Shown here: in pieces, positions 1 to 64,000 of the stretch
Position numbering within the stretch: position 1 is the first letter of the stretch
How the letters are laid out: every line of letters begins with the position of its first letter
Sequence record: MK562504.1
From: Enterobacteria phage CHB7
Length of the DNA stretch: 64,000 nucleotides
Reading direction: 5' to 3' (one strand)
The notes under the pieces: model-generated
Databases searched by the model: none
Told to the model about the DNA's origin: nothing
What the model saw: only the letters and a program-made list of their open reading frames with translations
Position numbers and translations under genes: made by a program

Positions 1-257
1 TCAAAGACATAACCAACAAAGGCATCTACACCAACAGCTACTGAAGCCAGAGCCAGTTGACGGTTATTCAGAAGCAGTTCAACCTGTGAGCGAAATGCTG
101 ACTCATCAGAAATCTCTGCATTAACCTGATAAGATTCAGGAGTTACTTGTGAACTGAATGTATTGCTACGCATAACTATAGCAAGGCTTTCAACAGTGTT
201 CAGCATAAAGTTGCTATCAATACCTTTAGAGGCCAGCATTTCATTTACAGTAGTCAT
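1..257 (-). CDS. hypothetical protein, partial (N-terminal part; 3' end lies beyond window start)
   Basis: ATG at 255-257 on minus strand; frame open to position 3 (hand translation, no stop). Confidence 0.4.
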   Translation of the reverse strand, partial: MTTVNEMLASKGIDSNFMLNTVESLAIVMRSNTFSSQVTPESYQVNAEISDESAFRSQVELLLNNRQLALASVAVGVDAFVGYVF

Positions 258-258
258 A

Positions 259-681
259 TTAATTCTCTCTCATTTTGTTAAGTGTTTGTCGTGATAACTT
301 TAAGCTTTCTGTAGATGAAAAGTCAAGAACTTTTTCAGACCTTGGGAAGTAATGCCTATCCCATGAACTCTCTACATCGCTAATCAGTGTTGCTAGGTTA
401 TCTAAGTCTGTTCCGTTTTGCAACTTCTTTTTTAAAGAATCTATCAAGAAGAGTGTATCTTTTGCTTTACGCCTCTCAGCCGATATCTCCTTCATATGCT
501 CAAATACTGAACATTTCATTCTCTCATCGTAACCCTCGGAGAGTTCAATCTCATGTTGAACATCAACCATTCGACGATGATGGTAAGCGTATTCCTTTTG
601 AGCAGCAATGTCAAGTCCTTCCAACTTTTTTAAAGCTCTCATGAAGTCAGCTATGTCTGGGTGAACAAACATTCTCTGCAT
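259..681 (-). CDS. hypothetical protein
   Basis: 140 aa ORF in track; no recognised motif. Confidence 0.5.
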   Translation of the reverse strand: MQRMFVHPDIADFMRALKKLEGLDIAAQKEYAYHHRRMVDVQHEIELSEGYDERMKCSVFEHMKEISAERRKAKDTLFLIDSLKKKLQNGTDLDNLATLISDVESSWDRHYFPRSEKVLDFSSTESLKLSRQTLNKMREN

Positions 682-939
682 AATGCCCTCTTTTAAGTAT
701 CTATTAAACTTAATCTGTTTTCTTTACGTATTCTATACGTATAACTTTAAAGCTTCTTAAAAGCTATTAAAAATCTTTTAAGGGGTTTTAAAGAAACTGT
801 ATAGTTAATCTGTAAAGGGAGTCTTTTAAGTTAAAACCCACTTCGCAAAGATTAACACCTTGTCAAGTGAATTGTCAACTTGCTTTTTGAAACTTTTTGC
901 AGTAATGTATTGAGTCAATGATTTTGAGAGGGAGTAAAA

Positions 940-3639
940 ATGGAAAACGTAGATTTTGAAAACTTGCACTTGGTAGGTGATACCGAAACTGATGGGTTAC
1001 TCCTTGAGTTCACAAAAGCACACGTAATGGCATTTGCAGATTACAAAGATGACAGTGACGAACCTGCTGTGTGGGTCTTCACCGATGAACCTATTCTTGG
1101 TCACAAGTGTACCAAATACATCAAAGGTGGTCTTCGTGAAGGTGTAGAGTTTGCTCTTAAGGCAAAGCGTCTCTGCATTCATAACGGTCTGGGTTATGAC
1201 TGGTGGGTGTTCAATCACATTGCGCCGGACTTATGGAACTTTGACAATCCGAAGTGCAAACCTTGGGGAGACTTCTTTCAGGATTCTCTTATCCAGTCTC
1301 GTGTTCAGTGGATGGATAGACCTACACCGAAAGGTTACAAAGGTGCTCATGGTTTGGCTGCATGGGGTGCTCGTGTTGGTGTTCGTAAACCAGAGATTGA
1401 AGAGTGGGGCGTTTGGAATGCTGACATTCTGAACCGTGTTGTTGAGGATATTCGAATCAACGCCAAAACTAAACGTGCTCTTGATAACGAATACCTGAAG
1501 TTGAAGAAGTGTGGTGTAGACACTTACGAAACATACATGCGAGCTAAAGAAACATCTTTTTGGATGAGTCAGCAAGCTATCAACGGTTGGAAAGCTGATA
1601 TTGAACTTATGCAGTTCCATGTCAAAGAACTTGACAGAATGACTGATGAATTAGCTGCTGAAGTTGAGCCTCATCTACCACCGACTATTAAGACGAAAGG
1701 CAAAGTCACTGGCGAAGAGTTTGCAAAAGCTTGGAACGAGTATGTGGAGACATTTGGTGAAGCAGATGGTTTGAAGCGTATCACTAAGTATCCAAAAACC
1801 AAGTTCCGTCAGCAGGTTCGTAATGGTGAGATGCAGACTTACGCTATCAAACCTTTTGGTAAACCGACTACCAAGATTTTCAACATTGAGAAGCGTAACT
1901 GCTACACTCCAACTAACACGGTTACGGGAGAAGAGTACAAAGAAGGTTTTGTGGCAATGAAAGATGCTCGTGCAGTTTGTAACGAGTTGAATGCTGTGAT
2001 TGATAAGAAGTGTAAAGACTGGAAACCAGTTAAAACTGTGAAGACTGTGAAGTACTACAACAATCACGTAGTAAATCACTTTGAACTTGAGTCAAGCCGT
2101 TACACAGGTTTGATTGATGCGCCTTATACACCAATTGAGTTTGAAGTTTCACGCATGACTCAGGTTGCGGTTGTGAAGGATTATCTGAAAACTCTTGGCT
2201 GGATTCCTGATGACTGGAACTACAAGAAAGATTCTGATGGTCGTCCGGTGAAGGTTTGTCGCTTCAAAGACAACAAGAAGATGATTCGTAAACATCCGAA
2301 ATGGCAAGAGATGGTAGACCGTTGTGGGTTGAACTATGTTGAACATGAAGGTGTACAGTACATCGAACACAACTGGTCTGTGAAGAAGTACACAGATTTG
2401 CTTGAGCCTTGCTTGATTCGTACTTCACCGAAACTGACTGAATCATCTTACGATACGATTGAAGGGGAACTTGGACAGAAGATTGCGAAGTACTATACTT
2501 TGATGCACCGACGCAGAACTATCGAAAACTCAAAGGATGACGAAAAGGGTTGGTTAAACCAGATTCGTCCAGATGGTCGTTTGAGTGCTGGTGCAATGGT
2601 GTTTGGTACTTCAACTGGACGTATGACACAATATGGAATTGTGAACGTACCTTCTGGAGCTGCTGTTTACGGTGAACCGATGAGGGCAGTCTGGATTTGT
2701 GAAGAAGGAACAAACGTAGTTTCCGTTGATATGAACTCTGCACAGCTTGTTCTACTGTGTAACTTTATGGGTGATAAGGAGTTCACCAAAGCGGTAACTC
2801 AGGGTAAAGAAGAGATTGAGTTTATCCGTCAGGAAGACGGTAGATACTACTGTAAACACTTTGACGAATACCTGAATCCAGAAGTTGATAAGTATCTGCG
2901 TTACGACTCTGAAAATGACTTGTACGTAGTCTACTCAGGTACTGATGCTCATACACTGAACAGTATCTACTTCAGCTTGAACGAAGAACAAGATATCTTG
3001 ACTTGTCGTATGACTCAGGATGAAAATCTTCTTCACGAAATCAGTAAGGGTCGTAAGAAAGCTAAGAATGGTATCTATGCGTTACTGTTCGGTGCTGGTG
3101 ATGAGAAGTTTGCTAAGACGATTAAAGCTGCGACTACTCAGGAAGGTGCATTAACTAAACAGACTTACTTTGTGCGTTTGCCGAAGATTAAGAAACTGTT
3201 AGATGACTTGGAAGCTGACTTTAAAGCAACTAAGAAAGCACTCGAAGAAGTATTTGGTAAGACTGCTGCAATTGCTAAAGGTGGTTTTGTCAAGGTTGCT
3301 GGAGCATGGTTGTGGTGTAAGTCTCCACACAAACTGTTGAACTACTTGCTGATGGGTTCAGAGGCACAAGTTCAGAATGAAGCAATCAACCTTGCATGTC
3401 GTCGTATGATTGATGAAGGTTTGATGAAGTTGAACGGTCGTAAGCCAGCTATCGGTGCTCGTTTACTCTGTGCATATCACGATGAAACAAGTTGGGAATG
3501 TCCAGAGAGCATGACAGCAGAAGTTAAGGCTGTGACTGACTGGTACTACGGTCAAGCTTCTAAGAACTTAGGGCTTCGTAAAGAAACTCTGGTAACAGGG
3601 ACTGGTAAAGTTGGTAAGTCTTGGTATGAGGTGCATTGA
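940..3639 (+). CDS. DNA polymerase, family A (T7 gp5-like) with 3'-5' exonuclease domain
   Basis: 899 aa; exo motif DTETDGL near N-terminus; segments HNGLGYDW, AHGLAAWGARVG and APYTPIEF resemble T7 DNA polymerase; RBS GAGAGGGAG before ATG at 940. Confidence 0.9.
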   Translation: MENVDFENLHLVGDTETDGLLLEFTKAHVMAFADYKDDSDEPAVWVFTDEPILGHKCTKYIKGGLREGVEFALKAKRLCIHNGLGYDWWVFNHIAPDLWNFDNPKCKPWGDFFQDSLIQSRVQWMDRPTPKGYKGAHGLAAWGARVGVRKPEIEEWGVWNADILNRVVEDIRINAKTKRALDNEYLKLKKCGVDTYETYMRAKETSFWMSQQAINGWKADIELMQFHVKELDRMTDELAAEVEPHLPPTIKTKGKVTGEEFAKAWNEYVETFGEADGLKRITKYPKTKFRQQVRNGEMQTYAIKPFGKPTTKIFNIEKRNCYTPTNTVTGEEYKEGFVAMKDARAVCNELNAVIDKKCKDWKPVKTVKTVKYYNNHVVNHFELESSRYTGLIDAPYTPIEFEVSRMTQVAVVKDYLKTLGWIPDDWNYKKDSDGRPVKVCRFKDNKKMIRKHPKWQEMVDRCGLNYVEHEGVQYIEHNWSVKKYTDLLEPCLIRTSPKLTESSYDTIEGELGQKIAKYYTLMHRRRTIENSKDDEKGWLNQIRPDGRLSAGAMVFGTSTGRMTQYGIVNVPSGAAVYGEPMRAVWICEEGTNVVSVDMNSAQLVLLCNFMGDKEFTKAVTQGKEEIEFIRQEDGRYYCKHFDEYLNPEVDKYLRYDSENDLYVVYSGTDAHTLNSIYFSLNEEQDILTCRMTQDENLLHEISKGRKKAKNGIYALLFGAGDEKFAKTIKAATTQEGALTKQTYFVRLPKIKKLLDDLEADFKATKKALEEVFGKTAAIAKGGFVKVAGAWLWCKSPHKLLNYLLMGSEAQVQNEAINLACRRMIDEGLMKLNGRKPAIGARLLCAYHDETSWECPESMTAEVKAVTDWYYGQASKNLGLRKETLVTGTGKVGKSWYEVH

Positions 3640-4151
3640 TGCAAGATTGTGGTTTTACTCATGAGCAATTAAAATCATGGATTCACTACGACCCCTTAAC
3701 AGGGGTCTTAACTTGGATTGGTAGACCTCCTAACAGTGGTCGGGTGGTTATAGGCAGTCAAGCTGGGTCAATCAAAAGGACAAAATCTGGTGTGTATCTT
3801 CATACACAGATACTAGGTTACAGGACAGGGAATCACCGTATTGCTTGGTTCTGGATGACTGGAAAATGGCCTGATAAACATATTGACCATAAGGATGGAG
3901 ATGGTCTAAACAATGCTTGGGAGAATCTTAGAGAAGCCACGAAAGAGCAGAACATGGCTAACAGGAGACAACCTAGAACATCAAAGAGTTTAAAAGGCAC
4001 AAGTAGAAGCAAATCTGGAAAGTGGATTGCACAGATTAACCATAATGGAAAGACTAACCATATTGGCACATACATGACCGAGCAAGAAGCCCACGAAGCT
4101 TACTGTGAAGCTGCTATAAAACTCCACGGAGATTTTGCAAAACTTAGTTGA
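3639..4151 (+). CDS. HNH homing endonuclease with AP2-like DNA-binding domain
   Basis: IDHKDGDGLNNAWENLREATKEQN HNH core; C-terminal SGKWIAQINHNGKTNHIGTY AP2-like segment; ATG overlaps polymerase stop (TGATG). Confidence 0.8.
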   Translation: MQDCGFTHEQLKSWIHYDPLTGVLTWIGRPPNSGRVVIGSQAGSIKRTKSGVYLHTQILGYRTGNHRIAWFWMTGKWPDKHIDHKDGDGLNNAWENLREATKEQNMANRRQPRTSKSLKGTSRSKSGKWIAQINHNGKTNHIGTYMTEQEAHEAYCEAAIKLHGDFAKLS

Positions 4152-4176
4152 CAAGGTGCTCATGGAAGAGTACCTT
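4148..4176 (+). promoter_or_regulatory. candidate sigma70-like promoter (TTGACA-17-TACCTT)
   Basis: TTGACA at 4148-4153, weak -10 TACCTT at 4171-4176; upstream of 4204 ORF. Confidence 0.3.
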
Positions 4177-4203
4177 ATACTATATATTGTATAGGAGACT
4201 TGT

Positions 4204-4404
4204 ATGACTATTTCAGAAATTGAAGTTCAACTGCAATGTGCTGGATATTCTCAAAGTGAGATTGAGGCTATGTGCATCATCATTTGCAGTAGCCATAAGC
4301 ACCTCAAGCTTTCTAATGAAAATCTTTTCAAGGTTGATATTTTTATCGCTGGGGGCAAGATTATCAAGGATAAGACAGGCTACCTTAAAGGTGAACGTCT
4401 ATGA
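4204..4404 (+). CDS. hypothetical protein
   Basis: 66 aa ORF; RBS TAGGAGA upstream of ATG. Confidence 0.5.
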   Translation: MTISEIEVQLQCAGYSQSEIEAMCIIICSSHKHLKLSNENLFKVDIFIAGGKIIKDKTGYLKGERL

Positions 4405-4610
4405 GCCATCGTGGAAGAACTCATCTTGCCATGATGCAAGGGGCTTCAAAAGAGACTATCAAGAATCGGAAGAAAACTCTTTTTGACAGAATGAATAGAC
4501 TCATTGATAATGCAAGTCTACCTAACTCTGAAAAGGTTTTCTTGAAAGGGAATCTGAAGAGTATTGCACAGGAACTTATTGATATTGAACTTTGGAGACA
4601 CCAAAAATGA
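4401..4610 (+). CDS. hypothetical protein
   Basis: 69 aa ORF; start overlaps previous stop. Confidence 0.5.
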   Translation: MSHRGRTHLAMMQGASKETIKNRKKTLFDRMNRLIDNASLPNSEKVFLKGNLKSIAQELIDIELWRHQK

Positions 4611-4858
4611 GCAATAAAGAGCAAGAAGCTTTAGCAATCTTCAAGAGCGAAGACAAATCAATAGCTTTTGTCTCAGAGGCTTGGTGCAGAGATTTGGGGT
4701 ATGATTGGTATCTCTTCTTATGCGCTAAGAAAGATGTTAAGCCAGTTGATGAAACCCGATTCAAAGAACTGTATAATGTCTGCCAAGAGGGTTATGAAGA
4801 ACATTACAAAGGTTCTTTGAATCCTGTAAATTCAAAAGCTTCAGATTTATTTTATTGA
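4607..4858 (+). CDS. hypothetical protein
   Basis: ATG at 4607 overlaps preceding stop (ATGA); track ORF 4592-4858 trimmed to this ATG. Confidence 0.45.
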   Translation: MSNKEQEALAIFKSEDKSIAFVSEAWCRDLGYDWYLFLCAKKDVKPVDETRFKELYNVCQEGYEEHYKGSLNPVNSKASDLFY

Positions 4859-4868
4859 GAGGTTTAAA

Positions 4869-5114
4869 ATGTTAAAATTATTGATACCAGCTTTAGCAGT
4901 CCTACTGGTTGGGTGTAACCCTTCTTATGAGAATAAGGATGCTTCTTACAGACTTCCTCCAGAAATGCAAGACTGCAAGATTTATAAGCTTAATGGTGAT
5001 GCCATTAGCAGGGATGTTATTGTAGTTCGCTGCCCAAATTCTCAGACGACAACTTCTTACAAGTATGGGAAGAATAGTCAGTCACACGCCACAGTTTTTG
5101 ATGAGGGATATTGA
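4869..5114 (+). CDS. putative lipoprotein
   Basis: N-terminal MLKLLIPALAVLLVGC: signal peptide with lipobox LVGC. Confidence 0.5.
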   Translation: MLKLLIPALAVLLVGCNPSYENKDASYRLPPEMQDCKIYKLNGDAISRDVIVVRCPNSQTTTSYKYGKNSQSHATVFDEGY

Positions 5115-5115
5115 T

Positions 5116-5322
5116 ATGCAGGTTCTGGTAAACTTTATCTATAAGTATGAAAACATCTTCAGCACTATGACTGTAGCTCAACGCAATCCAGTTATTCCCC
5201 GAGAAGGGGAGACTGTTGAGATTAATGATTGGAACTACAGAGTTGAAGAGGTCAAGCATAAACTTAAAGATGGTTATGACCACCAAGTTGTAAATGTGTA
5301 TTTAAAAGGTAAGTGGCAATGA
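5116..5322 (+). CDS. hypothetical protein
   Basis: ATG at 5116 with GAGGGA RBS; track ORF 5065-5322 trimmed. Confidence 0.4.
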   Translation: MQVLVNFIYKYENIFSTMTVAQRNPVIPREGETVEINDWNYRVEEVKHKLKDGYDHQVVNVYLKGKWQ

Positions 5323-5561
5323 GTAGAGAAGACCAGTTAATTGATATGCAAAATGACAAAAATGAGGCAATATCCATAATCCCAATATTGTGGGGGCATG
5401 ACTGCACATATGGTAACTATCTGTGTGTTTGTGAAGACCGAAACATTGAACCCGTAAGCCGTGATGAGTATCAAAAACACTTAAAGGCTCTTGACAATTA
5501 CTTCACAGATAATAAATGCTCTCAGATTTCAAGTGAGGTCTTGCATGAAGATTTTTATTAA
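5319..5561 (+). CDS. hypothetical protein
   Basis: ATG at 5319 overlapping preceding stop; track ORF begins with GTG at 5313. Confidence 0.45.
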   Translation: MSREDQLIDMQNDKNEAISIIPILWGHDCTYGNYLCVCEDRNIEPVSRDEYQKHLKALDNYFTDNKCSQISSEVLHEDFY

Positions 5562-5642
5562 AGTTATTGATGAAGATTTTGGAGGGTGCTCTTGGCACTC
5601 ATTTTTCACAAAAGGTTGTCTAGCTTGTGAGGCACGTAATAA

Positions 5643-6746
5643 ATGACAATTCTGTACAAACAAAATAAAGATGGTTCTTTCAACGTCTGGTCATGCGTTG
5701 CTGTAGGTGACAAAGTGGTTACCACGTATGGCAAAGAAAATGGCAAGATGATGTTTGAAGAGTACACAGTAGAACCAAAAAACATCGGCAAAAAGAATGA
5801 GCGTAACGCTGAACAGCAAGCTCTCTTTGAAGTTGCTGCTAAATACAAGAAGCAGGTTGACCGTAAAGGCTATGCTTATTCAAAATCTGCTGCACAGGAA
5901 GTTGAGAAGGTTGGTGTACAGCTTGCACATGATGCTGCCAAGGTTAGTCATGCAAAGTATCTGAAGTTCCCTGCTGATGCTCAACCGAAACTTGATGGTG
6001 TTCGTTGCAGAATTTCTCGTCATCAGAGTATTGGTGGGACATTTACAGCTTATTCTCGTGAGAATACTGTTTACAATGTCCCTGAAGAGTTGATTCCAGA
6101 TTTACTCATGATGCTCAAACTCCATAAAGATGTTGATGAGTTTGACGGTGAGATTTATGCTCATGGTTGGGACTTGGAAGATATTGTATCAATGATTAAG
6201 AATGTTGACAATCCAGACCGTCACCTACTTAAATTCTACTGGTATGATATCTGTGATAATTCTAAAACTTGGCCTGAGCGTCGTGAAATAATTGATAACT
6301 CACCAATTGTTGAGCTAGGTGATGCTTGCAGGGTTGTACCTGTTCAAACTATCCGTGTTAACTCTTGGGAAGAGTTTGATAAAGCTCATGATAATTGGGT
6401 TAAGCTGAAGTTTGAAGGGGCAATGTACCGCTCCATTTCAGCAGACTCTTTCTATGAGTGTGGTCACCGTTCATACTTCCTAATTAAGCATAAGAAGATG
6501 CACACGGAAGAATTTAAAGTAACTGGTGTGAAGACTGATAAACGTGGTCATGGTAAGTTTGTTGTAGAGACACTTCCTAACGTCTTTGTTGATGTTTCAT
6601 GGAAAACTACCCATGAGAAGAAACAGTATCTTGCTGAACATCCTGAAGAATTTATCGGGAAACCTTTGACCGTTCAGTTCCAGAAGATGACTCGTAAGGG
6701 TTCTTTGCAGTTCCCTGTTGGTCTCGTTATACGAGATTATGAATAA
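5643..6746 (+). CDS. ATP-dependent DNA ligase
   Basis: Adenylation motif KxDGxR (PKLDGVRCRI); 367 aa. Confidence 0.8.
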   Translation: MTILYKQNKDGSFNVWSCVAVGDKVVTTYGKENGKMMFEEYTVEPKNIGKKNERNAEQQALFEVAAKYKKQVDRKGYAYSKSAAQEVEKVGVQLAHDAAKVSHAKYLKFPADAQPKLDGVRCRISRHQSIGGTFTAYSRENTVYNVPEELIPDLLMMLKLHKDVDEFDGEIYAHGWDLEDIVSMIKNVDNPDRHLLKFYWYDICDNSKTWPERREIIDNSPIVELGDACRVVPVQTIRVNSWEEFDKAHDNWVKLKFEGAMYRSISADSFYECGHRSYFLIKHKKMHTEEFKVTGVKTDKRGHGKFVVETLPNVFVDVSWKTTHEKKQYLAEHPEEFIGKPLTVQFQKMTRKGSLQFPVGLVIRDYE

Positions 6747-6752
6747 AATTTG

Positions 6753-6780
6753 TTGACATACCCTCTCCGGTAGTTATACT
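6753..6780 (+). promoter_or_regulatory. sigma70-like promoter TTGACA-16-TATACT
   Basis: TTGACA 6753-6758, TATACT 6775-6780; a 9 bp inverted repeat (TCCGGTAGT / ACTACCGGA) flanks the -10 and start region. Confidence 0.55.
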
Positions 6781-6830
6781 AGCAATATAAAATTTGATAT
6801 AGGAACTACCGGATGAGTTAGGAGAAGAAA

Positions 6831-7211
6831 ATGAAAAAGATTATGATAGGTGTCATTCTGGCAACTCTGAGTTTTGGTGCATCAGCTATGAAGATGCCTG
6901 AAGCAGACTTTAGCAAGGTCTCTATGGAGGCTTGTCAGATTGTTCGTAAAGTCGTAACAGATGCTGGAGAGTTGACTAAACCGTTATCTTCTCCAACCGT
7001 CATGGAAATGTCTGACCGTATCACTGATTACAATTATCGTGTGATGGCAGACTACTACGAAGCTGTTTCTGATGCTATGGTCACTCAGGATGTTGACTTG
7101 CTTGATGACAAAGACATTGAGAAGGTTGAAGATACTAAACGTGATATGATGGATGAAACGTTTAAAGGTGTTCATTACTTTGTTGAAAAGCGCACTTGTG
7201 TAGGTCTATGA
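6831..7211 (+). CDS. secreted/periplasmic hypothetical protein
   Basis: N-terminal MKKIMIGVILATLSFGASA signal-peptide-like; RBS AGGAGAAGAAA. Confidence 0.55.
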   Translation: MKKIMIGVILATLSFGASAMKMPEADFSKVSMEACQIVRKVVTDAGELTKPLSSPTVMEMSDRITDYNYRVMADYYEAVSDAMVTQDVDLLDDKDIEKVEDTKRDMMDETFKGVHYFVEKRTCVGL

Positions 7212-7212
7212 T

Positions 7213-7416
7213 ATGAAGAAGAATCGTTGCAGGAAGAACTATGGAGAAGTGCTTGACGACGAAGGTCATGTCATCTTCCGAGTTTACTGTGCAGATGACT
7301 CTGAAGTAGATAAAGCACTTGATGACTATATTAATGGTACTCGTGAAAACGTCAGAGCAACAAACATAGATTCATTGATTGACACTTCCAGAAAACGGAG
7401 GAAGAAAGATGAATGA
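7213..7416 (+). CDS. hypothetical protein
   Basis: 67 aa ORF with basic C-terminus. Confidence 0.45.
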   Translation: MKKNRCRKNYGEVLDDEGHVIFRVYCADDSEVDKALDDYINGTRENVRATNIDSLIDTSRKRRKKDE

Positions 7417-7708
7417 AGTCTTTGACCCTTACGCCCCACAAGATAAGTGGGAAGCTGATAGAGAGTATGAGATGGAAAGTTATATCTGTCCGATGGATGT
7501 AGACGAAATGAGAGAGTTCGTTGCATTCCGTTTTGAAAAAGAAATTGAGAAAAGAAAACTTTCTCAGGCACAAGTTGCAAAAATTTGTGATATCTCTCAA
7601 AGTCGTGTTTCCAACATTGTCAACGGTACTGGAAAGATTACCCTTGAATACATGTTGAAAGCTTGTGAAAAACTTGGTGTTAACTTCAACTTAAGGCTGT
7701 CGGATTAA
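7409..7708 (+). CDS. helix-turn-helix (XRE/Cro-like) DNA-binding protein
   Basis: C-terminal LSQAQVAKICDISQSRVSNIVNG HTH-like segment; ATG at 7409 with GGAGGAAG RBS. Confidence 0.55.
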   Translation: MNEVFDPYAPQDKWEADREYEMESYICPMDVDEMREFVAFRFEKEIEKRKLSQAQVAKICDISQSRVSNIVNGTGKITLEYMLKACEKLGVNFNLRLSD

Positions 7709-7709
7709 T

Positions 7710-8069
7710 ATGAAACGTGAAAATGCAATCTTCAAAGGTAACTTTGCAATTGGCTTCTACGGAAAACCTACTGAAACTGAGAAGCAGTATGGTAAATACC
7801 TCCTTGATGACCTGATTGATTATGTCCAAGAAGGGCTAATTAAACACTCTGAGAAGAATCGTGTGAAAGGTTATATGGCTGTAGGTTCAGCAATCTCTAA
7901 CATTAAACTGGAGACGACATGTGCAAAAGAAGTTAGAGACCACTTTATCCGAGACCTTCACAGTAACCTTGATGGTGTTGATGTTATGTGTGCTTGGCTT
8001 GATGTTGATGGTGCTAAGTATACAACTTTCGTATTTAAAAATGAGGATATCAAATGTCTCTTCCCGTAA
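7710..8069 (+). CDS. hypothetical protein
   Basis: 119 aa ORF. Confidence 0.5.
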   Translation: MKRENAIFKGNFAIGFYGKPTETEKQYGKYLLDDLIDYVQEGLIKHSEKNRVKGYMAVGSAISNIKLETTCAKEVRDHFIRDLHSNLDGVDVMCAWLDVDGAKYTTFVFKNEDIKCLFP

Positions 8070-8554
8070 AAATTGACTTGTTCTTTGGATACAATCTGAT
8101 GACAGGGTGTATGCTTAGTCTTCCAAAGTCTCCTTATCGTACTGAGAAGGGTGCTGTGAAACGTGCTGCACACTACAATAATGACTTAGGTCGTTTGCAG
8201 ACGATTTACAAGTGGCTTGAAGAAGATGGTCGAGTAAATGAGTACTTCCATCAGCTTCGTATGGCTAACGAAGAAAATAAGATGGGCTATGAACTGTTCC
8301 CACGTCTTTACAAAGTGACTTCACCAACTTCTCAAACTTGGAATGAGAAATCTATTGAGGGTTACAAAAAGGTCACAATGTCTCCGTTTAGTAGTGGTGC
8401 AGAGTTTGAGAAGCTACGTGAGATAATTTATCAGACTGTTGCAAAGCGTGTTGCAAAGGGTCTTTCTTATAATGAAAAGATTGACTGGAACACTCAAAAA
8501 GTTATACAATTCTTTGCATACGATAATGACAAACAAACTTTTGTAGAGGTTTAA
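8054..8554 (+). CDS. hypothetical protein
   Basis: 166 aa ORF; ATG 8054 with GAGGA RBS. Confidence 0.5.
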   Translation: MSLPVKIDLFFGYNLMTGCMLSLPKSPYRTEKGAVKRAAHYNNDLGRLQTIYKWLEEDGRVNEYFHQLRMANEENKMGYELFPRLYKVTSPTSQTWNEKSIEGYKKVTMSPFSSGAEFEKLREIIYQTVAKRVAKGLSYNEKIDWNTQKVIQFFAYDNDKQTFVEV

Positions 8555-8555
8555 C

Positions 8556-9074
8556 ATGAAGATTGGAAACAGCTTAACAGAGCCAGAAGCAATTCTGCTG
8601 AAGGGTGTTATCAAAGAGCACCTGAAAAATCGTAGACTCCAAGAAGGTACAATCCTGATTGAGACAAACTACGAAGCTGGAACGATTGAGTTTCTTGATG
8701 GAGATACTGGTGATGCACTTTGCCTTTTACCAACTCACCTCTTCACTACTGAGTTCCGAGATTCCAAATCAATCTCTGTGAAGCTGGTTCCAAGCATTGA
8801 GTTGTATGAAGGTACACAGTACCCACGTAGCTTCAAAGCCTTACTTAACATCTTCATAGATGATATTGTAGATTTGGTAAGGCCGGAAGCTGGTGAGTAT
8901 GTAATCACTGCTGAATGTCAGAATAGTAGCTACATCACTCTTGCTGGCAATCTTTCGACGATGAACTTCTTAGATTTCATCCCAAAGCACTTTGAGGACT
9001 TCCTTTCATCGTGTGGCGATGACCTTGATTTCATTGTAAAACTGGAACAAGAGTATAAGGTGAACAAGAAATGA
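8556..9074 (+). CDS. hypothetical protein
   Basis: 172 aa ORF. Confidence 0.5.
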   Translation: MKIGNSLTEPEAILLKGVIKEHLKNRRLQEGTILIETNYEAGTIEFLDGDTGDALCLLPTHLFTTEFRDSKSISVKLVPSIELYEGTQYPRSFKALLNIFIDDIVDLVRPEAGEYVITAECQNSSYITLAGNLSTMNFLDFIPKHFEDFLSSCGDDLDFIVKLEQEYKVNKK

Positions 9075-9340
9075 AAATCTTTAAAGTTGAACATTGTTAC
9101 ATGGAGAGTGGTGAGCCAATTCGTTGTCCTCATTGTGGTGGTACAGACTTCCAAGGTGAGGTTAAAGATATTGTCTCTGGTCATGTAGCAGAAGAGTATA
9201 CTCGTTGCCGTGGCTGTATGAATATTGTTTCATTTTGGGCTTATGGGAGTTATGAGCCACATCCACATATTATTTACCATCCAGTTAAAGTAGTGAAGAA
9301 CGTCATCAACTGGTTTATCATTAAAGGATTTTTCAAATGA
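9071..9340 (+). CDS. zinc-ribbon protein
   Basis: CPHCGG ... CRGC cysteine pairs. Confidence 0.5.
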   Translation: MKIFKVEHCYMESGEPIRCPHCGGTDFQGEVKDIVSGHVAEEYTRCRGCMNIVSFWAYGSYEPHPHIIYHPVKVVKNVINWFIIKGFFK

Positions 9341-9882
9341 TTCGTTTAGTATTTGCAAGTGGTCGTAAAGGTGAGTTTGGTACTCCTGATGGGATGCCTT
9401 GGGAACGCAACCGTGAAGACATGAAAGAGTTTAAAAAGCTGACTCAAAACCAGCTTGTAATCATGGGTAACGAGACTTTCAAGACTCTTGGACGTAAACC
9501 TTTACCAAATCGTGAGAACATGATTCTGTCAAACAACCTCCCGTATTACGGGATAGATTTTGATAATGATGGTTTTGTTATTGCAAAGGTTGACCCAGAT
9601 TCTTTCGGTGCATTCTTGAAAAAGATTGACAGTCAGATTGATGAAAATGTCTGCGTGATTGGTGGTGCAAACATCTTGAAAGCAGCTTTACCGTTTGCTG
9701 ATGAAGTTTACCACACAGTTATCTATGAAATTACTAAAGAGCCAACTGTGTATCTTCCTGAAGAGGGATTCTTTGAGTATTTACACGAGCCTGAACTATT
9801 TGCTAGAATACAGGCTAAACCTCTGGATGATAAATCTGGGTTGGTCAATTTCTATGTTCCACAAGTAAGAGGACGTTTCTGA
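9337..9882 (+). CDS. dihydrofolate reductase
   Basis: MIRLVFASGRKGEFGTPDGMPWERNREDMKEFK ... VIMGNETFKT: DHFR N-terminal signature. Confidence 0.85.
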   Translation: MIRLVFASGRKGEFGTPDGMPWERNREDMKEFKKLTQNQLVIMGNETFKTLGRKPLPNRENMILSNNLPYYGIDFDNDGFVIAKVDPDSFGAFLKKIDSQIDENVCVIGGANILKAALPFADEVYHTVIYEITKEPTVYLPEEGFFEYLHEPELFARIQAKPLDDKSGLVNFYVPQVRGRF

Positions 9883-9883
9883 T

Positions 9884-10780
9884 ATGTCACAAGCAGATGT
9901 AAGCTACAAAAATATTCTGAACCACGTTTTAACAGTTGGCGAGCAGCGTAAAACCCGAACTGGTTCTGTAATTTCAACGTTCTCACCCCCAGAGTTTCGT
10001 TTTGATATGCGTACTGGTTTTCCTTTACTAACCTCTAAACAGGTTCTGACCAGACAAGTTATCGGAGAAGCTTTATGGTTCTTGAATGGTGAGAATAAAC
10101 TTGGTCATCTTCGCTATCGTACTTGGGGAGAAAATGATGGAGAACGTTGGACAATTTGGACAAATGACTTCGAGCGATGGCTTAAAACAACGTATGCAAG
10201 TGAGCAAGATTGGCTTGATGATGCAGGTGGACGAATCTACGGTGTACAGTGGAGAGCCTCAGAAGGTCATGGTGGCGTTACAGTTGACCAGCTAGATAAT
10301 CTGATTACCAAGATGAAAAAGTCTCCTACAGACCGTTACATGCTGGTTAATGCTTGGAATGCTGCTGATATATCAGCTAATGCAATGGCTTTACCACCTT
10401 GTCATGTGCTTTTCCAGATTTACATCTCAAATACTGGTGAAGTTGATTTAAAATGGTATCAACGTTCTGTAGACAGCTTCTTAGGTTTACCATTTAACAT
10501 TGCATCTTATGGTTTTATCTTGGAAGTGCTTTGTAAGATGACTGGATACACACCTCGTTATCTGATTGGTACTTTTGGTGATACTCAGATTTATCAAAAC
10601 CATATGAATCAGGTATTCCAGCTTTTAGGTAATGAAGAGTTTCCTGCACCAAAGTTTGAGATTATCCAAGATTTGAAATGTCTGGATGACCTCAAACATA
10701 TGACTGCAAGTGACTTTATCGGTGGTTTCAAAGACTATCGACATGCTGGGAAGATTGAAGCTCCTTTGTCAGTAGGTTGA
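9884..10780 (+). CDS. thymidylate synthase
   Basis: Active-site ALPPCH and DSFLGLPFNIASY motifs; directly downstream of DHFR. Confidence 0.9.
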   Translation: MSQADVSYKNILNHVLTVGEQRKTRTGSVISTFSPPEFRFDMRTGFPLLTSKQVLTRQVIGEALWFLNGENKLGHLRYRTWGENDGERWTIWTNDFERWLKTTYASEQDWLDDAGGRIYGVQWRASEGHGGVTVDQLDNLITKMKKSPTDRYMLVNAWNAADISANAMALPPCHVLFQIYISNTGEVDLKWYQRSVDSFLGLPFNIASYGFILEVLCKMTGYTPRYLIGTFGDTQIYQNHMNQVFQLLGNEEFPAPKFEIIQDLKCLDDLKHMTASDFIGGFKDYRHAGKIEAPLSVG

Positions 10781-10786
10781 TAGATA

Positions 10787-10830
10787 CAAAAAAGGCTCCT
10801 TTTTACGGGAGCCTTAAACTTATTTTTTCT
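10787..10830. terminator. bidirectional rho-independent terminator
   Basis: Hairpin AGGCTCC (10793-10799) / GGAGCCT (10808-10814) flanked by A-run upstream and T-run downstream; sits between convergent genes. Confidence 0.6.
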
Positions 10831-11194
10831 TAGCGTTTTGAGTGTTCTGTTCAGTGATTGCTTGCAAAGCTGATACAGACTGTGCTAGGTTATTAACACT
10901 GTCAGAGAATTTATCAAGGGTTTTGGTCAACTTGGCGTTTTCACCCTTTACGTTCTCTAGCTGAACTTTCTGGTTCTCCATGCCTAATTGCAGGAGTTTC
11001 ATGTCAGACTGCAAATCACGAATAGCTGAATAGTTGCTTTTGTTGTAACTATCAAGCTGTTGTAACTTTGTCGAAACGGAAACTTCCTGCTTCCCACTAG
11101 ACACCTGCATTGTAGTGTACATACCAATTACACTGAAGATACCCACAACAATTGCACCAATGTTATTTTTGAAAGCATCCTCTAACCACTTCAT
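10820..11194 (-). CDS. membrane-anchored coiled-coil protein
   Basis: N-terminal hydrophobic helix IGAIVVGIFSVIGMY followed by heptad-rich region. Confidence 0.5.
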   Translation of the reverse strand: MKWLEDAFKNNIGAIVVGIFSVIGMYTTMQVSSGKQEVSVSTKLQQLDSYNKSNYSAIRDLQSDMKLLQLGMENQKVQLENVKGENAKLTKTLDKFSDSVNNLAQSVSALQAITEQNTQNAKKK

Positions 11195-11388
11195 TCTTTC
11201 TCCCCTTTAAAGGCTTTTTCCAAGTTGTTAACAAATTCATCATCAATAGGCGTATCTGTCTTACTCGCAAGGTATCTTGCAAGTCTGAAGAAGGCTTTCT
11301 CAATCATGTATTCACTCAGAAGGGAAAGTAGAAGTTTCCAGAGGAAGCTACCCAAGTTTTTTAAGAGGATTGCTAGGATAGTCGGCAT
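11191..11388 (-). CDS. small membrane protein
   Basis: 65 aa; N-terminal hydrophobic helix; overlaps downstream gene start. Confidence 0.4.
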   Translation of the reverse strand: MPTILAILLKNLGSFLWKLLLSLLSEYMIEKAFFRLARYLASKTDTPIDDEFVNNLEKAFKGEKE

Positions 11389-11467
11389 TATGTCACCTCA
11401 TCAGCCAAGATGGTGAGAATACCTATGAAAATATTAACACCATCTTAACATTTAGTCAACAAATTGA

Positions 11468-13813
11468 TTATGCCGTTCTAACCCAAGCCATCAATCTGAT
11501 AAACATATTTACAACACTGAATGCAGAACCAGAACCAGTACCACCAGTGTTACCACTCAATGTGTGGCTGTGAGCACCAATACCAACTGTATGCGTGTGA
11601 GCACCAGCGGAAGCAGCAGTACCACTAACTGAGTGGGTGTGAGCACCAGCGGAACCAGTGTTGATGTTCCCATAGTTGGTTTTAGAACCAGCACCAACAT
11701 AACCAGTATATTCACCATTCCACGTCTGGTGAGCAGCCATACCATGAACGTGAGCACCAGCGGAAGCAGCAGTACCTGAAACACCATGTGTGTGAGCACC
11801 AGTGCTGTTGGAGGTCTTAGTACCATAGTCGAAGCTTGATGTTGTCGCTGAGAAGCTATGGGTGTGTGAAGGGATGTTGCCTACAGCTAATGTCACAGTA
11901 TCTGCACCACCAGTAGTTTTAACATCTGAACCGTTTGCTGCACCGATTCTGACAGTTCTACCAACACCTTCATTTAGATACGTCCAAGTTAATCCCGGAA
12001 GGGTAGTGTTAGGGTTCTGGTTAGTTGCAAACCATGTTACAATACCAACTGGATAAATCTTCTTAAGGTCTGTAGAGTTAGTGATAGCAGCAGAAATTTT
12101 AGCATCAGTTTCTGCCTTAGTGTATGCACCTACATCTCCAGCAGATGGTTTATCAGTTGAGGTGTAAATCTTAGACCAATCTACCTCGAACCCAAAAGCG
12201 TCTCTTGAAGACCTGTAGAAGATACCACCATTTTTGTAGTTGAAACGCAACTGTGCAGAAGGGCATGAACCCTGTGCTTGGTAGAGTTGCAGAATCATCT
12301 GTGAACCACCACCAACAAGGACATTATACAGCCCTGACTTAGCATTCCAAGGAACTGCGTTAAAATCTGTTGAAGTATATGCACCAGTTGCACCAGCTAA
12401 CATAAATCTTGAGTTAGCAGCAGACTGTGTAAAGTATCGTGCATCAAAGTTACCCCAATCAGAAGGTTGAACCTGTCCAGTAATTGCCAAAGTTTTGTTT
12501 GCAGTGATTGTTGAGCCAAGTGTTAGCGTTGAACCATCCACATAGTTTGACAAAACAAGGTTGTTATTGTTGGCACTTCCATTACCCACATACCATCTCA
12601 TGGTTCCATCGGAATCAACACCTCTCAAGTAAAGAGCGGCCTGTTTTGTTGCATTTTTCAGCATCAAAGCTTCATTATCAGATGTGATATTTTGCTTTAC
12701 GCTGAAGTTGTTTGTTGCGTTAACTCTTGCCAAACTCGATAGTGTTCCGGCAGGAATAAATCTTGAATCAATATTAGTCCAGTCACTAGGTTGAACCTGT
12801 CCAGTAATTGCAAGACTCTTGTTAACTCTTACCATATTGTCAAGTAATACGTAGGTATCGTTTGAGATATTTGTTAAGACAACTGAGTTGCTACCATCTG
12901 CATAGTTACCTACAGCCCACTTCATAGAAGCATCTGTGTTCTGACCTTCAATATAAAGTGCTTTACCACTTGTCAAGTTCTTAAGAGTTAATCTTGCACC
13001 GTCACCAAGTAACGTTGTAGTCCCTCTGAAGGTGTTGTTTCCAGTAATCGTGTTAGCTGCTGCCAACTGAACAAATCTTTGGTCTGCTGCATCACGAGTA
13101 TAGAATCTTGCATCGAAGTTTGCAAAGTCTGAAGGAACAACCTGTCCAGTAACTTGAAGCTGTTTGTTAATCCCTACAGAGCCAGTGCCAAGAACAATAT
13201 TAGTGTTCTGTTTGGTGTTTGCAATAGTAACATCAGAACCAGAACTCAAGTTACCAATTGTGAATCTTACTGCATTTGCTGTATCACGACCTTCATAATA
13301 CAATGCAGCAGCCGCAGTGTTCTTTAAAGTTAAACCTGCATTGTCTGTCTGAAAAATCTGACTTGCTGTGAAGGTGTTTTGAGTTCCCTTGATAGCAAAC
13401 CTTGCATCATTCTCATCATTAGTTCTCATCCCAAGTTCATTAGGGGATGGCTTATTCAGAGTATGGTAAACTGTTGCATTTCTTGAAGCATCTGCAATAG
13501 TCAGTTTAAGACCATTTGCATTAAGCTTGAAAGTTTTTGCAGTGTCACCGAAGACAATTTCAGAGTTACCTGTTGGGTCAAGTAAATCTTTTCCTCCATA
13601 GGTAAGCTTGACAATCCCTAAATTACCTGTCATGGTTCCACCAACTAATTGCAGAAATCTTTCCAGCTTGAAAGATGCAAGGAAATCTGCATAAGTCATT
13701 CTACGGTCTTCATCACCTAACATCTCAGTTCTTTTCTTAACTCTGACATGTAATAGGTCATCAGAACGAATTTCGTTAATCGAGTTCAGTTCACTCAATT
13801 TAAATTCTGCCAT
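11468..13813 (-). CDS. tail fibre protein with C-terminal tail-collar-like HxH repeat domain
   Basis: 781 aa; C-terminal repeats of GAHTHSVSGTAASAGAHTH and terminal GSGSAF...MAWVRTA; RBS AAGAGG. Confidence 0.8.
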   Translation of the reverse strand: MAEFKLSELNSINEIRSDDLLHVRVKKRTEMLGDEDRRMTYADFLASFKLERFLQLVGGTMTGNLGIVKLTYGGKDLLDPTGNSEIVFGDTAKTFKLNANGLKLTIADASRNATVYHTLNKPSPNELGMRTNDENDARFAIKGTQNTFTASQIFQTDNAGLTLKNTAAAALYYEGRDTANAVRFTIGNLSSGSDVTIANTKQNTNIVLGTGSVGINKQLQVTGQVVPSDFANFDARFYTRDAADQRFVQLAAANTITGNNTFRGTTTLLGDGARLTLKNLTSGKALYIEGQNTDASMKWAVGNYADGSNSVVLTNISNDTYVLLDNMVRVNKSLAITGQVQPSDWTNIDSRFIPAGTLSSLARVNATNNFSVKQNITSDNEALMLKNATKQAALYLRGVDSDGTMRWYVGNGSANNNNLVLSNYVDGSTLTLGSTITANKTLAITGQVQPSDWGNFDARYFTQSAANSRFMLAGATGAYTSTDFNAVPWNAKSGLYNVLVGGGSQMILQLYQAQGSCPSAQLRFNYKNGGIFYRSSRDAFGFEVDWSKIYTSTDKPSAGDVGAYTKAETDAKISAAITNSTDLKKIYPVGIVTWFATNQNPNTTLPGLTWTYLNEGVGRTVRIGAANGSDVKTTGGADTVTLAVGNIPSHTHSFSATTSSFDYGTKTSNSTGAHTHGVSGTAASAGAHVHGMAAHQTWNGEYTGYVGAGSKTNYGNINTGSAGAHTHSVSGTAASAGAHTHTVGIGAHSHTLSGNTGGTGSGSAFSVVNMFIRLMAWVRTA

Positions 13814-13828
13814 TATACAATCCTCTTA

Positions 13829-13851
13829 AAAGGGGCTAAAAAGCCCCTGCA
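13829..13851 (-). terminator. intergenic hairpin (weak terminator/attenuator)
   Basis: AGGGGCT-AAAA-AGCCCCT hairpin followed by 4 U on the minus strand. Confidence 0.35.
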
Positions 13852-13855
13852 ATAA

Positions 13856-14497
13856 TTAAGCAGTTCTTTGCCATACATACAGTACGAAAGATGGCTGTTC
13901 AACGTTGAATGCCTGCCCAGAACCAGTTGACCCTGTTGTACCAGAGTGGGAATGTTCACCTGCTCCAGTGACAGATACAGACACATTGTGATTATGTGAA
14001 CCAATAGCCACTGTGTGACTGTGAGAGCCGATTGCCACTGTATGTGTATGAGCACCAGCATTAGCCGCAGTACCACTCACTGAGTGAGTATGGTTACCAG
14101 CAGCCTGAGTATCAGACCAGTAAGCCACTTTTGGTGTGTAGTCATCACCAGATGTGTAGATACCCCCACCACCAGAGTTAACCTCACCTTCTGGAACCTT
14201 GTGAGTGTGGTTACCAGCAGTTGCCGCAGTACCACTAACCGAGTGTGTGTGAGCACCAGCATTGCTGGTCGTCTTTGTACCATAGTCAAAGGTAGTTGAA
14301 GACTTAGTACCATAGTCAAATGCGCTGATAGACACACTAGTACCGTGTGAGTGACCACCGCCTGTAACATACACTGAGTGAGTGTGAGCAGGAATATTGT
14401 TTGCAGTCAAAGCCACAGTTTGGGAACCAAATGTGGAACCTGCTGGTCTAGCTGCACTGTCCACTAGTACCGTGTGAGTGACCACCGCCTGTAACAT
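13856..14497 (-). CDS. tail fibre, C-terminal portion (tail-collar HxH domain) of a gene split by a 127 bp duplication
   Basis: 213 aa ORF; shares the 42 aa block DSAARPAG...HSHGTS with the upstream ORF; no RBS before its ATG. Confidence 0.55.
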   Translation of the reverse strand: MLQAVVTHTVLVDSAARPAGSTFGSQTVALTANNIPAHTHSVYVTGGGHSHGTSVSISAFDYGTKSSTTFDYGTKTTSNAGAHTHSVSGTAATAGNHTHKVPEGEVNSGGGGIYTSGDDYTPKVAYWSDTQAAGNHTHSVSGTAANAGAHTHTVAIGSHSHTVAIGSHNHNVSVSVTGAGEHSHSGTTGSTGSGQAFNVEQPSFVLYVWQRTA

Positions 14498-14588
14498 ACA
14501 CTGAGTGAGTGTGAGCAGGAATATTGTTTGCAGTCAAAGCCACAGTTTGGGAACCAAATGTGGAACCTGCTGGTCTAGCTGCACTGTC
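14335..14588. repeat. perfect tandem duplication, 2 x 127 bp
   Basis: 14335-14461 and 14462-14588 are identical by direct reading; unit length is not a multiple of 3. Confidence 0.85.
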
Positions 14589-15167
14589 ATAACCCACAAG
14601 TGCTCTACCTTTTGATACTAGCTCCCAAGTACCTCCACAAATCAAGTAAGTGGATGGGTTAGCAGCATTCATAGACAAGTGAATAGTCCCAACTGGATAT
14701 GAAGCCTGAACAGCCCTGTATAGACTATTAACTGCTCTTGCTGTAGCATACTTATCAGCATCTTCATTATATGCGTTAGAAGCTAACCAGTTCTGCACAT
14801 TACCTAAACCGACTTGTGATTTAGTTGTGTTGTGAGGGTTATTCTTATCATTAATGTGAGCCTGAATAAGTTGGTTAACTTCATCAGAAGACATGATTTG
14901 CAAGTTTGCTCTTGCTTCAGCGACGTCAACGATATCTGATAGGTTGTTTGCAGCGACAAGCTGTAAAGCGTTTAATACGTTACCTAATTCAACCTGAACC
15001 TTTGTAACGCCGTGAGGGTTATTTCTCAATGATGCGTGTGGGTCAAGTAATTGTTCAAGTGTACACCTCTTATCCTCAATACCTTGTTTAAGGTGGAAGA
15101 TATCACTTAGCTCAATTGGTAACGATGCTTGAGGCAAGGCACTAATTTGAATTTCACCTACTGCCAT
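14448..15167 (-). CDS. tail fibre, N-terminal portion (truncated after the duplication junction)
   Basis: 239 aa; reads the first repeat copy in frame, then ends GQCS-stop inside the second copy. Confidence 0.55.
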   Translation of the reverse strand: MAVGEIQISALPQASLPIELSDIFHLKQGIEDKRCTLEQLLDPHASLRNNPHGVTKVQVELGNVLNALQLVAANNLSDIVDVAEARANLQIMSSDEVNQLIQAHINDKNNPHNTTKSQVGLGNVQNWLASNAYNEDADKYATARAVNSLYRAVQASYPVGTIHLSMNAANPSTYLICGGTWELVSKGRALVGYDSAARPAGSTFGSQTVALTANNIPAHTHSVYVTGGGHSHGTSGQCS

Positions 15168-15169
15168 TA

Positions 15170-15484
15170 TTAGCCTCCAATAAATTCATAAGTGTACTGG
15201 TTAGTTGTACTTGTTGGAGCAGTCCCTGTCACGGTATTAATAAGGCTCCATCCAGCCGATACTAAATCAGGTTGCTCGGTAGCAAAGCTTCTAACTTCAC
15301 CTACAATAGCTGTTGTCCCATTTGCCCTTTCCAACAAATAGTTTAAAATATAATTATACCACTGACGACCCATTGGCTCACCACGTAGTAAACCTGTTGC
15401 CTGAATCTCAGGAGGTGGTAACACTTTTAACTGGTTACCATCAGCGTCTACATCATCTGTAGCCCATCTTACTGCATCTGCCAT
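15170..15484 (-). CDS. tail/baseplate-associated hypothetical protein
   Basis: 104 aa ORF; position in baseplate module. Confidence 0.5.
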
Positions 15485-16341
15485 TATGAACTTCCTTCCT
15501 GTTGAGATTTATCTTTTCTGCCTTTGATGATTTGTGCAACTTCAGCCATTACACCATAACCACCACCTGCGACTGTTTCTTTACCGACGATAAAGTTGTC
15601 GTTACTGTTATTTGTCCTGCTCACATTCAAATAATCTTTTGAAGTGCTTCCAGCAGTTCTGTCAATCCTGAAATAGCCGTCTCTGATACCTGCGTCTGCC
15701 AAGCTACCTAATAAGTTAGCCTCAAGAGAACCACCTGTGTTATTAGTGACAAGACCTTTGTTGTTATCTGTTACAAACCAGTTATCTTTGTCATCAACAA
15801 TAGCTAAGGCTGAGTCAGCAACCTCTACAGGTGTCCAAGCAGTACCATTCAAAGTTACATCTCGTAAGATGACTGCTGAACCAATTGTTGTTGCAGCAAT
15901 CCTTGAAAGTGTGTATGCTGTATCTAGAACGTTATTTCTGGTATTAACACGAATAACAATACCACCAGTCATAGGTGTGATATGCTCAAACACCTGTGAA
16001 AAGGTAGCATTGTATAGTGTCATTACGGCATTTTGAAGAAACGCTGGAGTTGTGTCAGAACGTCTTAGGAAAATCTGGATATACAGCATTGCACGATATG
16101 TGTCATCATCAGCACCGAGTGGTCTTGGTACTTTAATCAAAGCTCCAATATTGTCTAATTGCTGACCAATAGCTGTACGGATATTACGTTCTGTATGCAT
16201 CTGCCAAGTAATATCCTCTAATAATTGTAACTCATCTGTAATAGATTTCAATAGGCTAGTGTAAATAAACTTTTCTTTGAATTGAGTTACAGTTCTTTCA
16301 TCCAATGTTTTGTAATAGACGTCTTCAATCTTTTCAAACAT
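15484..16341 (-). CDS. baseplate protein (gpI-like position)
   Basis: 285 aa; gene order downstream of J-like protein. Confidence 0.5.
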
Positions 16342-16343
16342 TG

Positions 16344-17812
16344 TTACTCCTTAGTGATAGTGTACTGGCTGCTTTCCCATACCGTATACTGGTCACCGTC
16401 AACTGTGATTCTTGCTGTGGTATACTGGTCATCTGATGGTGGTACTGCTTGGTTGTTTGAAAGGGCAACTTTGATTTCGTTGATTTCAATACCTTGAATA
16501 ACATCATAGATATAACCATAGATTCTGTTAGGAATCACATCATTACCAACTTTTAGGGTTCTGCCATAGTCATTAATACCCTGCACAATATTTTCATGAA
16601 TATCTGCTTCAGGGATTGTCAAACTTTCTTCATCATAAAGTGAGTAAGACACTTTCACGAATACATACTTTGGTGTTGGTCTACTAAAGTAAACATTGTG
16701 AGCCAAGTTTCCAAGGTCATATGCAGTACCAAAGATGGAACCATAAGCCCTAATACCAGCAGGTTTCGTATCCCAGATAGCTTGAGCAACGTTATCGTTC
16801 TGACCACCTACAACGACAATCTTGAAAGATTTCGGAGGAATACCATCAGGAGTTGTTGTCTCAGTATCGTTTTCAACACCTGAAGCATCTGACACACCCT
16901 GAACTCTCTTGACAGCAGCAACGATAGCATCTAAAGTACCTACACCAGTAACGGTTAAAGATTCTAGGTAACGTTGACGAAGTTCTGTATCAGTTTCTTC
17001 ATCACGTCCTGTTGTTAGGTCGTATCTGTTAAATACACTATCAAGACCATCTACAGTTGTTTCAATCTCAATCAGAGTTCCTGCCAAAGCTGGCATAGCA
17101 CCAACCTCTTCAGCGACTACATCATGAATTGTAGTAATCTTCGTAAAGCTTAAGAATGTCGTTGCAGTAACAACCATAGGGTTTGTTCTGGCAATGATAT
17201 CTCCTTCATCTTTGTAGATTCTTAGAGATGACCCATCATCAATAACTTCAGCTTTTGCAACAATACCACCATTAATAGCATCTGCAAGCTCATTGAGTAA
17301 AGTTGTGATAGTATCTGAAGAAGTTGGTTGATAAGAGAAAACAACGTTATCAATAATAATAACATAGTTTGCATCAGTACGTAAAGAGTTAACTTCTAAG
17401 ACCGCTTCAACACAGTAAGATGGTGTCAAGGTGAACGTAGATACTGGATAGAAAATATTACCAGCAGTACTTCTTAATCTTGTTGTTGCAGGAATTGAAG
17501 CACCAGTCGTACCAGTAAATTCAGCCTGACCTCTAGTAGCTTGAGCAACATATCTGTAGATTGCGTTTAAGGCTGTGATATCATCTAGGTTGAATCCTTC
17601 AGCTTTATCAATGGTGTTGCCATCATAAATCTCAGACAGAACTTCATGGGTATCTGCCAAAGCTCTTGCTACTGATGCTAAGAACAGACCTAACTGGCTG
17701 TCTTCAGATACGTCAAGGTTTGGGGAGATATCTCTTAAAAGTCTTGCTTTGATATTGTCAAAGATTTCTTGATATCTCAATGTTTGTAATCCTGTTGCGG
17801 TTAATCCAGCCA

Positions 17813-17813
<1 letters not shown>
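16344..17813 (-). CDS. baseplate J-like protein
   Basis: 489 aa; size and position typical of gpJ/gp6-like wedge protein (positional inference). Confidence 0.55.
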
Positions 17814-20969
<3,156 letters not shown>

Positions 20970-20970
<1 letters not shown>

Positions 20971-23213
20971 TATTCTTCCTCTGGGTAACTTGAGTTAAGA
21001 AGGATATCTTCTTGGTTCTTGTCCATGATATCAACCGTCTTAGTAGCAATCTGCTTACCATCCAGATTAAATGAGACATTCAGGGTCTGTTTAGTTTGCA
21101 TAGGGAAGCCAGAAGGTGTCATCATCATTGGGGTTTGGTTGAACTTATTGGCAAAGTTATTTAAAGACTCTGACAAGTTGTTCATGATAATATCCCAATT
21201 AGACATTCCATTATCAACAAAGCTACGATTACCTTGAGCATCTACAGAGTATTGCGCAAACTGTAGCTGTCCATTCTGGTCAAAGAACATCGGACGTTTA
21301 GGGTTGGTAATGCTTGATACAGCGTCTTCAAAAGGTTTTGGAAGGTTGACTTCGTTAAATCTACCATTATTCTTACTGTCTGTAGAACCAGACAACATCA
21401 ATGATGACCCGACTGTACCAAGAGCCATTCGGGTTGCTGTGACTCCTGCAACACCTGTAGCTGTTTCTGCTGCTGTAGCTGCACCACCTAAACCAAACTT
21501 CTGCATAATTTTTGCAAAGATACCTTCTTCAAAGATACTCTTAACAAATGCTACAGTACCACCAAAGATTTTTGCAACCTTGTTAATAGCAGCAATTGCA
21601 GCACCAATCATAGCAAAGGTTGAAACGAGTTCAGCAGAATCCTTGATAAGTTTCTGTTGACTTGCATCTAAATCCTTGTACCATGCCATTGCAGAGTAAT
21701 ATAGTGAAGATGTTCTGTACATGATATCTGTTACGAAATCAAGTAAGTTACCAGCACCTTTTAACAGGTAACCAATCACAGTCCCAAGTGCTTCAGCAGT
21801 ACCCATAGAACCTTGTAAGAACATTGCAATGGATTGTGAAAGTTGTGAAATACCATCGCTAGAGTTGTTAAACAATGCAACTAACATGTTATCCCACATA
21901 GACTTTGCTTGACCCATTGAGGTAGCTGTCTGCTTAGATACGGCATTCATGCCACCTGCTGCCTGTACCAACTCAGCCATCTTTTCAGATACCTTTGGCA
22001 GTACATCTTCAGCAAGAAGTTTACCGTCCTTCATCATCTTATCAAGTTCTTGTGGTGTCTTCCCGATAGCGTCAGCAAATAGCTGTACAGCACCTGCCAA
22101 ACGGTCACCTAACTGACCACGAAGTTCTTCAGCCTGAATCTTACCCTTAGAAGCCATCTGTTGGAAAGCAACCATGATACCTTTCAGGTCTTCGTCTGTT
22201 GCACCCCTGATACGGGAGAACATCGCAGCGTTCTTATAGAACTCCTGAGTTCCTTGGAATCCAAGAGCAGGTTGAGCACCAGCAGCAAAGTTTGAGTATT
22301 GCTTCATGGTGTCTGTGTAGTTCTGTCCAATCTGATGAGCGAATGATGCAGCGAACATTCTAGCTTGCTGTGTATCTGCTCCAAAGATAGCTGTTGAGGC
22401 TAACTGTGCAGACTGTCTTTTTACACCTGCATCAATCGTCTTCTGAGCCAGTTCCAAGGCTGCATAAGCTGAAACAAAACCACCAATCATCTGACGTAGA
22501 GATGAGTTAGCTCTTTCCTGAAGCCAAGCTGATTCTCTGACTGACTTGAGTCTAGCATTTTCTGCAATAACCCAACGCTTGGTAACGTCAATGAGCTTTT
22601 TGACTTCCATCTCATATTCACCGACTTTACCAGTTCCCTTATATTTGTTATAAAGACCCTGCAAGTTCCCTCTGAAGGAAGCTGCCATTTGGTTACCTTG
22701 TCCACCAATAGTTTCAAGGCGACGTGTCAGACCAGAATAGAAGTTGTTGTTGAACATTCTTTCCATCTGTCTCTGAGCAATATCAGGTCTTGCAGGTCTT
22801 GGGTTACCACTTCCACCAGTAGGAGGGAAGCCAGTACCACCTTTTCTACCGCCACGAACAGTGACTTTTCCATCAACTTTCAAAGCGTCTCTTAAAGCCT
22901 TGTTAATTTCCTTGGCAGTTTTTCTACCTTGAGTTTCCAGTCTTTTAAGAGATTTAACACCTTGTGAATCAAGGTTAAGGGAGTTGTTGAGTGCTTTATT
23001 GATTCTGCCCGAAGCAGTCTGAGCGTTTTTTACAATTCTGTTTAATGCTTCCTGTGAAGACTTATTAGGTTTCACATCAAAGGCTTTGTTGATATTACGT
23101 TCGATTCGTTGAGCAGACTGCATAGCCATCTTTTCAACTCTCTGCAAACCTTTAACAACCTTTTCACTGAAACCCAACTCCACAATAAAGCTGTCAACTG
23201 TATATTGTGCCAT
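20970..23213 (-). CDS. tail tape measure protein
   Basis: 747 aa; long helical, Ala/Gly-rich central region; downstream of chaperone pair. Confidence 0.8.
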
Positions 23214-23452
23214 TAAATTTTACCTGCCCTTCTAAGTTCGTTATAAGCAATTTCTTCTTTGTATGACCTCTGGATTTCTAAATATTGTCGCAGAGATAAT
23301 AAATCAGAGAAAGTCATTGAGAAGAGTTGGTCGAGTGTTTCTTTACACCCTTCCATACCGTAAATAGCAAGCACAAATTTCATCTCATCTGCTTCTTCAT
23401 AAGTTGCTTCTACAGCCCCATCAGTCAATGGGGTCTGCATAGCACTACTCAT
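23213..23452 (-). CDS. tail assembly chaperone, downstream frame
   Basis: 79 aa; its frame is open upstream into the preceding ORF in the -1 register. Confidence 0.45.
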   Translation of the reverse strand: MSSAMQTPLTDGAVEATYEEADEMKFVLAIYGMEGCKETLDQLFSMTFSDLLSLRQYLEIQRSYKEEIAYNELRRAGKI

Positions 23453-23454
23453 GC

Positions 23455-23865
23455 TTACTGAGAAGTTAGGCTTTTGAAAATGCTTGCTTCGAAAAAACTT
23501 CCGAAATTAGCCTCCAGAGCAAATGCCAAGAAGTCAATAAATTCACCGTAGTTTGCTTGGAAGTATTTATCTACGTTTAGAGGGAAGTCATCTACAGTTG
23601 CACCTTGGAATAGCAGAGCAGCCATTGAGTCAATATCGAGTTCATCAATACGGTCAAAGCAAGCTTCAACTAATTCTTTGAAAGGTACTGCTGTCACACT
23701 TTCTTCACCTTCTTTCTGCTCTTTCCCAGATAAACTTGAAAACATCTGAGCAATTGTCGGTACAACAACTTTACCGAGTTTCATCGACATTTTAATACCA
23801 TCTCTTGCACCCAGCAGGACAATATTCACTTTCTTACCATTAATAATTTTGCATTCTGTCTTCAT
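23455..23865 (-). CDS. tail assembly chaperone
   Basis: 136 aa acidic protein between tube and tape measure. Confidence 0.5.
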   Translation of the reverse strand: MKTECKIINGKKVNIVLLGARDGIKMSMKLGKVVVPTIAQMFSSLSGKEQKEGEESVTAVPFKELVEACFDRIDELDIDSMAALLFQGATVDDFPLNVDKYFQANYGEFIDFLAFALEANFGSFFEASIFKSLTSQ

Positions 23866-23945
23866 TGTGATTCCTTAAATTTCTTAGGTTCTATAAACGA
23901 AAAAAAGGGAAGACCTTTTACAGTCTCCCCCTTATTAGGATGTTC

Positions 23946-24392
23946 TTAAACACTTGACGCAGGAATCGTAGAAGTGTAGTCTAGCTTCTCACAACCAAAA
24001 ATCCAAGTTTTAGAGTTCTGGTCACGACCAAGTTCAATCTGTGGAAGTTCCTGCAACCATGCGTTAATACCAGTTGCCAGAACAGAGCCAGATGGGTCGT
24101 AGATTACGAAGTTAGAAGAGATATCTTCTTCAAGTTCCATGTCATCTTGTTTAGCTTGAATCGCAGAAAGCATCTGGTTAGAGAGTGAAGTCTGCATTAG
24201 CTCAATCTCAATAGTACCTGTCTTATCTGCGTTTCTTGTCAGAGCTACCTGACCACCTGCACCAACAACTGGTGTAACAAGTGGAGAAGTTCTCTGAAGA
24301 CGTAAGAATGAATCTGGAGCAAAGCCTTCGATGGCAATACCATTCCAGCTACATACAACGTCTTTAGGGGAATATTGCTGATACATAGCCAT
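23946..24392 (-). CDS. tail tube protein
   Basis: 148 aa immediately downstream of sheath-sized ORF. Confidence 0.55.
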   Translation of the reverse strand: MAMYQQYSPKDVVCSWNGIAIEGFAPDSFLRLQRTSPLVTPVVGAGGQVALTRNADKTGTIEIELMQTSLSNQMLSAIQAKQDDMELEEDISSNFVIYDPSGSVLATGINAWLQELPQIELGRDQNSKTWIFGCEKLDYTSTIPASSV

Positions 24393-24407
24393 TCCAATTT
24401 ACCTCTA

Positions 24408-25760
24408 TTATTCGTAAGCCACTGTACCTTTCAAGTCAACATCCAAGATAGCACCTGCTAAGATACCTGCGAAGGTAACATCTTTCAGGATACGAGCTTT
24501 CTTGTCTGCCAAAGCAACTTGAGAGGCTTTAGGAACATTAACTGTGTAAGATGACAGGAAGTTTCTGTTAACTGCTCTTTGCAGAGAGGTTTCAATGACC
24601 TGACGAATACGGGTAATACCTGTATCATCATAAGTAATCTTACCACCCTTCTGATTAATTAGCAAGTCTCTCAGAGAAGTTTTCAAGTCAGATTCTAGCC
24701 AGTCAACACCACGGATGATATCAATCCATTCACCACCAGAAGTGACACCTCTACGTACAACTGGAACACCACCATCAAGGTCGATGAAGTTGCAGTGACG
24801 TACATCCAAAGCGGATTTCTGAATGCTTGTCAGAGGTCTCTGGTTAGCTGGCTGAAGAGACGCTTCAACACCAGTCAACTGAGCATTACCCCAAGCAATT
24901 GAACCTGCATCATACGGAGCACCGTAAGCGATGTAAGCCATTTCTGGGTAATCATAGGTAGCAGTGTGATGCCACAAGCAGACTGTACGAGTGTACATGC
25001 TCTTGGCAAGCTGTGCAGGAACATCAGAAGCTGATTCTAGTTCGGTTCCTTGCAGGGCAGCTACATCTGCGTTTGCTGTGAAGAAAATCTTCTTACGAGC
25101 CTGAATTTCTGAAGCCATTGCCAAGATGAACTGAGAAGTTCTGTCTTCAGCAGAGATGAAGTACCAATCTGTAGAGTACGTCTCAATAGCAGCCAAAGCA
25201 CTTGCAGCAGTGTCAGAAGTTGTAGCAGCGATTGATACAGAGCTTGTAGTTGAGGTAACTTTTACAAAGTCATTGTCACCAGCTTTTGTAACAATCATGG
25301 TTGCGGAGCTACCAGTACCAGTTACGTTGATAGTAACATCATCTTTGATTGTTGGGTCAGCTTCAATCTGGTCTTTAAACTGCGTCAGAACAATCAGAGC
25401 AGTGTCATCAGCTTGTGCAGTGTATTGGTATGGCTGAGAAACGCCACCACCTACAGCAATCGTCAGAGAGTAATCTGTACTTTCAGCTACTTCATCAGGG
25501 ATTGACACTGTGTACTGCATAGCACGTCTACCAATATATAGCTGAGTTACTTTTGGAGTTTGGCTCCATAACTGTCTTGCAGCTTTATAAGCAGCAGAGT
25601 TTTCATCGAAATCTTCAGCAACTTCAGTCAGAGAGGTATAGCCACGAACCCTTTCTTCAAAGTTGTCAGTTGACGCTAAGAATAATGGTAGACCAAAACC
25701 TTCTCTCGTAGTTCCTGCGGTGTTCAATGTAATATCTACATTAACAATTGGATTCCACAT
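24408..25760 (-). CDS. tail sheath protein
   Basis: 450 aa upstream of tube/chaperone/tape-measure; positional and size inference. Confidence 0.6.
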   Translation of the reverse strand: MWNPIVNVDITLNTAGTTREGFGLPLFLASTDNFEERVRGYTSLTEVAEDFDENSAAYKAARQLWSQTPKVTQLYIGRRAMQYTVSIPDEVAESTDYSLTIAVGGGVSQPYQYTAQADDTALIVLTQFKDQIEADPTIKDDVTINVTGTGSSATMIVTKAGDNDFVKVTSTTSSVSIAATTSDTAASALAAIETYSTDWYFISAEDRTSQFILAMASEIQARKKIFFTANADVAALQGTELESASDVPAQLAKSMYTRTVCLWHHTATYDYPEMAYIAYGAPYDAGSIAWGNAQLTGVEASLQPANQRPLTSIQKSALDVRHCNFIDLDGGVPVVRRGVTSGGEWIDIIRGVDWLESDLKTSLRDLLINQKGGKITYDDTGITRIRQVIETSLQRAVNRNFLSSYTVNVPKASQVALADKKARILKDVTFAGILAGAILDVDLKGTVAYE

Positions 25761-26360
25761 TTATTTTACCCCTTTGGAGTCTACATCTAGATGGATAGTA
25801 TATTCTGGTGGCTCCTGTCCTTCCTCATAAACCAACTCACCATCAACGATAACGCGCTCAATAATACCACCACGTTCATCTTTCAAGACTGAGTTCATTA
25901 CAAGGGTTACAACAAGAGGTGCAGAATTTTCGAAATCTGTATTAAGATAAGTATAATCATTCGGGATAGCTCCAGTATCAAGCACCGTAGCACCTGTCTG
26001 TTCAAGCAATAAATCCCTTGTGGAACTCATCTCTAACCTTTGTTTTAGCTCCAGCATAATACTGTGAGCACCTTTACCATTTACAGTAATTAGTACGGGA
26101 ATCTGAAAAGCAATTCGATAGCAAACTACGTCATCTTCCACGAATTTATCAAGTAACCAACCATAAGGTGTTGTAGCATCTTGGCAGTATACTGTAATGA
26201 ATGGCTGGTCAGGTTTTAAACCTTTATCGTTAGAGTTGTCAGAGGGGTAAGCCCTAATAACGTTTGGTCTGTTATTCTTATCACGCGCTAATCGGTGACC
26301 AATAACATCTACCAAAGTTCTAACAATCCCTTTCTCAAGTTCTGCTGTTTCTAACTGCAT
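25761..26360 (-). CDS. neck/tail completion protein
   Basis: 199 aa; position between head and tail modules. Confidence 0.45.
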   Translation of the reverse strand: MQLETAELEKGIVRTLVDVIGHRLARDKNNRPNVIRAYPSDNSNDKGLKPDQPFITVYCQDATTPYGWLLDKFVEDDVVCYRIAFQIPVLITVNGKGAHSIMLELKQRLEMSSTRDLLLEQTGATVLDTGAIPNDYTYLNTDFENSAPLVVTLVMNSVLKDERGGIIERVIVDGELVYEEGQEPPEYTIHLDVDSKGVK

Positions 26361-26736
26361 TCATTTTATCCCTTCTAATAATGATATATTCATAATGGGA
26401 TGTGTAAGCTAATTGATTTGACCAGTCCATTGTCATAAATACTTCGTACTCGTGACCATCAATCATCACAATATCAGATTCAGTCCAATCAACATCATCA
26501 GATGTTCTCAACTTAGCTACAGTATAAAGGATTCTGGTATCAGTCAGACGAATACCTTCAGGTAAAACAATCTGTGTACCGTTCTTTACAGAACCCTTAA
26601 TATATGGCTGGATATTACCTTTGCAGTTAATCTCAACAATATCTTCTGAAGCTACCCAATCACCATCGTTATTGTAATAACCATCTTCAGATACTTTACG
26701 CTTAACTACAAAGCGGTGTCTGTTTAAGAGTCTCAT
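26335..26736 (-). CDS. head-tail joining protein
   Basis: 133 aa ORF. Confidence 0.45.
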   Translation of the reverse strand: MRLLNRHRFVVKRKVSEDGYYNNDGDWVASEDIVEINCKGNIQPYIKGSVKNGTQIVLPEGIRLTDTRILYTVAKLRTSDDVDWTESDIVMIDGHEYEVFMTMDWSNQLAYTSHYEYIIIRRDKMNAVRNSRT

Positions 26737-27215
26737 TTCTTAATACCCTTTTTAGTAGAAATTTCATAAGCAAGTTGGTCTCTTAAATCACCTGTCTCAA
26801 CAAGAGGTGCGTTAAAACCTTTTTTCTTGACTGTGGAAGGTGCGTTAGGAGGAAGGATAGCAGTATTACCGAAACCTCTTTTAATTGACTTCTGAGCACT
26901 CTTTGCAAATGCTTCCAAAGTATTTGTAGGGTCTACGTTAAGACTGTTAAGTTGCTTATAGAGATTCTTCTTAGTCTGCTCTAACAAGGTCTGTCTGTTT
27001 AGCATCATAGTGATTTCAAACAACCTACGATATACTTTACCAGAAGCTGAGGGAACCCCAATAACTTCGTGTAAGTACATTAAAGCAGGATAAGAAAAAC
27101 CAGAGCTATGTTGACCTTGTTCTTGAAAATACCCAACTTGAGCATTAGCCGTATGCAAGTTCTTCATAGCCCCGACTAATTTAGCTCTCGCGGGGTGAAT
27201 AACCCTTTTAACCAT
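26733..27215 (-). CDS. head-tail connector/completion protein
   Basis: 160 aa ORF. Confidence 0.45.
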   Translation of the reverse strand: MVKRVIHPARAKLVGAMKNLHTANAQVGYFQEQGQHSSGFSYPALMYLHEVIGVPSASGKVYRRLFEITMMLNRQTLLEQTKKNLYKQLNSLNVDPTNTLEAFAKSAQKSIKRGFGNTAILPPNAPSTVKKKGFNAPLVETGDLRDQLAYEISTKKGIKK

Positions 27216-27667
27216 TATTCATCTCGCTCGATAATAAATACGCCATTGACATTAGGGCAGAAGTCTCTACCATGATATCTAGCAGCATCGCCATATTCAG
27301 TATATTTCTTGACAGAGCAAGGATTCTGTTGACGCCTGATATCAATATCACACTGGCTAATCCCACCCGCATAAGGTAGACCAGACACTGAACTCTTAAT
27401 CAGGTCGTCGTAGACAGCTTTTAGAGACTTGAATCTGGAAGAGTTACGTAAGTAAACACCACCAACTTTCTCATCTCCCATCTTGGCTACTTGAAAGAGT
27501 AAATATTTAAGAGCTTTGATGGCTGCTTTCTTTTCGTCTTTACCAGATTCCACATAGAACCACTCTAGCACCGACTGTTCAATAAGAAGTTCATCGTTAT
27601 TGGTGTCGGTGCAGAGGATTCTTACTCTATCAAGAGGGTTATTGGCTGGGTCGCCTGTATAACACAT
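27215..27667 (-). CDS. hypothetical structural protein
   Basis: 150 aa ORF downstream of capsid gene. Confidence 0.45.
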   Translation of the reverse strand: MCYTGDPANNPLDRVRILCTDTNNDELLIEQSVLEWFYVESGKDEKKAAIKALKYLLFQVAKMGDEKVGGVYLRNSSRFKSLKAVYDDLIKSSVSGLPYAGGISQCDIDIRRQQNPCSVKKYTEYGDAARYHGRDFCPNVNGVFIIERDE

Positions 27668-27688
27668 TTATAACCCTCCTTTCAAGTT

Positions 27689-28801
27689 TTAGTCTTGTGG
27701 TGCAGCGTCAGAACGAACATCTACCAGCAACTGAGGACGTGTGCAGTATGGCAGCATGTAAGAGTGCGCTTCGAAGTCAATACCCTCATCACGGTCTTTT
27801 TCGTATTCGAATACGTACAGTTCCTGACCAAGAGTATTTGCGTAACCCATCTTAGGACATGGGCCATATGCAACTTCGAAGATGTTGTTAGCTTCACCCA
27901 ACATAGAAACGTTAGGGAACGCATGACCAACACCTACAGTGTTTGCTACTCCGTCGATGCTTACCAGAACGTGAGTCTTACCACGCTTATCTTGGAACTT
28001 ACCGTTGTACTGAACGAACTTCACACCACCGTAGTAGAATGTGTTCATGTGTGCCTGAACGCCATCAGTACCACCAGTTCTCAGAGAGCCAGTAATCTGC
28101 TGCCAAGCAAGTGGAGTCTGCTGTGCAAGGTATGCGTCACGAATCTTCGGATGCTTGATAAGCTTGCTGAAGAACAGACGGTCAACAACGATGTGAATTT
28201 CTTCACCGTTGATTACAGTACCAACTTTAGCTTCATCTTCCATGTGCATACGAAGTTCTTCGATAGCAGCGTCGATATCAGCGTTTGGATTGTCAAGGTC
28301 GAAGTAAACAGTCTTCTTCTCAACGTCGAACTGCTTGAACAGGTCAGCGTACAGAACACCGTTAGCGTCGATTACTTTACCCTTCAGAGCTTGCATGAAC
28401 AAGAACTCACGAGTAATATCGAACTTGGTACGAATCTTCATCAGCTTACGAGCACGAACGATAGCTTCAGTAGTCAGTTCGTTTGCAGTGCCTGGCTGAC
28501 GTACACCCTGAATTTCATCAGGAGTAATGCTTTCCACTTCCTTGAAGTACATCATTGGGAAGCTAATCTGCTTAACTCTTTCTGGAGCACTCGTCTCAGC
28601 TTTACGGCTGGTACGGTCTACTGCATCCAGTAAGCTAATGTCAGACTCAGTTAAATCCATAAGGAAAGTAGTCTGAGTAATTGGGGCAGAACGGAAAAGA
28701 CCCAAACCGGAAATATAACCGTAAGTATTTGGGATAGACTGGACTTCACCAGTCAGGTCAGCAAGGAAAAATCTGCTTTTTTCAGAATTAGTTAATGCCA
28801 T
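27689..28801 (-). CDS. major capsid protein (lambda gpE-like)
   Basis: 370 aa; follows decoration and protease genes in the lambda-like order. Confidence 0.75.
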   Translation of the reverse strand: MALTNSEKSRFFLADLTGEVQSIPNTYGYISGLGLFRSAPITQTTFLMDLTESDISLLDAVDRTSRKAETSAPERVKQISFPMMYFKEVESITPDEIQGVRQPGTANELTTEAIVRARKLMKIRTKFDITREFLFMQALKGKVIDANGVLYADLFKQFDVEKKTVYFDLDNPNADIDAAIEELRMHMEDEAKVGTVINGEEIHIVVDRLFFSKLIKHPKIRDAYLAQQTPLAWQQITGSLRTGGTDGVQAHMNTFYYGGVKFVQYNGKFQDKRGKTHVLVSIDGVANTVGVGHAFPNVSMLGEANNIFEVAYGPCPKMGYANTLGQELYVFEYEKDRDEGIDFEAHSYMLPYCTRPQLLVDVRSDAAPQD

Positions 28802-28831
28802 TATAAAATTCTCCAGAATGTCTTATTGTTA

Positions 28832-29209
28832 TTACAGGCCAGTTGGTACGAAATCAATGCCTTTTGCTGCAAGAGCAGTCTTAACAGCAGCAGCGTCAAC
28901 GCCATCAGCCAGAGTTAAGAGGTCTTTCAGTTCAGCATCACGGAAGATACCAACAACTTTCAACTGACCGTGGTAAGACAGTTGCAGGTCTGCGTAGAAG
29001 TTGACGATGCAAACAGAGTCAGCCTGAGCTTCTTCACCTGCTGCAACTTTGGTTCCATCAGCTTTCAGAACTTCACCTACACGGTATTCTGTAGAAGCGA
29101 CTGGAGCGTACTCTTTACGAGAGTGACCTGTTGGTGTAATCTGTTCCCAAAGAATGATATCATTCAGTGGTTCTCTGTTACCTAAGTGAGTAAAACCTTC
29201 ATATGCCAT
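28832..29209 (-). CDS. head decoration protein (gpD-like)
   Basis: 125 aa between protease/scaffold and capsid genes. Confidence 0.55.
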   Translation of the reverse strand: MAYEGFTHLGNREPLNDIILWEQITPTGHSRKEYAPVASTEYRVGEVLKADGTKVAAGEEAQADSVCIVNFYADLQLSYHGQLKVVGIFRDAELKDLLTLADGVDAAAVKTALAAKGIDFVPTGL

Positions 29210-29221
29210 TATTTGTGTTCC

Positions 29222-30574
29222 TTATTTGATAAGAGATTTCAAAGCATTCTGGAGAGCCAGTTTGCGTTGTTCTGCGGTGTCATCAGATGCGTTTTCAGAA
29301 GGTTTTTCTTCGTCAACCAGTTCTGCTTCACCGTCATTACCCATTTCTTCCATTGCGTTAGAGTGTTCCAGAACAGCACCAGCAGTTTCTTTCAGCTTAG
29401 TGATTTCGGAATCTTTCTCTGACAGTGCAGAAGCATGAGCCGCGATAGTTTCATTTAGTTTCTGGTTAGCACCTTCCATAGCATTCATAAAGAGAACACT
29501 CAGAGGGTTGTCAAGACCAGCGCCTAAGATAGCCTGAGCAGCTTCTGTTGCGTCAAACCCGAAAGCTTCAGCAGAAGCAGAAATCTTACCAGTCAGTTCA
29601 GACATAGTTTTTTCCTGTTCTTTTGCTTTCATCTGAGCAACCTGAGCGCGTAGAGCCTCTAGTTCTTGCTTTTCTTGTTCAGTCATTTCTTCACCTGAAT
29701 TGTTAACGTTTAAACTTACAGGAGCTTCATCAGAACCTTGTAAGTAATTTAAGAAATCATCTTGAGACATGATTGAATTAATTAAACCAAGTTCAAGAGC
29801 TTCCTGAGCAGAATAAACATTCGCCTCAGTATTCTTCACAGCTTCTTCGGAGATATTACGTGCATCAGCTACAAAACCTGTGAAGGTGTTATAGGTGTCA
29901 TTAATTCTCTGTTGAAGTCTTGTTTTGCTTTCTTCTGAGAGTGCTTGGAATGGGGAACCCAAACCTTTAAATTCACCAGCTTTAATAACGTTAATTGTAA
30001 CGCCATTCTTTTCAAATGCTTTAGTTAATTCTTGGTGAACCATAATTACACCGATTGAACCAACATCTGCATCCGGTGATGCAATTACTTCATCAGCAGA
30101 ACATGCAAGTGCATACGCAGCGGAACATGCGAACTCATCAACATATGCTACAATTTTCTTTTTGCCTCTGGAGGCTACGATGTGACGTGCTAATTCAAAA
30201 CAACCTGAAGCTTCACCACCACCAGAATCAACGTGCAGTACAATTGTCTTAATAGATTCATCTGCTAAAGCTTCGTCGAAGCCTCTGCGTAAACCCTCAT
30301 AAGAACTTAGACCACCAGTACACATTGCATCCATAAATGTCATACGATGTGTTAGGCCACCCATAATAGGGATAATAGCAATGTCGTCTTTAACTTTTAG
30401 AAGACTTCTTGCCTCACCTTTAGGTTTGTCGAAATTGACTGCTGCTTGAACTTCACCTAACAAGCGGTTATTTACATAAGTCGCTGCTGAGTGAGCTAGA
30501 GATTCAGTGGCTAGTAAAGGTTGGTTGAATAATCTATCAGCAAGTCTGAAGATATTCGAACTCATTTTACTCAC
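29222..30574 (-). CDS. prohead protease (S49/ClpP-like) fused to scaffold domain
   Basis: LHVDSGGGEASG and ACSAAYALACSAD serine-protease segments; C-terminal Glu/Lys-rich coiled-coil. Confidence 0.75.
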   Translation of the reverse strand: MSKMSSNIFRLADRLFNQPLLATESLAHSAATYVNNRLLGEVQAAVNFDKPKGEARSLLKVKDDIAIIPIMGGLTHRMTFMDAMCTGGLSSYEGLRRGFDEALADESIKTIVLHVDSGGGEASGCFELARHIVASRGKKKIVAYVDEFACSAAYALACSADEVIASPDADVGSIGVIMVHQELTKAFEKNGVTINVIKAGEFKGLGSPFQALSEESKTRLQQRINDTYNTFTGFVADARNISEEAVKNTEANVYSAQEALELGLINSIMSQDDFLNYLQGSDEAPVSLNVNNSGEEMTEQEKQELEALRAQVAQMKAKEQEKTMSELTGKISASAEAFGFDATEAAQAILGAGLDNPLSVLFMNAMEGANQKLNETIAAHASALSEKDSEITKLKETAGAVLEHSNAMEEMGNDGEAELVDEEKPSENASDDTAEQRKLALQNALKSLIK

Positions 30575-30575
30575 C

Positions 30576-30908
30576 CTATTTGTTTAAATCCACCGATACT
30601 GAAGCGATAACATAGATACCTTCTTCAGCAAAGAATTGAGGGCTGCTAAGAGCACCTGTTGCCACGCATTTATCGTTGGCATCCCATAGGCTATAGTGTG
30701 AGACCGTTGCAGAAGCTGGCACAGTGATATTAACTGTGTCTTCTGAGGCAATTAAGCCGTTGTTCGGTTCAGAGAAATAAATAGCCACTGGCTGAGTAAC
30801 CTTATTTGCTGTAGGGTCTGCCGTTGGGTCTACATTGTGTAAAACAATAGTCGTTGGGGTTAGCGTGGCGAGGATTTTATTCTTACCATCAATAGTTAAT
30901 GTTCCCAT
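30576..30908 (-). CDS. hypothetical head-associated protein
   Basis: 110 aa ORF. Confidence 0.45.
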   Translation of the reverse strand: MGTLTIDGKNKILATLTPTTIVLHNVDPTADPTANKVTQPVAIYFSEPNNGLIASEDTVNITVPASATVSHYSLWDANDKCVATGALSSPQFFAEEGIYVIASVSVDLNK

Positions 30909-31408
30909 TAATTGAACCTTACTTTCTGTTTAAGGACTGTTGAATGGTTACCAGATTCATCCACCACATTTACAATCATATCATATACTTTACCTTTGAC
31001 AAGTACTTTGTAATCATTTTGTGAAAAAATGTACTCAAGTCTGTTAGACTCTTTGTTTACTGTCATTGGAGATTGAAATGCTGTGTCAATGGTAATGAAC
31101 GCAGCTTCAACGCTATTAACGTTTATACGTTTATTCTCACAGTTATATAACTTTACACCCAAAAGGCATGAACTGTCAAATGGAATTTTAACAATTTCGC
31201 TACAATTGTTTGAAATAAACGAATTTCCGTTCATTGGAGCATCAAGTAACCTGCAAATAGTGAAAACGTTAGAGGTTCCACCATCACTTACATAACCTGA
31301 AAGGCTGACCCTTGAGCCAGCCTCTACAGATAACGTATCAGTAATAACCAGAACACCTCTATACGAATGCACTCGTGTAGCATTTGAAATAGAGATAACT
31401 TCAGCCAT
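30908..31408 (-). CDS. hypothetical head-associated protein
   Basis: 166 aa ORF. Confidence 0.45.
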   Translation of the reverse strand: MAEVISISNATRVHSYRGVLVITDTLSVEAGSRVSLSGYVSDGGTSNVFTICRLLDAPMNGNSFISNNCSEIVKIPFDSSCLLGVKLYNCENKRINVNSVEAAFITIDTAFQSPMTVNKESNRLEYIFSQNDYKVLVKGKVYDMIVNVVDESGNHSTVLKQKVRFN

Positions 31409-32883
31409 TATTTATTTGCCTTATTCGCTGTACTTGGGTCTTTTGCTGAAGGGGTCTTCGCAGTTCCCTCTCCGGCAGTCTTATAACCATCACCTGAACG
31501 ACTTTGAGTGTTAGGGGATAATTCTTCAGACACAGGTTGAGACTCATCAGCAGGTGGTAAGCCAATGTGTTCTCTAAGCTTGTTAGACAGTTCCTTATCA
31601 ACTTCCATAGCACCAACTGCAACGGTCTTCTGAATGTAAGCACCAATAGCTTCAAGGTCTGGAGTTTCAATATCGTCATAGACGATTTGAACGTGCTCTT
31701 CATCATCCCACATATTCAGGGCGTAAGTCTGTGCTACTAGGTCACGGTTAATTACGTTCTTGATTTGTTTCAGAAGAATATCTACAGACATTGCAAGTAA
31801 ACTTGTCTTAGAATCTGCTAAAGAGAATGAACCATATTTTGACTGACCCATTGCAAGAACATCTGACATAAACGCCATCATAATCTGCTTAGAATAACGG
31901 TCAATGATAGCTCCAGTATCATAAGCTTTTGCACCCTGTCTAGATACTAATGAGAACTCAAAGATATCCTCTTTAGTTTCTGGGTCGATGAATCTAGGCC
32001 AGATTAAACCTGCTCGGTCATTTGCAATCATATCATTAACTACAGACTTGCAGTATTCTACGAAAGCTTTCTTTTCAGGTTCAGCATTCTCATCCAGATA
32101 ATCAGGTGGCAAACCAATCTTTGGCATACCTACTAAGTCTCTGGAAACACCAACTGCTTCGTACTCTTCAATTTGGACTTTATATTTCCAAGGTACATAA
32201 GCATTAAGTAATGGTGAACGACCCTCTGGGTTACCATATTCATCATCATATTTGAACAGTAAGAATTTACTTCTTGGAAGTTTTCTTGTTAGTGGCTGTT
32301 CAGCCAGATTAATAGCTCCAGCAATGTGTGAAACGTTTCTCAGATTCTGTCTAACACCTGTTACTTTTCGATAGTCTGAATCGAAATACCACTTATCAAT
32401 GGTTGACTGGTTTCTGATAGGGAGTTTAGCCCAACCAATTAAACCATCATTATATCTTGAAGGGTATTTACCTTTATTACCCTGACGCTTCTTGTAAACT
32501 TTCTCATTCACACAGAATCCGTAAGTACAGAATGACATTACAGAGTTAATAAAGTCAGCCCAATCATGCTCCATGTCATCCATTAGAGAGTTAAAGAAGT
32601 CTGCTCGTTCAATCATCTTAGGGTCTTGTTCTTTTCCCTTCGGAGGAACAAATCTCCAGTTGACTTTTCTAACAAACATCTTAATAATGTTTACAGATGC
32701 CGCTACAGCAGGGTCACGCATCATCAGTTGGAAAGTCTTAATACTTTCTGGGAATCTTAAAGCTTGTCTAGGTTCTTCGTAGATTCTTCCACCACGAACC
32801 TTTAAACCAAGGCTCCCAACCTCACCCATTCTGAATGGAGGTAGGCTTTCTTGTGTTTCTGTAATTTCTGCCATTCTTCTCAC
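31408..32883 (-). CDS. portal protein
   Basis: 491 aa immediately downstream of terminase large subunit. Confidence 0.75.
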   Translation of the reverse strand: MRRMAEITETQESLPPFRMGEVGSLGLKVRGGRIYEEPRQALRFPESIKTFQLMMRDPAVAASVNIIKMFVRKVNWRFVPPKGKEQDPKMIERADFFNSLMDDMEHDWADFINSVMSFCTYGFCVNEKVYKKRQGNKGKYPSRYNDGLIGWAKLPIRNQSTIDKWYFDSDYRKVTGVRQNLRNVSHIAGAINLAEQPLTRKLPRSKFLLFKYDDEYGNPEGRSPLLNAYVPWKYKVQIEEYEAVGVSRDLVGMPKIGLPPDYLDENAEPEKKAFVEYCKSVVNDMIANDRAGLIWPRFIDPETKEDIFEFSLVSRQGAKAYDTGAIIDRYSKQIMMAFMSDVLAMGQSKYGSFSLADSKTSLLAMSVDILLKQIKNVINRDLVAQTYALNMWDDEEHVQIVYDDIETPDLEAIGAYIQKTVAVGAMEVDKELSNKLREHIGLPPADESQPVSEELSPNTQSRSGDGYKTAGEGTAKTPSAKDPSTANKANK

Positions 32884-32891
32884 CTGAATTG

Positions 32892-34508
32892 TTAACGTCT
32901 AAGCCCCTCATAAGGATTGCTTCTCACTAAATCAGTGTGAGTACCCATAGAAGGTGGCTTGAATAGTTTTACTTCGTTGAGACTGTTGAAAGCATCGCTT
33001 GTGGCATCCACTTGGTCATCCTTGGTTTTCCCATCCCCACAAAAACCTTCCAGTTCTTGGAAATAGGCTTCGTTCCAGCTACCTCTAACGATTTTTACCA
33101 ATCCTGCTTCAGAAGCAGCAGAGAAACCCGCAAAACGGGTAACTTTATCTTTATTGGTTGGTTTGGCTCTTGCACGATAACCTTTCTCGGCAAGTTTTCT
33201 GATAAGAGATGTTGCGTAGGATTTACCAGCAGCGCCTGGGTCTTGAGGAATAAAGATGCCAGTACGTTTGCCGTCGCTTTCAGCAGTCAAGTTAATTTGT
33301 GTCTCGACTCCAGAAGGTCTATCTCTAAATCTTACTACGTTCATGACATAATAGCAACCATCTTTTTTAGATTTAGCCATTCTAACACCTGCTGTCCAGT
33401 CAGGGTTAGGGTTAACTTCAGACGGTAAAGTAGCCGCTAAGTCCCATGCTCTAACGTCAAATACGTCAGGTGGAACTGAATCAACAATCTCACACCATTG
33501 TCTTTGCCAATAGTTAGAACCTTCTGCACGAGCTTTCCAGTTACCAAATCTCAAACGTGCAACGTTTACTGGAGTGTTGTTTTCCAGCTTACCACGATAC
33601 TTCGGTTCCAAGAAGTCAAGGATTGGGTTATCATCAATCGTACCAGAGATAAAGGTATATGTCTGAGGAATCTCCAGAGGGAACATTTCAAGAATCTTGT
33701 CTCTGTCCCAATCAGATACCATCACGCCATCATTCATTACATACCAACGAATACGACCACATTTCTCAGGGTCTGGATAACCTTCTTCGTCTAAGAATGG
33801 TTCTACCCAATCATAAATGAAGTGGTCTCTGTCTGGGTTCATGGAAATCTTCATGTAAGAGTCACCTTCAGCACCAGAACGCAAACGAGTTTGCAGGTAT
33901 GAAATCTGTGACGCAGAGAAGTGTGTACCTTCGTCAAAGTAAATTGCTGAGTATTCAATACCCTGATGACCTTCAGCGTGTTTTTCAAGTTCTAAGTAGG
34001 TAAACTTGATAGTAGCCCCAGAAGGGAATACGATAGTCATCTTCTGTTCATGTGGAACACCACCGAACTTACCAAAAAGCTTCTTCGCAGCAGGCCATAA
34101 ACCACCTTGTAACTGTGTCGTGTTTCGACGGAAGTATACAGCGTTGTAGTTAGGGTCTTCGATAAATCTGAGTGAATCCATCAGCAAAGCAGCAGTCTTA
34201 CCAGCACCAGCCGCACCACCATATAGAACTAAGTCAGCATTTGTGTTAAGAAATACTTCCTGAGAGCCGGGTTGTGGAGCTACATAGTTCTTATCAGTCA
34301 TAAGTTTGAAGATAAGTCTTACTTGGTCTGGAGTGTATCTTAATAAAGTCAGAATCTGAGTAGGAAGGAATTTAGAGGGGTCTTTACCAAATGACTTGAT
34401 AATATCTTTAACTTCATCAGAAAGCCCCAACTCTCCAGCTAGGACTTTCCTTACATCTTCCACTCGCTTCTGCTTAACAGCATTCAAATCCATTAAGCGC
34501 CTCCGCAA
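32892..34508 (-). CDS. terminase large subunit
   Basis: Walker A LYGGAAGAGKTAAL; 538 aa. Confidence 0.85.
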   Translation of the reverse strand: MRRRLMDLNAVKQKRVEDVRKVLAGELGLSDEVKDIIKSFGKDPSKFLPTQILTLLRYTPDQVRLIFKLMTDKNYVAPQPGSQEVFLNTNADLVLYGGAAGAGKTAALLMDSLRFIEDPNYNAVYFRRNTTQLQGGLWPAAKKLFGKFGGVPHEQKMTIVFPSGATIKFTYLELEKHAEGHQGIEYSAIYFDEGTHFSASQISYLQTRLRSGAEGDSYMKISMNPDRDHFIYDWVEPFLDEEGYPDPEKCGRIRWYVMNDGVMVSDWDRDKILEMFPLEIPQTYTFISGTIDDNPILDFLEPKYRGKLENNTPVNVARLRFGNWKARAEGSNYWQRQWCEIVDSVPPDVFDVRAWDLAATLPSEVNPNPDWTAGVRMAKSKKDGCYYVMNVVRFRDRPSGVETQINLTAESDGKRTGIFIPQDPGAAGKSYATSLIRKLAEKGYRARAKPTNKDKVTRFAGFSAASEAGLVKIVRGSWNEAYFQELEGFCGDGKTKDDQVDATSDAFNSLNEVKLFKPPSMGTHTDLVRSNPYEGLRR

Positions 34509-34514
34509 ATAGAA

Positions 34515-34715
34515 TTATTCGGCAGCAACTTCTTCGGCAGCTTTAACACCAAACTTTGCATCAACTGCATCTAACAGTTCATCCATATTGGTTTCTTTAA
34601 TATCTTTACCAGTTGCATTAGCCAGACGGTGAGCAACACTGATAATAGTGTTCTGCAACAGTTCTGCTCTTTTGTTTGCTTCATAAAGTTCTTTGTAAAC
34701 ATTAGTCTCGTTCAT
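34515..34715 (-). CDS. small hypothetical protein
   Basis: 66 aa ORF upstream of terminase. Confidence 0.4.
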   Translation of the reverse strand: MNETNVYKELYEANKRAELLQNTIISVAHRLANATGKDIKETNMDELLDAVDAKFGVKAAEEVAAE

Positions 34716-34936
34716 TGTATTTCTCCAAAAATAATAAGTGAATGGCTCTCCTGAAAAAAGACGGCGCAGAGACCGTCAAGGAGAAACCACAATGTATGCC
34801 AGAGACATACTGTATAAGTCTTCTTATAAAGTATACATCTGTAAAAAAGCCCTGTCTAAAAATACTCTTCGGTAGCGAAAGGAAGAATACTCGTAGCAGG
34901 GCGTTATTATTTTATTTTGAGAGAGAGTAAAATAAT

Positions 34937-35012
34937 TTGGAGCGTCGAAAGGGAGTTGAACCCTCATAATCCTGTTTTGCAGACAGGTACATAGCCATTT
35001 CTGTCATCGACG
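34937..35012 (-). tRNA. tRNA-Cys (GCA)
   Basis: Hand-folded cloverleaf; loop CUGCAAA; encoded CCA; U73. Confidence 0.7.
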
Positions 35013-35019
35013 CATTAAA

Positions 35020-35113
35020 TTGGAGGAAGATACCAGACTTGAACTGGTACGCCGATTTCTCGGTTACTGACAGTTTAGCAAACTGTTCCCTTACCTTTTA
35101 GGGTTAATCTTCC
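35020..35113 (-). tRNA. tRNA-Ser (GCU), long variable arm
   Basis: Anticodon stem ACAGT/ACTGT, loop TTGCTAA; variable-arm hairpin CCGA-GAAA-TCGG. Confidence 0.7.
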
Positions 35114-35115
35114 AA

Positions 35116-35850
35116 TTATTTGTTCAAGGCATCCTTCATTTCTGGAGTTGCGATTGAATCAATCACACCAGTTTTACAAGCATCATCAAACCAGTCTGGT
35201 AAGACACCTGCAAGGAAACCATTAATATTAGTTTTCAAGTAATCAGCAATTAACGCTGCTTCATCTGCAATCATCTTAGTGACCTCATTAGCATATGCAG
35301 TAATCTTAGCAATGCCCTGATTAATCGCTGTAACGGCTTGTGAGGCTAAGGAAGAGATAGTGTCTAGTCCTTTATCAATTGCATCTTTTAAGTCGCTTAG
35401 AACGCCATTCACAGTGTCTATGGAGGTGTTAATCAAATCCATAGCTTGTTGACCGTACTCTGTAGCTACTCCCATGATTCCACTAAACGGTGTACAACCA
35501 ACTTGCTCTCCTGCTGCACCCATAACGTTAGAGTAACCTTTAGCTACCTGCATACGTGATGAGAACTCATCTACAGATTTCTGACCGTATTGAGTCAGTG
35601 TGTTAGTTGTCGTTGTAGTGCTTCCAAGGCTCGTTGAGAAGCTACTTAACAAGGCTGTAGTCAAACCAGCAGCAATAAGTTTATCTTTTACTGTAGGGTC
35701 TGATACCGAGCTAATAGAGCTTACTAATGAAGTAGAAGCGGCAATTGTGCCACCAAGGATTGCTGCACCAGTAATAAGAGGGTTAGAAAACCCGTTACCG
35801 GATTTCAGGAGATTAAAAATCTCTTTACCTTGTTCTGTCATCTCTTTCAT
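35116..35850 (-). CDS. hypothetical protein
   Basis: 244 aa Ser/Thr/Ala-rich protein inside the tRNA region. Confidence 0.5.
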   Translation of the reverse strand: MKEMTEQGKEIFNLLKSGNGFSNPLITGAAILGGTIAASTSLVSSISSVSDPTVKDKLIAAGLTTALLSSFSTSLGSTTTTTNTLTQYGQKSVDEFSSRMQVAKGYSNVMGAAGEQVGCTPFSGIMGVATEYGQQAMDLINTSIDTVNGVLSDLKDAIDKGLDTISSLASQAVTAINQGIAKITAYANEVTKMIADEAALIADYLKTNINGFLAGVLPDWFDDACKTGVIDSIATPEMKDALNK

Positions 35851-35867
35851 TAAGCACCTTTTGAAAT

Positions 35868-35944
35868 TGGCGGGTTAGTGGGATTTGAACCCTCTTCTCA
35901 TGTTTTTCAGACATGCGCTTTAACCATATAAGCTACTTAACCCA
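35868..35944 (-). tRNA. tRNA-Phe (GAA)
   Basis: Loop CUGAAAA; 3' end ambiguous by about 2 nt. Confidence 0.6.
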
Positions 35945-35951
35945 TTAAATT

Positions 35952-36028
35952 TGGGGTGACCTACGGGAATCGAACCCGTATAGACCATGTTCACAGCATG
36001 GGTCATTATCCATTTATGATAAGGCCAC
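35952..36028 (-). tRNA. tRNA-His (GUG)
   Basis: Loop CUGUGAA; C73; perfect T stem. Confidence 0.65.
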
Positions 36029-36059
36029 ATGTAAGGACTCTCGTAAGAACCCTTAGAAG

Positions 36060-36135
36060 TGGCAGCAGCGTAAGGATTTGAACCTTAATCTTTCAGCTTC
36101 AGAGGCTGGAGCATTGCCAGTTATGCTACACTGCT
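36060..36135 (-). tRNA. tRNA-Gln (CUG)
   Basis: Loop CUCUGAA; G73. Confidence 0.55.
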
Positions 36136-36142
36136 ATTAATT

Positions 36143-36221
36143 TGGTACTCCATATCGGATTCGAACCGATACATAACACAGATTTTAAGTCTGGCCTCTC
36201 TGCCAATTGGAGTAATGGAGC
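36143..36221 (-). tRNA. tRNA with Leu anticodon UAA, standard length (short variable region)
   Basis: Loop CUUAAAA; A73; about 79 nt, no long variable arm. Confidence 0.5.
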
Positions 36222-36223
36222 AT

Positions 36224-36299
36224 TGGCGGGGGATGTTGGAATTGAACCAACTTCTTCGATTTCAAAGACCGAGGTTTTAACCTTGTAAACTAATCCCCT
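36224..36299 (-). tRNA. tRNA-Gln (UUG)
   Basis: Stem TCGGT/ATCGA, loop CUUUGAA; G73. Confidence 0.6.
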
Positions 36300-36307
36300 T
36301 TAAATCT

Positions 36308-36865
36308 TTACTTTCTTAGTGGATGAATAAAGAATGCCAACATAATTCTTTCCCTTGAAAATGCTCTTTCTTCTGGGACAACACTTTTAAGTTTCCAACC
36401 AACATAAATTCTCCAGTAAAATTGTTTACCAAAGATTTTAATTGACGGGATAAAAGCGAATAAACCCCAAGCATTACTGTTCCACATCAGGAGATAACCT
36501 GTCTGATTATCTTCAGGGTTAGAACTTACGTTGATATTACCTTTCCACTTAGTAACATCTTTTACATCTCTTCCTAATACATGGTAAGAGAAGTTATAAG
36601 CTTTGTTTCTCCAGAGCCATCCAACTCTCTGCATATAAACACCGAGCTTACCAATCTTTCGAATCTTAGCCCATCGTTCAACGTGACCTTTGTCACCATC
36701 AATTGGGTTGTCATAAGTTTCCATCCATCTGAATCCAAAAGGTAAGTGACCTTTCTTCTCACTGTAGAATGGAACCACAAATGGTGCTAAGATTACTGCT
36801 AAGATTGCTGCAAATGGCTCTAGCAAAGCTAGGAAAATCCATGAAGCATACTTCAAATATCTCAT
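36308..36865 (-). CDS. membrane protein, hypothetical
   Basis: ATG 36863-36865 with AGAGG RBS; N-terminal hydrophobic segment; track ORF extends upstream from TTG into tRNA-Arg. Confidence 0.5.
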   Translation of the reverse strand: MRYLKYASWIFLALLEPFAAILAVILAPFVVPFYSEKKGHLPFGFRWMETYDNPIDGDKGHVERWAKIRKIGKLGVYMQRVGWLWRNKAYNFSYHVLGRDVKDVTKWKGNINVSSNPEDNQTGYLLMWNSNAWGLFAFIPSIKIFGKQFYWRIYVGWKLKSVVPEERAFSRERIMLAFFIHPLRK

Positions 36866-36885
36866 TTTAAATAGCCTCTTTAAAT

Positions 36886-36962
36886 TGGTGCAGAATAAGG
36901 GATTCGAACCCCTAACAAACAACTTCGTAGGTTGCTGCTCTATCCGTTTGAACTAATTCTGC
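36886..36962 (-). tRNA. tRNA-Arg (ACG)
   Basis: Loop CUACGAA; perfect 7 bp acceptor GCAGAAT/ATTCTGC. Confidence 0.65.
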
Positions 36963-37124
36963 AATGTTCTTTTGAGATTCCTGTCTAGCTCTCTTCTTAT
37001 CTCTTCTGAGAAAGCGTCTACGATGGTCTGTACGCCATTTGTAGTAATCTTCCTCACCAGCGTGAGAAGCACAGCAACCACAACTTGCAATTTCAACTTT
37101 ACCGTGTCTACCATAAGGCTTCAT
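36912..37124 (-). CDS. small basic Cys-containing ORF overlapping tRNA-Arg (doubtful)
   Basis: ATG with AGGAG RBS right after the preceding tRNA; last 51 nt overlap tRNA-Arg. Confidence 0.3.
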   Translation of the reverse strand: MKPYGRHGKVEIASCGCCASHAGEEDYYKWRTDHRRRFLRRDKKRARQESQKNIAELVQTDRAATYEVVC

Positions 37125-37140
37125 AGGAATCTCCTAAAAT

Positions 37141-37218
37141 TGGTGTTCCAAGACGGATTCGAACCGTCACTAATACAAGGTTTGAGCTTGCATCCTCTGC
37201 CAATTGGGATACTGGAAC
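37141..37218 (-). tRNA. tRNA with Leu anticodon CAA, standard length (short variable region)
   Basis: Stem GCAAG/CTTGT, loop CUCAAAC; A73; D-arm similar to the UAA tRNA. Confidence 0.5.
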
Positions 37219-37220
37219 AT

Positions 37221-37295
37221 TGGTACTCGCTGAAGGACTTGAACCTTCTTCACCAACTTGTAAGGATGGGGCTTTACCATATAAACTAAGCGAGT
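37221..37295 (-). tRNA. tRNA-Val (UAC)
   Basis: Loop CUUACAA; A73. Confidence 0.6.
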
Positions 37296-37391
37296 ATGAA
37301 AAGAGGTCTGAAGTTGTGCCGCTAACTCAACTCCGTGGAATTTGTTACGGTCTTCAGTTGACTCAAGCGGTCTTTCACTCGACCTCTGAAA

Positions 37392-37468
37392 TGGTGCTGC
37401 TCACAGGACTCGAACCTGCATTTCCATCCTTACAAGGGATGTGTAATAGCCAATTATACGAAAGCAGC
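37392..37468 (-). tRNA. tRNA-Thr (UGU)
   Basis: Stem CATCC/GGATG, loop CUUGUAA; A73. Confidence 0.65.
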
Positions 37469-37474
37469 ATTGTT

Positions 37475-37549
37475 TGGAGCATCCAGAGGGAATCGAACCC
37501 TCAACCTCAGTTTGGAAGACTGTAATTTTCCCGTTTAAACTATGGATGC
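37475..37549 (-). tRNA. tRNA-Gly (UCC)
   Basis: Loop CUUCCAA; U73; perfect T stem. Confidence 0.65.
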
Positions 37550-37555
37550 ACTAAT

Positions 37556-37631
37556 TGGTGGAGAAGCAGGGAATTGAACCCTGTACTTAAGTTTGCAAAA
37601 CTTATGTTTTAACCATGTAAACTACATCCCC
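37556..37631 (-). tRNA. tRNA-Ala (UGC)
   Basis: Stem TAAGT/ACTTA, loop UUUGCAA; G3-U70 wobble pair; A73. Confidence 0.7.
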
Positions 37632-37637
37632 AATGTT

Positions 37638-37713
37638 TGGTACAGGTGGAGGGAATTGAACCCATCGTCTTACTGATTAAGAGTCAGCCGCATAACCATT
37701 TTGCTACACCTGC
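37638..37713 (-). tRNA. tRNA-Lys (CUU)
   Basis: Loop CUCUUAA; A73. Confidence 0.55.
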
Positions 37714-37720
37714 ATTAATT

Positions 37721-37798
37721 TGGTAGGAGACAAGGGATTCGAACCCTCAAACACCAACTTCTAAGGATGGTAGGTTTACCAATTACCGTCAATCTCCC
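37721..37798 (-). tRNA. tRNA with Leu anticodon UAG, standard length (short variable region)
   Basis: Loop CUUAGAA; A73; about 78 nt. Confidence 0.45.
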
Positions 37799-37866
37799 AT
37801 TAAATCTTTGTAGAGAACTGCTAAGACGCCAAAGCAACAATGGTATCAAATGCCTTAACAATTCTC

Positions 37867-37887
37867 TAAAAAGACCTAACTGGTCTT
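37867..37887 (-). terminator. hairpin downstream of nuclease gene (weak terminator)
   Basis: AAAGACC-loop-GGTCTTT followed by U-rich tail on the minus strand. Confidence 0.35.
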
Positions 37888-38026
37888 TGCATAGTCTTGT
37901 TTAATCCGGTGACTAGAACCTTTGGAGAGCTTGATATTATCTCTTCTCCGTGACACCTACTAGGTGCTTTGTTGTGCGTGTACGACAATACACGAGGGAA
38001 ACCGAACGCTGTACCAGAGCGTGGGC

Positions 38027-38368
38027 TTAAATCTTTAAGCTAAGTTCAGTCTTGGACTTGACATCTTTAGCTTTGTAGATGACGACTTTATCAAGTGGTT
38101 CAATGTAAACAGCTAAGTAATCAACTTGAGAGTTATCAAAATTCATTATTCTATTTTCATTCTTGTTAGAACGAACTCTTTTCAGTTGCACTCTCCAAAG
38201 TTCACCTCTTTTGACTGATGTTGATTTTACCTCAACAGTCTCAATCAAACCATCTTTGTGAACTAGAAAGTCATACTTTGCATTATCTGTAGCTGGTGAA
38301 TACACTTCATAACCTCTTTTGAGGAAAGCTAATTGTGTAGCAATTTCACCTACTGAACCTTTCTTCAT
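38027..38368 (-). CDS. PD-(D/E)XK nuclease-like protein embedded in tRNA cluster
   Basis: ATG 38366-38368 with AAGGTGGTGA RBS; YDFLVHKDGLIETVEVKS resembles a D...ExK nuclease core. Confidence 0.5.
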   Translation of the reverse strand: MKKGSVGEIATQLAFLKRGYEVYSPATDNAKYDFLVHKDGLIETVEVKSTSVKRGELWRVQLKRVRSNKNENRIMNFDNSQVDYLAVYIEPLDKVVIYKAKDVKSKTELSLKI

Positions 38369-38390
38369 AATCACCACCTTAAAATTATTT

Positions 38391-38477
38391 TGGCAGAGAG
38401 TGCAGGAGTTGAACCCGTACCGTTTCCAGCAGCACCAGTTTTCAAGGCTGGTTGGTCTCCGTTGACCGCCACTCTCT
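38391..38477 (-). tRNA. tRNA-Ser (UGA), long variable arm
   Basis: Loop CUUGAAA; perfect acceptor AGAGAGT/ACTCTCT; G73; 87 nt. Confidence 0.65.
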
Positions 38478-38490
38478 CCGAAACAATCTT

Positions 38491-38573
38491 TGGCATGGGA
38501 CGGAGGAATCGAACCCCTTTGAGTAAGTTTTGGAGGCTTACGCACATGCCTTAGTGTCTTAACATCGTCCCAT
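38491..38573 (-). tRNA. tRNA-Trp (CCA), atypical 83 nt with enlarged D region
   Basis: Anticodon hairpin GTAAG-(C)CUCCAAA(A)-CTTAC; perfect acceptor; G73; extra nt between acceptor and D stem. Confidence 0.45.
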
Positions 38574-38715
38574 ATATTATTTCGAAGCTTACCGTATTAT
38601 CACAACACTGTAAAGCCCCTTCTCAGATTATTTACATGTTCTGGAAAACATGAGATACAGACCACCTCCCTACAGGAAGACCCGCTTAGGTCGTCTAAGT
38701 AATCTGCTAACTATT

Positions 38716-38743
38716 TGGTAGCCAAGGTAGGAGTCGAACCTAC
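38716..38743 (-). pseudogene. tRNA 3' fragment (CCA + acceptor + T arm only)
   Basis: TGG-T-AGCCAAG followed by T arm GTAGG-AGTCGAA-CCTAC; no matching 5' acceptor strand found within 100 nt. Confidence 0.4.
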
Positions 38744-38842
38744 TTACTCTCGAAGGTAGCTAACCTTCAGTAACTTTCCGACTTTCGTACATCTGTTAAC
38801 ATGTATTCAGATGGCTTACTAGTGTTGTCTTGACCATTAAAC

Positions 38843-38919
38843 TGGCACACCCTACAGGACTCGAACCTGTAACTCAGTGCTTAGAAGGCACTTGCTCTAT
38901 CCAATTGAACTAAGGGTGC
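38843..38919 (-). tRNA. tRNA-Arg (UCU)
   Basis: Loop CUUCUAA; G73. Confidence 0.65.
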
Positions 38920-39170
38920 ATTCTTATCTTTAAAGGCTCTCTTAGAAAACCCTTAAAGATGCCCACATTATTAATCATACCGTGGGCGAGTACGCCAAAT
39001 TCTTTGATGAGGGGTTGGAAGACCTCACTGGTGTTTAGCCTATTAAGCTACTGCCAGAAAAACATTATCGTTTGCATTTATTTTAGTTTGCAAAAATAGA
39101 CGCTACGCTAACGAAAACTAAGGTTACTATAAAGTGGTCACATCTGAATGTCAACAACTTTATCGAATTT

Positions 39171-39246
39171 GGTAGTGGTAGCAGGAATCGAACCTGCGAT
39201 GTTCGGTTATCAGCCGAGTGTTATGACCGTCTTAACTATACCACCA
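39171..39246 (-). tRNA. tRNA-Ile (GAU)
   Basis: Loop CUGAUAA; A73. Confidence 0.6.
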
Positions 39247-39248
39247 TT

Positions 39249-39325
39249 GGAGGTTCAGATGGGATTCGAACCCACATTCATAGGGCTTATGAAACCCTTG
39301 CATTACCTTATCTGCGACTGAACCA
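39249..39325 (-). tRNA. tRNA with CAU anticodon (Met or Ile2)
   Basis: Stem AGGGT/GCCCT, loop UUCAUAA; U73. Confidence 0.55.
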
Positions 39326-39403
39326 TAATAAGTTGCCCTTTGGAGAAGAACTATTGAGTGGGTGTTTCCAGCCGCGCAGGTGTTCTTCAGTTAAGGGCTA
39401 ATT

Positions 39404-39479
39404 TGGTAGGAGTGGAGGGATTCGAACCCTTCGCCTGTCAGATTAAAAGTCTGCCGCATCACCATTCTGCTACACTCCC
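39404..39479 (-). tRNA. tRNA-Lys (UUU)
   Basis: Loop CUUUUAA; A73. Confidence 0.6.
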
Positions 39480-39735
39480 ATTGAATCATCTTTGCAGTAA
39501 CCTACGCAAACCTTGCTAAAGGGTTTGTAGAGTCATTTCCTATTAAGCTAATCTAGAATCATGCTAAGGAAATTCATCGGCACTCATGGGACGACATTTA
39601 GCTCCATAAGTCACTGCAAAGAGGATTACCAGACCGTTGTTTATCTTAAGTGCTCCCATTACACCAACACGCCGTAACGTGTGAAGGAATCGAACCTTCG
39701 CCTTTTCTTTACCAGAGAAATAGATTGTTTTATAC

Positions 39736-39765
39736 TTGCTGTAAACGGTCTTCTGTAAATTTGTT
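39736..39765. repeat. inter-tRNA spacer repeat (TGCTGTAAACGGTCTTCTG family), copy 1
   Basis: Same about 20 nt word recurs at 40281-40306 and 40440-40466; CCAGACC word recurs near 39639, 39787, 40238, 40395. Confidence 0.6.
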
Positions 39766-39906
39766 GAGCCAGACCAAGTTTTAAATTTTTCAAAATTAAA
39801 TTGGCTTGAAATTTTTTAAGTTGGCTTGCTGAATTTGGTCTTCTGCTCCTTTAAAGAACACTCGTAAGAACTCTTTAAGGGAGGGGCTAAAAAGCCCTCT
39901 CAAATT

Positions 39907-39984
39907 TGGCGGTTACGAAGGGATTCGAACCCTCATCATCTCCCGTGACAGGGGAGTATTTTAACCAGATTAAACTACATAACC
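39907..39984 (-). tRNA. tRNA-Asp (GUC)
   Basis: Perfect stem CTCCC/GGGAG, loop CUGUCAC; G73. Confidence 0.7.
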
Positions 39985-39990
39985 TTTATT

Positions 39991-40078
39991 TGGTGCGCCG
40001 TGAAGGAGTCGAACCTACCGAGTCATAATGACAAGTGATTTACAGTCACCACCGCTTCCATCTACGGGATAACGACGC
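39991..40078 (-). tRNA. tRNA-Tyr (GUA), long variable arm
   Basis: Loop CUGUAAA; 88 nt; A73. Confidence 0.6.
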
Positions 40079-40148
40079 ATTTTATTCCATTCAGGCTAAG
40101 GACTTGCACCTTACAAATCGGTGAGCATTACGCTTCTCTCCCAAATCT

Positions 40149-40225
40149 TGGCGGTGAGTTAGGGATTCGAACCCTATGCCATTCGGTTAACAGCCGACCG
40201 CACATGCCTTATGTGCTTCCTCACC
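40149..40225 (-). tRNA. tRNA-Asn (GUU)
   Basis: Loop CUGUUAA; G73; perfect T stem. Confidence 0.65.
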
Positions 40226-40306
40226 ATGTTTAGTATTGCCAGACCGTATCTTTTCATTTTTCCTATAAAAATTTTTGAGATTGCTGTAAACGGTCTTCTG
40301 CAAATT

Positions 40307-40383
40307 TGGAGGCGGGTGCAGGAGTCGAACCTGCCGATACCATGCTAATGAGACATGTGAGACGCCCTTTCTCTATACCCGCG
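40307..40383 (-). tRNA. tRNA with CAU anticodon, unpaired 1-72 (C-C)
   Basis: Loop CUCAUUA; first acceptor pair is a C-C mismatch; U73. Confidence 0.5.
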
Positions 40384-40466
40384 AACTTTTATGACCAGAC
40401 CAAACTTTTAAGTTTTCTATGCGCGAAAAGTAAAGTTGTTTGCTGTACTTGGTCTTCTGTCAAATT

Positions 40467-40541
40467 TGGAGTCGTAGACGGGATTCGAACCCGCGAGCAA
40501 CTGATTGAAGGTCAGGTGGCTAACCATTTGCCTTCTACGAC
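40467..40541 (-). tRNA. tRNA-Glu (UUC), tentative
   Basis: Stem CTGA/TCAG, loop CCUUCAA (C at position 33 is unusual); perfect acceptor. Confidence 0.45.
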
Positions 40542-40548
40542 ATTAATT

Positions 40549-40625
40549 TGGTCTCCGTTGAAGGGATTGAACCTTCGACCTCACCGCCCCAAACGGCGCA
40601 CTCTACCAAACTGAGCTAAACGGAG
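40549..40625 (-). tRNA. tRNA-Pro (UGG)
   Basis: Loop UUUGGGG; C1-G72; A73; perfect acceptor. Confidence 0.7.
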
Positions 40626-40744
40626 ATAATCTTTTCAAACTCTATGTAACCACTTTAACATTATTTTTTAGTGGTTGTCAAGAACTTTTTTAAAATATTT
40701 TTCAGTATCTTAGAAAAACTCTCGATTTCGTTTCTATGTAGAAC

Positions 40745-40773
40745 ATATTAAAGGGTATCGAGCAGATTGTCAA
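40745..40773 (-). promoter_or_regulatory. sigma70 consensus-like promoter (TTGACA-17-TAATAT) reading into the tRNA cluster
   Basis: Minus-sense TTGACA (40768-40773) and TAATAT (40745-40750), 17 bp spacer inside a GGGTAT/ATACCC palindrome. Confidence 0.6.
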
Positions 40774-40791
40774 TACCCTTTTTAAAACTTT

Positions 40792-42207
40792 TTACCAGAT
40801 GTAACGGTCAATCATTACTGCTTTGAGCATTACGCTGATTGGGTCAAACTTCTCACCACCAAGCAGAGCTTTTAAAGTGGCTGGAGAGAACCCTGATACC
40901 ATTGCTACCCCATTATCCTTAACAGACACTTCGCAAGTACCATTACGGTTTGCTAAGTACCAGAATACCAGTTGTGGCATTTCGTATCCAGCTTTTTCAT
41001 ACTTACTGCGAATTGCTTCGAAGTTTGTATGGCCATCTGCACCGTCAACCTGATTGAACTCCATATCAGAGAAGATAATAAGCTTACTTGGCATTGCTGC
41101 CTGAGTCAAGCCATTTCTTACACCGATTTCAAGAATACGGTCAAATGCTGCTTGCAGGTTTGTTGAACCATACTCAACCTTGTTCATTACCTGACGCATA
41201 CGAGTCTGCAAATCACCACTCAGAGTAATAAAGTGAGGTCTTGTGGAGTAAACCATTAACTCATCTTTAAAGCACCCTGTATTGCGTTCTGAGACGTATA
41301 ACGCCAAAGACAGGCCAATATCAAGAGCAGTTACAGAACCAAATGTCTGCCAAGTCATAGACGCTGATACATCTGACATACACAGAATGTTTTCACCTTC
41401 TGCCATCCAGTTTGGTAATGCTTTCCACTGTTCGTTTGCAACACTTGCTTTACCATGATTAACGGACTTCAGAATATCGTATGGGTACACAGCACCAGCA
41501 TTAATCTTGGCCTCACCTTTGGATAAAGCTTCAACGTAAGCTGCATAACGTTCACCGTCTTTCTTGCTGAACAGCTTTTGATAACGTGCAGCAGCCAGTG
41601 AAGGAATCTTGCTGTAGTCAATCTCACCAAAGTTATTTGTAGAGATTTTCTGTTCAACGGTATCAGACAAAGCTGATAACAGTGTACGGTATTCTTTCTC
41701 ACTCAGGCTTGCAAACTTACAGAAACGTTTTACAAACTGTTTGTGTCGTGGTTTTACTCGTGGTAACCACTTAGCCGCTAAACCTGCTGTATCAGGGTCT
41801 AACAAGGCTGCTTCTAAATGCTTGAAAGCATCTGTCTCATAACGAGTACCTACGAAGATTTTGAAGTCATCGAAACGACCTAATTCAGAAATCTTATCCA
41901 TGATACGAAGAACTTGGAAAGAATCCAGAATGTTATCTTCGATTGCTTGTAAGAGGACAGTTCGGAAAGCTTTACGCTCACCCATACCTTCTCGTACATC
42001 TCGCATATGCAGTAAAATACGAACTGCTACATCAACATCCTCACGCAAAGCTTTGTAGAACAAGTCTGGGAGAATCTCTACATTGCCACGGCTTGAGCCA
42101 GCAGCTTTATAGAAGTCTACCAAGGCAGACATTGATGATGTATGGTTAACAGCACCATTTTCAGTTCGCCCTGCATGGAGGTGCGAATGTTTAAATAAAT
42201 CGCTCAT
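40792..42207 (-). CDS. vWA-domain protein with MIDAS motif (DUF2828/TROVE-like?)
   Basis: 471 aa; DxSxS MIDAS motif in LCMSDVSASM; N-terminal RTENGAV segment; purine-rich RBS. Confidence 0.6.
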   Translation of the reverse strand: MSDLFKHSHLHAGRTENGAVNHTSSMSALVDFYKAAGSSRGNVEILPDLFYKALREDVDVAVRILLHMRDVREGMGERKAFRTVLLQAIEDNILDSFQVLRIMDKISELGRFDDFKIFVGTRYETDAFKHLEAALLDPDTAGLAAKWLPRVKPRHKQFVKRFCKFASLSEKEYRTLLSALSDTVEQKISTNNFGEIDYSKIPSLAAARYQKLFSKKDGERYAAYVEALSKGEAKINAGAVYPYDILKSVNHGKASVANEQWKALPNWMAEGENILCMSDVSASMTWQTFGSVTALDIGLSLALYVSERNTGCFKDELMVYSTRPHFITLSGDLQTRMRQVMNKVEYGSTNLQAAFDRILEIGVRNGLTQAAMPSKLIIFSDMEFNQVDGADGHTNFEAIRSKYEKAGYEMPQLVFWYLANRNGTCEVSVKDNGVAMVSGFSPATLKALLGGEKFDPISVMLKAVMIDRYIW

Positions 42208-42287
42208 ATTTTACTCTCTTCTCTCATTTATTGTTTGATGTGACAGACTTTAGAACATCTTCGTAGAGCCTGTCAACATCTTTTAAA

Positions 42288-42659
42288 TTATTTTTTCAGA
42301 GCCGCTACAGCAGAGAACGTTGGTTTGTTCTCTTGTGGTTTATCTCCACCCTTCTCACCCTCTTTCTTGGTGTCTGCTGCAATGGCTTTCATCTCACCTG
42401 CTGAGTGAGTCATGATAGTTTTTCCAGCTTCCATCATTGACTTCAGGTTTACGTCATCAGCCGTCAAACCAAACTCTGCAAGTTTTACAGGGTCTCTGGT
42501 AACAATCGCCTCAAACAACTTTGCAGCATACTCTGCTGAGTTGTCAATGGTTAATTGGGCTTTTACAAGAGAACTTTTGTTACGTGAGCCTTTTGGTCTT
42601 CCAGATGGGTTACCGGACTGGCCTTTCTTGAATTGGCCTTTGTTTGTACGTTTTGTCAT
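42288..42659 (-). CDS. DNA-binding protein with GRPKG motif (possible small terminase subunit)
   Basis: N-terminal KGQSGNPSGRPKGSRNK basic AT-hook-like segment. Confidence 0.45.
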   Translation of the reverse strand: MTKRTNKGQFKKGQSGNPSGRPKGSRNKSSLVKAQLTIDNSAEYAAKLFEAIVTRDPVKLAEFGLTADDVNLKSMMEAGKTIMTHSAGEMKAIAADTKKEGEKGGDKPQENKPTFSAVAALKK

Positions 42660-42833
42660 TCAGTCTCCTTCTAAGACTTCTTAAAAGGCTTTTAAGATAA
42701 GAGATAGATATCCAGAAAGATATCTGTTTAAATAGCCTTTTTAGAAGAGTCTTTTAAGTAATCTTCTAAGTGTTTTATTAGGCTACAGCTTGTCAAGTCA
42801 TTTGTCAACAACTTTTTTCAGTTGCAATAGTTC

Positions 42834-42862
42834 TTGACTTGTTGTATGGATTACTGTACCAT
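42834..42862 (+). promoter_or_regulatory. sigma70-like promoter TTGACT-17-TACCAT
   Basis: TTGACT 42834-42839, TACCAT 42857-42862; heads the plus-strand block starting at about 42908. Confidence 0.45.
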
Positions 42863-42907
42863 CTTACTTAAAGCTGTAGGTCTGCCTTTATCTACAAAGG
42901 AGACTTA

Positions 42908-43069
42908 ATGAGAAAATCTAATAAACCGAAGAAAGGTAATAATACCAATCACTGTAAGGAATCAAAAAGGGTAGAATCAATCTACTATTCGTCCTCTGAA
43001 ATTGGTCTGTACCTGTTCTTTCAAAATTACAGAAGACAAGAGGATTATTTATGTGTAGTTCACAATTAG
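42908..43069 (+). CDS. small ORF (53 aa), doubtful
   Basis: ATG preceded by AAGGAG at 6 nt; not in track (under 60 aa); overlaps next ORF. Confidence 0.25.
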   Translation: MRKSNKPKKGNNTNHCKESKRVESIYYSSSEIGLYLFFQNYRRQEDYLCVVHN

Positions 43070-43284
43070 AAATCACAGATATTATTGAGTTGTATCAGAC
43101 TGCAAAGAATCATGGCTATATAACTTCTATTGGGAAGAATAGTCACTATGATGCTCTAACTGGAATGTATTTCAGGGCTGTAGCTCAATCTAGTGAACAG
43201 CATTTAATGGTTTCTTCCAGTGAGTTTGCTTCGTTTCTCTATTGCAGCAAAATTATAAATCGTAGGAGAACTGATAAATGTTAA
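43051..43284 (+). CDS. hypothetical protein
   Basis: 77 aa; AAGAGG RBS. Confidence 0.4.
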   Translation: MCSSQLEITDIIELYQTAKNHGYITSIGKNSHYDALTGMYFRAVAQSSEQHLMVSSSEFASFLYCSKIINRRRTDKC

Positions 43285-43868
43285 CCGTAAGTTTTAATTA
43301 TAATAGTGATGGCTCTGTATCCGTCACTTCACCTTATGCAAATGACCTCTTAAAAGAGTTGGTTAATCAGTGTGGAAGAGGTATGCACTACGTACCTGAC
43401 ACTTTTAAACAGAAGACAATTGCAAATAACCTGATGCGTGTGACGGTATGTAATGTGAACCCTTCATACGACCTAAGCGAAGAATGTCCATATTCCTTGA
43501 TGGCTCTTGGTGCAGAAAGTAAGTTTAAACTTGTCTGTCACGACGCTGAAACCTTCCTAAAGGTCTTCTCAAATCTTATCCATAATGACAAGTACACTTA
43601 TGTTGATGGCTCTGTATCATTCTACCCAGCAAACTACACATGCGTTCTTGTGGACAATATGAGAAGTGGTGGCATGACACCTACAGATATCTCGTTTGAT
43701 GTGAACACTACACCAGACGCAACTCCAAGCAATGATTTCGACATGGATTACGCACTTGCTTTGAGTAAGAAATCTGAGTTCATTGAGTATGTCAATGGAT
43801 TCGGCTTTAAGTTTGATGAGACTATGAATCTCAAAAAGCTTAAAAACCTGCTTAAGACTAAAGCTTAA
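43278..43868 (+). CDS. hypothetical protein
   Basis: 196 aa ORF. Confidence 0.5.
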   Translation: MLTVSFNYNSDGSVSVTSPYANDLLKELVNQCGRGMHYVPDTFKQKTIANNLMRVTVCNVNPSYDLSEECPYSLMALGAESKFKLVCHDAETFLKVFSNLIHNDKYTYVDGSVSFYPANYTCVLVDNMRSGGMTPTDISFDVNTTPDATPSNDFDMDYALALSKKSEFIEYVNGFGFKFDETMNLKKLKNLLKTKA

Positions 43869-43913
43869 GTATTTCGGGGCGAAAGCCCCTTTTTAATTAT
43901 TTAAGGATAGATA

Positions 43914-44288
43914 ATGAAGGCGAAGAGTGGAAAAGACTTTTACTGCTTCCTACAATCCTATGTACAAACAATTGAAGAAGGTGAGAGATATAATCTTAAT
44001 GATGTTCTCCCAACTCCTTTAACGTGGCGTACTAGTCAATGGCCTGAAACGGATATCCCACCAACCACTGCAACCTTCAAATACACTCCTAAAATTGACC
44101 TACCAGATTCTGAAGAATTACTCTACCCAATGTTCCACATTGTCGGTCTAGGTACTTTCCTTATGGATATTCAGTATGTGATGGGTAAGGGATATAAAAT
44201 TGAAGGTGTAGTTCTTGGTGATGTCTCTCCACAACACAAAGGCTACTTCAGATTAAATGCAAGATTAGAGGCTAATAAAAATGATTAA
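43914..44288 (+). CDS. hypothetical protein, paralog of N-terminal domain of the next gene
   Basis: Shares ...FLMDIQYV... core with N-terminus of 44281-45165 (...FFMDLQYA...). Confidence 0.5.
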   Translation: MKAKSGKDFYCFLQSYVQTIEEGERYNLNDVLPTPLTWRTSQWPETDIPPTTATFKYTPKIDLPDSEELLYPMFHIVGLGTFLMDIQYVMGKGYKIEGVVLGDVSPQHKGYFRLNARLEANKND

Positions 44289-45165
44289 GGCAAAAACATA
44301 TCCAGACTTCAAAGAGTTCGTTAAAGGCTTTATTGCGAACGTTAAAGCTGGTAAAAGATATGACTTCAGAACATATCAAGAAGCAATTCTCCCACTGACT
44401 TACAGTTCGCCTTGGCCTGAAGCAGATATTGCAGAGGTGACCAACTTTGCTTATGAGCCAGCATATACAGTCCCATTCAGTCCAGAACTTCTTTACAGTG
44501 TTGGTGCTCAAATGAGAACTGCTGATTTCTTCATGGATTTGCAGTATGCAATCATCAACGGTAAAGATGTTGATACGGTTTACTGTGAATGGCTTGCAAG
44601 AGTTAAACCTTTCTCAATGCTGAACGCAAAACTGAAAGATTCTGTAGTTCCTCCAGTAATCACTACACAGCCAACTAACCAGACTGTTAATGAAGGTGGT
44701 ACGTTGACTCTGAGTGTTGTTGCAACTGGTGCTACAGGTTATCAATGGAAGAAAGGTGCAAGTAACATCTCCGGTGCAACGTCTGCAACTTACACAAAAA
44801 CAAACGTAGTCCCTGCTGATGCTGGTTCTTACACTTGTGTAGTAACTGGTGAAGGTGGTGCAACTGTAACGTCAAACGCTGCAACTGTGACGGTGAATGC
44901 TTTACCAGTAATCACTACACAGCCACAAAACGTTGAAATCACTGAAGGTGACACTCTTGAGTTGAGCATTGTGGCTACTGGAGCAACTGGTTACCAGTGG
45001 AAGAAAGGTGCTGACAACATCTCTGGAGCAACTTCAGCAACTTACACAAAAGAGAATGCAACAACTGCTGACGATGCCGGAACGTACACTTGCGTAGTTA
45101 CTGGTGCAGGTGGTTCTGTAACGTCAAACGCAGCTACTGTTGTGGTTAACGAAGTAGGAGGTTAA
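44281..45165 (+). CDS. protein with two tandem Ig-like domains
   Basis: Two about 80 aa repeats (PVITTQP...GATGYQWKKGA.NISGATSATYTK...AG.YTCVVTG.GG..TSNAATV.VN) with the G-x-Y-x-C Ig-like signature. Confidence 0.6.
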   Translation: MIKAKTYPDFKEFVKGFIANVKAGKRYDFRTYQEAILPLTYSSPWPEADIAEVTNFAYEPAYTVPFSPELLYSVGAQMRTADFFMDLQYAIINGKDVDTVYCEWLARVKPFSMLNAKLKDSVVPPVITTQPTNQTVNEGGTLTLSVVATGATGYQWKKGASNISGATSATYTKTNVVPADAGSYTCVVTGEGGATVTSNAATVTVNALPVITTQPQNVEITEGDTLELSIVATGATGYQWKKGADNISGATSATYTKENATTADDAGTYTCVVTGAGGSVTSNAATVVVNEVGG

Positions 45166-45167
45166 TA

Positions 45168-45632
45168 ATGCAACTCTCTGATAAGGGGCTTGCAGCAATT
45201 AAGTTTTTTGAAGGGCTTCGTCTAGAAGCCTATAGAGACTCTGCTGGAATCCCAACAATCGGGTACGGTACAATCCGTATTGGTGGCAAGCCTGTTACGA
45301 TGGGTATGAAGATTACTGCTTCACAAGCTGAACAGTATCTGCTTGCAGATGTTGAAAGCTATGTTGGGGCGGTAAACAAAGCTATCAAGGTTCCAACCTC
45401 TCAAAATGAGTTTGATGCTCTCGTTGTAGAAACTTACAACATTGGTATCACAGCCATGAGAGACTCAACTTTCATCAAGCGTCATAATGCTGGTAACAAA
45501 GCTGGCTGTGCTGAAGCTATGCAGTGGTGGAACAAGGTAACGGTCAATGGTAAGAAAGAAGTTTCTAAGGGTCTGCAAAACAGACGTCGCTTAGAAGCAA
45601 AAATTTATCTTGACGCTGTTTATCCGAAATAG
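45168..45632 (+). CDS. endolysin, T4-type lysozyme (GH24)
   Basis: KFFEGLRLEAYRDSAGIPTIGYG segment (catalytic E..D..T pattern); strong RBS AGGAGG. Confidence 0.85.
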   Translation: MQLSDKGLAAIKFFEGLRLEAYRDSAGIPTIGYGTIRIGGKPVTMGMKITASQAEQYLLADVESYVGAVNKAIKVPTSQNEFDALVVETYNIGITAMRDSTFIKRHNAGNKAGCAEAMQWWNKVTVNGKKEVSKGLQNRRRLEAKIYLDAVYPK

Positions 45633-45640
45633 TAGATTTA

Positions 45641-45668
45641 GAGGCTCCTTCGGGAGCCTTTTTTATTT
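45641..45668 (+). terminator. rho-independent terminator
   Basis: AGGCTCC-TTCG-GGAGCCT hairpin followed by TTTTTTATTT. Confidence 0.7.
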
Positions 45669-45670
45669 CT

Positions 45671-46081
45671 ATGGAGAAAACTATGAAGATTTGGGCTAGT
45701 GATGTTGGAACTTTCAAATACACCCGTAGTGGTATGAAGGTTCGTATCAGTGGAAGCAAGGTTGTAACGTTAGGCGACAAGGTTTACAGCAAGTTTATCA
45801 TTGAGGTAATTGAACGCTCTCCTATCACGATTGCCAACAATGCTTTCTATGTAGGGAGTATGTACAACGTGGATGGTGAAGGTCTGTTCAGTCCACTTGG
45901 TGAGAGTGGTTTAGACATTATTTCAGAACACCCCTTGACAAGAGAACAACTTTCCGGTTACTATAAAAGCCTACTTGAGAAGCAGAAAGCTTTGCATCAG
46001 GGTGAGGCTAATTACCACAACAACCAGTGCATTAAGCTTCTGGACAAGATTGAAAAAGCTGAGAGAGGTTATTATGAATAA
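45671..46081 (+). CDS. hypothetical protein
   Basis: 136 aa ORF. Confidence 0.5.
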   Translation: MEKTMKIWASDVGTFKYTRSGMKVRISGSKVVTLGDKVYSKFIIEVIERSPITIANNAFYVGSMYNVDGEGLFSPLGESGLDIISEHPLTREQLSGYYKSLLEKQKALHQGEANYHNNQCIKLLDKIEKAERGYYE

Positions 46082-46469
46082 AGAGATTCCTGTAAAAGTT
46101 GACACATCTCGTCACAACACGGTTGACCCCAACAAAGGGCTGGTTGATTGTGTGATTTTCCAGACTAATGGAAACCTTAGTCTTCGTTTTCTGAAAACTG
46201 GCAATACACTACGTCGTGTTCGTGATGACCAAGATGGTTGTCCTGTGTTTGGTTGGTATGATGTAGAGTTTCCATTCTACGCCATCCACTATCCAGATGG
46301 TCAGGAAGATTGGACTACCAAATCAATCTTTGATGAACTGAATGGTATTCCTGTAGAGCAGGAAGTTGAGAAGGAGCCTGTAGAGCTAACCTTCACTTTT
46401 GTCACTGAAGAAAAAGTTGGTGACATTTCTGTTACCGAAGCTATTCAGGTCACACAGGTAATTCGCTAA
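46074..46469 (+). CDS. hypothetical protein
   Basis: ATG 46074 with GAGAGAGG RBS; track ORF 45975-46469 trimmed. Confidence 0.5.
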   Translation: MNKEIPVKVDTSRHNTVDPNKGLVDCVIFQTNGNLSLRFLKTGNTLRRVRDDQDGCPVFGWYDVEFPFYAIHYPDGQEDWTTKSIFDELNGIPVEQEVEKEPVELTFTFVTEEKVGDISVTEAIQVTQVIR

Positions 46470-46762
46470 TGAGTCGTTTACAGGTTGTCTTTCCGATTTG
46501 TGACTTTGTTCTTGAACGAGAGTTCGACCTGTACGAAGAAATAACCGACGACATGACTTGGAGTGTCGTTGAAGAGGCTATCAAGAAACTTTATGGTGGC
46601 CTCTTAAATCCCGCCAACAAGAAACTCACCACTAAGCAGGTGTCTGAACCGTACACTACGTATGATGCCTCAAAGACACCTTTTGAGAACACCTGCTTCG
46701 AGTTACTTATTGGTGGCAACAAAGTTAACTATTTCTTTGTCAGGGAATACCGTGATGACTAA
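46469..46762 (+). CDS. hypothetical protein
   Basis: 97 aa ORF. Confidence 0.5.
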   Translation: MSRLQVVFPICDFVLEREFDLYEEITDDMTWSVVEEAIKKLYGGLLNPANKKLTTKQVSEPYTTYDASKTPFENTCFELLIGGNKVNYFFVREYRDD

Positions 46763-47099
46763 GTTACACGTTGTTGTTTACAAGAGCTTTGCGGATATGC
46801 AGAATGCTTTGACTTCACAAGTTGACAAGCACCGTTCAAGGCTCTTTATCATGTGTGATTTAGGAGATTACCAGCATCCTAAAGAGTTTAAATACAAAGA
46901 TGGTGTCAGAGTCTTACAGTTTGAGGATAGCGTAACAGTTTTCGTCAAGCATGACCTTCCAGCAAAACACATAGGCATGTTGGAGTACTACATTTACCGC
47001 CATACAAACATGCGTGGTGATAACATCAAGATTTCTTCTTTAGAGGTCTTTGAAACTCCTAACACACAACTTAAAAAATATTTAGTGAGGAAACTATAA
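46755..47099 (+). CDS. hypothetical protein
   Basis: ATG 46755 overlapping upstream stop; track ORF 46662-47099 trimmed. Confidence 0.45.
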   Translation: MTKLHVVVYKSFADMQNALTSQVDKHRSRLFIMCDLGDYQHPKEFKYKDGVRVLQFEDSVTVFVKHDLPAKHIGMLEYYIYRHTNMRGDNIKISSLEVFETPNTQLKKYLVRKL

Positions 47100-47689
47100 T
47101 GTCTGAAGAAGTAAAGCCAGAGAATCAAGAAGAGTTTATGCCACAAGTTACCCTTGTACAACACTTTGGTAACATTGAAGGTATTCTTGCAGCATTCCAA
47201 CCAACTGTTAACTCACCTGCAAAGGTTTGTACAGTGACGATGAACGTTAACAACATCTCTGCATGTGTTATCGAAGAAGTCCAGTACTTCAAGTATAACG
47301 ACAAAGAGGTTGATGCAGCACTTTTGAAGTATCGTGCAACCCTTGACAAAGATATTAACCATCGTGACGTAGTTTCACTGTTTGGTGACCTGCACAAGCT
47401 GCTTGAAAAGGTTCTGAAGCGTACATACTACATGAATAGTGGTGCAATTATCACTACGTACATCTCTCCTTGCATTACTGAACCAGTTTTGACAGATGAT
47501 GCACAGTTCTACGTGACTGCTGCTTCAAGCCCTGATTGGTGGATGAAAAACAATGCACTGAAGACTGTAGTTGAAGCTATTCGTGAGCATATTCCTGGGT
47601 TTAGCCCTTGGCGTGGTGCTAAAGATGACTTTATCTCTATGCTTGAGAACGAACGAAACAGGCGTAGTGCATTACTGCCTAAAAAATAA
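47099..47689 (+). CDS. hypothetical protein
   Basis: 196 aa ORF. Confidence 0.5.
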   Translation: MSEEVKPENQEEFMPQVTLVQHFGNIEGILAAFQPTVNSPAKVCTVTMNVNNISACVIEEVQYFKYNDKEVDAALLKYRATLDKDINHRDVVSLFGDLHKLLEKVLKRTYYMNSGAIITTYISPCITEPVLTDDAQFYVTAASSPDWWMKNNALKTVVEAIREHIPGFSPWRGAKDDFISMLENERNRRSALLPKK

Positions 47690-47767
47690 TCTTGACAGCA
47701 GTATACAGATTTCTATATGATGGGGCTACTCAAGGGTAGTCCCTTTTTCATATGCGAGGAAAGTAAA

Positions 47768-48454
47768 ATGAAAGTACAAAAAGGTGATGTAATAATTATC
47801 CATGTCACTAACAGACATAGATTTGCAATAGCTGGTGCTGACACAGTTCATGCAGATGTAACATTTGTCTCAGACACTGGAAGAGTATACTTTAAACCAA
47901 GAGCAAACATGAAATTCATGGTCAACAATGTTGAACAGAGGATTTACGCAGGTCAAGTTTACTCAACTGATGATTTTCACAGAGGTATGTTCACTGGAGC
48001 ATGGAAAGACGCTCTGATGCTAAATCTGAGTGTTGTGCAAGATAAGAAAATTGAAGACTCCAAAGATACAGGCAAAGCAGCTACATTAAGTGTTGAAGAC
48101 ATACCTAAGCATGACTACGGGGCAGCACGTTTCACAACTAAGGCAGATGATAATGATGAAGCTTCAGTAGTGGTTGACAAAGCTAAAGATTTCTTTAAAA
48201 CTTTCTCTTCAGGAAGCCAACATCACCACTATTTCAACCCTCAGACAAAACTTAACTCAATGCTGAAAAGTAAGTGTGAAGATGCTAAGAAGTTGGCTGA
48301 AGAGGTTTACGAGGCTTCTTGTGCAGCAAGTGAAGTGGTTGAAGAGAATCAGTTTGAAAGGGTAATTCGCATTATGATGAAAGCTGGTTTAACACCTTAT
48401 CAAATTGCTGAAGAGATTCAACGTCAGTTCTACAACGCTATGGTGAAAGAATGA
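47768..48454 (+). CDS. hypothetical protein
   Basis: ATG 47768 with GAGGAAA RBS; track ORF 47717-48454 trimmed. Confidence 0.5.
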   Translation: MKVQKGDVIIIHVTNRHRFAIAGADTVHADVTFVSDTGRVYFKPRANMKFMVNNVEQRIYAGQVYSTDDFHRGMFTGAWKDALMLNLSVVQDKKIEDSKDTGKAATLSVEDIPKHDYGAARFTTKADDNDEASVVVDKAKDFFKTFSSGSQHHHYFNPQTKLNSMLKSKCEDAKKLAEEVYEASCAASEVVEENQFERVIRIMMKAGLTPYQIAEEIQRQFYNAMVKE

Positions 48455-48672
48455 AAAAATTTACAACACTTGGTGAGTACTGGATGCTTGCTGCTACAGA
48501 ATCCTACAGGAAAGCCAAAAAGACTAAACAGTGTTATGGTAAGAAAGCGGAAGGTGATATTCTGTACTGCACTGTGCATGATGGGATGCCTCATGTTACA
48601 CCAAGAGGTAAAGCTTTCAAACGTCTGATGGATATTGAGTGGAATGCTCGTTTAGAGAGGGTAGTAAAATGA
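48451..48672 (+). CDS. hypothetical protein
   Basis: 73 aa ORF. Confidence 0.45.
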   Translation: MKKFTTLGEYWMLAATESYRKAKKTKQCYGKKAEGDILYCTVHDGMPHVTPRGKAFKRLMDIEWNARLERVVK

Positions 48673-49175
48673 TTTACGAAGATAGCCGTGATGTGATTTC
48701 TTTTCAGCAGTCTAACCATCATGTATCTCTGAAGATTACTAAGCCAAATGGTGAAGCAGGTGTTATCTCCCACTTCGGAGGTGATAATTGGTTTGGTACA
48801 GGGTGCTTTGAAGGTTACAGCAAAGAATATCTGAAAGCATTCTACCGAGATTTTATTAATGACTACAACGAACTTGTTCAAGCAAAGAACGATTGCACAA
48901 GCAGTGAGTATAAAGCCAGAGGTTGGGCTGGAACTATCCTGATGCTTGGCATTTTCCTTCTGATGATTTGTGTAATCTCCTTTATGGGTTTTTACAACCA
49001 AGAATTAACCCTTAATCAAACTGAGAAGAAACTTGGTGAACTCTGGTTCTTGTATGTACTTCCAATTGCTGGTATGATTGCTGCCTATTGGAGAATGAAG
49101 GTTCATAAGAAACGACTTGTGGACGCTGAGAATAAATTTGAAGAGGTAAGTAAAGAATGCAACCTAAGATTTTAG
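48669..49175 (+). CDS. membrane protein (two predicted TM helices)
   Basis: Hydrophobic segments GWAGTILMLGIFLLMICVISFMGFY and LWFLYVLPIAGMIAAYW; ATG 48669. Confidence 0.5.
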   Translation: MIYEDSRDVISFQQSNHHVSLKITKPNGEAGVISHFGGDNWFGTGCFEGYSKEYLKAFYRDFINDYNELVQAKNDCTSSEYKARGWAGTILMLGIFLLMICVISFMGFYNQELTLNQTEKKLGELWFLYVLPIAGMIAAYWRMKVHKKRLVDAENKFEEVSKECNLRF

Positions 49176-49249
49176 CTGTATGTATCCGTTATGCAATTGC
49201 TGATATGATTAATCAGGCAATCCTGAAAGACGCTTATAAGGAGTGATAA

Positions 49250-49477
49250 ATGATTATGACACCTACCCATCCATTCGGCTTTAGCTCTCTGAATGAACTG
49301 AAAGAGTACCTTGATAAGAACTACTACAATGAACAACCTGTAACGGTTCTTAAAGCTGACCTTTCAAAACTTCTGGACATTGCTATTGAAGCTACTGTAG
49401 AATCCAAACCAGAAGTTGAGAAGAAAGCTGAAAAGAATACGAAGAAGACTGAAAAGAAATCTGAGGATTCTGAGTAA
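49250..49477 (+). CDS. hypothetical protein
   Basis: 75 aa; RBS AAGGAG. Confidence 0.5.
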   Translation: MIMTPTHPFGFSSLNELKEYLDKNYYNEQPVTVLKADLSKLLDIAIEATVESKPEVEKKAEKNTKKTEKKSEDSE

Positions 49478-49529
49478 AATCTTGAAGGGGTTACTTGATA
49501 GCCCCTCTTAACCAAACAAGGTAGCGAAA

Positions 49530-49943
49530 ATGAAACATTTAGTTGGAAAAGTTCTGAATGTCAAACACATATTGACTGGCGAGCATATAACATCTGTCAA
49601 GGTTCAGAAAGTAAATGATGATGCTAACTACCCAATCTTCTGCACTGTCATTGAAGATTTCATGGTTGATGGTTTCCATTATGCAGAAGGTGAGTACTTG
49701 ACGTTTGATAAAGAAGGTAAGTGGCGTGGCAAAAACCATTCAGAGGTAAGTGATTTTGACATGGTTCTTGATATTACATCAGGTGATTCTAAGACTGTTG
49801 AAATTCTGATGAGTGATTATGAAGAACAAGTTATGAAGGTTGCTGTAGATGTTGATATGGCTGCTGAACTACTTGTACCACATCTGAAATCTGGTAAACT
49901 CTCTTTGGAAACTTTTGAGAAGATTGTTAAAGGTAAACTATGA
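49530..49943 (+). CDS. hypothetical protein
   Basis: 137 aa ORF. Confidence 0.5.
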   Translation: MKHLVGKVLNVKHILTGEHITSVKVQKVNDDANYPIFCTVIEDFMVDGFHYAEGEYLTFDKEGKWRGKNHSEVSDFDMVLDITSGDSKTVEILMSDYEEQVMKVAVDVDMAAELLVPHLKSGKLSLETFEKIVKGKL

Positions 49944-50404
49944 AACTTAAAGAAATCGTTCGTAAAGCAATGCTGGACAACTCCACCAAGGATGAGATGT
50001 ACAAAGAAATCTGTGATAAGTTGAACTGTTCAAGACATGCTGCAAAGGTTCTTGTATCAAGTTTTATCTGGGAGTGTTCAGAGGCTTACATGAACTATGT
50101 AGCTTTTGAAAGTTCTCACTTGACAGGTGACAAACAAGCTGGTGAAGATTTGAAAGAGCCAAAAGAGAAACCACCTGTGAAATTAGGTGATATCTACACG
50201 CTTAAAAATTTTCAGACTGGAATTGAGGTTGCCAGAGGTACTGTAGAGCACGTCTTCAAAGATGGTACTTACACTATTCAGATTTTTAAATACATCCCTG
50301 AATACACTCATCTTTGTGGGCTTACTTTCTTGGTAACAAGGGATGACTTTATCAGAAACAGTCCAAATAAATTCGCAGTACCACTTTATGAAGTAGTTCG
50401 GTGA
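49940..50404 (+). CDS. hypothetical protein
   Basis: 154 aa ORF. Confidence 0.5.
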   Translation: MKLKEIVRKAMLDNSTKDEMYKEICDKLNCSRHAAKVLVSSFIWECSEAYMNYVAFESSHLTGDKQAGEDLKEPKEKPPVKLGDIYTLKNFQTGIEVARGTVEHVFKDGTYTIQIFKYIPEYTHLCGLTFLVTRDDFIRNSPNKFAVPLYEVVR

Positions 50405-51021
50405 AGACTATGCTAATCACTGAACAGCATTGGGAAATGATAAAGTTTACTGTAAAGACACTGAAAGGGTTTGGTATGACTAAAGAATTTGAGTTAGAGA
50501 GAAAGTACTTGGTACTAAGTTTGGAAGATATTGACAACTATCTTTCACCGGAATGTAGAGACCAGCTTCAACAAATTGTAATGTCACTGAGACATTCAAG
50601 AGAGTTTGTAGATGGTAAAGAGCCACTAAAAGGTATCTTTGTTAAGGAGTCTTATCCGTTCTATAAAGACACTTTGCAGAAACTTGAAATGTATGTTAAA
50701 CAGCAGAACCGTAAAGAGTTCACTATGGTTTCTCTTGGTGGACAACAAATGCTTGTGATGGAAGATATCAACCCTAAACGAGTTAACAGAGGTGTTTGTA
50801 TCAAGGTCACAGGTAAAGAAGAGTTCATTGATGCTACGTACCTAAGCCACATCTTTGAAGGTGGAAGTGCAGTATTGAACCTGAATGAATATCACATCAG
50901 TTCACATCCAATTAAGGGTGACCAGATAATGCTTCAGGTAAGAGAACGTCACAATGGATTCACACACTTCTTCCAGACGACTAAGACCTCGTTGAGAGCA
51001 ATGCTCAAAGAAGTGATGTAA
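50401..51021 (+). CDS. hypothetical protein
   Basis: 206 aa ORF; last gene of plus block. Confidence 0.5.
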   Translation: MKTMLITEQHWEMIKFTVKTLKGFGMTKEFELERKYLVLSLEDIDNYLSPECRDQLQQIVMSLRHSREFVDGKEPLKGIFVKESYPFYKDTLQKLEMYVKQQNRKEFTMVSLGGQQMLVMEDINPKRVNRGVCIKVTGKEEFIDATYLSHIFEGGSAVLNLNEYHISSHPIKGDQIMLQVRERHNGFTHFFQTTKTSLRAMLKEVM

Positions 51022-51027
51022 AGCTAT

Positions 51028-51058
51028 ACAGCCCCTTTATTGGGGCTTTTTTATTTTC
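51028..51058 (+). terminator. rho-independent terminator
   Basis: AGCCCC-TTTATT-GGGGCT hairpin followed by TTTTTTATTTT. Confidence 0.7.
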
Positions 51059-51139
51059 TTATAAAATTTGGATTCACTCCGTTCATCTTGGGTCACCATA
51101 TCATGTGATAAAATATCTACCCTTCTTAGTAGCCTACTT

Positions 51140-51400
51140 AATCTTACTCTCTATATAGTTATATAGTACTATATAGTATCTTAGTCCCTTAGCAGTGAGT
51201 CTCTATAGCCCTCTGTATAACCCTTCTAAATAGCCCTCTATAAAGCCCTCTAATCAATCCTCTTCCAAACCTATACAATCACCTTAACCATCTCTTCATA
51301 GCCCCTTAGAAGCCCCTATACCCATCTTAATCTCTAGGTAAATGATAGTACCCTCTATAGGGTGTTCACTAGGTTCTACTAATCCTCTATATAGACTGTT
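51140..51400. repeat. cluster of short TATAG-containing repeats (CTCTATAG / CCCTCTATAA / TATATAGTA)
   Basis: Three tandem TATATAGTA units at 51150-51180; GAGTCTCTATAGCCC, CCCTCTATAAAGCCC, CCCTCTATAGGGTG, CCTCTATATAGACTG further on. Confidence 0.6.
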
Positions 51401-51699
51401 TTAGCTAACTAAACAGGTATCACCTTCTAAGGCTTATCCTACAAGGTCTAACACGGTACTAACAAGGTATCTTATAAGCCTGTATTTACCTGTTTTATAC
51501 AGAATACTATATAGATATTTATGCAATTCTTTAGTATTTCGTTTAGAAATATCTAAACTCATAAATTTTTATAAAATAGAACTGTCAAGTCACTTTTTAG
51601 GTGTTATGAAGGAACTCAAAAATATCTGTCTAGGATGTATATCTGCTTGGTAGCCCTTAACATCGCCCTTACAAGTCCTTTGCAAAATCTTAAAATATC

Positions 51700-52210
51700 A
51701 TTAACAATTTCTTAACAACTCTCTCAAGCTCTTAACATCTCTTCAGAGTTCTTAACAGATTCTTAACAGGACTAACAAGGGTGTAACAAGTTTCTAACAA
51801 GTGCTACATAGTCTTTACAGAATCTTAACAGATTGCTAACAAGTGCTAATTAGTTAATTTTAAAGGGTTATTTTGTTAAGATAATTAACAAGTTCCTAAC
51901 AAGTGTTTAACCTTTTTAACAAGCTGTTAACATGGTCACTATCTCTGGTCTTATCGTTCCCTTACCTTCTTAGTGATTCTCTAAACATCCTCTTAAAAGC
52001 TCTCTATAGCTCTATACAGCCTCTTTATAGCCCCTTGTAAGGTAACTATAGCCCAAGTAACTACAAAGGGTTTTATAGGGCTTTCTAGGGGCTTTAAAGG
52101 GTATGCCAAAGAGTCTAACAAGAGTTTAACAAGGTCTTAACAATGATTTAACATACCCCTAACAAGGGTAACTATGCAGGAGTTGTTAAGAATTTGTTAA
52201 GAAAATGTTA
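51700..52210. repeat. iteron-like array of more than 20 TAACA(A/G) words
   Basis: Direct copies at about 10-12 bp spacing over 51701-51924 (CTTAACA, CTAACAAG, GTAACAAG); second cluster 52105-52155; inverted copies (TTGTTAAG) 52173-52205. Confidence 0.7.
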
Positions 52211-52225
52211 AGGGGGCTAGCATAT

Positions 52226-52291
52226 ACGTAACTTTTAAGCCCCTTTTACGTAACTTCATAGCCCCTTTTACGTAACTTTTAAGCTACTTTT
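52226..52291. repeat. 3 x 22 bp tandem repeat (ACGTAACTTTTAAGCCCCTTTT family)
   Basis: Units 52226-52247, 52248-52269, 52270-52291 with 2-4 substitutions each. Confidence 0.7.
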
Positions 52292-52327
52292 AAGCCCCTA
52301 TAACATACTTTTTAGTGACTATCAATA

Positions 52328-52670
52328 GGATTCGATAGAGTCCTATCTTATAGGGGATTGTTTAGATATTCACAAGATACTAGCCAGCATATAAGCTTAT
52401 ACCCTTATAAGATTCTTTTAAGGCTCTAGGAAGCTCTATAAAGGGCTTTAAAGAGTGGGTTAATATGATTGGTTAAGTTGAGATGATAAGCCGTTATAGA
52501 GCGTTATAGAGCGTTTAAGGGATTGCCCTTCCCTTTCGGGTTATGGGCTTATATTTAAGGGATTGGTAACAATACCAATTAGTTGATTTGATAAGAGAAT
52601 ATAGAGTAAACTATAGAGTTATTGTTCTAAATGTCTGGAAAGGGATTGTATAAGGATTCGATAGAGTCCT
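52328..52670. repeat. dispersed 17 bp repeat GGATTCGATAGAGTCCT (2 copies)
   Basis: Copies at 52328-52344 and 52654-52670; near-palindromic core. Confidence 0.6.
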
Positions 52671-52684
52671 GTCTCATAGACGTT

Positions 52685-52707
52685 AAAAAGCCCCATTTAA
52701 GGGGCTG
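52685..52707 (-). terminator. rho-independent terminator ending the small-gene array
   Basis: Minus-sense AGCCCC-TTAAAT-GGGGCT followed by TTTTT. Confidence 0.6.
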
Positions 52708-52747
52708 TTAAGGTATCTGGGGCTATTTGCCCCGATGCGGCGTCTTA

Positions 52748-52999
52748 TTAGTCATTGAAGCCGTTTTTGTTGTAGTAAAGAGTGATAATAGAATCACCCC
52801 AATAGTAAGTTGTAACGCCGTATTTTAAGACTTCCTGTTTTGTTTCTTTCCAGAAATTTTCTGACGGTTGATAGTCCTGAATAGTTGCTTTCAGACACAT
52901 TTCAATCATTCCGAAAGCATCACCAGTGCCTACCATGTCAAATTTAACATCTAAAACGTGAAAACCAAAGTTGTTAACAGTTGCGCGGATAGTTGCCAT
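52748..52999 (-). CDS. array gene 1, hypothetical
   Basis: 83 aa; preceded by type A cassette (GNRA hairpin + GGAGA RBS). Confidence 0.5.
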   Translation of the reverse strand: MATIRATVNNFGFHVLDVKFDMVGTGDAFGMIEMCLKATIQDYQPSENFWKETKQEVLKYGVTTYYWGDSIITLYYNKNGFND

Positions 53000-53064
53000 T
53001 TTTAGAATCTCCAGTTTAGGATTTTTGTTTAGTGGGGAAGTTTCCCTCCCCGTTGATAAGTACT

Positions 53065-53592
53065 TTACAGACTTTCGATTAACTGGTCAAGCCCTTTTTG
53101 CATATCTTTTAAGGATTTTTCATGTAATTTTATCATGTCGTTGATTGCTTGCCCTAACTGAAGAGAATAATCACCGTCTTTTGTTTCACTTGTATAGATG
53201 TTCTCTACATCATACAGATTAAAAGGATTGCACCCTGTACCCATTGCCTGAGTCCCAAAAGCCAACGGCATGATATACAAATTAAGAGACTTTATAGAGC
53301 GCTCATAAGCCATTTTATAGCGGTTAATCTCTTCTTTTGATGACTTGATGCAATGCTCGTAAAGTTCTGCAACTATAGCCATAAAATCCGGTAAAATCAT
53401 TGCAACTGCTTTCATAAAATTGTTTGCTGTTACAAGTTTTACATTTGGGCGATGAATGTAATATTTTTTATCACTTCCCTTTGTGATGACTGCAAAGAGT
53501 TTAGCATTACAACGGAATTCGAAAGTGTCTTTTACTGGTTTGGTCATTACGTCTTTTGAGCGGATAGTGTTAATTGCAGTGAACTTATTCAT
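53065..53592 (-). CDS. array gene 2, hypothetical
   Basis: 175 aa; stop codon embedded in conserved GTAAAGTACTT word. Confidence 0.5.
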   Translation of the reverse strand: MNKFTAINTIRSKDVMTKPVKDTFEFRCNAKLFAVITKGSDKKYYIHRPNVKLVTANNFMKAVAMILPDFMAIVAELYEHCIKSSKEEINRYKMAYERSIKSLNLYIMPLAFGTQAMGTGCNPFNLYDVENIYTSETKDGDYSLQLGQAINDMIKLHEKSLKDMQKGLDQLIESL

Positions 53593-53596
53593 CTTG

Positions 53597-53692
53597 ATTC
53601 TCCAGTTTAGGATTTTTGTTTAATGGGGAAGTTTCCCTCCCCGTTGATAAGTACTTTACTTGTTTTGATTTGCCTTTGCAAGCTTTTTATTG
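53597..53692. repeat. about 95 bp near-identical dispersed repeat (type A cassette + flank), copy 1
   Basis: Near-identical to 57052-57147; includes the 3' end of array gene 3. Confidence 0.7.
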
Positions 53693-53793
53693 AAAAAATA
53701 ATCTTGAATCTCACTTGCTATCAGCAGACCAAAAGGAATAACCACTGATACAATCATGCCACACAGAATAGGGTTTTTAATTACTTCCATCAT
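53656..53793 (-). CDS. array gene 3, small membrane peptide (45 aa)
   Basis: ATG with cassette RBS; hydrophobic ILCGMIVSVVIPFGLLIA; below track length cut-off. Confidence 0.4.
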   Translation of the reverse strand: MMEVIKNPILCGMIVSVVIPFGLLIASEIQDYFFNKKLAKANQNK

Positions 53794-53991
53794 TTTAGAA
53801 TCTCCAGTTTAGGAAAGCGTTATTGCTTGAGATAAACTATATAGACTTTGATGAGTCATTGCAAGTAATTCTTAAGCTTATCTATAAAGAATCTTTTAAG
53901 TGATTCCTTTTAGATAAACCCCCTCGAACAAAGTTACCAATGTCAAGGGGTATTGTCAAGATAATTTTTAATGTTTTTTGTAAGTCATTGA

Positions 53992-54333
53992 TTAGCTTAT
54001 AAAGATTTTTTCAGGCTTGACATAGGTTAATCTCTGTGATTTTAGTAAGTCACTCCAGATTAATCCCGCTATGTGACTATAACCCTTTTCACGTAGTTGT
54101 TTCATTGTCTCCGCTCTAGTTTCAAAGCGGCTTGCGTAGTATTCAGTGTTAAGGGTTGTTTTGTTTCCTTCGTTATCTGTATGCACAATTTGCATCACTT
54201 GAAAGGGGCTTACATCTTCTCCCCTGTTCCATTGCTCAAAGTACTTGAGACACTGCATAGGTTTCATTTTGTCGTTAACTTGGGTAGACCATGACGAATT
54301 TTCTTTATCAGTGATAATTGTTACATAGGCCAT
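53992..54333 (-). CDS. array gene 4, hypothetical
   Basis: 113 aa. Confidence 0.5.
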   Translation of the reverse strand: MAYVTIITDKENSSWSTQVNDKMKPMQCLKYFEQWNRGEDVSPFQVMQIVHTDNEGNKTTLNTEYYASRFETRAETMKQLREKGYSHIAGLIWSDLLKSQRLTYVKPEKIFIS

Positions 54334-54384
54334 TTTCAGATTCTCCAGTTTAGGATTGTTGGTAAAGCTCTTTATCTGGGGCTT

Positions 54385-54413
54385 AAGATACTAGCTTTTA
54401 AACCCCATGTAAA
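54385..54413 (-). promoter_or_regulatory. cassette type B promoter (TTTACA-17-TATCTT) overlapping a 9 bp stem hairpin
   Basis: Minus-sense TTTACA 54408-54413, -10 54385-54390; hairpin GGGGTTTAA/TTAAGCCCC spans spacer and -10. Confidence 0.5.
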
Positions 54414-54418
54414 GCACT

Positions 54419-54616
54419 TTAATAAATTCTATCCATCAGATTATTCACGGCCATAATTGCATTATCTTTGAAGTGTGGATGACTGCTATTCTGTGAGAAT
54501 AGTATTTCTCCATTGTATACTATTTTTAGGTCTATCTTTGAACCTTCCATGTTAAGGTTACACTCTACACCTTTTAAACACCACAAGGTAGAAAGTTTTT
54601 GCATCAGTGATAACAT
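54419..54616 (-). CDS. array gene 5, hypothetical
   Basis: 65 aa. Confidence 0.45.
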   Translation of the reverse strand: MLSLMQKLSTLWCLKGVECNLNMEGSKIDLKIVYNGEILFSQNSSHPHFKDNAIMAVNNLMDRIY

Positions 54617-54666
54617 TTTAGATTCTCCAGTTTAGGATTGTTGGTAAAGCTCTTTATCTGGGGCTT

Positions 54667-54695
54667 ATCTTATCTAACTATAAACCCCATGTAAA
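54667..54695 (-). promoter_or_regulatory. cassette type B promoter (TTTACA-17-TAAGAT)
   Basis: Minus-sense TTTACA 54690-54695, TAAGAT 54667-54672; stem GGGGTTTAT/ATAAGCCCC keeps pairing through base changes relative to the 54385 copy. Confidence 0.5.
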
Positions 54696-54707
54696 GCACT
54701 TTATTAG

Positions 54708-54929
54708 TTATTTGTAGTAATAATATGTAAACTCATTTATCAGGCTTCCATCCTCATCATTATACTGCTTATGACTAGCCAGATAACCGCCATTAGCTAG
54801 AATTTCATCAATCAACTTTTTAGCGTCATCGTTGGGAATCCTAACAGGTTTACTAAACGGCTGTAAATAGGTACGACGAACATTTGAGAATTTAAAATCA
54901 ATGGTTTTTACGTTAAGAACTTGCAACAT
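54708..54929 (-). CDS. array gene 6, hypothetical
   Basis: ATG 54927-54929 placed directly after the cassette RBS; track ORF extends from TTG at 55007. Confidence 0.45.
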   Translation of the reverse strand: MLQVLNVKTIDFKFSNVRRTYLQPFSKPVRIPNDDAKKLIDEILANGGYLASHKQYNDEDGSLINEFTYYYYK

Positions 54930-55007
54930 TTTTTGAATCTCCAGTTTAGGATTGTTGGGATGTTTCCCGTTGATGAATACTTTACTTTCTTGCGTTTTCA
55001 GTGCCAA

Positions 55008-55238
55008 CTACTTTTCTATAAGAATCTCATATTCACCATTCACACTATCAAAGTAAATACCTTCATCATCTTCTGACTTATAGTAACATTGGATATCATC
55101 CGATGTTGGGTAGTCTTGCCTTGCTATCTGACAGGCAACAATAGCATTATTTTCGCTACCTGTAAACTCTTCTAAACCTTTAAAGTCACATTGTGAACCA
55201 TTGCAGATAGATAAGATAAGATAGATTGTTGTAAGCAT
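55008..55238 (-). CDS. array gene 7, small secreted/lipoprotein-like protein
   Basis: N-terminal MLTTIYLILSIC hydrophobic leader; 76 aa. Confidence 0.45.
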   Translation of the reverse strand: MLTTIYLILSICNGSQCDFKGLEEFTGSENNAIVACQIARQDYPTSDDIQCYYKSEDDEGIYFDSVNGEYEILIEK

Positions 55239-55301
55239 CTTTTAAGCCTCTTGTAAGCCCCTATGCGGGGCTTTTCTAGTGAACTGGTATGATTTTATGG
55301 T

Positions 55302-55859
55302 TTATGCTGTTAAGTCGCTTATAGCCGTTTCTGTTACGTTGAATTGCATTGTGTCAAAGATATCACAATATACATTGCTCATCTCATCGCTACGTTGGAT
55401 TATTGTCACAATGTTGCGTAATTCATCCGGTATATAACCCAAGTTCCTATTATTCAGGTTAGGGACAAAGAAAGGCGCATACATAGCATTAAATTCAGTT
55501 GTGTAAACCTTTTTAATCCATTCTTTATCGAAATACTCTGTAAAGCTTGCTACGTCGCTCATATTTTCACAACTCCAATCATCTTGCAACTCTTCGTCTG
55601 GTATGTCAAGCTCTAAAATAACTATTTTTTGCGACTTCATTTGATAAGCCGCTGTGACACTTGCACTATCAAGAGCATTTTTAATACCCTCATCCGTGAC
55701 TTGTTCGTTGTCCATTTCTTCAACGTCATAGAACTTGCTTACAGGGTAGACATAAAAACATCCATCCATATCTGAGCAATTCCAAGCGCCTGATGGCTTA
55801 TCGCCACCATTTAACAGGTTTACAAAGTTTTCTTGAGTAGTACCGTGAAAGCATTTCAT
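55302..55859 (-). CDS. array gene 8, hypothetical
   Basis: 185 aa. Confidence 0.5.
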   Translation of the reverse strand: MKCFHGTTQENFVNLLNGGDKPSGAWNCSDMDGCFYVYPVSKFYDVEEMDNEQVTDEGIKNALDSASVTAAYQMKSQKIVILELDIPDEELQDDWSCENMSDVASFTEYFDKEWIKKVYTTEFNAMYAPFFVPNLNNRNLGYIPDELRNIVTIIQRSDEMSNVYCDIFDTMQFNVTETAISDLTA

Positions 55860-55909
55860 TTTAGATTCTCCAGTTTAGGATTGTTGGTAAAATTCTTTAT
55901 CTGGGGCTT

Positions 55910-55938
55910 ATCTTATCGAACTATAAACCCCATGTAAA
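55910..55938 (-). promoter_or_regulatory. cassette type B promoter (TTTACA-17-TAAGAT)
   Basis: Minus-sense TTTACA 55933-55938, TAAGAT 55910-55915. Confidence 0.5.
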
Positions 55939-55943
55939 GCATT

Positions 55944-56192
55944 TTATTTAGTTTTCTTTGTAAAGATTAGTTTAACTGCAACAGTGGGCAACTCTTCAAT
56001 ACTTGTGAACAAAGTCACCTTTTGAGTCTTGACATTATAGCCATTTTTTGCAGCGTATGCCGTAAACCGATTCACAATATAGCTGTAAGTTTTTGCCGTA
56101 TTATCTGGCATATGGTATAAATAGGGCTTGCCTAAATTTTGTGGTTGTGTTAATAGTCGGCAAGTGTCTGGAACGTTTAAGTAATTCAGCAT
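55944..56192 (-). CDS. array gene 9, hypothetical
   Basis: 82 aa. Confidence 0.45.
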   Translation of the reverse strand: MLNYLNVPDTCRLLTQPQNLGKPYLYHMPDNTAKTYSYIVNRFTAYAAKNGYNVKTQKVTLFTSIEELPTVAVKLIFTKKTK

Positions 56193-56280
56193 TTTAGAAT
56201 CTCCAGTTTAGGATTTTTGGGGCTTGCTTACCTCGTTGATGAGTACTTTAATCTATCTAAAAATCATTGTCAAACTATTT

Positions 56281-56682
56281 TTAAAGTTCTGCGTAAATTA
56301 CATCACAGATATCTTGAAAATCTTGCTTTGTCAAGTTGCGCTGTAACCAAGTTGCGAAAAAGTCAGCAATTGCAAAATTTGCATCGAACTCAATAGATAG
56401 CCACACTTTAACAGCAAATCGGAACATTTTCAAGTCTAGTTCTTTATTCATAACTTTTGATTTGGCTAACATGTCAGCCATTTCATATTGTGCGCCATCA
56501 AGTGTACTACCATTTGCAACGTTTGCAAGTGAATTTTTAATGTTTTCTACATCTAAAATCACTCCCTGAATTTTACCGATAATGTTATGCAATGTTTCAT
56601 CAGGTGCGGTTGATGTAATGGCATTGATGCGGTTTACAGTCAAACGTGCTTTCAGGATTGCAACTTCTTTATTGTTAGCCAT
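56281..56682 (-). CDS. array gene 10, hypothetical
   Basis: 133 aa. Confidence 0.5.
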   Translation of the reverse strand: MANNKEVAILKARLTVNRINAITSTAPDETLHNIIGKIQGVILDVENIKNSLANVANGSTLDGAQYEMADMLAKSKVMNKELDLKMFRFAVKVWLSIEFDANFAIADFFATWLQRNLTKQDFQDICDVIYAEL

Positions 56683-56735
56683 TTTTAATACTCCAGTTTA
56701 GGTTGGTTGTTTGGTAAATCTCTTTATCTGGGGCT

Positions 56736-56764
56736 ATCTTATCAGCCTGATAACCCCATGTAAA
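56736..56764 (-). promoter_or_regulatory. cassette type B promoter (TTTACA-17-TAAGAT)
   Basis: Minus-sense TTTACA 56759-56764, TAAGAT 56736-56741. Confidence 0.5.
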
Positions 56765-56772
56765 GCAATTTA

Positions 56773-57045
56773 TTAAACTAAGTGTAATTTTTTACCGTTA
56801 ACAATGATGTAACTTACGCCGCTATTACTATAAACATCTTGATAAATTCTGCGTAACTTGCCCAAATAACGTACTTTCCAAGACGTTGGAATCTTTTTTC
56901 CATAGCCCGTAGCAGTTTTTTGAAGCCCTGCCAGTTGCCAATCTAAGATATGTTGTTCTGCTTGCAACTCTTCAAAGTTTAAAACCCCGTCAATGTAAAC
57001 TTTTAAGGTAACGTTTAAGGTACGGCCATTGTTAGTGGTATACAT
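56773..57045 (-). CDS. array gene 11, hypothetical
   Basis: 90 aa. Confidence 0.45.
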   Translation of the reverse strand: MYTTNNGRTLNVTLKVYIDGVLNFEELQAEQHILDWQLAGLQKTATGYGKKIPTSWKVRYLGKLRRIYQDVYSNSGVSYIIVNGKKLHLV

Positions 57046-57051
57046 GTTTTG

Positions 57052-57147
57052 ATTCTCCAGTTTAGGATTTTTGTTTAGTGGGGAAGTTTCCCTCCCCGTT
57101 GATAAGTACTTTACTTGTTTTGATTTGCCTTTGCAAGCTTATTTTTA
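57052..57147. repeat. about 95 bp near-identical dispersed repeat (type A cassette + flank), copy 2
   Basis: Matches 53597-53692, including a remnant of the array gene 3 3' end. Confidence 0.7.
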
Positions 57148-57474
57148 AGAATTTTTTCTTTTGTTTATTTCTTGTGCAACAACTGGATAATAGTCTGTTA
57201 AATCAGCCACTTGCAATGACTCTAACAGTACATTATAATCATTGATTAGTTCAAAATCACCAGATAAAACATCATTGATTTGGTATGTTTTAGCCTTAAA
57301 TCTGAAGCTCATCTCTAAACGTTGCAATTGTGTACCATCTAAACGCTCTAAAAAGCCCCTGACAAGGTTTATTTTAACTTCCTTAGTGGTTATCTCATTT
57401 ACTTTGTTTAGCGCCTTATAAGCCTTGTAAAGCGCTACAATTGAGACCAGCAAAGCAACACCAGAGATTAACAT
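57145..57474 (-). CDS. array gene 12, membrane-anchored hypothetical
   Basis: N-terminal MLISGVALLVSIVALY hydrophobic helix. Confidence 0.5.
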   Translation of the reverse strand: MLISGVALLVSIVALYKAYKALNKVNEITTKEVKINLVRGFLERLDGTQLQRLEMSFRFKAKTYQINDVLSGDFELINDYNVLLESLQVADLTDYYPVVAQEINKRKNS

Positions 57475-57764
57475 TATGATTTCCCCTTGTGAAATAATTT
57501 ACCAGTATGACTAATTTCAAAAGAGTCTATCATGTCTTTTGTAGACTTAACAGAACTTTTATTAGTGTTATCATAAATATCAACCTGAAGCAAAGGTTTT
57601 TTGTATTCTTTACAAAAGTTCCATACACAAATAACAACTTCTTTACCATTGATTTTTCCATGATACCATTCCGTAATATCATGAGTTCGGCGCATAGATT
57701 CTATGAAGTTGATATCTTGTAATAGTTTACTGAGTTTAGAACGTACATGAGCGGCAATAAACAT
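57474..57764 (-). CDS. array gene 13, hypothetical
   Basis: 96 aa; stop overlaps gene 12 start. Confidence 0.5.
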   Translation of the reverse strand: MFIAAHVRSKLSKLLQDINFIESMRRTHDITEWYHGKINGKEVVICVWNFCKEYKKPLLQVDIYDNTNKSSVKSTKDMIDSFEISHTGKLFHKGKS

Positions 57765-57805
57765 TTTAGAATCTCCAGTTTAGGAAAGCTCTTTATCTGG
57801 GGCTT

Positions 57806-57835
57806 ATGGTATCAAGCTTTTAAGCCCCTTGTAAA
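57806..57835 (-). promoter_or_regulatory. cassette type B promoter variant (TTTACA-18-TACCAT)
   Basis: Minus-sense TTTACA 57830-57835, TACCAT 57806-57811. Confidence 0.4.
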
Positions 57836-57840
57836 GTACT

Positions 57841-58002
57841 TTATGAAATAATTTTTATAACTTCTTTTAGTGTGATGTTTTCGCCATTTGTCAAGGCTAA
57901 ACATTTGTTACCAGTGCATGACAAGTAACTAAATGAGACTTTACCAGTTTTAGAAAATCCGTCAAGCCCTTTGTAAGTAATGATAGAGTTTTCTTTTATC
58001 AT
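57841..58002 (-). CDS. array gene 14, small hypothetical (53 aa)
   Basis: ATG 58000-58002; stop directly follows GTAAAGTACT word; below track cut-off. Confidence 0.35.
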   Translation of the reverse strand: MIKENSIITYKGLDGFSKTGKVSFSYLSCTGNKCLALTNGENITLKEVIKIIS

Positions 58003-58013
58003 TTGTCAAGCCC

Positions 58014-58220
58014 TTAAACATCATAATAATAAATTGCAGTATGTCTAATATGCTTTCTTGTGTGAATTGTCAAGTAACAATCTGATTTGATTGATGTATT
58101 TACATACGTATCATAATCTTTCTCTGATATACGTTGCCACACATCACAAATTAGCATATAAAAACGACGATGTTTTGTTTCAGTATTATCTACAATCATT
58201 AATTCACGTTGATATAACAT
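58014..58220 (-). CDS. array gene 15, hypothetical
   Basis: 68 aa; first gene after the array leader. Confidence 0.45.
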   Translation of the reverse strand: MLYQRELMIVDNTETKHRRFYMLICDVWQRISEKDYDTYVNTSIKSDCYLTIHTRKHIRHTAIYYYDV

Positions 58221-58418
58221 TTTTGAATCTCCAGTTTAGGAAGTGGGCTTGATTGCCCGTCTGATGCAAATACTAAATAACTTTGTTTTGCAGGTCAAGC
58301 AAATTTTTAAAAATATTTTCAGGAATTGCCAGAGAGGAACGGGCACACGACTACCACAAAACATAGCACAAATCAAGAATTATTTTTCAGTTCTCTACAG
58401 ATTTTTCTCTTGACTTTT

Positions 58419-58454
58419 GGGGAGAGGGGGAGTAAGAGGGGGAGAGGGGCAGGG
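58419..58454 (+). repeat. G-tract (GGGG-N3-GGGGG-N6-GGGGG-N3-GGGG-N2-GGG)
   Basis: Five G-runs within 36 nt in an otherwise AT-rich leader. Confidence 0.6.
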
Positions 58455-58471
58455 ATGGCTCTATCTACCTA

Positions 58472-58647
58472 CCTGCACAATTCTAAAATGATTTTTCTTG
58501 CCCGACACTCGCCGGGACTGCACGTTTTGAAAATGAAAAAACTCTTTGGAGTCCACCTGCACAAATTGAAAATGAATTTTCCCTTTGGAGTTCAAAATTT
58601 TCTCTACAGATTTCTGTCCAGACTTTTACCTGCACAATTCTAAAATA
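58472..58647. repeat. 3 dispersed direct repeats CCTGCACAATTCTAAAAT(G/A)
   Basis: Copies at 58472-58490, 58556-58574, 58629-58647; contain the reverse complement of the cassette word CATTTTAGAAT. Confidence 0.6.
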
Positions 58648-58690
58648 AAAAAGCCCTCCTTACCTGAAAAACTTACCAGATAAGAAAGGC
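58641..58690 (-). terminator. rho-independent terminator (10 bp stem, 18 nt loop)
   Basis: Minus-sense GCCTTTCTTA / TAAGGAGGGC stem followed by TTTTTTATTTT. Confidence 0.55.
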
Positions 58691-58721
58691 TTAGCCTATT
58701 GTGAATATGCTACAGAGTCTC

Positions 58722-59504
58722 TTAGTTCTTTGCAGCTAAGAACTTGATATTAGCAATGCCTACAATTGCTTCAGCATCTTTCTCATTTGCTGCAAGAATG
58801 TACACATCAGGTTCACTTCCAAATGTCACTGCACGTTGCATACTACCTTTCAACGGCGGGGTAACTTGAGCGTTACTTAGAGACATTCTCTCAACCGGAG
58901 GGTTACTCCGATGTACCTTGTTCTTACGATGCCTGAAGAGGGTAACTCCATCTTCGTTGACAACGGCTACACCTGCAAAGTATTGTGGCTCACTGTGATT
59001 ACCCCATGTTGACAGAGTATTAAACATTGCCTCTTCAAACACGTAAAGGTAAACATCAACATCTTTCAGGATGTGATTCATAATCACCACAACAGCTTTC
59101 GGGTCAAGTCCACCAATCCCTGCACCAATCATTGGAAGACCAACTTTCTTCAGTTGATTTACTTTGCAGTACTGGTTAAGACTCAACAAAGCACTCTCAA
59201 GAGCATCGTAACGGGCATCTTTACCAGTCTTCAACTGAGTATACAGGTTAGCAATACGTCCTTGTTTAAGACGTGCTACAGAGAGTTTACCAAGCAGTTT
59301 CTGGCAAGGTTTATGCTCTCTTCCTCCTGCTACACGGTAGACTTCAGCATCGGTTTCATAGGCTTTTGGGTAGCCTTTAGAAATCTTATCAGCAATACCT
59401 GCACCCATCAGGTTCATGCAGTTACAACCGTGACCGATGATATCAAACTTACCTTTTTCAAAGTCTGCGAAGATATCACCTTTGATGACTTTTACAATAC
59501 CCAT
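58722..59504 (-). CDS. macro-domain protein (TARG1/DarG-like ADP-ribosyl hydrolase fold) with C-terminal unknown domain
   Basis: N-terminal KGDIFADF...DIIGHGCNCMNLMGAGIA and later GLPMIGAGIGGLDP match macro-domain signatures; 260 aa. Confidence 0.65.
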   Translation of the reverse strand: MGIVKVIKGDIFADFEKGKFDIIGHGCNCMNLMGAGIADKISKGYPKAYETDAEVYRVAGGREHKPCQKLLGKLSVARLKQGRIANLYTQLKTGKDARYDALESALLSLNQYCKVNQLKKVGLPMIGAGIGGLDPKAVVVIMNHILKDVDVYLYVFEEAMFNTLSTWGNHSEPQYFAGVAVVNEDGVTLFRHRKNKVHRSNPPVERMSLSNAQVTPPLKGSMQRAVTFGSEPDVYILAANEKDAEAIVGIANIKFLAAKN

Positions 59505-59505
59505 C

Positions 59506-59724
59506 TTACCATTTCTCCCATGATTCTTTATCTTTAGAAGGCTTCACACGCTGTCCTTCATGGTCTACCCAGATTCCACCACAACCTTCACAGAGTGTTG
59601 GCATAGCGTAACCAGCTTTGAACTCTTCTTCAGAGATAAGACCTTTTAAGTCTCCTGTGTCACGTCCAAACAGTTCGATGGAACAGTCTTTGCAGAAATC
59701 AGCCATTTTCTTTACCTTTTTCAA
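59506..59724 (-). CDS. zinc-ribbon protein
   Basis: CKDC ... CEGC cysteine pairs. Confidence 0.45.
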   Translation of the reverse strand: MKKVKKMADFCKDCSIELFGRDTGDLKGLISEEEFKAGYAMPTLCEGCGGIWVDHEGQRVKPSKDKESWEKW

Positions 59725-60025
59725 AGAGAACTTTCTCTGTCAACTCGTACAAGTCTACATGCTCTATGCCAGCAATGTCAATACCAAGTTTAGTATAACG
59801 CTCTTTGATATCTTTCTCATTCATCCAGATAAGACACCAATGATTCCTGACAGACTCTTCGAGTTTATCTACACAATCATGAAAGGTTGGTGTGTCACCT
59901 CTTGTACCAACCATTGCCACAACACCATAAAGGAACTCACCGTTACCATGTGTGACTTGAGCTACACCAATATCTTTTTCACTGTCTTGGATGACAGCTA
60001 CAAAGGTTTTACCGTTCAATTCCAT
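59699..60025 (-). CDS. hypothetical protein
   Basis: 108 aa ORF. Confidence 0.45.
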   Translation of the reverse strand: MELNGKTFVAVIQDSEKDIGVAQVTHGNGEFLYGVVAMVGTRGDTPTFHDCVDKLEESVRNHWCLIWMNEKDIKERYTKLGIDIAGIEHVDLYELTEKVLFEKGKENG

Positions 60026-60183
60026 CAGAGATTACCTCTTCAATTTGTTGCAGAACTGATTCTGAAGTCTCTTCCCACATCATCATACTGTCAATATCAC
60101 CACAACAGCTTTCTCCAGCAACGTTGTAACGTGCTTGACCATATTCTTTGATGAGTTCAATCAACTTCTCTTTGTTTGACATG

Positions 60184-60453
60184 CTACTTCCTCGTTTTGA
60201 GAACTGCCATAATTTCTTTGGTATCTTCTAAGAACCATGTGTAGTGATTCTCTTTGATTTCTGGATGAGTGTCAATCTTTAATTTGCAATCTCTTCCAGT
60301 ATCTTTCAACTGCGTTGTGATACCCTTCATAAAGATATGACACATCACATCATCCATAACCATCGGCATAAAGTCAATTCGCATGTAAGTATCTTTTGGT
60401 CTTGGAAGAAGTAAATAACCTTCTGTATAGAACAGTTCTGTCTCTTGACTCAT
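60184..60453 (-). CDS. hypothetical protein
   Basis: 89 aa ORF. Confidence 0.45.
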   Translation of the reverse strand: MSQETELFYTEGYLLLPRPKDTYMRIDFMPMVMDDVMCHIFMKGITTQLKDTGRDCKLKIDTHPEIKENHYTWFLEDTKEIMAVLKTRK

Positions 60454-60719
60454 TGCTGCTTATTCCCTAACAAAATCATATCAATCAAATTATTGGCTTT
60501 CATCGTACATTGATAGTACCCATCACGATAAAATTCAAGGGCTTGTGACAAGTCTGTGCCTGTATTACCCTTGACAACATAGCGTGCTTCTTCTTGAGTG
60601 TACTTATCACTTTCACTTACTTGGGAGTTTTTGAACGTAGAGTTCACTTTGTTCATTGAACACCCTGACATAAGTATCAGTAGCACAAATGTTATAAAAC
60701 TCTGGCTTAGTCTTTTCAT
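60450..60719 (-). CDS. lipoprotein (possible o-spanin)
   Basis: Signal peptide with lipobox LMSGC; AAGAGG RBS; start lies inside the upstream membrane-protein gene in a different frame. Confidence 0.5.
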   Translation of the reverse strand: MKRLSQSFITFVLLILMSGCSMNKVNSTFKNSQVSESDKYTQEEARYVVKGNTGTDLSQALEFYRDGYYQCTMKANNLIDMILLGNKQQ

Positions 60720-60960
60720 ATGTCAATACCTCTTTTGTGTGTTTGTTTTTAGCAAGCACATCTTTCAAATCATTTTTGTAATTGGAGCTAAGATTTGCTA
60801 AACCTTCTTGGTAAGCATCCTTAGCAACGCTTATAAGCTTCTGGTTAGTCAACTCTGTCTGAGTAACTTGGTAATCCTTGTAAGAATAACCTCCCCAGAC
60901 ACCTACACCAATCAGAAAAACAACTATGAAAGCTGCTTGACAGAACTCTTTAAATGTCAT
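60613..60960 (-). CDS. membrane-anchored periplasmic protein (possible i-spanin)
   Basis: N-terminal TM helix AAFIVVFLIGVGVWGG; strong AGGAGA RBS. Confidence 0.5.
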   Translation of the reverse strand: MTFKEFCQAAFIVVFLIGVGVWGGYSYKDYQVTQTELTNQKLISVAKDAYQEGLANLSSNYKNDLKDVLAKNKHTKEVLTYEKTKPEFYNICATDTYVRVFNEQSELYVQKLPSK

Positions 60961-60978
60961 TTGTTAATCTCCTAAAAC

Positions 60979-61001
60979 GAAAAAGGCTCCCGAAGGAGCC
61001 T
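60979..61001 (-). terminator. rho-independent terminator
   Basis: Minus-sense AGGCTCC-TTCG-GGAGCCT followed by TTTTTCGTTTT. Confidence 0.65.
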
Positions 61002-61012
61002 GTATCATAACC

Positions 61013-61477
61013 TTAACCGAGGACTTTAGCAAGGACATTTGCAGCCATCGTTGAAGCTTTTGCAGCAGCAGCTACGCCAGCCTTGATAGTGCTATCCTTA
61101 ATGGCAGATACCGTTGCAGCATCAGTAAAGAGATACGTGGTAGTTTGTGAACCACTTGTAAAGGAAAGCATAAGAGCAGTTTCCAGATTGAAAGAACGGT
61201 ACGGAGCACCGGACTGTACAATTCCTTTAGCACCTAACTCTGAAGCCATACCCATATCATAGATGGTCATCAGGTTTTCTTTATGTGCTGTAGTAGAACC
61301 GACACCTTTAACGTGTTTTGAAACGTTCAGCAGAGCACGATATTCACGGATATCACCATCAGCTTTTACGTTGACAGCACGAAAGATTTTGCCATCAAAG
61401 TTACTTTTAATGATATCACGAACAACCTGTGATTTGTTTGCTGATGCGTCGATAGCTACTGTAATAATGTTTTGCAT
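61013..61477 (-). CDS. hypothetical protein
   Basis: 154 aa ORF. Confidence 0.5.
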   Translation of the reverse strand: MQNIITVAIDASANKSQVVRDIIKSNFDGKIFRAVNVKADGDIREYRALLNVSKHVKGVGSTTAHKENLMTIYDMGMASELGAKGIVQSGAPYRSFNLETALMLSFTSGSQTTTYLFTDAATVSAIKDSTIKAGVAAAAKASTMAANVLAKVLG

Positions 61478-61489
61478 GATTTCTCTCTC

Positions 61490-62185
61490 TTAGTGTTTGA
61501 TAAGCATTGTGTTAATGTCTGGAAGGATTCGTTTAACCTTCTCAACATTCCTTACTGTATCTTCTATAAAGCATACTACCTCATAGTACGGAAGAATGCA
61601 AGACTGAATCATACGAACTTTCAAACTTTCTGCACTGATTCTGTTTGAACCAAAACCACGCATAAAAAGCATGTAGTCAGTCACAATATGTTTGTCAATA
61701 AACAAATGAGTTGGTACACGTTGAGACTCACCACGGGCAGTTAAAACACCAATTGCAGCACTCTTATGAATGCCTGAGATGATGTTAAAGATGTACGTAG
61801 GTTGAGCATCAACTGACTCAATCAAGTTTGTATACTGTGATAAAGTGCCATCTTCCAGATACGTTGAATTTGTTGGCTTATCAAACTTAGTGAGAACACC
61901 ATCAATATCTGTTAAAACCATTGGCTTTTTCATATCAAGGTCTTTTGCAACCAAGATTAAGCTGTCACGTTTAACGGCTACTGACTTACCTGTTTGAAGG
62001 TCTGTACAGAGAACTGTTTCAGCAGGTGAATGAAAATCTTTGAAGTCACACTCAACAGCCCTTGCAGTATCTGCAAAATCCTCTTTCATAAGGTCTGTCC
62101 AGCTTGCAGCACTGATATCTATAGCCAGAGGATTGATATCGTAAGCGTGACAAAATACCTTATCCAATTGTTTTAATTCGCTCAT
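61490..62185 (-). CDS. HAD-family phosphatase-like protein
   Basis: MVLTDIDGVLTKF matches HAD motif I (DxDG); ATG at 62183-62185 preferred over track TTG start. Confidence 0.5.
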   Translation of the reverse strand: MSELKQLDKVFCHAYDINPLAIDISAASWTDLMKEDFADTARAVECDFKDFHSPAETVLCTDLQTGKSVAVKRDSLILVAKDLDMKKPMVLTDIDGVLTKFDKPTNSTYLEDGTLSQYTNLIESVDAQPTYIFNIISGIHKSAAIGVLTARGESQRVPTHLFIDKHIVTDYMLFMRGFGSNRISAESLKVRMIQSCILPYYEVVCFIEDTVRNVEKVKRILPDINTMLIKH

Positions 62186-62711
62186 GTTTAACCTTTTTGA
62201 TGTTTGTTGCAAACTCACATTGAGCAAGCACCTTCATGTTATTGTACACATCTTGAGAGTATTGTCTAGCTTTTGGAATGCGGTATGAGTATCCTGCATT
62301 ATATGAAGCTAAGACACGCTGTAAAGAGTATTTCCCATTAGGATTACCATGAACCTTAGTCCAGAACTGAAGCTCTTTGTGTGTCTCCTTTGCAGCATAA
62401 TCGAAGTCTCTGATAAGTTTCTTCTTAGCTACGTTTGGGCTAACTTTGTTACGCTTTACAACAGTCTTCAAGTGATTCTGGAACAACCCATAATCGTGAG
62501 TCTTTTTATTTTCAAGACGAAGACCTAACTCTGACTCTTGTAAGGCTATAGCGGCTAAGGTTAATCCCCAACCTTTACCCATCTCTTTCTCACCGTAGTG
62601 ATAAGCTTTAAGCATGTTTGTTTTCTGACTGATGGATAATTCTGGACAGTCTGAAGCGACTGCCAAATGTGCTGTTAAGAATAAGCACAAACCTAAAATG
62701 AACTTCTTCAT
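62160..62711 (-). CDS. secreted lytic transglycosylase (SLT-domain) protein
   Basis: Signal peptide; catalytic-type QESELG and later YGLFQ, ASYNAG motifs; strong AGGAGA RBS. Confidence 0.65.
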   Translation of the reverse strand: MKKFILGLCLFLTAHLAVASDCPELSISQKTNMLKAYHYGEKEMGKGWGLTLAAIALQESELGLRLENKKTHDYGLFQNHLKTVVKRNKVSPNVAKKKLIRDFDYAAKETHKELQFWTKVHGNPNGKYSLQRVLASYNAGYSYRIPKARQYSQDVYNNMKVLAQCEFATNIKKVKHERIKTIG

Positions 62712-62770
62712 TGGTTCTCCTGTTTAGTTCAACATGCAAGCAATTATACACTACTCTGCACAAAACACAA

Positions 62771-62797
62771 ATAAAAAAGGCTGCCGAAGCAGCCCTT
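62771..62797 (-). terminator. rho-independent terminator
   Basis: Minus-sense GGGCTGC-TTCG-GCAGCCT followed by TTTTTTATTTG. Confidence 0.7.
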
Positions 62798-62811
62798 TAA
62801 GAATTTACTTA

Positions 62812-63921
62812 TTAGATTTCACGTTTACGTTGAGAAATCAGTTCACCAGCAGTGCCTACAACAACATGCAGTGCTTCAGATTTGCCATCCCACTCTTTGA
62901 CAACCTGACGCTGACCATTCACGATTGCTGCAACTTCATAACGAGAAGCTCGCATTTTCATATCTTGATAGTCAGTTGGTACAGATACAACGTCTCGTGG
63001 ATGTACACGAACTTTCAGGATAGTATCACCAGAGAAGCTACGTACATAATCCCAAGCACCAACATGCAGACCTTGAGAGCAAGTTACTGTACGGTCATTA
63101 TCAACCATCCAGCGTGGCATCTCTACAACGTTACCCAAATCATTAGGAACTTTGCAGGTACGGGAGTCAAACAGCTTACCACCACGAGTTGTAACTTTCT
63201 TCCAACCGATGATATAACCTTCTTCATCAATCTCAACGTCAAGGTGAGATACAAAGCCCCAAAGTTGTTCTACAGAATCTTTGGATGGGTTTTCCATCAG
63301 TTTTTCGAAGAATGCAACCAGACGTTTAAAGCCATCATCACCAACTTTCATCATATCCAGAATACGGTCTACCAGAGTGGAACGCATTTGAACAGCACCG
63401 TAGTACAGGTTATCGCCTTTGATGGTGATTGCACCCTGAGTGAAGTTCTCGATAGACTTACGAATGTTCATCAGTTCGAAAGCTTTCTTGTACTCACCAC
63501 CTACAACAGCCATCACGATTTCTTTGTAGTTTGGATGGGTAGACTCAACGATTTCAGAATCTGCACCGAAAGTCATGATAACAGAATCACCAGTAATCAT
63601 GTACTCAATCTGGTTACCGTTCTGCATTGCTTCGTGCAGTTGGTTAACAGGTTCTTTCTTCACTGCCTCTTTAACAGCCTTGGCAACTGGCTTAGTAGCC
63701 GTTTTCTTAGCAGACTTTGCAATCTGTTTCAGAGTCTGTTTAGCTGGCTTGGAAGTTGCTTTCTTAGCACCTTTCAGGGTTGCTTCGTGACGTTCTACAG
63801 CACGACCAACGGAACGAGTAGAAGTATTATACTTCATTGCAATGGCAGTTTTGGTCAGTTTACCTTCCTGAACCAGTGCATAGATTTCTGCGTCGATTTG
63901 TGCTTTAGTTTTAGTAGTCAT
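62812..63921 (-). CDS. hypothetical protein with N-terminal HTH-like segment and Lys/Ala-rich linker
   Basis: 369 aa; MKYNTSTRSVGRAVERH then KKATSKPAKQ... basic linker. Confidence 0.5.
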   Translation of the reverse strand: MTTKTKAQIDAEIYALVQEGKLTKTAIAMKYNTSTRSVGRAVERHEATLKGAKKATSKPAKQTLKQIAKSAKKTATKPVAKAVKEAVKKEPVNQLHEAMQNGNQIEYMITGDSVIMTFGADSEIVESTHPNYKEIVMAVVGGEYKKAFELMNIRKSIENFTQGAITIKGDNLYYGAVQMRSTLVDRILDMMKVGDDGFKRLVAFFEKLMENPSKDSVEQLWGFVSHLDVEIDEEGYIIGWKKVTTRGGKLFDSRTCKVPNDLGNVVEMPRWMVDNDRTVTCSQGLHVGAWDYVRSFSGDTILKVRVHPRDVVSVPTDYQDMKMRASRYEVAAIVNGQRQVVKEWDGKSEALHVVVGTAGELISQRKREI

Positions 63922-63964
63922 CTTATTACTCTCTCTTGTTAGTTAATATTACTTAGTGGTTCGT

Positions 63965-63993
63965 ATTCTAAGGGGCTTTGCAGCCCCTGTCAA
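63965..63993 (-). promoter_or_regulatory. sigma70 consensus-like promoter (TTGACA-17-TAGAAT) with hairpin-forming spacer
   Basis: Minus-sense TTGACA 63988-63993, TAGAAT 63965-63970; spacer GGGGCTGCAAAGCCCCT is a perfect hairpin. Confidence 0.6.
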
Positions 63994-64000
63994 ACTATTT

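Follow-up and report, generated by a model that had tools for sequence, protein, structure and literature searches.

The gene at 58722..59504 (- strand) of the window, the 64,000-nucleotide stretch of Enterobacteria phage CHB7 (MK562504.1) analyzed here, encodes a macrodomain of the ALC1/TARG1/DarG class with a Gln-type active site, fused to an orphan C-terminal domain. The enzyme family is already known, and this combination is a new architecture of a known anti-defense enzyme. The product would be an early-region counter-defense enzyme, a Gln-type macrodomain ADP-ribosyl hydrolase, and we tentatively predict that it removes ADP-ribose from DNA in the manner of T4 Tk.4/AdfM.

The window is a Suspvirus sequence (Ounavirinae, Felix-O1-like), 97% identical to phage mistaenkt. 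The coding sequence is a complete ORF in the ORF list of the window, with an ATG start and 260 codons for amino acids, and is the ortholog of mistaenkt_19 (‘putative phosphatase’); public records also label this gene as a macro domain protein or an O-acetyl-ADP-ribose deacetylase. Its ATG lies 1 nt past the stop codon of an upstream small gene (59506..59724, - strand; 72 aa, or 66 aa when started at the annotated ATG) that encodes two CxxC pairs, and a Shine-Dalgarno-like GGGAG (59515..59519, - strand) is located 10 nt 5' of the ATG, within the 3' end of that upstream gene. The macro gene is the last member of a tightly packed leftward cluster and is followed, 30 nt past its stop codon, by an intrinsic terminator (58641..58692, - strand; 58651..58692 for the hairpin) consisting of a 17-bp stem with six G-C pairs, an 8-nt loop, and the T-run TTTTTTATTTTA. 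The gene thus ends an operon with its own terminator, as the earlier note had read from the sequence, and an Rfam search of the ORF-free stretch downstream of it gave no match. Its neighbors are small phage genes, spanins, and a HAD/PNKP-like gene; neither a DarT gene nor any other phage-encoded ADP-ribosyltransferase partner was found in this neighborhood. The upstream CxxC gene, considered as an obligate Zn-ribbon partner, has homologs in some but not all of the syntenic loci compared; it is kept in only part of the lineage and is probably not an obligate partner.

Residues 1‒157 (59034..59504, - strand) are confidently assigned as a macrodomain. Pfam Macro (PF01661) matches residues 25‒142 over profile positions 2‒118 of 118 (E = 5e-8, 33.3 bits, cut-off 22), the 260-residue protein matches PHROG 335 (E = 7e-99), and the AF2 model of the full-length protein (pLDDT 89.6, pTM 0.87) has the three-layer α/β/α macro fold with a Foldseek probability of 1.00. 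The top Foldseek matches of the model in the PDB are TARG1 (TM 0.84‒0.87), DarG (0.79‒0.80), and Poa1p (0.75‒0.77). The macro signatures on which the fold had originally been proposed are all present in the translation (GDIF at residues 9‒12, GHGCNCMNLMGAGIA at 24‒38, and GLPMIGAGIGGLDP at 122‒135), and structure prediction, structural comparison, and Pfam agree on this fold far beyond chance. By structure and sequence, the nearest proteins are TARG1, DarG, SCO6735, Bt_1257, and Poa1p, not the MacroD or PARG types, which places the domain in the ALC1/TARG1-like class. TARG1 is the best PDB match in the single-sequence search; with the phage-clade profile, SCO6735 and Bt_1257 come first (E = 2e-20 and 2e-17), before TARG1, DarG, and Poa1p. 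Macrodomain dN/dS is 0.02‒0.11, indicating strong purifying selection.

The active site departs from those of TARG1 and DarG. In the alignments, Q90 (codon 59235..59237, - strand) stands where TARG1 and DarG have their catalytic Lys (K84 and K80, respectively), and TARG1 D125 aligns to G131, which leaves no counterpart of the K84/D125 catalytic dyad. In the alignment of the clade profile to PDB 5E3B, H25, N28, and Q90 instead match H24, N27, and Q85 of SCO6735, and the same H, N, and Q are also present in Bt_1257. H25, in the H25-G-C-N28 segment (codons 59421..59432, - strand), further aligns to H24 of Gary Adpp and H23 of Poa1p, and N28 to N22 of DarG. All three residues are invariant in the 14 phage clade members; the 19 two-domain homologs show no variation at N28 and Q90 and almost none at H25. 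Judged by these alignments, the active site is of the SCO6735 H/N/Q type, not of the TARG1 or DarG type. The proposal of a TARG1/DarG branch therefore holds for the fold and class and fails for the active site, where Gln replaces the catalytic Lys. SCO6735 loses its activity with H24Y or Q85A/E and nearly all of it with N27S; the enzyme is efficient at removing the thymidine-ADP-ribose made by DarT and shields cells from this toxin (PMC9411070). SCO6735 K89 is required for the DNA activity, and K-T-G-K after Q90 matches K89-T-G-S-K93 of SCO6735. On the other hand, the long mobile loop of the SCO6735 type, five residues beyond that of DarG and TARG1, is absent: Q90 and Y99 are separated by 8 residues, as in TARG1, against 13 in SCO6735. 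Removal of thymidine-ADP-ribose has been reported as a unifying activity of this class, including TARG1, DarG, SCO6735, and fly Targ1/3.

In the mechanism that we propose, ADP-ribose would be held between the H25-G-C-N28...G34-A-G-I-A38 and P124...G127-A-G-I-G-G-L-D134 loops, the latter being the glycine-rich second ADP-ribose-binding loop (P124-MIGAGIGGL-D134, codons 59103..59135, - strand; compare PPLGVGNGGLD of DarG). Q90, its rotamer fixed by N28, would position the distal ribose together with the water that makes the attack on C1'', and free ADP-ribose would be released from whatever group C1'' carries. The most likely substrate would be thymidine-linked ADP-ribose on phage single-stranded DNA, put there by DarT2-type toxins, and the protein would serve as an orphan ‘antitoxin’ that restores replication, as does Tk.4/AdfM. 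Knockout of Tk.4/AdfM sensitizes T4 to DarTG2; this evidence is genetic, and the anti-DarTG2 phenotype comes from T4 only (bioRxiv 10.1101/2025.11.20.689424). The T4 precedent supports the earlier suggestion of a counter-defense antidote that reverses ADP-ribosylation, whereas an equally well-precedented role, that of Adpp, involves no such reversal. In that role, the protein would be an ADP-ribose-1''-phosphate phosphatase with Poa1p-type chemistry whose ADPR feeds the phage NARP1 pathway (Adps + Namat), and NAD+ would be rebuilt when RES-domain defenses (aRES) phosphorolyse it to ADPR-1''P. The protein might in addition recycle ADPR-cyclic-phosphate, formed either out of ADPR-PP, an intermediate of NARP1, or through RNA repair of the Tpt1/KptA type. 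Sequence does not separate the two roles, and we lean toward the AdfM-like one while regarding the Adpp-like one as a serious but less favored possibility.

Phylogeny and loop length point toward Tk.4. In a neighbor-joining tree, the two-domain proteins form a clade (76% bootstrap) among the short-loop phage macrodomains, including Tk.4, and outside the NARP1-adjacent groups, although the deep branches have bootstrap values below 30%. The short post-Gln loop is common to the CHB7 protein and Tk.4. By contrast, NARP1-adjacent (Adpp-type) macrodomains in all 11 sampled families have a post-Gln loop longer by 4‒7 residues with an aromatic residue at Q+3, and the CHB7 protein has neither of these features. 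As a predictor of substrate, loop length is weakened by SCO6735, a DNA hydrolase with a long loop, and we retained it solely as a character that groups the CHB7 protein with Tk.4. The DarG profile score was likewise set aside as a sign of DarG-like function: in the calibration, Gary Adpp, the PAK_P1 macrodomain, T4 AdfM, and TARG1 scored similarly, with the CHB7 protein and the three phage proteins all at 36‒52 bits.

The Adpp-like role draws on a purified enzyme and on gene content. Adpp of Vibrio phage Gary is an ADPR-1''-phosphate phosphatase needed for NARP1-AP to defeat aRES (bioRxiv 10.64898/2026.01.28.702374). It belongs to the same Gln-type clade, shares the H/N/Q residues with the CHB7 protein at 30% identity, and is inactivated by H24A, which tells against reading these residues as AdfM-like; its identity is nevertheless below that of Tk.4. 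The macrodomain next to NARP1 in Pakpunavirus scores 81 bits, against 82 for Tk.4. The relative P0025, a macro-cREC fusion (‘cyclic-phosphate processing’), suggests soluble ADPR-phosphates as substrates even among the short-loop proteins, and ‘phosphatase’ is the long-standing database annotation. NARP1 was first found, with experimental proof, in the Felixounavirus Bas63 and is listed for mistaenkt, SUSP2, and FelixO1; Bas63 infections accumulate ADPR-cyclic-phosphate, and aRES is present in E. coli, Klebsiella, and Enterobacter. In mistaenkt, NARP1 shares the strand of the macro gene and is encoded about 7.5‒10 kb upstream of it, in the same leftward block and beyond the limits of the window; the same synteny surrounds homologs of 35‒41% identity, and the four Ounavirinae records listed carry one macro gene per genome. 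The window appears to encode no aRES inhibitor of the aRad1 type, for which tblastn of the window, including the C-terminal domain, gave nothing below E = 1.

Several observations tell against the Adpp-like role. The macro gene is 14 genes (about 7.5 kb) from Namat in mistaenkt and not in the NARP1 operon, whereas Adpp is defined operationally as lying within two genes of Adps/Namat, and the published table of NARP1-adjacent macrodomains includes no E. coli or Salmonella phage (bioRxiv 10.64898/2026.01.28.702374). Co-occurrence with NARP1 is not independent evidence because it is confined to one lineage. Moreover, it is not obvious why a phosphatase acting on a soluble metabolite would require a conserved additional domain, and since the known Adpp-type proteins are all single-domain, such a domain fits a macromolecular target better. 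We consider it somewhat unlikely that the prototype NARP1 phages, Bas63 and Felix O1, have their ‘missing’ Adpp in this gene. If they did, NARP1-AP would be commoner than the 15% obtained when only adjacent genes are counted. A PhageMaP study of Bas63 with 33 defense systems contains, in its main text, neither DarT nor a report of this gene.

The C-terminal domain (residues 158‒260; 58725..59033, - strand) is beta-rich with one helix and comprises 103 aa, close to the fused region of about 110 aa described in the earlier note. It is folded in the full-length AF2 model (block-mean pLDDT of about 79‒94). A Pfam scan of 14 homologs gave no recurring match to this domain, only scattered single ones at E ≥ 0.025; PADLOC and NCBIfam scans of the full-length protein matched the macro part alone; and Foldseek of the domain against BFVD returned only the SUSP2 ortholog. 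An HMM of the domain searched against 1.84 billion representatives retrieved the same macro-plus-C-terminal family, two fragments (114 and 54 aa), and repeat-protein noise; the domain was detected in about six to eight entries, always fused to the macrodomain, with one short fragment holding C-terminal sequence alone. As far as these searches reach, the domain has no relative in sequence or fold and is confined to fusions with this macrodomain among Ounavirinae-like phages. The idea of a divergent cREC domain like that of P0025 was rejected (hhalign probability 0.3%), and charge as a sign of DNA binding was uninformative, with pI ranging from 4.8 to 9.2 among homologs.

This domain, predicted to pack rigidly against the macrodomain, has no conserved polar catalytic residues, and we therefore infer a binding or targeting module specific to this lineage, not a second enzyme. 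Compared with JLBYU28, its dN/dS is 0.26 against 0.11 for the macrodomain, making it about 2.4 times faster evolving, as arms-race interaction surfaces often are. One reading is that it binds a defense effector, blocking DarT2 or aRES while the macrodomain removes the product; this would follow the logic of the DarG antitoxin, arrived at anew in a phage whose second domain is unrelated to that of DarG. We consider such effector blocking improbable, and the ‘missing Adpp’ reading is both less exotic and more likely. Another reading is a mainly non-catalytic protein, either a sponge for ADP-ribose signals such as Thoeris cyclic ADPR or a stoichiometric C-terminal inhibitor whose macrodomain recognizes ADP-ribose. 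Even when catalytically dead, SCO6735, DarG, and TARG1 retain inhibition of DarT through interaction, and the rapid evolution of the C-terminal domain would suit such a function. Against this stand the conservation of H/N/Q across the clade, the low macrodomain dN/dS, and the lack of similarity to known sponges or aRad1, and we regard a non-catalytic role as very improbable.

A conserved extra domain could also select a macromolecule other than DNA. The macrodomain might reverse ADP-ribosylation of protein (Glu/Asp-linked) or of RNA written by a host defense ADP-ribosyltransferase other than DarT2, the RNA candidates being CmdT-type mRNA ADP-ribosylation and ADPr linked to phosphate ends. The class has suitable activities: TARG1 and SCO6735 cleave Glu-linked protein ADPr, and TARG1 also removes ADPr from nucleic-acid phosphate ends. 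CmdTAC is an mRNA ADP-ribosyltransferase defense of E. coli. However, no homolog has a demonstrated anti-defense role of the protein or RNA type, and the locus, with no phage transferase partner in the neighborhood, points to no particular transferase. We regard such substrates as improbable.

Among the ADP-ribose-processing domains of phages, macrodomains are the most frequent (about 41% of myoviruses), and two concrete anti-defense roles were shown for them only in 2025‒2026, namely that of AdfM in countering DarTG2 and that of Adpp in countering aRES. NARP1 was discovered in the Felix-O1/Bas63 group, which is open to genetic work by means of Cas13a deletions and PhageMaP libraries. The role of the single macrodomain of this group would tell whether resistance to RES-type NAD+ phosphorolysis is already present in the prototype NARP1 phages and whether the sequence of a Gln-type macrodomain predicts its substrate, and the C-terminal domain offers a clean candidate for a new kind of interaction module. 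The finding extends a known theme and overturns no current understanding.

Among characterized proteins, human TARG1/OARD1 is the best structural match (TM up to 0.87) and shares the MGAGIA loop at 24% identity. Yeast Poa1p (PDB 6LFQ), an ADP-ribose-1''-phosphate phosphatase of the same class, also has 24% identity and the H.CNC motif. Its H23 is conserved as H25, whereas its S30 and F152 align to L32 and G131; it has Ser at the position of Q90 and a long insertion. DarG of DarTG2 and the DarG2-like AdfM gp104 of PhiKZ resemble the CHB7 protein in the macro fold, the G-x-G-x-G-G-L loop, and the pairing of a macrodomain with a second domain. Their catalytic Lys (K80 and K78, respectively) is, however, Gln in the CHB7 protein, which scores 45.2 bits against a cut-off of 250 with the DarG profile (NCBIfam NF048014, PADLOC DarG), covering only positions 3‒149 of 338, and the C-terminal region of DarG, its DarT-binding domain, has no match to the C-terminal domain described here.

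The Gln-type proteins are closer in the active site. SCO6735 (PDB 5E3B) and Bt_1257 (PDB 2FG1/2AFC) are ALC1-like with aligned H/N/Q, and the thymidine-ADPr DNA activity and water-mediated mechanism of SCO6735 have been studied; both are cellular, single-domain proteins whose post-Gln mobile loop is 5 residues longer. Gary Adpp, whose catalytic H24 is retained as H25, is likewise single-domain and is encoded inside a NARP1 operon, and its post-Gln loop (QYHWHAHKVAPGRNTDY) is 7 residues longer. T4 is not known to carry NARP1. Its Tk.4/AdfM, a single-domain protein of 155 aa, lacks the C-terminal domain, the insertion at residues 55‒66, and the basic residues after the Gln of the CHB7 protein. 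It is nevertheless the closest characterized homolog, with 40% identity over 134 aa (82 bits; E = 2e-23 in a small database), and both proteins have the HGCNC...MG.G.A, NLYTQ, and IGAGIG motifs, Gln in place of Lys, and the short loop.

The macro gene translates from an ATG in the window (58722-59504, minus strand) into 260 aa that contain all the motifs quoted in the earlier note. The ATG is located 1 nt past the TAA that ends the upstream gene (72 aa), with GGGAG 10 nt upstream of it. The surrounding region shares 97% identity with Escherichia phages mistaenkt and SUSP2 and with Salmonella phage PC79-13, and the mistaenkt record is classified in Suspvirus, Ounavirinae, among the Felix-O1-like myoviruses; the 24 tRNA genes clustered at 34938-40625 (minus strand) are typical of such phages. 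The orthologue mistaenkt_19 is labelled 'putative phosphatase', other records carry 'O-acetyl-ADP-ribose deacetylase' or 'macro domain protein', and the SUSP2 protein is 'Macro domain-containing protein' in UniProt. A full-length homologue occurs in 264 phage records, and the macro part only in ~2,500 more, mostly from T4-like phages. The macro gene is real, conserved and previously annotated.

A packed leftward block, which also contains spanins, several small genes and an HAD/PNKP-like gene, ends with the macro gene. As had been claimed, the gene closes its operon with a strong terminator of its own, a 17-bp stem followed by TTTTTTATTTTA (58692..58651, minus strand), which begins 30 nt beyond the stop codon; no better terminator-like site occurs in the 8 kb scanned. 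Directly beyond it, ~330 bp (58330-58660) are poor in ORFs, with a doubtful plus-strand ORF of 102 aa annotated in mistaenkt. This stretch carries four direct copies (58362, 58471, 58555 and 58628) of a ~27-nt motif (ACCTGCACAA.T..AAAATGA), along with TTCTCTACAGATTT in two to three copies, and gave no match in an Rfam search; the repeats may serve as promoter or regulatory boxes where one leftward transcription unit gives way to another. Upstream of the macro gene, strong terminator-like hairpins at 60984-61001 (GGCTCC-TTCG-GGAGCC) and 62775-62798 (GGGCTGC-TTCG-GCAGCC), both on the minus strand, split the block, and the spanin genes (60450-60960) are located between the former and the macro gene. 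The small protein that translationally abuts the macro gene (59506-59724, minus strand; 72 aa, or 66 aa from the annotated ATG) has two CxxC pairs (CKDC...CEGC) and is probably a zinc ribbon. Its equivalent in the distant syntenic contig L005 is 45% identical, and different small genes fill this slot in the metagenomic loci L003 and L004. The HAD-type phosphatase gene (61490-62227, minus strand) weakly matches the PNKP phosphatase domain (18 bits, under the cut-off). In mistaenkt it is labelled 'polynucleotide kinase' and adjoins an 'endoribonuclease'; at the corresponding position, the distant loci L003-L005 carry an HAD_PNKP-matching gene and L012 an unannotated one of about the same size. 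The window gene could be part of a module for RNA repair or nucleotide processing.

The product matches Pfam Macro (33.3 bits, cut-off 22) and PHROG 335 'phosphatase' (E=7e-99). In an AlphaFold2 model built on 19 homologues (pLDDT 89.6), the closest solved structures are TARG1 (TM 0.84-0.87), DarG (0.79-0.80) and Poa1p (0.75-0.77). The macro fold and the TARG1/DarG branch proposed earlier are therefore correct, but the active site is not of that kind. The catalytic Lys of TARG1 (K84) and DarG (K80) corresponds to the invariant Q90 within NLYTQ, a change that had been missed, and TARG1 D125 corresponds to a Gly. N28, the counterpart of DarG N22, is invariant among homologues, and H25 nearly so. 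A phage-clade profile matches Bt_1257 (E=2e-20) and SCO6735 (E=2e-17) above TARG1, DarG and Poa1p, and aligns the H, N and Q of the query with those of SCO6735.

In SCO6735, the Lys position is taken by Q85; activity is lost in H24Y and Q85A/E and almost lost in N27S (PMC9411070). The enzyme quickly strips DarT-made thymidine-ADP-ribose off DNA, and its proposed mechanism is water-mediated (PMC9411070). SCO6735 thus proves the Gln-type site to be one of a hydrolase and provides a mechanistic model for the query, in which N28 would hold Q90, and Q90 would position both the distal ribose and the water that attacks.

The nearest characterised relative is T4 Tk.4 (sequence from the T4 record), with 40% identity over 134 aa (82 bits). 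Transposon screening and a clean knockout of the gene showed that T4 requires tk.4 to grow on the DarTG2 defence, and its product was named AdfM (bioRxiv 10.1101/2025.11.20.689424). PhiKZ gp104, likewise named AdfM, is a true DarG2-like enzyme that retains the Lys (N23/K78) and takes off DarT2 marks in vitro. Tentatively, and by a narrow margin, we favour AdfM-like DNA de-ADP-ribosylation for the macro gene. The earlier proposal of a counter-defence role is plausible and now has a precedent, but it overlooked an alternative in the NAD+-rebuilding NARP1 pair, Adps and Namat, and aRES, a RES-domain defence that converts NAD+ to ADPR-1''P by phosphorolysis. Vibrio phage Gary encodes Adpp between its Adps and Namat; the purified protein is an ADPR-1''-phosphate phosphatase, and NARP1 cannot overcome aRES without it (bioRxiv 10.64898/2026.01.28.702374). 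Gary Adpp, whose sequence is given in a supplementary table of the preprint, shares the H/N/Q residues with the query, the inactivating H24A falling at H25, but its identity (30%, 62 bits) is lower than that of Tk.4, which was counted in favour of the AdfM-like function.

Several observations speak for an Adpp-like phosphatase, a candidate only slightly less likely than the AdfM-like enzyme. NARP1 was first found in Felixounavirus Bas63 (genes 79-80), whose infections accumulate ADPR-cyclic-phosphate, into which the NARP1 intermediate decays, and mistaenkt, SUSP2 and FelixO1 have entries for Adps and Adps-associated Namat in the NARP1 preprint's supplementary tables. In mistaenkt, the pair (15587-18339, window coordinates ~66997-69749, just past the window end), labelled PRPP synthetase and nicotinamide phosphoribosyltransferase, shares the strand of the macro gene and lies 7.5-10 kb upstream of it, and rIIA and rIIB separate the pair from the macro-gene cluster. 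Metagenomic homologues of only 35-41% identity keep the order Namat, rIIA, rIIB, HAD/PNKP-like gene (in most loci), small gene, macro plus C-terminal domain. aRES is found in E. coli, Klebsiella and Enterobacter, and tblastn of the window for an aRad1-type inhibitor gave nothing below E=1. A close metagenomic relative, P0025 (L010:1250-2269; macro part 35% identical, sharing GAGIGGLDPK), is fused to a 'cyclic-phosphate processing' receiver domain (Pfam cREC_REC, 30.8 bits, cut-off 27), which suggests that soluble ADPR phosphates are the substrates of certain short-loop macrodomains in phages.

On the other hand, NARP1-adjacent macrodomains from 11/11 sampled families have a loop after the Gln that is 4-7 residues longer and has an aromatic residue at Q+3, whereas the loop of the query equals that of Tk.4, TARG1 and DarG in length. 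The long loop of SCO6735, which nevertheless acts on DNA, limits this criterion, and AdfM, Adpp and the query score alike with the DarG profile. In a neighbour-joining tree with deep nodes below 30% support, the two-domain clade (76% bootstrap) is placed among short-loop phage macrodomains including Tk.4. Also counted for AdfM-like activity were the class-wide reports of thymidine-ADPr removal, the distance of 14 genes from the macro gene to NARP1 in mistaenkt, the absence of enterobacterial phages from the published list of NARP1-adjacent macrodomains, and the single-domain nature of all Adpp-type proteins. It is possible that one enzyme has both activities.

The C-terminal region pointed out earlier is a confidently predicted folded domain (residues 158-260), beta-rich with one helix; judging from the pTM of 0.87, it is packed in a fixed position on the macrodomain. 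Compared with a Felixounavirus orthologue, its dN/dS is 0.26, against 0.11 for the macrodomain; it is under purifying selection, yet evolves more quickly. In BFVD it has no neighbour other than its own orthologue. A cREC domain (hhalign probability 0.3%) and an aRad1-type inhibitor (nothing by tblastn below E=1) were rejected as identities. A search of 1.84 billion representative proteins with its profile gave 12 matches, the genuine ones being the same two-domain family and two fragments of it, of 114 aa (still overlapping the macro end) and 54 aa (C-terminal sequence only). The pI varies widely among homologues. Only P173, G178 and Y235 are invariant or nearly so, a pattern that speaks against catalysis and for a role in binding or structure. 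A bold and unlikely reading is that, like the C-terminal domain of DarG, it binds a defence effector. The macrodomain with this orphan domain would be a new architecture within a known class of phage anti-defence enzymes.

Follow-up and report, generated by a model that had tools for sequence, protein, structure and literature searches.

A probable overlapped spanin pair of the Felix O1 type in Enterobacteria phage CHB7 and its SLT/Vs.1-like neighbour

The predicted spanin pair

Two overlapping genes of Enterobacteria phage CHB7, at 60613-60960 and 60450-60719, very probably encode the overlapped two-component spanin of a Felix O1-like phage, as judged from sequence homology and gene arrangement (Table 1). 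The window (the whole stretch of DNA analysed, 64,000 nucleotides of MK562504.1) corresponds to a Suspvirus (Ounavirinae) and is 97.9% identical, at the nucleotide level, to Escherichia phage SUSP2. The pair is already known from a published spanin catalogue and from many GenBank annotations. At least 80% of a 2.9-kb query region (60100-63000) was covered in 240 phage records, many of which carry an i-spanin/o-spanin annotation at this site. Homologues with 80-97% identity are named i-spanin/o-spanin across many GenBank records, and the curated annotations of Moogle, Michonne and BPS17W1 have the same gene boundaries as the window pair (o-spanin of 270 nt). Felix01 is entered in SpaninDB as class 'ovl', with a 348-nt i-spanin, a 270-nt o-spanin and a 107-nt overlap, and the supplementary tables of the same study give Moogle the same class, i-spanin length (348 nt) and overlap (107 nt; Table S4); the other SpaninDB entries include FO1a, UAB_Phi87, Mushroom and FSL_SP-010, together with phiEa21-4 and phiEco32 (Kongari et al. 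2018). The pair therefore matters little as a discovery. A search of the accessible literature retrieved no experimental work on Felix O1-type spanins, so spanin function is assigned by homology to bioinformatically assigned spanins and by architecture.

The first-pass annotation had proposed an i-spanin/o-spanin layout made up of a TM-anchored periplasmic protein and a lipoprotein with the lipobox LMSGC. It placed these two ORFs and the ORF at 62160-62711 correctly, all three being on the minus strand, and the layout agrees with the PHROG assignment of the i-spanin, with the curated gene boundaries and with the catalogue tables. Both topological claims are also supported by the features described below.

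Table 1. Positions of the spanin genes, their signals and the lysis-related genes in the window
Feature	Position	Strand	Description
i-spanin (predicted)	60613..60960	-	115 aa; type II inner-membrane protein, 91-aa periplasmic domain, one conserved Cys (C92)
i-spanin transmembrane helix	60889..60945	-	codons 6-24; single, N-terminal
i-spanin Shine-Dalgarno AGGAG	60969..60973	-	8 nt 5' of ATG
o-spanin (predicted)	60450..60719	-	89-aa precursor, 70-aa mature predicted outer-membrane lipoprotein; conserved second Cys (C71)
Lipobox L-M-S-G-C	60660..60674	-	residues 16-20; lipidation predicted at Cys20
o-spanin Shine-Dalgarno AAGAGG	60729..60734	-	within the i-spanin gene, 9 nt 5' of ATG
Dual-coding overlap	60613..60719	-	107 nt; i-spanin C-terminus / o-spanin signal peptide and first 16 mature residues
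UUCG-tetraloop hairpin and T-run	60984..61001	-	GC-rich, terminator-like; directly upstream of the i-spanin RBS
Sigma-70-like promoter candidate	61004..61032	-	TTGCTA, 17 nt, TATGAT; abuts the hairpin
SLT/Vs.1-like protein	62160..62711	-	signal-peptide GH23/SLT-fold protein, T4 Vs.1 homologue; neighbour, spanin-system membership unsupported
Terminator-like hairpin	62798-62775	-	terminator scan
GH24 endolysin	45168..45632	+	T4-type, soluble; 15 kb from the spanins, other strand

The i-spanin matched PHROG 1152 ('Rz-like spanin') at 2e-38. Its residues 6-24 (FCQAAFIVVFLIGVGVWGG) form the best 19-aa Kyte-Doolittle window of the protein (mean 2.01) and are followed by a hydrophilic tail of 91 aa with 25 charged residues and a single cysteine. 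An equivalent hydrophobic segment, without an AXA-type cleavage motif, was found at the N-terminus in all seven family members, and we infer an N-in/C-out orientation. The alignment showed C92 and the F/N motifs to be retained in distant homologues. The AlphaFold2 model is mostly helical (residues 39-59, 65-80 and 85-111), at low confidence (pLDDT 53). For the Felix01 i-spanin, Jpred gave 66% helix (Table S2), and Pepcoil predicted no coiled coil in this protein and one in that of Moogle (Table S3); an AGGAG Shine-Dalgarno sequence is recorded in SpaninDB for both (Kongari et al. 2018).

The N-terminus of the o-spanin, MKRLSQSFITFVLLILMSG/CSM, satisfies the PROSITE-type lipoprotein pattern. 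The residue at +2 is serine rather than the Lol-avoidance aspartate, and both the pattern and Ser +2 were present in 7/7 family members; distant homologues keep C20, S21 and C71 without exception. The o-spanin homologues found by tblastn were mostly 80-90% identical to the window protein, which falls into PHROG 4180 (unnamed) and has a weak match to the spanin PHROG 456. Neither spanin protein matched a solved structure; the o-spanin family profile, searched against the PDB, retrieved only lipoprotein signal peptides, such as that of BamD. A ribosome-binding site is annotated in Moogle and Michonne at the site equivalent to AAGAGG.

A scan of the six frames of the window detected six start sites with lipoprotein-like N-termini (mean of 1.6 in shuffled sequences). 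The 60450-60719 ORF was the sole one to overlap the gene of a TMD protein, and the scan yielded no second spanin candidate pair in the 64 kb.

Apart from C20, the mature part of the o-spanin contains one cysteine and no proline among its 70 residues; the mature o-spanins of distant relatives have three or four prolines. An Rz1-type o-spanin (short, unstructured and proline-rich, with a poly-proline stretch at its centre) is thus ruled out for the 60450-60719 product. The first-pass annotation had observed correctly that the lipoprotein is not proline-rich, and took this as a caution against the spanin call. By analogy with T4 PseT.2, one of the structured, non-Rz1-like o-spanins that exist, the lack of proline does not disqualify the protein from the broader spanin class, and at least one periplasmic cysteine is present in 507 of 528 spanin systems (Kongari et al. 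2018). The window proteins each have the periplasmic cysteine expected for homotypic intermolecular disulfides (C92 and C71), invariant in distant homologues.

The o-spanin gene starts inside the i-spanin gene, in the +1 frame relative to it, and runs past the i-spanin stop codon. The 14 relatives whose pair is intact all show a +1 overlap, of 101-191 nt. In eight relatives at 77-97% nucleotide identity, third-position variability fell from 68% outside the overlap to 29% inside it for the i-spanin (Fisher p = 1e-4) and from 74% to 26% for the o-spanin (p = 2e-5), a sign of constraint on both frames. The distant relatives P778, phiEa21-4, EP335 (Gordonclarkvirinae) and Arno162, with i-spanin identities of 23-29% and o-spanin identities of 31-41%, keep the pair, the overlap, the +1 frame, the lipobox cysteine, Ser +2 and one cysteine in each protein. 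It had been proposed at the outset that a lipoprotein frame not conserved in relatives would count against the spanin call; the frame instead persists in relatives whose protein is only 31-41% identical, and beyond the subfamily of the window phage.

The hairpin preceding the i-spanin RBS was found by a terminator scan, and the Michonne record annotates a terminator at this site. Its counterparts in phiEa21-4, EP335 and P778 have different stems, and compensatory changes were seen in four of the seven base pairs. It is conceivable, if unlikely, that this hairpin, whose structure is preserved across four diverged lineages, sets the dosage or timing of the spanins. The adjoining promoter candidate, obtained by a consensus scan, has 9/12 consensus matches, and TA..AT of its -10 element is retained in Felix-like relatives.

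Lysis-gene context and the SLT/Vs.1-like neighbour

The T4-type lysozyme that the first-pass annotation placed at 45168, 15 kb from the pair, was confirmed as a GH24 endolysin (PF00959 Phage_lysozyme, 133.7 bits; PHROG 7 endolysin, 6e-57). No holin was identified by PHROG in the window, and the pair adjoins neither a holin nor the endolysin there, which, like the terminator-like hairpin in front of it, counts against the spanin assignment. The lysis genes of Felix O1-like phages have been described as scattered (PMC4319497; PMC7925395), and T4 shows that linkage of spanins to the holin and endolysin is not obligatory (Kongari et al. 2018); the separation of the pair from the endolysin is therefore as expected for this group. 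In the Yersinia phage P778, the spanin pair is immediately preceded by a homologue of the endolysin (54% identical), and Arno162 likewise has an endolysin homologue immediately upstream.

The signal-peptide SLT-domain protein noted earlier is encoded on the same strand, 1.2 kb upstream of the pair and two genes away. Its N-terminus is signal-like (MKK, a hydrophobic stretch and AVA/SD). GH23/SLT enzymes are recognised by a catalytic Glu-Ser together with GLMQ- and AYNAG-like motifs, on a fold of the goose-lysozyme type. Across 14 homologues, there was no variation at E59-S60 or at S136-Y137-N138-x-G140, and within the GLFQ motif G75 and F77 were almost as constant (at least 90%). The protein scored 20.2 bits against Pfam SLT (PF01464), just under the cut-off of 21.3, whereas the homologues P0016, P0017 and T4 Vs.1 passed it. 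With an AlphaFold2 model of pLDDT 83, the top 39 or so Foldseek matches in the PDB were all g-type lysozymes, GH23 chitinases and lytic transglycosylases, including Slt70, MltD, MltE, MltF and phiKZ gp144, with TM values of about 0.5 and E values of 1e-2 or weaker, none reaching E <= 0.001. The signal-like N-terminus, the motifs and the modelled fold make the product a credible exported GH23 enzyme. About 2,100 phage records contain a member of the family, most of them from T4-like and Vi1-like phages. The label 'endoribonuclease' that several records attach to the SLT/Vs.1-like neighbour is a propagated annotation error. A predicted exported Vs.1-like GH23 enzyme is common to T4-like, Vi1-like and Felix O1-like virulent myoviruses.

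Could this enzyme and the spanins form one module? It is improbable that they constitute a true second lysis cassette, with a murein cutter that is exported by Sec, independently of a holin, and works with the spanins. Felixounavirus, Mooglevirus and Suspvirus share the order, with the SLT gene upstream of the spanins on the same strand, the enzyme itself is credible, given its signal-like N-terminus, E-S and YNAG motifs and fold, and 'some role in cell lysis' was suggested for T4 vs.1, from its SLT match alone, in an old genome comparison (PMC1524935). However, the polynucleotide kinase (PNK) gene, a 154-aa gene and the terminator-like hairpin (61001-60984) stand between the SLT gene and the spanins, so that the two are not adjacent as in a contiguous lysis cassette; a second terminator-like hairpin lies at 62798-62775. 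T4 vs.1 lies between regB and vs, with no spanin gene in the fetched locus, the T4 spanins being elsewhere, beside pseT. In the P778 locus, the equivalent upstream site is occupied by an ORF that is no homologue of the SLT protein, and the wide distribution of the Vs.1-like family also argues against one module. Moreover, T4 with a mutant gene e fails to lyse despite an intact vs.1, so an enzyme of the Vs.1 type cannot by itself serve as the endolysin.

A further role is conceivable, albeit unlikely: the Vs.1-like GH23 enzyme might be a Sec-delivered, holin-independent murein-remodelling factor that conditions the envelope for lysis, and could loosen the meshwork around the spanin complexes or tune the timing of lysis. 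If so, the SLT-PNK-spanin neighbourhood of Felix O1-like phages would be a functional second lysis module, not a coincidence. The 'second lysis locus' of the first-pass annotation stands only in the sense that lysis genes are scattered in Felix O1-like phages (PMC4319497); the tie that it implied between the SLT protein and the spanins is unsupported, with two genes and a terminator-like hairpin intervening and no such pairing in the loci fetched from T4 and P778.

Other readings of the two genes

Lipoproteins such as T5 Llp and Ltp of phage TP-J34 serve superinfection exclusion or receptor masking, and the membrane protein and lipoprotein might, very improbably, be an envelope module of this kind, unrelated to lysis. 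The o-spanin alone has a weak sequence match (E = 0.0077) to PDB 4eqq, a 'putative host cell surface-exposed lipoprotein', but this match was lost with the family profile, which left lipoprotein signal peptides alone. The pair is also located among early-type genes (rIIA/B, PNK, macro domain) and not among late genes; however, the tested T4 spanins are likewise among early-type genes, beside pseT. Strictly paired genes, overlapping in the +1 frame and each encoding one conserved cysteine, are the signature of spanins, and the endolysin directly upstream of the pair in two relatives (P778 and Arno162) and the lack of any other candidate pair in the 64-kb window argue further for the spanin assignment.

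The chance that the 89-aa lipoprotein ORF is merely a fortuitous open frame over the end of a real membrane-protein gene is negligible, since, although it is absent from several GenBank annotations and many metagenomic gene calls, or begins there at the internal Met17 or Met22 (73 or 68 aa), such truncated calls reflect a known gene-caller bias against overlapping genes (Kongari et al. 2018), the ORF has its own Shine-Dalgarno sequence, its variability outside the overlap (60% of its length) is that of normal coding sequence (25% at first, 17% at second and 74% at third codon positions), and the full frame with its lipobox was recovered by tblastn in 308 phage records, down to 30% identity. 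The full-length coordinates of the o-spanin (60450-60719) are thus right, and the 68/73-aa database versions lose the signal peptide and lipobox.

Comparison with known spanin systems

The closest counterparts are Felix O1 p014 and the adjacent o-spanin, which have the same sizes (115 and 89 aa), the same 107-nt overlap and the same AGGAG sequence as the window pair. The homologues in BPS17W1 (Felixounavirus) and the SpaninDB i-spanin of Felix01 align with the window proteins without gaps. The Felix O1 and window pairs differ by point substitutions only, the latter being the Suspvirus (SUSP2-like) version, with nothing functionally distinct.

By inference from lambda Rz/Rz1, P2 LysB/LysC and T4 PseT.3/PseT.2, the i-spanin and the outer-membrane lipoprotein would bind through their C-terminal parts, and the disulfide-linked complexes would thread through the murein meshwork. 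A holin would release the soluble GH24 endolysin (45168-45632), and the murein would be degraded before the spanins act. The freed complexes would then collapse and bring about fusion of the inner with the outer membrane, so that nothing further holds back the release of the phage.

Lambda Rz/Rz1 has been characterised experimentally as an embedded pair, and T4 PseT.3/PseT.2 was tested by complementation of lambda Rz/Rz1 (Kongari et al. 2018). Like the predicted window pair, Rz/Rz1 consists of a type II inner-membrane subunit and an outer-membrane lipoprotein encoded in the +1 frame, with periplasmic cysteines and a presumed membrane-fusion role after murein degradation. The likeness is one of features, the weak PHROG matches of the window proteins being to other spanin families only. 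The Rz1 gene is fully embedded, whereas the window o-spanin gene is overlapped, and Rz1 is a proline-rich, unstructured protein of 40 aa, in contrast to the 70 mature residues, without proline, of the window o-spanin. With its proline-free o-spanin, and with no coiled coil predicted for the Felix O1 i-spanin, the Felix O1-type family is therefore a reasonable test case for whether spanins unlike Rz/Rz1 fuse membranes in the same way.

The spanin pair of P2 lies within a contiguous lysis cassette, whereas that of the window is 15 kb from the endolysin. P2 LysB/LysC is a tested example of an overlapped spanin (Kongari et al. 2018) and resembles the window pair in architecture, its o-spanin gene starting inside the i-spanin gene, in the +1 frame, and running past its stop codon.

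We detected no homology to T4 PseT.3/PseT.2: BLASTP gave no alignment, and hhalign a probability of about 2% covering the TMD and lipobox only. The T4 spanins belong to PHROGs 739/812 and those of the window to 1152/4180, the T4 genes are separated where the window genes are overlapped, and the cysteines are distributed as 0+2 in T4 and 1+1 in the window. The two pairs are nevertheless similar in size (117 and 99 aa in T4, 115 and 89 aa in the window), PseT.2 is structured and, like the window o-spanin, not Rz1-like, and neither pair is located with the holin and endolysin, both being sited among early-type genes and next to a polynucleotide kinase gene. T4 Vs.1, the product of a conserved ORF of T4-like phages with an SLT domain, is 30% identical to the window SLT protein over 174 residues (E = 3e-15). 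Each has an N-terminus resembling a signal peptide, as well as E-S and YN.G motifs, but their genes are in different neighbourhoods: rIIB and PNK flank the window gene, and regB and vs flank T4 vs.1.

Probable overlapping spanin genes

The first-pass annotation described a membrane-anchored protein and, in a different frame, an overlapping lipoprotein, here named i-spanin and o-spanin; the ORFs, the anchor and the overlap were all confirmed. Residues 6-24 of the i-spanin (FCQAAFIVVFLIGVGVWGG) form its sole strongly hydrophobic stretch and are followed by a charged tail of 91 residues with one cysteine. An AF2 model of this protein was mostly helical, with a confidence (pLDDT 53) too low for a fold search. 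The o-spanin N-terminus, MKRLSQSFITFVLLILMSG followed by CSM, consists of a basic n-region, a hydrophobic core and the previously noted lipobox, with serine at +2, and the mature part of 70 residues contains one further cysteine. In all six frames of the whole window, lipoprotein-like N-termini were found at six start sites (mean of 1.6 in shuffled controls), and of these only the o-spanin overlaps a gene whose product has an N-terminal anchor.

Features in the window and in loci fetched from relatives (L-numbers)
Feature	Coordinates	Strand	Remarks
i-spanin gene	60613-60960	-	115 aa; Shine-Dalgarno AGGAG, 8 nt before ATG
o-spanin gene	60450-60719	-	89 aa; Shine-Dalgarno AAGAGG, 9 nt before ATG; homologues often annotated short or not at all
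o-spanin locus, L001	1851-2057		annotation short or missing
o-spanin locus, L002	1843-2040		annotation short or missing
i-spanin/o-spanin overlap	60613-60719	-	107 nt; o-spanin in +1 frame of i-spanin
Start of next gene	60450-60453	-	89-aa protein, PHROG 4391; overlaps o-spanin stop (ATGA)
Conserved 154-aa protein	61013-61477	-	PHROG 2267; between kinase gene and hairpin
SLT protein	62160-62711	-	signal-peptide-like N-terminus
rIIB (rIIA beyond), vs.1-like SLT, pseT-like polynucleotide kinase	within 58722-63921	-	T4 early-gene homologues
Tk.4-like macro-domain protein	58722-59504	-	T4 early-gene homologue
Terminator-like hairpin	62798-62775	-	after rIIB
Terminator-like hairpin	61001-60984	-	just before i-spanin
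Terminator-like hairpin	58692-58651	-	after macro-domain gene
Equivalent hairpin, L007	~2246-2265		
Equivalent hairpin, L008	~2225-2245		
Equivalent hairpin, L006	~2240-2262		
Candidate promoter	61004-61032	-	sigma-70-like
Endolysin (GH24 lysozyme)	45168-45632	+	Phage_lysozyme PF00959, 133.7 bits; PHROG 7
Unrelated phage lipoprotein	4869-5114	+	81 aa; MLKLLIPALAVLLVG followed by CNPS...; PHROG 902

Among eight relatives with 77-97% nucleotide identity, third codon positions outside the overlap were variable at 68% of i-spanin and 74% of o-spanin sites, versus 29% and 26% inside it (Fisher p = 1e-4 and 2e-5, respectively). Such suppressed variation is the signature that would be expected of two frames selected simultaneously. 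The full 89-aa o-spanin frame was present in 308 phage records (tblastn), and a scan of viral contigs with the i-spanin alone yielded only two loci. The same arrangement recurs in four distant relatives whose o-spanins are 31-41% and whose i-spanins are 23-29% identical to those of the window: Yersinia phage P778, Erwinia phage phiEa21-4, Pectobacterium phage Arno162 and a member of another subfamily (Gordonclarkvirinae), Escherichia phage EP335. All four retain the N-terminal TMD protein, the +1 overlap (101-191 nt), the lipobox cysteine and serine +2; their i-spanins keep exactly one conserved periplasmic cysteine and their o-spanins one or more. Loss of the lipoprotein frame in relatives had been named as something that would refute the spanin call; since the frame is kept down to this level of identity, that refutation fails. 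In Citrobacter phage BSwM KMM4 (459-807 of locus L018), the i-spanin homologue is unannotated and frameshifted within approximately the first 25 codons, with the o-spanin intact; either the sequence contains an error or the phage is naturally defective in its spanin.

The i-spanin belongs to PHROG 1152 "Rz-like spanin" (2e-38), and the o-spanin to the unnamed PHROG 4180, with a weak match to spanin PHROG 456. The genes of relatives are labelled i-spanin and o-spanin in many GenBank records, and the curated Moogle and Michonne records have boundaries identical to those of the first-pass annotation (348 and 270 nt), with a ribosome-binding site for each gene. Kongari et al. 2018 (PMC6139136) listed Felix01, FO1a, UAB_Phi87, phiEa104 and phiEa21-4 among the overlapped two-component spanins; in their supplementary tables, Felix01 has its i-spanin at 5330-5678 and its o-spanin at 5571-5841, with a 107-nt overlap and the same AGGAG Shine-Dalgarno as in the window, and the numbers for Moogle are identical. 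In P778 and Arno162, the pair is directly preceded by a homologue of the endolysin of the window (54% identity, E = 1e-57), an order seen in classical lysis cassettes, which provides independent contextual support. The interpretation as a putative two-component spanin is thus supported by PHROG 1152, the annotation of relatives, the SpaninDB entries, conservation and this adjacency. The pair is already known from GenBank annotation and the published spanin catalogue; no experimental test of the Felix O1-type spanin family was found in the literature. A PDB sequence search with both spanins identified no relative, and a weak match of the o-spanin to PDB 4eqq disappeared with the family profile.

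The lipoprotein gene at the other end of the window has neither a TMD-protein partner nor a C-terminal TMD and is therefore excluded as a spanin or u-spanin; its product may be of the superinfection-exclusion type.

The SLT protein and the lysis gene layout

The SLT protein scored 20.2 bits against Pfam SLT (cut-off 21.3). In a family alignment of 14 sequences, E59-S60 and S136-Y137-N138-x-G140 were invariant and every member had a signal-like N-terminus. The AF2 model was good (pLDDT 83), and the top ~39 Foldseek matches in the PDB were all goose-type lysozyme, GH23 chitinase or lytic transglycosylases (Slt70, MltD, MltE, MltF and phiKZ gp144), with modest scores (TM ~0.5, E = 1e-2 or weaker). 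With tblastn, about 2,100 phage records were found to carry a homologue; most are T4-like or Vi1-like, and Felix O1-like phages and some from Vibrio and Aeromonas also have the family. In T4, the homologous gene is vs.1, located between regB and vs (30% identity, E = 3e-15); T4 Vs.1 clears the Pfam SLT cut-off, whereas the protein of the window falls just under it. A genome comparison from 2006 (PMC1524935) remarked that vs.1 matches SLT marginally and speculated about involvement in lysis; nothing later on vs.1 function was found in the literature. Several records label the SLT protein "endoribonuclease" or "RegB", a name evidently carried over from regB, the neighbouring gene in T4.

The first-pass annotation placed this gene, which does end 1.2 kb upstream of the pair, in a second lysis locus remote from the T4-type lysozyme. 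The lysozyme was confirmed and the spanin locus is indeed apart from it, but we found nothing that would assign the SLT protein to this locus. Given the three terminator-like hairpins, the apparent units are SLT-kinase-154 aa, and i-spanin and o-spanin with five more genes; in T4, vs.1 is not adjacent to the spanins; and the SLT homologue is absent from the fetched P778 locus. The ORFs upstream of the pair in P778 and Arno162 were rejected as SLT and kinase homologues (13-14% identity, no BLASTP match). Scattered lysis genes are on record for Felix O1-like phages, in which the endolysin, two spanins and a putative holin form no cassette (Moogle genome announcement, PMC4319497), and likewise for another Ounavirinae phage (PMC7925395). 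Among seven TMD-bearing ORFs scanned in the window, five fell in PHROG families of unknown function and two had no match, and none was assigned as holin.

The hairpin immediately upstream of the i-spanin ribosome-binding site has a GC-rich stem, a tetraloop and a T-run. Its position is shared by Felix-like phages, phiEa21-4, EP335 and P778, even though each has a different gene upstream; Arno162 lacks the hairpin. The stem sequences vary (GGCTCC, GGACTC, GCCACC, GGCTGCC), with compensatory changes in four of seven pairs. Since a sigma-70-like -35/-10 site adjoins the hairpin in Felix-like genomes, it could terminate or attenuate transcription, or stabilise the spanin transcript at its 5' end.

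Genomic surroundings and annotation of the o-spanin

The 2.9 kb around the pair are 97.9% identical to Escherichia phage SUSP2 in a nucleotide search of phage records, 96-97.5% to EcSzw-2, EP1 and mistaenkt (Ounavirinae, genus Suspvirus) and about 80% to Mooglevirus and Felixounavirus phages; 240 of the 257 matching records cover at least 80% of the query. Every gene in 58.7-64 kb is on the minus strand, and 58722-63921 is a mosaic of T4 early-gene homologues. The 154-aa protein matched no Pfam, NCBIfam or other named family, and the NCBIfam search gave nothing useful; in P778 and Arno162, the endolysin gene takes its place directly upstream of the pair. The ATGA overlap suggests translational coupling of the o-spanin and PHROG 4391 genes. 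For the kinase gene, the ATG at 62185 is the probable start (696 nt, the length in relatives); the gene would then share 26 nt (62160-62185) with the end of the SLT gene. Amid these tightly packed genes, 58221-58721 (~500 nt) has no minus-strand ORF of at least 60 aa and terminates in the long hairpin after the macro-domain gene; an ORF of 309 nt is annotated there on the plus strand in the mistaenkt record, and its translation looks unconvincing. Rfam matches on 57800-63000 were sub-threshold and terminator-driven only.

In mistaenkt, Silverhawkium, typing phage 1 and many other GenBank records, the o-spanin is started at internal Met17 or Met22 (73, 68 or 65 aa), as in most metagenomic gene calls (homologous proteins P0026-P0042), and is stripped of its signal peptide and lipobox. 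The gene is left out altogether in the SPARTY and ULIM3 records. The report of "only the i-spanin" in phage vB_Si_DR094 (PMC8300805) may be the same annotation artefact.

Proposed action and comparison with T4

Topology signals, gene architecture, conserved cysteines and family membership are shown by the analysis. By analogy with the lambda, P2 and T4 systems as summarised by Kongari et al., the subunit in the inner membrane would bind the outer-membrane lipoprotein through the periplasmic domains of both, in disulfide-stabilised complexes bridging the periplasm; after the GH24 endolysin, released by the holin, had cleared the murein, these complexes would fuse both membranes. The lipoprotein had correctly been described as not proline-rich: its mature part contains no proline, so an Rz1-type o-spanin is ruled out, and distant relatives have only 3-4 prolines. 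Structured, non-Rz1-like o-spanins exist, such as T4 PseT.2, as do more than 120 i-spanins without a predicted coiled coil, and different spanins have been proposed to work differently (Kongari et al., PMC6139136). Their tables give 66% helix (Jpred) and no coiled coil (Pepcoil) for the Felix01 i-spanin periplasmic domain, and 20% helix and 16% strand for the o-spanin.

The T4 spanin genes pseT.3 and pseT.2 are apart from the holin and endolysin genes and adjoin the polynucleotide kinase gene pseT. The pair in the window is two genes downstream of a pseT-like kinase, so proximity to the kinase is common to both phages. Homology to PseT.3/PseT.2, suggested by this neighbourhood, was rejected, BLASTP and hhalign detecting nothing beyond the TMD and the lipobox. 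The spanins of the window and of T4 fall into different PHROGs and share neither sequence nor profile similarity outside these two elements.

Follow-up and report, generated by a model that had tools for sequence, protein, structure and literature searches.

Composite promoter and stem-loop cassettes resembling PeSLs at the rIIA-rIIB junction and in the early region of a Felix O1-like phage

The stretch of DNA analyzed (the window) comprises 64,000 nucleotides of Enterobacteria phage CHB7 (MK562504.1), a Felix O1-like phage of the genus Suspvirus, subfamily Ounavirinae, that is ∼99% identical to phage SUSP2. The rIIA stop codon is at 64001-64003, just beyond the window end, and rIIB, which the promoter predicted here would serve, is encoded at 62812..63921 on the minus strand. 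The 79-nt gap between the two genes is wholly taken up by the site under study and holds the rIIA stop, an AT-rich stretch, a -35 hexamer, a hairpin, a -10 hexamer, a Shine-Dalgarno sequence and the ATG, the leader reading GAT-TAA-AAATAGT followed by TTGACA, AAGAGAGAG and ATG. The minus strand from 63993 to 63965 is TTGACA-GGGGCTGCAAAGCCCCT-TAGAAT with a spacer of 17 nt. The -35 hexamer TTGACA (63988..63993, minus strand) starts 7 nt past the rIIA stop codon, the -10 hexamer TAGAAT occupies 63965..63970 (minus strand), and the Shine-Dalgarno region AAGAGAGAG with the rIIB ATG lies at 63919..63937 (minus strand). The hexamers match the consensus at 11 of 12 positions and constitute the top promoter-like site within 50-64 kb. 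Transcription of rIIB is predicted to start at approximately 63957-63961.

The GGGGCTGCAAAGCCCCT spacer together with the final A of the -35 hexamer forms the hairpin AGGGGCT-GCAA-AGCCCCT (63971..63988, minus strand), the seven perfect pairs of which occupy the spacer. This result bears out the first-pass annotation, which had described the spacer of the TTGACA-17-TAGAAT promoter as a perfect hairpin, and places the promoter on the minus strand. The RNA form has a folding energy of -14.6 kcal/mol (z = -3.7) and the GCAA loop is of the GNRA type on the sense strand. Only TT separates the stem from TAGAAT, and the tail 3' of the hairpin, UUAGAAUA, contains no U-tract. The hairpin is not among the entries in the available portion of the published Felix O1 terminator table (PMC3185647).

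The hexamers and stem at the rIIB site were kept in 29 of 30 related IMG/VR contigs, one of the kept set having TTGACT as the -35, and the loop and flanks were variable. The -10 in relatives is TAGAAT or TAAAAT, and a constant stem carries GAAA, TTGA or TCAA as the loop. The homologous site is annotated 'promoter' in the record of phage ASO1A. A 'terminator' annotation lying under a match in phage Barry was found to be unrelated, located inside rIIA on the opposite strand. The same junction in Kolesnikvirus has a different hairpin, (G)GGGCTG-GAAA-CAGCCC, without -35 and -10 hexamers, and that in Hafnia phage Zyzzx has TTGACA-17-TCTAAT with the hairpin AAGTGGTC-TAATAA-GGCCACTT over the -10. Three unrelated stems were therefore found at one position across genera. 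Since the hexamers are missing from Kolesnikvirus and the Zyzzx hairpin lies over the -10, the junction hairpin is not tied to spacer geometry, and the comparison of sequences indicates that it is independent of the promoter. The rIIB stem is invariant within Felixounavirus and Suspvirus, so that covariation for this hairpin derives from the between-genus comparison only. Two contigs (L013 and L031) have a sense-strand C.A mismatch in the rIIB hairpin. The Felixounavirus loops TTGA and TCAA are no special tetraloops and flip repeatedly from one to the other, with at least 6-7 changes and zero intermediates, a DNA-level trace that bears on mutation or recombination and not on regulation. A search of 64 loci for other promoters with a hairpin strictly inside the spacer returned the rIIB site and otherwise weak, probably chance cases.

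Hairpins with the same stem recur in the window. The pattern GGGGY-N(3-25)-RCCCC occurred 12 times versus 0.58±0.75 expected from 200 dinucleotide-preserving shuffles. Promoter-like sites with an embedded hairpin (at least 6 pairs, at least 4 of them G-C) numbered 7 versus 0.42±0.59 in shuffles, corresponding to about three independent promoter-hairpin cases since five of the seven are paralogous copies of one cassette. The proposal that a single stem family is shared between promoters and terminators is upheld, the family exceeding the shuffle expectation and being conserved across the phage subfamily. The terminators noted previously at 51028, 52685 and 13829 were located at 51030-51047, 52689-52706 and 13831-13848. 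The first is a canonical terminator, AGCCCC-TTTATT-GGGGCT followed by seven T residues (51030..51047, plus strand), at the end of a plus-strand operon. The minus-strand early operon ends with two hairpins (52689..52733, minus strand), GGGGC-AAATA-GCCCC and then AGCCCC-TTAAAT-GGGGCT (52689-52706, minus strand) with five T residues, that resemble terminator t23 of Felix O1 in stem and position (PMC3185647). The third, AGGGGCT-TTTT-AGCCCCT followed by TTT (13831..13848, minus strand), lies between two co-directional late genes and has 7-bp arms identical to those of the rIIB hairpin. The first-pass annotation had overlooked two further plus-strand members and the composite at 47692-47748 (plus strand) described below. 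One is the terminator GGGGC-GAAA-GCCCC followed by five T residues (43876..43889, plus strand) between plus-strand genes; the other is the hairpin GGGGTTA-CTTGA-TAGCCCC (49487..49505, plus strand) with its G.U wobble on the plus (sense) strand. Another intergenic hairpin, AAGCCCC-GCATA-GGGGCTT (55255..55273, minus strand), has neither promoter hexamers nor a T-tract. A G+C-rich hairpin with a U-rich tract was found at 51030, 43876 and 47722; the 52689 hairpin also has one by sequence reading (T5 tail) and was absent from the terminator scan. That scan reported neither the rIIB hairpin nor those of the type B cassettes described next, and since U-tracts are absent the promoter-embedded hairpins are poor intrinsic terminators by canonical rules. 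Scanning 51-64 kb against Rfam at E≤1 returned three chance-level hits and no known RNA family.

Five minus-strand cassettes, termed type B, with -35 starts at 54413, 54695, 55938, 56764 and 57835, follow the pattern TTTACA-N-GGGG(T/C)TTA...TAAGAT-AAGCCCC-AGATAAAG, in which the hairpin spans most of the spacer and the -10, in agreement with the earlier description of a GGGG.../...CCCC hairpin over these elements. The hexamers, TTTACA-17/18-TAAGAT and variants, match the consensus at 9 of 12 positions. The embedded promoter is TTTACA-17-TATCTT in the copy at 54363..54421, TTTACA-17-TAAGAT in those at 54645..54703 (RNA fold -23 kcal/mol, z = -4.7), 55888..55946 and 56715..56772, the last having the stem variant GGGGTTAT/ATAGCCCC, and TTTACA-18-TACCAT in that at 57784..57843, where the comparison with SUSP2 also places the junction of a three-gene indel (all minus strand). 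The complete type B hairpin is ∼60 nt long with 20 pairs arranged as 6 bp, a 1x1 mismatch, 5 bp, a 2x2 internal loop and 9-10 bp closed by a loop of 11-14 nt, and in all five copies the -35 is part of a stem and the -10 falls within the loop. The flanks read TAATAAAGTGC-TTTACA upstream and CCTAAACTGGAG and then ATG downstream, and the tail, AGAUAAAG, is devoid of a U-tract.

Pairing was evaluated at 14 pair positions in 69 distinct type B cassettes with a script that anchored the pairing at the ends, since MAFFT misregistered the innermost pairs of two stem variants. The cells comprised 825 Watson-Crick, 111 G.U, 4 A.C and 26 other combinations, counts that overstate the number of independent events because they come from orthologues and paralogues that share ancestry. 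Compensatory changes were present in the stems (CG in 34, UG in 34 and UA in 1; UA in 48 and AU in 21; AU in 46 and UA in 17). In alignment A1, 93.8% of cells paired versus 31-58% with the partners slid, and pair 9-61 was GC in 31, UA in 10 and AU in 1. The strand carrying the wobble tracks the operon, being the plus strand at 49487 and the minus strand in the minus-strand operon. GNRA and UUCG tetraloops are RNA-specific stabilizers, and loops of both kinds always read correctly on the sense strand. Folding energies for the sense versus antisense strand were -14.6 vs -12.6 for rIIB and -23 vs -20, -26.3 vs -26.7 and -18.4 vs -25 for three type B copies, the antisense strand folding about as well because other pairs compensate. 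The large excess of G.U over A.C and the compensatory changes in the 69 type B copies argue that the hairpin is most likely selected in sense-strand RNA reading through from the upstream gene, where it would act as an attenuator or a 3'-end hairpin.

The three type A cassettes, also on the minus strand, differ in hairpin placement. The copy at 57080..57136 has TTGCAA-17-TAAAGT and, ∼10 nt past the -10, the hairpin GGGGAGG-GAAA-CTTCCCC; copies 2 and 3 are at 53625..53681 and 53034..53090, the latter with TTGACC-17-TAAAGT. RNA initiated by a type A cassette would carry the hairpin in its 5' end. An independent composite on the plus strand (47692..47748) consists of TTGACA-18-TATGAT, an 11 of 12 match, abutting the terminator GGGGCTACT-CAAG-GGTAGTCCC-TTTTT, with the -10 preceding the hairpin and the predicted start inside the 5' arm. 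Mooglevirus-like contigs keep this composite with a covarying stem, GGGAGCTATC-GAAA-GGT(A/G)GTTCCC, and terminator t29 of Felix O1 is a closely similar hairpin (PMC3185647).

Promoter-early stem-loops (PeSLs) have been described in the T4-like phages RB49, phi1, PST and nt-1 (Arbiol et al. 2010, PMC2839356; Comeau et al. 2014, PMC4122927). The stem-loops have polyG/polyC tracts and G-T pairs and are mostly located between the -35 and -10 or over the -10, the published definition also admitting a position over the -35 or shortly after the -10, and one of them lowered lacZ expression approximately as much as the rrnB T1 terminator (PMC2839356). The order of elements is shared with the sites reported here: an AT-rich stretch that includes the upstream stop codon, -35 and -10 hexamers of sigma-70 type, a G-run/C-run stem-loop with G-T pairs, a Shine-Dalgarno sequence and ATG. 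Both the rIIB and type B sites have intergenic, sigma-70-like predicted hexamers 16-18 nt apart, an AT-rich upstream stretch with a stop, and a Shine-Dalgarno sequence and start codon on the 3' side; the G-run/C-run stem-loop is in the spacer (rIIB), over the spacer and -10 (type B) or after the -10 (type A and 47692). Also shared are repeat units of ∼100 nt grouped in a mosaic region among small genes without assigned function, and indels between close relatives with junctions in cassettes. Repeats in a hyperplastic region among small genes are a property of the type A and B copies; the rIIB copy differs in lying between two conserved core genes. Further differences are the host lineage, Ounavirinae instead of T4-like, and the far longer, three-helix hairpin of type B, in which the initial transcribed sequence is the pairing partner of the -35 region. 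In PeSLs the stem-loop lowers downstream expression, and mini-circles are released when the cassettes recombine. Our literature search found no paper reporting PeSLs in Ounavirinae; the genome papers on Felix O1-like phages that the search covered give promoters and terminators separately and leave composites unmentioned. The rIIB, type A and type B sites look like the PeSLs of T4-like phages and not like a cruciform-controlled promoter.

A second point of comparison is offered by bacteria, in which weak terminators that overlap a promoter become more efficient when polymerase is bound at that promoter, according to a preprint by Fletcher et al. (bioRxiv 10.64898/2026.08.19.745784). Transcript 3' ends at those terminators lie within ∼35 bp, and typically 8-11 bp, upstream of a start site for transcription on the same strand. 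Likenesses to the motif are the overlap of stem-loop DNA with the -35 and spacer of the next same-strand promoter, the position between functionally related genes in tandem, rIIA and rIIB in this phage, and the weaker hairpins. The rIIB hairpin shares the last base of the -35, fills the spacer and lies between same-strand rIIA and rIIB. The bacterial motif differs in having a T-tract directly upstream of the -10: the rIIB site has TT only, type B has no T-tract and the order is reversed at 47692.

The explanation that we consider probable is a composite, PeSL-type cassette between the two genes, in which one stretch of DNA would serve both as promoter and, once transcribed, as RNA hairpin. As double-stranded DNA, TTGACA and TAGAAT would constitute a host sigma-70 early promoter for rIIB, the transcript of which would begin 3' of the hairpin and, with the start located downstream, would not contain it. 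In RNA reading through from rIIA the spacer would fold into a stable G4C/GC4 hairpin with a GNRA cap that punctuates the upstream message, RNA polymerase pausing and partly terminating there, probably aided by polymerase on the overlapping promoter, and 3' ends made at the hairpin would stay hairpin-protected. Types A and B and the 47692 composite may represent the same idea with other hairpin positions relative to the hexamers. The recurrent GGGGCT/AGCCCC stem could have two sources, copying of cassettes by recombination and a general preference in an AT-rich genome for stems that pair a G run with a C run. The literature search found no mapped RNA 5' or 3' ends for Ounavirinae or Felix O1-like phages, and promoter activity, the start position and the role of the hairpin in attenuation versus stabilization are inferred.

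A role in RNA processing or stability only, as an RNase III cut site or a block to 3' exonuclease without real termination, is unlikely. Cistrons would be separated and upstream messages protected, a function fitting the ∼60-nt three-helix type B hairpin especially, which provides about two helical turns of interrupted duplex without a U-tract. The early genes of phage T7 have RNase III processing hairpins in intercistronic regions; type B resembles these sites in general shape and in that a long interrupted hairpin occupies every intercistronic gap of an early polycistronic message, although the T7 sites are without promoters. Sense-strand wobble fits processing as well as it fits termination, and for type A hairpins, located in the 5' end of their own transcript, a stability role is the natural reading. 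Against processing as the sole function, the rIIB hairpin, at only 7 bp, falls short of what RNase III requires, a canonical U-tract is present in the 47692 member, and the PeSL stem-loop that was tested cut downstream expression like a strong terminator (PMC2839356).

Readings at the level of DNA fare less well. The first-pass annotation had proposed that a hairpin or cruciform extruded from the spacer could make the promoter supercoiling-sensitive or bind a structure-specific factor. The N4 virion RNA polymerase promoters, in which a template-strand DNA hairpin with a 3-nt loop and supercoiling are required, offer a precedent and likewise have a short inverted repeat within the promoter. The rIIB palindrome is perfect, so that both DNA strands would fold equally (-7.7 kcal/mol each), and the repeated TTGA/TCAA loop flips suggest that the repeat takes part in DNA-level events. 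The proposal is nonetheless unsupported and we regard it as very unlikely. A G.T pair on the sense strand is a C.A mismatch on the other and a cruciform needs both strands folded, whereas G.T outnumbers A.C by 111 to 4 and leaves the type B antisense strand with C.A mismatches; the GNRA and UUCG loops are RNA features, so that covariation and loops alike point to RNA. In addition, Kolesnikvirus has the hairpin without a promoter and its position relative to the hexamers differs by lineage. Judged by established cruciform energetics, a 7-bp arm with a 4-nt loop is probably too short to extrude at physiological superhelicity, and for type B, with its large loop and 7-bp arms, extrusion would be energetically very unlikely. 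The hexamers conform to the sigma-70 consensus, and in contrast to N4 with its phage-encoded virion polymerase, Felix O1-like phages have no RNA polymerase of their own according to the Felix O1 genome paper (PMC3185647). Bacterial promoter-terminator coupling is reported to be independent of supercoiling (bioRxiv 10.64898/2026.08.19.745784). It is highly improbable that a dimeric DNA-binding regulator, of phage or host origin, uses the palindrome as an operator to shut off early promoters, even though an inverted repeat in the spacer is in the classic operator position, the arms AGGGGCT/AGCCCCT are identical at 13831 and 63971, and terminator palindromes may double as transcription-factor sites according to that preprint. 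Half-site spacing from 4 to ∼16 nt across the family is unlike one dimer geometry, many members are plain terminators without a promoter, stems are wholly different between genera, and substitutions preserve pairing via G.U intermediates instead of a fixed half-site sequence. An overlap without function, arising as a compact genome packs hairpin and promoter together and duplicates the cassette with its stem, is scarcely plausible: paralogous copies account for five of the seven hairpins embedded in promoters and intergenic regions are short (52-100 nt), but three independent composites (rIIB, type B and 47692) keep the overlap across genera while the stems change, and published experiments with PeSLs and promoter-coupled terminators show functional interplay. 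We also considered the conserved CUGGAG leaders as targets of a RegB-like endoribonuclease and dropped this reading, Pfam giving only a weak, sub-threshold SLT (lysin-type) hit. The idea had arisen from the label 'endoribonuclease' on the gene after rIIB in phage mistaenkt.

The composite PeSL-type cassette adds no new principle, since the PeSL kind is already known, and extends it from T4-like phages to an unrelated myovirus subfamily, whose members are in wide use for the typing and biocontrol of Salmonella and E. coli. In the Felix O1 genome paper it was left open whether passage past many terminators reflects read-through or downstream secondary promoters (PMC3185647), and the finding of promoters built onto hairpins points to secondary promoters. 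More tentatively, Ounavirinae may possess their own PeSL-like mobile regulatory cassettes with promoter and RNA structure interlocked, the -35 being part of a stem whose opposite strand is the initial transcribed sequence, and the -10 falling within the loop. If so, read-through RNA would form a ∼20-bp hairpin and be terminated or processed nearly where the promoter's transcripts start, every early gene would have an identical 5' leader in any upstream context, and the cassette would be a natural insulator and a recombination site for gene shuffling. The more than 80 natural cassette variants with covarying stems provide a sequence-defined set for tests of promoter-terminator coupling, and the cassettes could be useful as compact insulating parts.

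The region from 53.0 to 58.2 kb contains at least nine type A and B copies and 12 conserved leaders among ORFs of 65-185 aa. It is ≤84% identical in most relatives, and rIIB is 98.7% identical to that of SUSP2. SUSP2 gp093-095 are missing from the window, a three-gene indel of 1.4 kb with its junction within the cassette at 57844-57773. Intergenic breakpoints are also expected from selection for intact genes. The junction cassette is 100% identical to a SUSP2 cassette from another slot, and identity across it falls from 96.6% to 79.9%.

Comparison with Escherichia phage SUSP2 (Ounavirinae, Suspvirus), which is 98.7% identical over the last 1.5 kb of the window, placed the window end at the rIIA/rIIB junction of that phage with both genes on the minus strand; 282 Felix O1-like phage records match the same 1.5 kb. 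By this comparison rIIB occupies 63921..62812 and the stop codon of rIIA is expected at 64001-64003, past the window end. The window has 24 tRNA genes and its genes are laid out in long co-directional blocks. The minus strand from 64000 to 63919 reads AAATAG-TTGACA-GGGGCTGCAAAGCCCCT-TAGAAT-ACGAACC...AAGAGAGAGTAATAAG-ATG, confirming the TTGACA-17-TAGAAT promoter with a hairpin spacer described for the window end by the first-pass annotation. The site matched 11 of 12 consensus positions and ranked first among 54 promoter-like sites in a consensus scan of 50-64 kb. The hairpin AGGGGCT/GCAA/AGCCCCT (63988..63971) comprises the spacer and the final A of the -35 hexamer, with a folding energy of -14.6 kcal/mol for the RNA (z = -3.7) and -7.7 kcal/mol for each of the DNA strands. 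For the gene that follows rIIB (62160-62711, minus strand), the record of phage mistaenkt has the label "endoribonuclease" and other records have "putative lysin"; since Pfam gave only a weak, sub-threshold match to SLT transglycosylase (E = 5e-4), the former label looks unsupported.

The GGGGCT/AGCCCC hairpin family is far from chance. The pattern GGGGY-N(3-25)-RCCCC was found 12 times in the window versus 0.58 ± 0.75 in shuffled sequences, and 7 promoter-like sites contained an embedded G+C-rich hairpin versus 0.42 ± 0.59 expected, five of the seven hairpins being paralogues of one another. The members named earlier were all located: five minus-strand type B promoters, with -35 hexamers starting at 54413, 54695, 55938, 56764 and 57835, and, at 51030, 52689 and 13831, three hairpins of the terminator type. 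Stem reuse is a genome-wide habit not peculiar to this family, since a second terminator stem family is also reused at 45642-45659 (+), 60984-61001 (-), 10792-10815 (+) and 62775-62798 (-). Its stems are AGGCTCC-TTCG-GGAGCCT (twice), one longer-loop relative and GGGCTGC-TTCG-GCAGCC, the UUCG tetraloop always being on the sense strand. On the minus strand at 55138-55166, a promoter-like TTTACA-17-TATTGT with an 11-pair hairpin (ACAGGTAGC...GCCTGT) lies within the listed ORF 55238..55008; either the promoter is internal or the ORF is miscalled.

A pattern scan of viral contigs identified 19 more loci with type B cassettes, in which the hairpin encloses most of the spacer and the -10 hexamer, for a set of 82 distinct cassettes including those of the window. 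RNA folding revealed that the entire cassette, beyond the GGGG/CCCC core, is a single extended hairpin with interruptions, TAAAGT.CTTTA..(N)GGGGYTWW - loop with -10 - WWRGCCCC(A)..TAAAG.GCTTTA, with energies of -18 to -26 kcal/mol for the window copies. The 20 named pairs were 93.8% paired in an alignment of 49 sequences, compared with 31-58% when the partners were slid by 1-3 columns, and the double changes and covariation score exceeded those of all 500 shuffles, a lenient control given that the sequences are related. End-anchored counts over 69 distinct copies gave C-G in 34, U.G in 34 and U-A in 1 at stem position 5, U-A in 48 and A-U in 21 at position 7, and A-U in 46 and U-A in 17 at position 8; overall, 825 pair cells were Watson-Crick, 111 G.U, 4 A.C and 26 other. 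As G.U and A.C are equally likely a priori as products of a Watson-Crick pair transition, the observed ratio of 111:4 indicates that selection acts on the sense strand. The G.U pairs of plus-strand operon hairpins with wobble (49487 and 47722) are on the plus strand, and 4-nt GNRA or UUCG loops are correct on the sense strand in all instances (63971, GCAA; 43876 and type A, GAAA; 45642, 60984 and 62779, UUCG). Folding energies of the two strands were similar when compared directly. The ribosome-binding region of the small early ORFs is as stereotyped as their promoters: between 53009 and 58240 on the minus strand, 12 copies of the invariant translation leader CCTAAACTGGAG, 11 of them within one 45-nt repeat family, precede these ORFs, each followed by 8-10 nt and ATG.

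The rIIA-rIIB junction was compared in 30 IMG/VR contigs encoding rIIB, and 29 retained the -35, hairpin and -10 together, with variation in the loop and downstream leader. The spacer is 17 nt long in Suspvirus and Mooglevirus-like contigs, which read TTGACA-GGGGCT-G(C/A)AA-AGCCCC-T-TA(G/A)AAT, and 18 nt long in Felixounavirus contigs, which read TTGACA-A-GGGGCT-(TTGA/TCAA)-AGCCCC-T-TAGAAT; the record of phage ASO1A marks its homologous 30 nt as "promoter". The distant relatives are the telling ones. In the Kolesnikvirus phages SB18, Hena2 and Fifi106 the junction has a different stem, (G)GGGCTG-GAAA-CAGCCC(T), again closed by a GNRA loop, and neither a -35 nor a -10 hexamer is recognisable near it. 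Contig L030 and Hafnia phage Zyzzx combine TTGACA-17-TCTAAT with AAGTGGTC-TAATAA-GGCCACTT, a third hairpin that covers the -10 and whose T.G wobble falls on the sense strand. Thus, what stays constant is the hairpin at the rIIA 3' end, around which a promoter is wrapped in some lineages in varying register, an arrangement hard to reconcile with a role dependent on spacer geometry. The Felixounavirus loop (22 contigs, loci L004-L032), homologous to window 63977-63982 and ~60 nt upstream of rIIB, is TTGA or TCAA, exact reverse complements with no intermediates among the 22 contigs, and neighbour-joining trees of the flanking sequence require at least 6-7 switches. Exact loop flips are what small inversions between the arms of a perfect inverted repeat typically produce, and the pattern suggests either recurrent inversion of this kind or frequent recombination.

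An independent composite is located at 47692-47748 on the plus strand, where TTGACA-18-TATGAT (11/12) is followed immediately by GGGGCTACT-CAAG-GGTAGTCCC-TTTTT, and 3' of this terminator by a Shine-Dalgarno sequence and the ATG at 47768. The predicted transcription start is within the 5' arm of the hairpin, and the full terminator would therefore be present only in transcripts from upstream. Mooglevirus-like contigs keep the promoter and have the stem replaced by GGGAGCTATC-GAAA-GGT(A/G)GTTCCC-TTTTTT. A closely similar hairpin appears as terminator t29 in the Felix O1 genome paper (PMC3185647). A mechanical ORF call starts at the ATG at 47717 within the composite; the true start is likely at 47768, an in-frame ATG with GAGGAAAG before it.

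The window cassettes match almost point for point the published definition of the promoter-early stem-loop (PeSL) of the T4-like phages RB49 and phi1. Both have an upstream stop codon within an AT-rich stretch, sigma-70-like -35 and -10 sequences, a stem-loop with polyG/polyC tracts and G-T pairs that mostly lies between the two boxes or covers the -10, and a 3' end with a Shine-Dalgarno sequence and ATG, and both are clustered in hyperplastic regions and involved in indels. Hyperplasticity is evident in the window: the best records had at most ~84% identity over ~80% of the length of window 52.5-58.8 kb, versus 98.7% for rIIB to SUSP2. Colinearity with the SUSP2 locus (96.6%) ends within a cassette at 57785, where SUSP2 has three extra cassette-flanked genes, gp093-095, and the alignment resumes at 79.9%; the junction cassette of the window has a 100% match in SUSP2, in a cassette at another slot. 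The early small-gene region (52500-58800) is mosaic relative to SUSP2, with a two-to-three-gene block replaced (window 55213-54355 versus SUSP2 locus 6382-6841). The rIIB feature is a PeSL-type composite, in a phage lineage new for such elements, that combines a predicted promoter with an RNA hairpin; literature searches turned up no account of these cassettes in Felix O1-like phages. How transcription gets past the many terminators was a question explicitly left unanswered in the Felix O1 genome paper (PMC3185647).

In the most likely mechanism, the hexamers would recruit host sigma-70 polymerase and the DNA would work as a promoter, the RNA of which would escape the hairpin by starting beyond or inside it in all classes except type A. 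The complete hairpin would be present in RNA arriving from the upstream gene, and would pause and partly terminate that transcription, so that the 3' end left there is protected. On their own, hairpins embedded in this way are expected to be weak, since they have no U-tracts. Attenuation of upstream transcription is plausible based on the finding that a PeSL stem-loop cloned alone lowered lacZ expression to an extent similar to rrnB T1 (PMC2839356), and on a report that in bacteria a polymerase at an overlapping promoter raises termination at weak coupled terminators, an effect that is proximity-dependent and, as a section heading of that preprint states, not supercoiling-dependent (bioRxiv 10.64898/2026.08.19.745784). 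The main rival to attenuation is that the hairpins direct RNase III processing or block exonucleases, which applies chiefly to the 20-pair type B structure.

Models in which the hairpin acts as DNA are disfavoured, whether as a cruciform or target of a structure-specific factor, as the first-pass annotation had suggested, or as a dimeric operator. Recurrent loop inversion in Felixounavirus is the sole DNA-level trace, and concerns mutation or recombination, not regulation. Five observations count against both models: the wobble is strand-asymmetric, the loops are of RNA type, half-site spacing varies from 4 to ~16 nt, stems are completely replaced from one genus to another, and the Kolesnikvirus hairpin has no promoter. 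The earlier observation that the stem family is reused holds, but its cruciform mechanism finds no support. An N4-like reading of the hairpin promoters is opposed by the absence of an RNA polymerase of its own from this phage family (PMC3185647).

Two non-coding stretches adjoin the early genes. The ~1.6 kb at 51050-52700, between the terminators of a plus-strand operon (51030) and a minus-strand operon (52689), has no ORFs and is full of short direct-repeat arrays, including TAACA-type units of ~11 nt (51722-51932) and units containing AGCCC(C)T (51200-51261 and 52222-52301); the stretch might function as an origin or as an array for protein binding. The ~500 nt at 58250-58720, between early genes, contain 3-5 copies of ACCTGCACAAWT..AAAATGA (58471, 58555 and 58628, with related copies at 58518 and 58557) and, on the minus strand, the unusual C-rich tract CCCTGCCCCTCTCCCCCTCTTACTCCCCCTCTCCCC, and are closed by a 17-pair terminator at 58651-58692.
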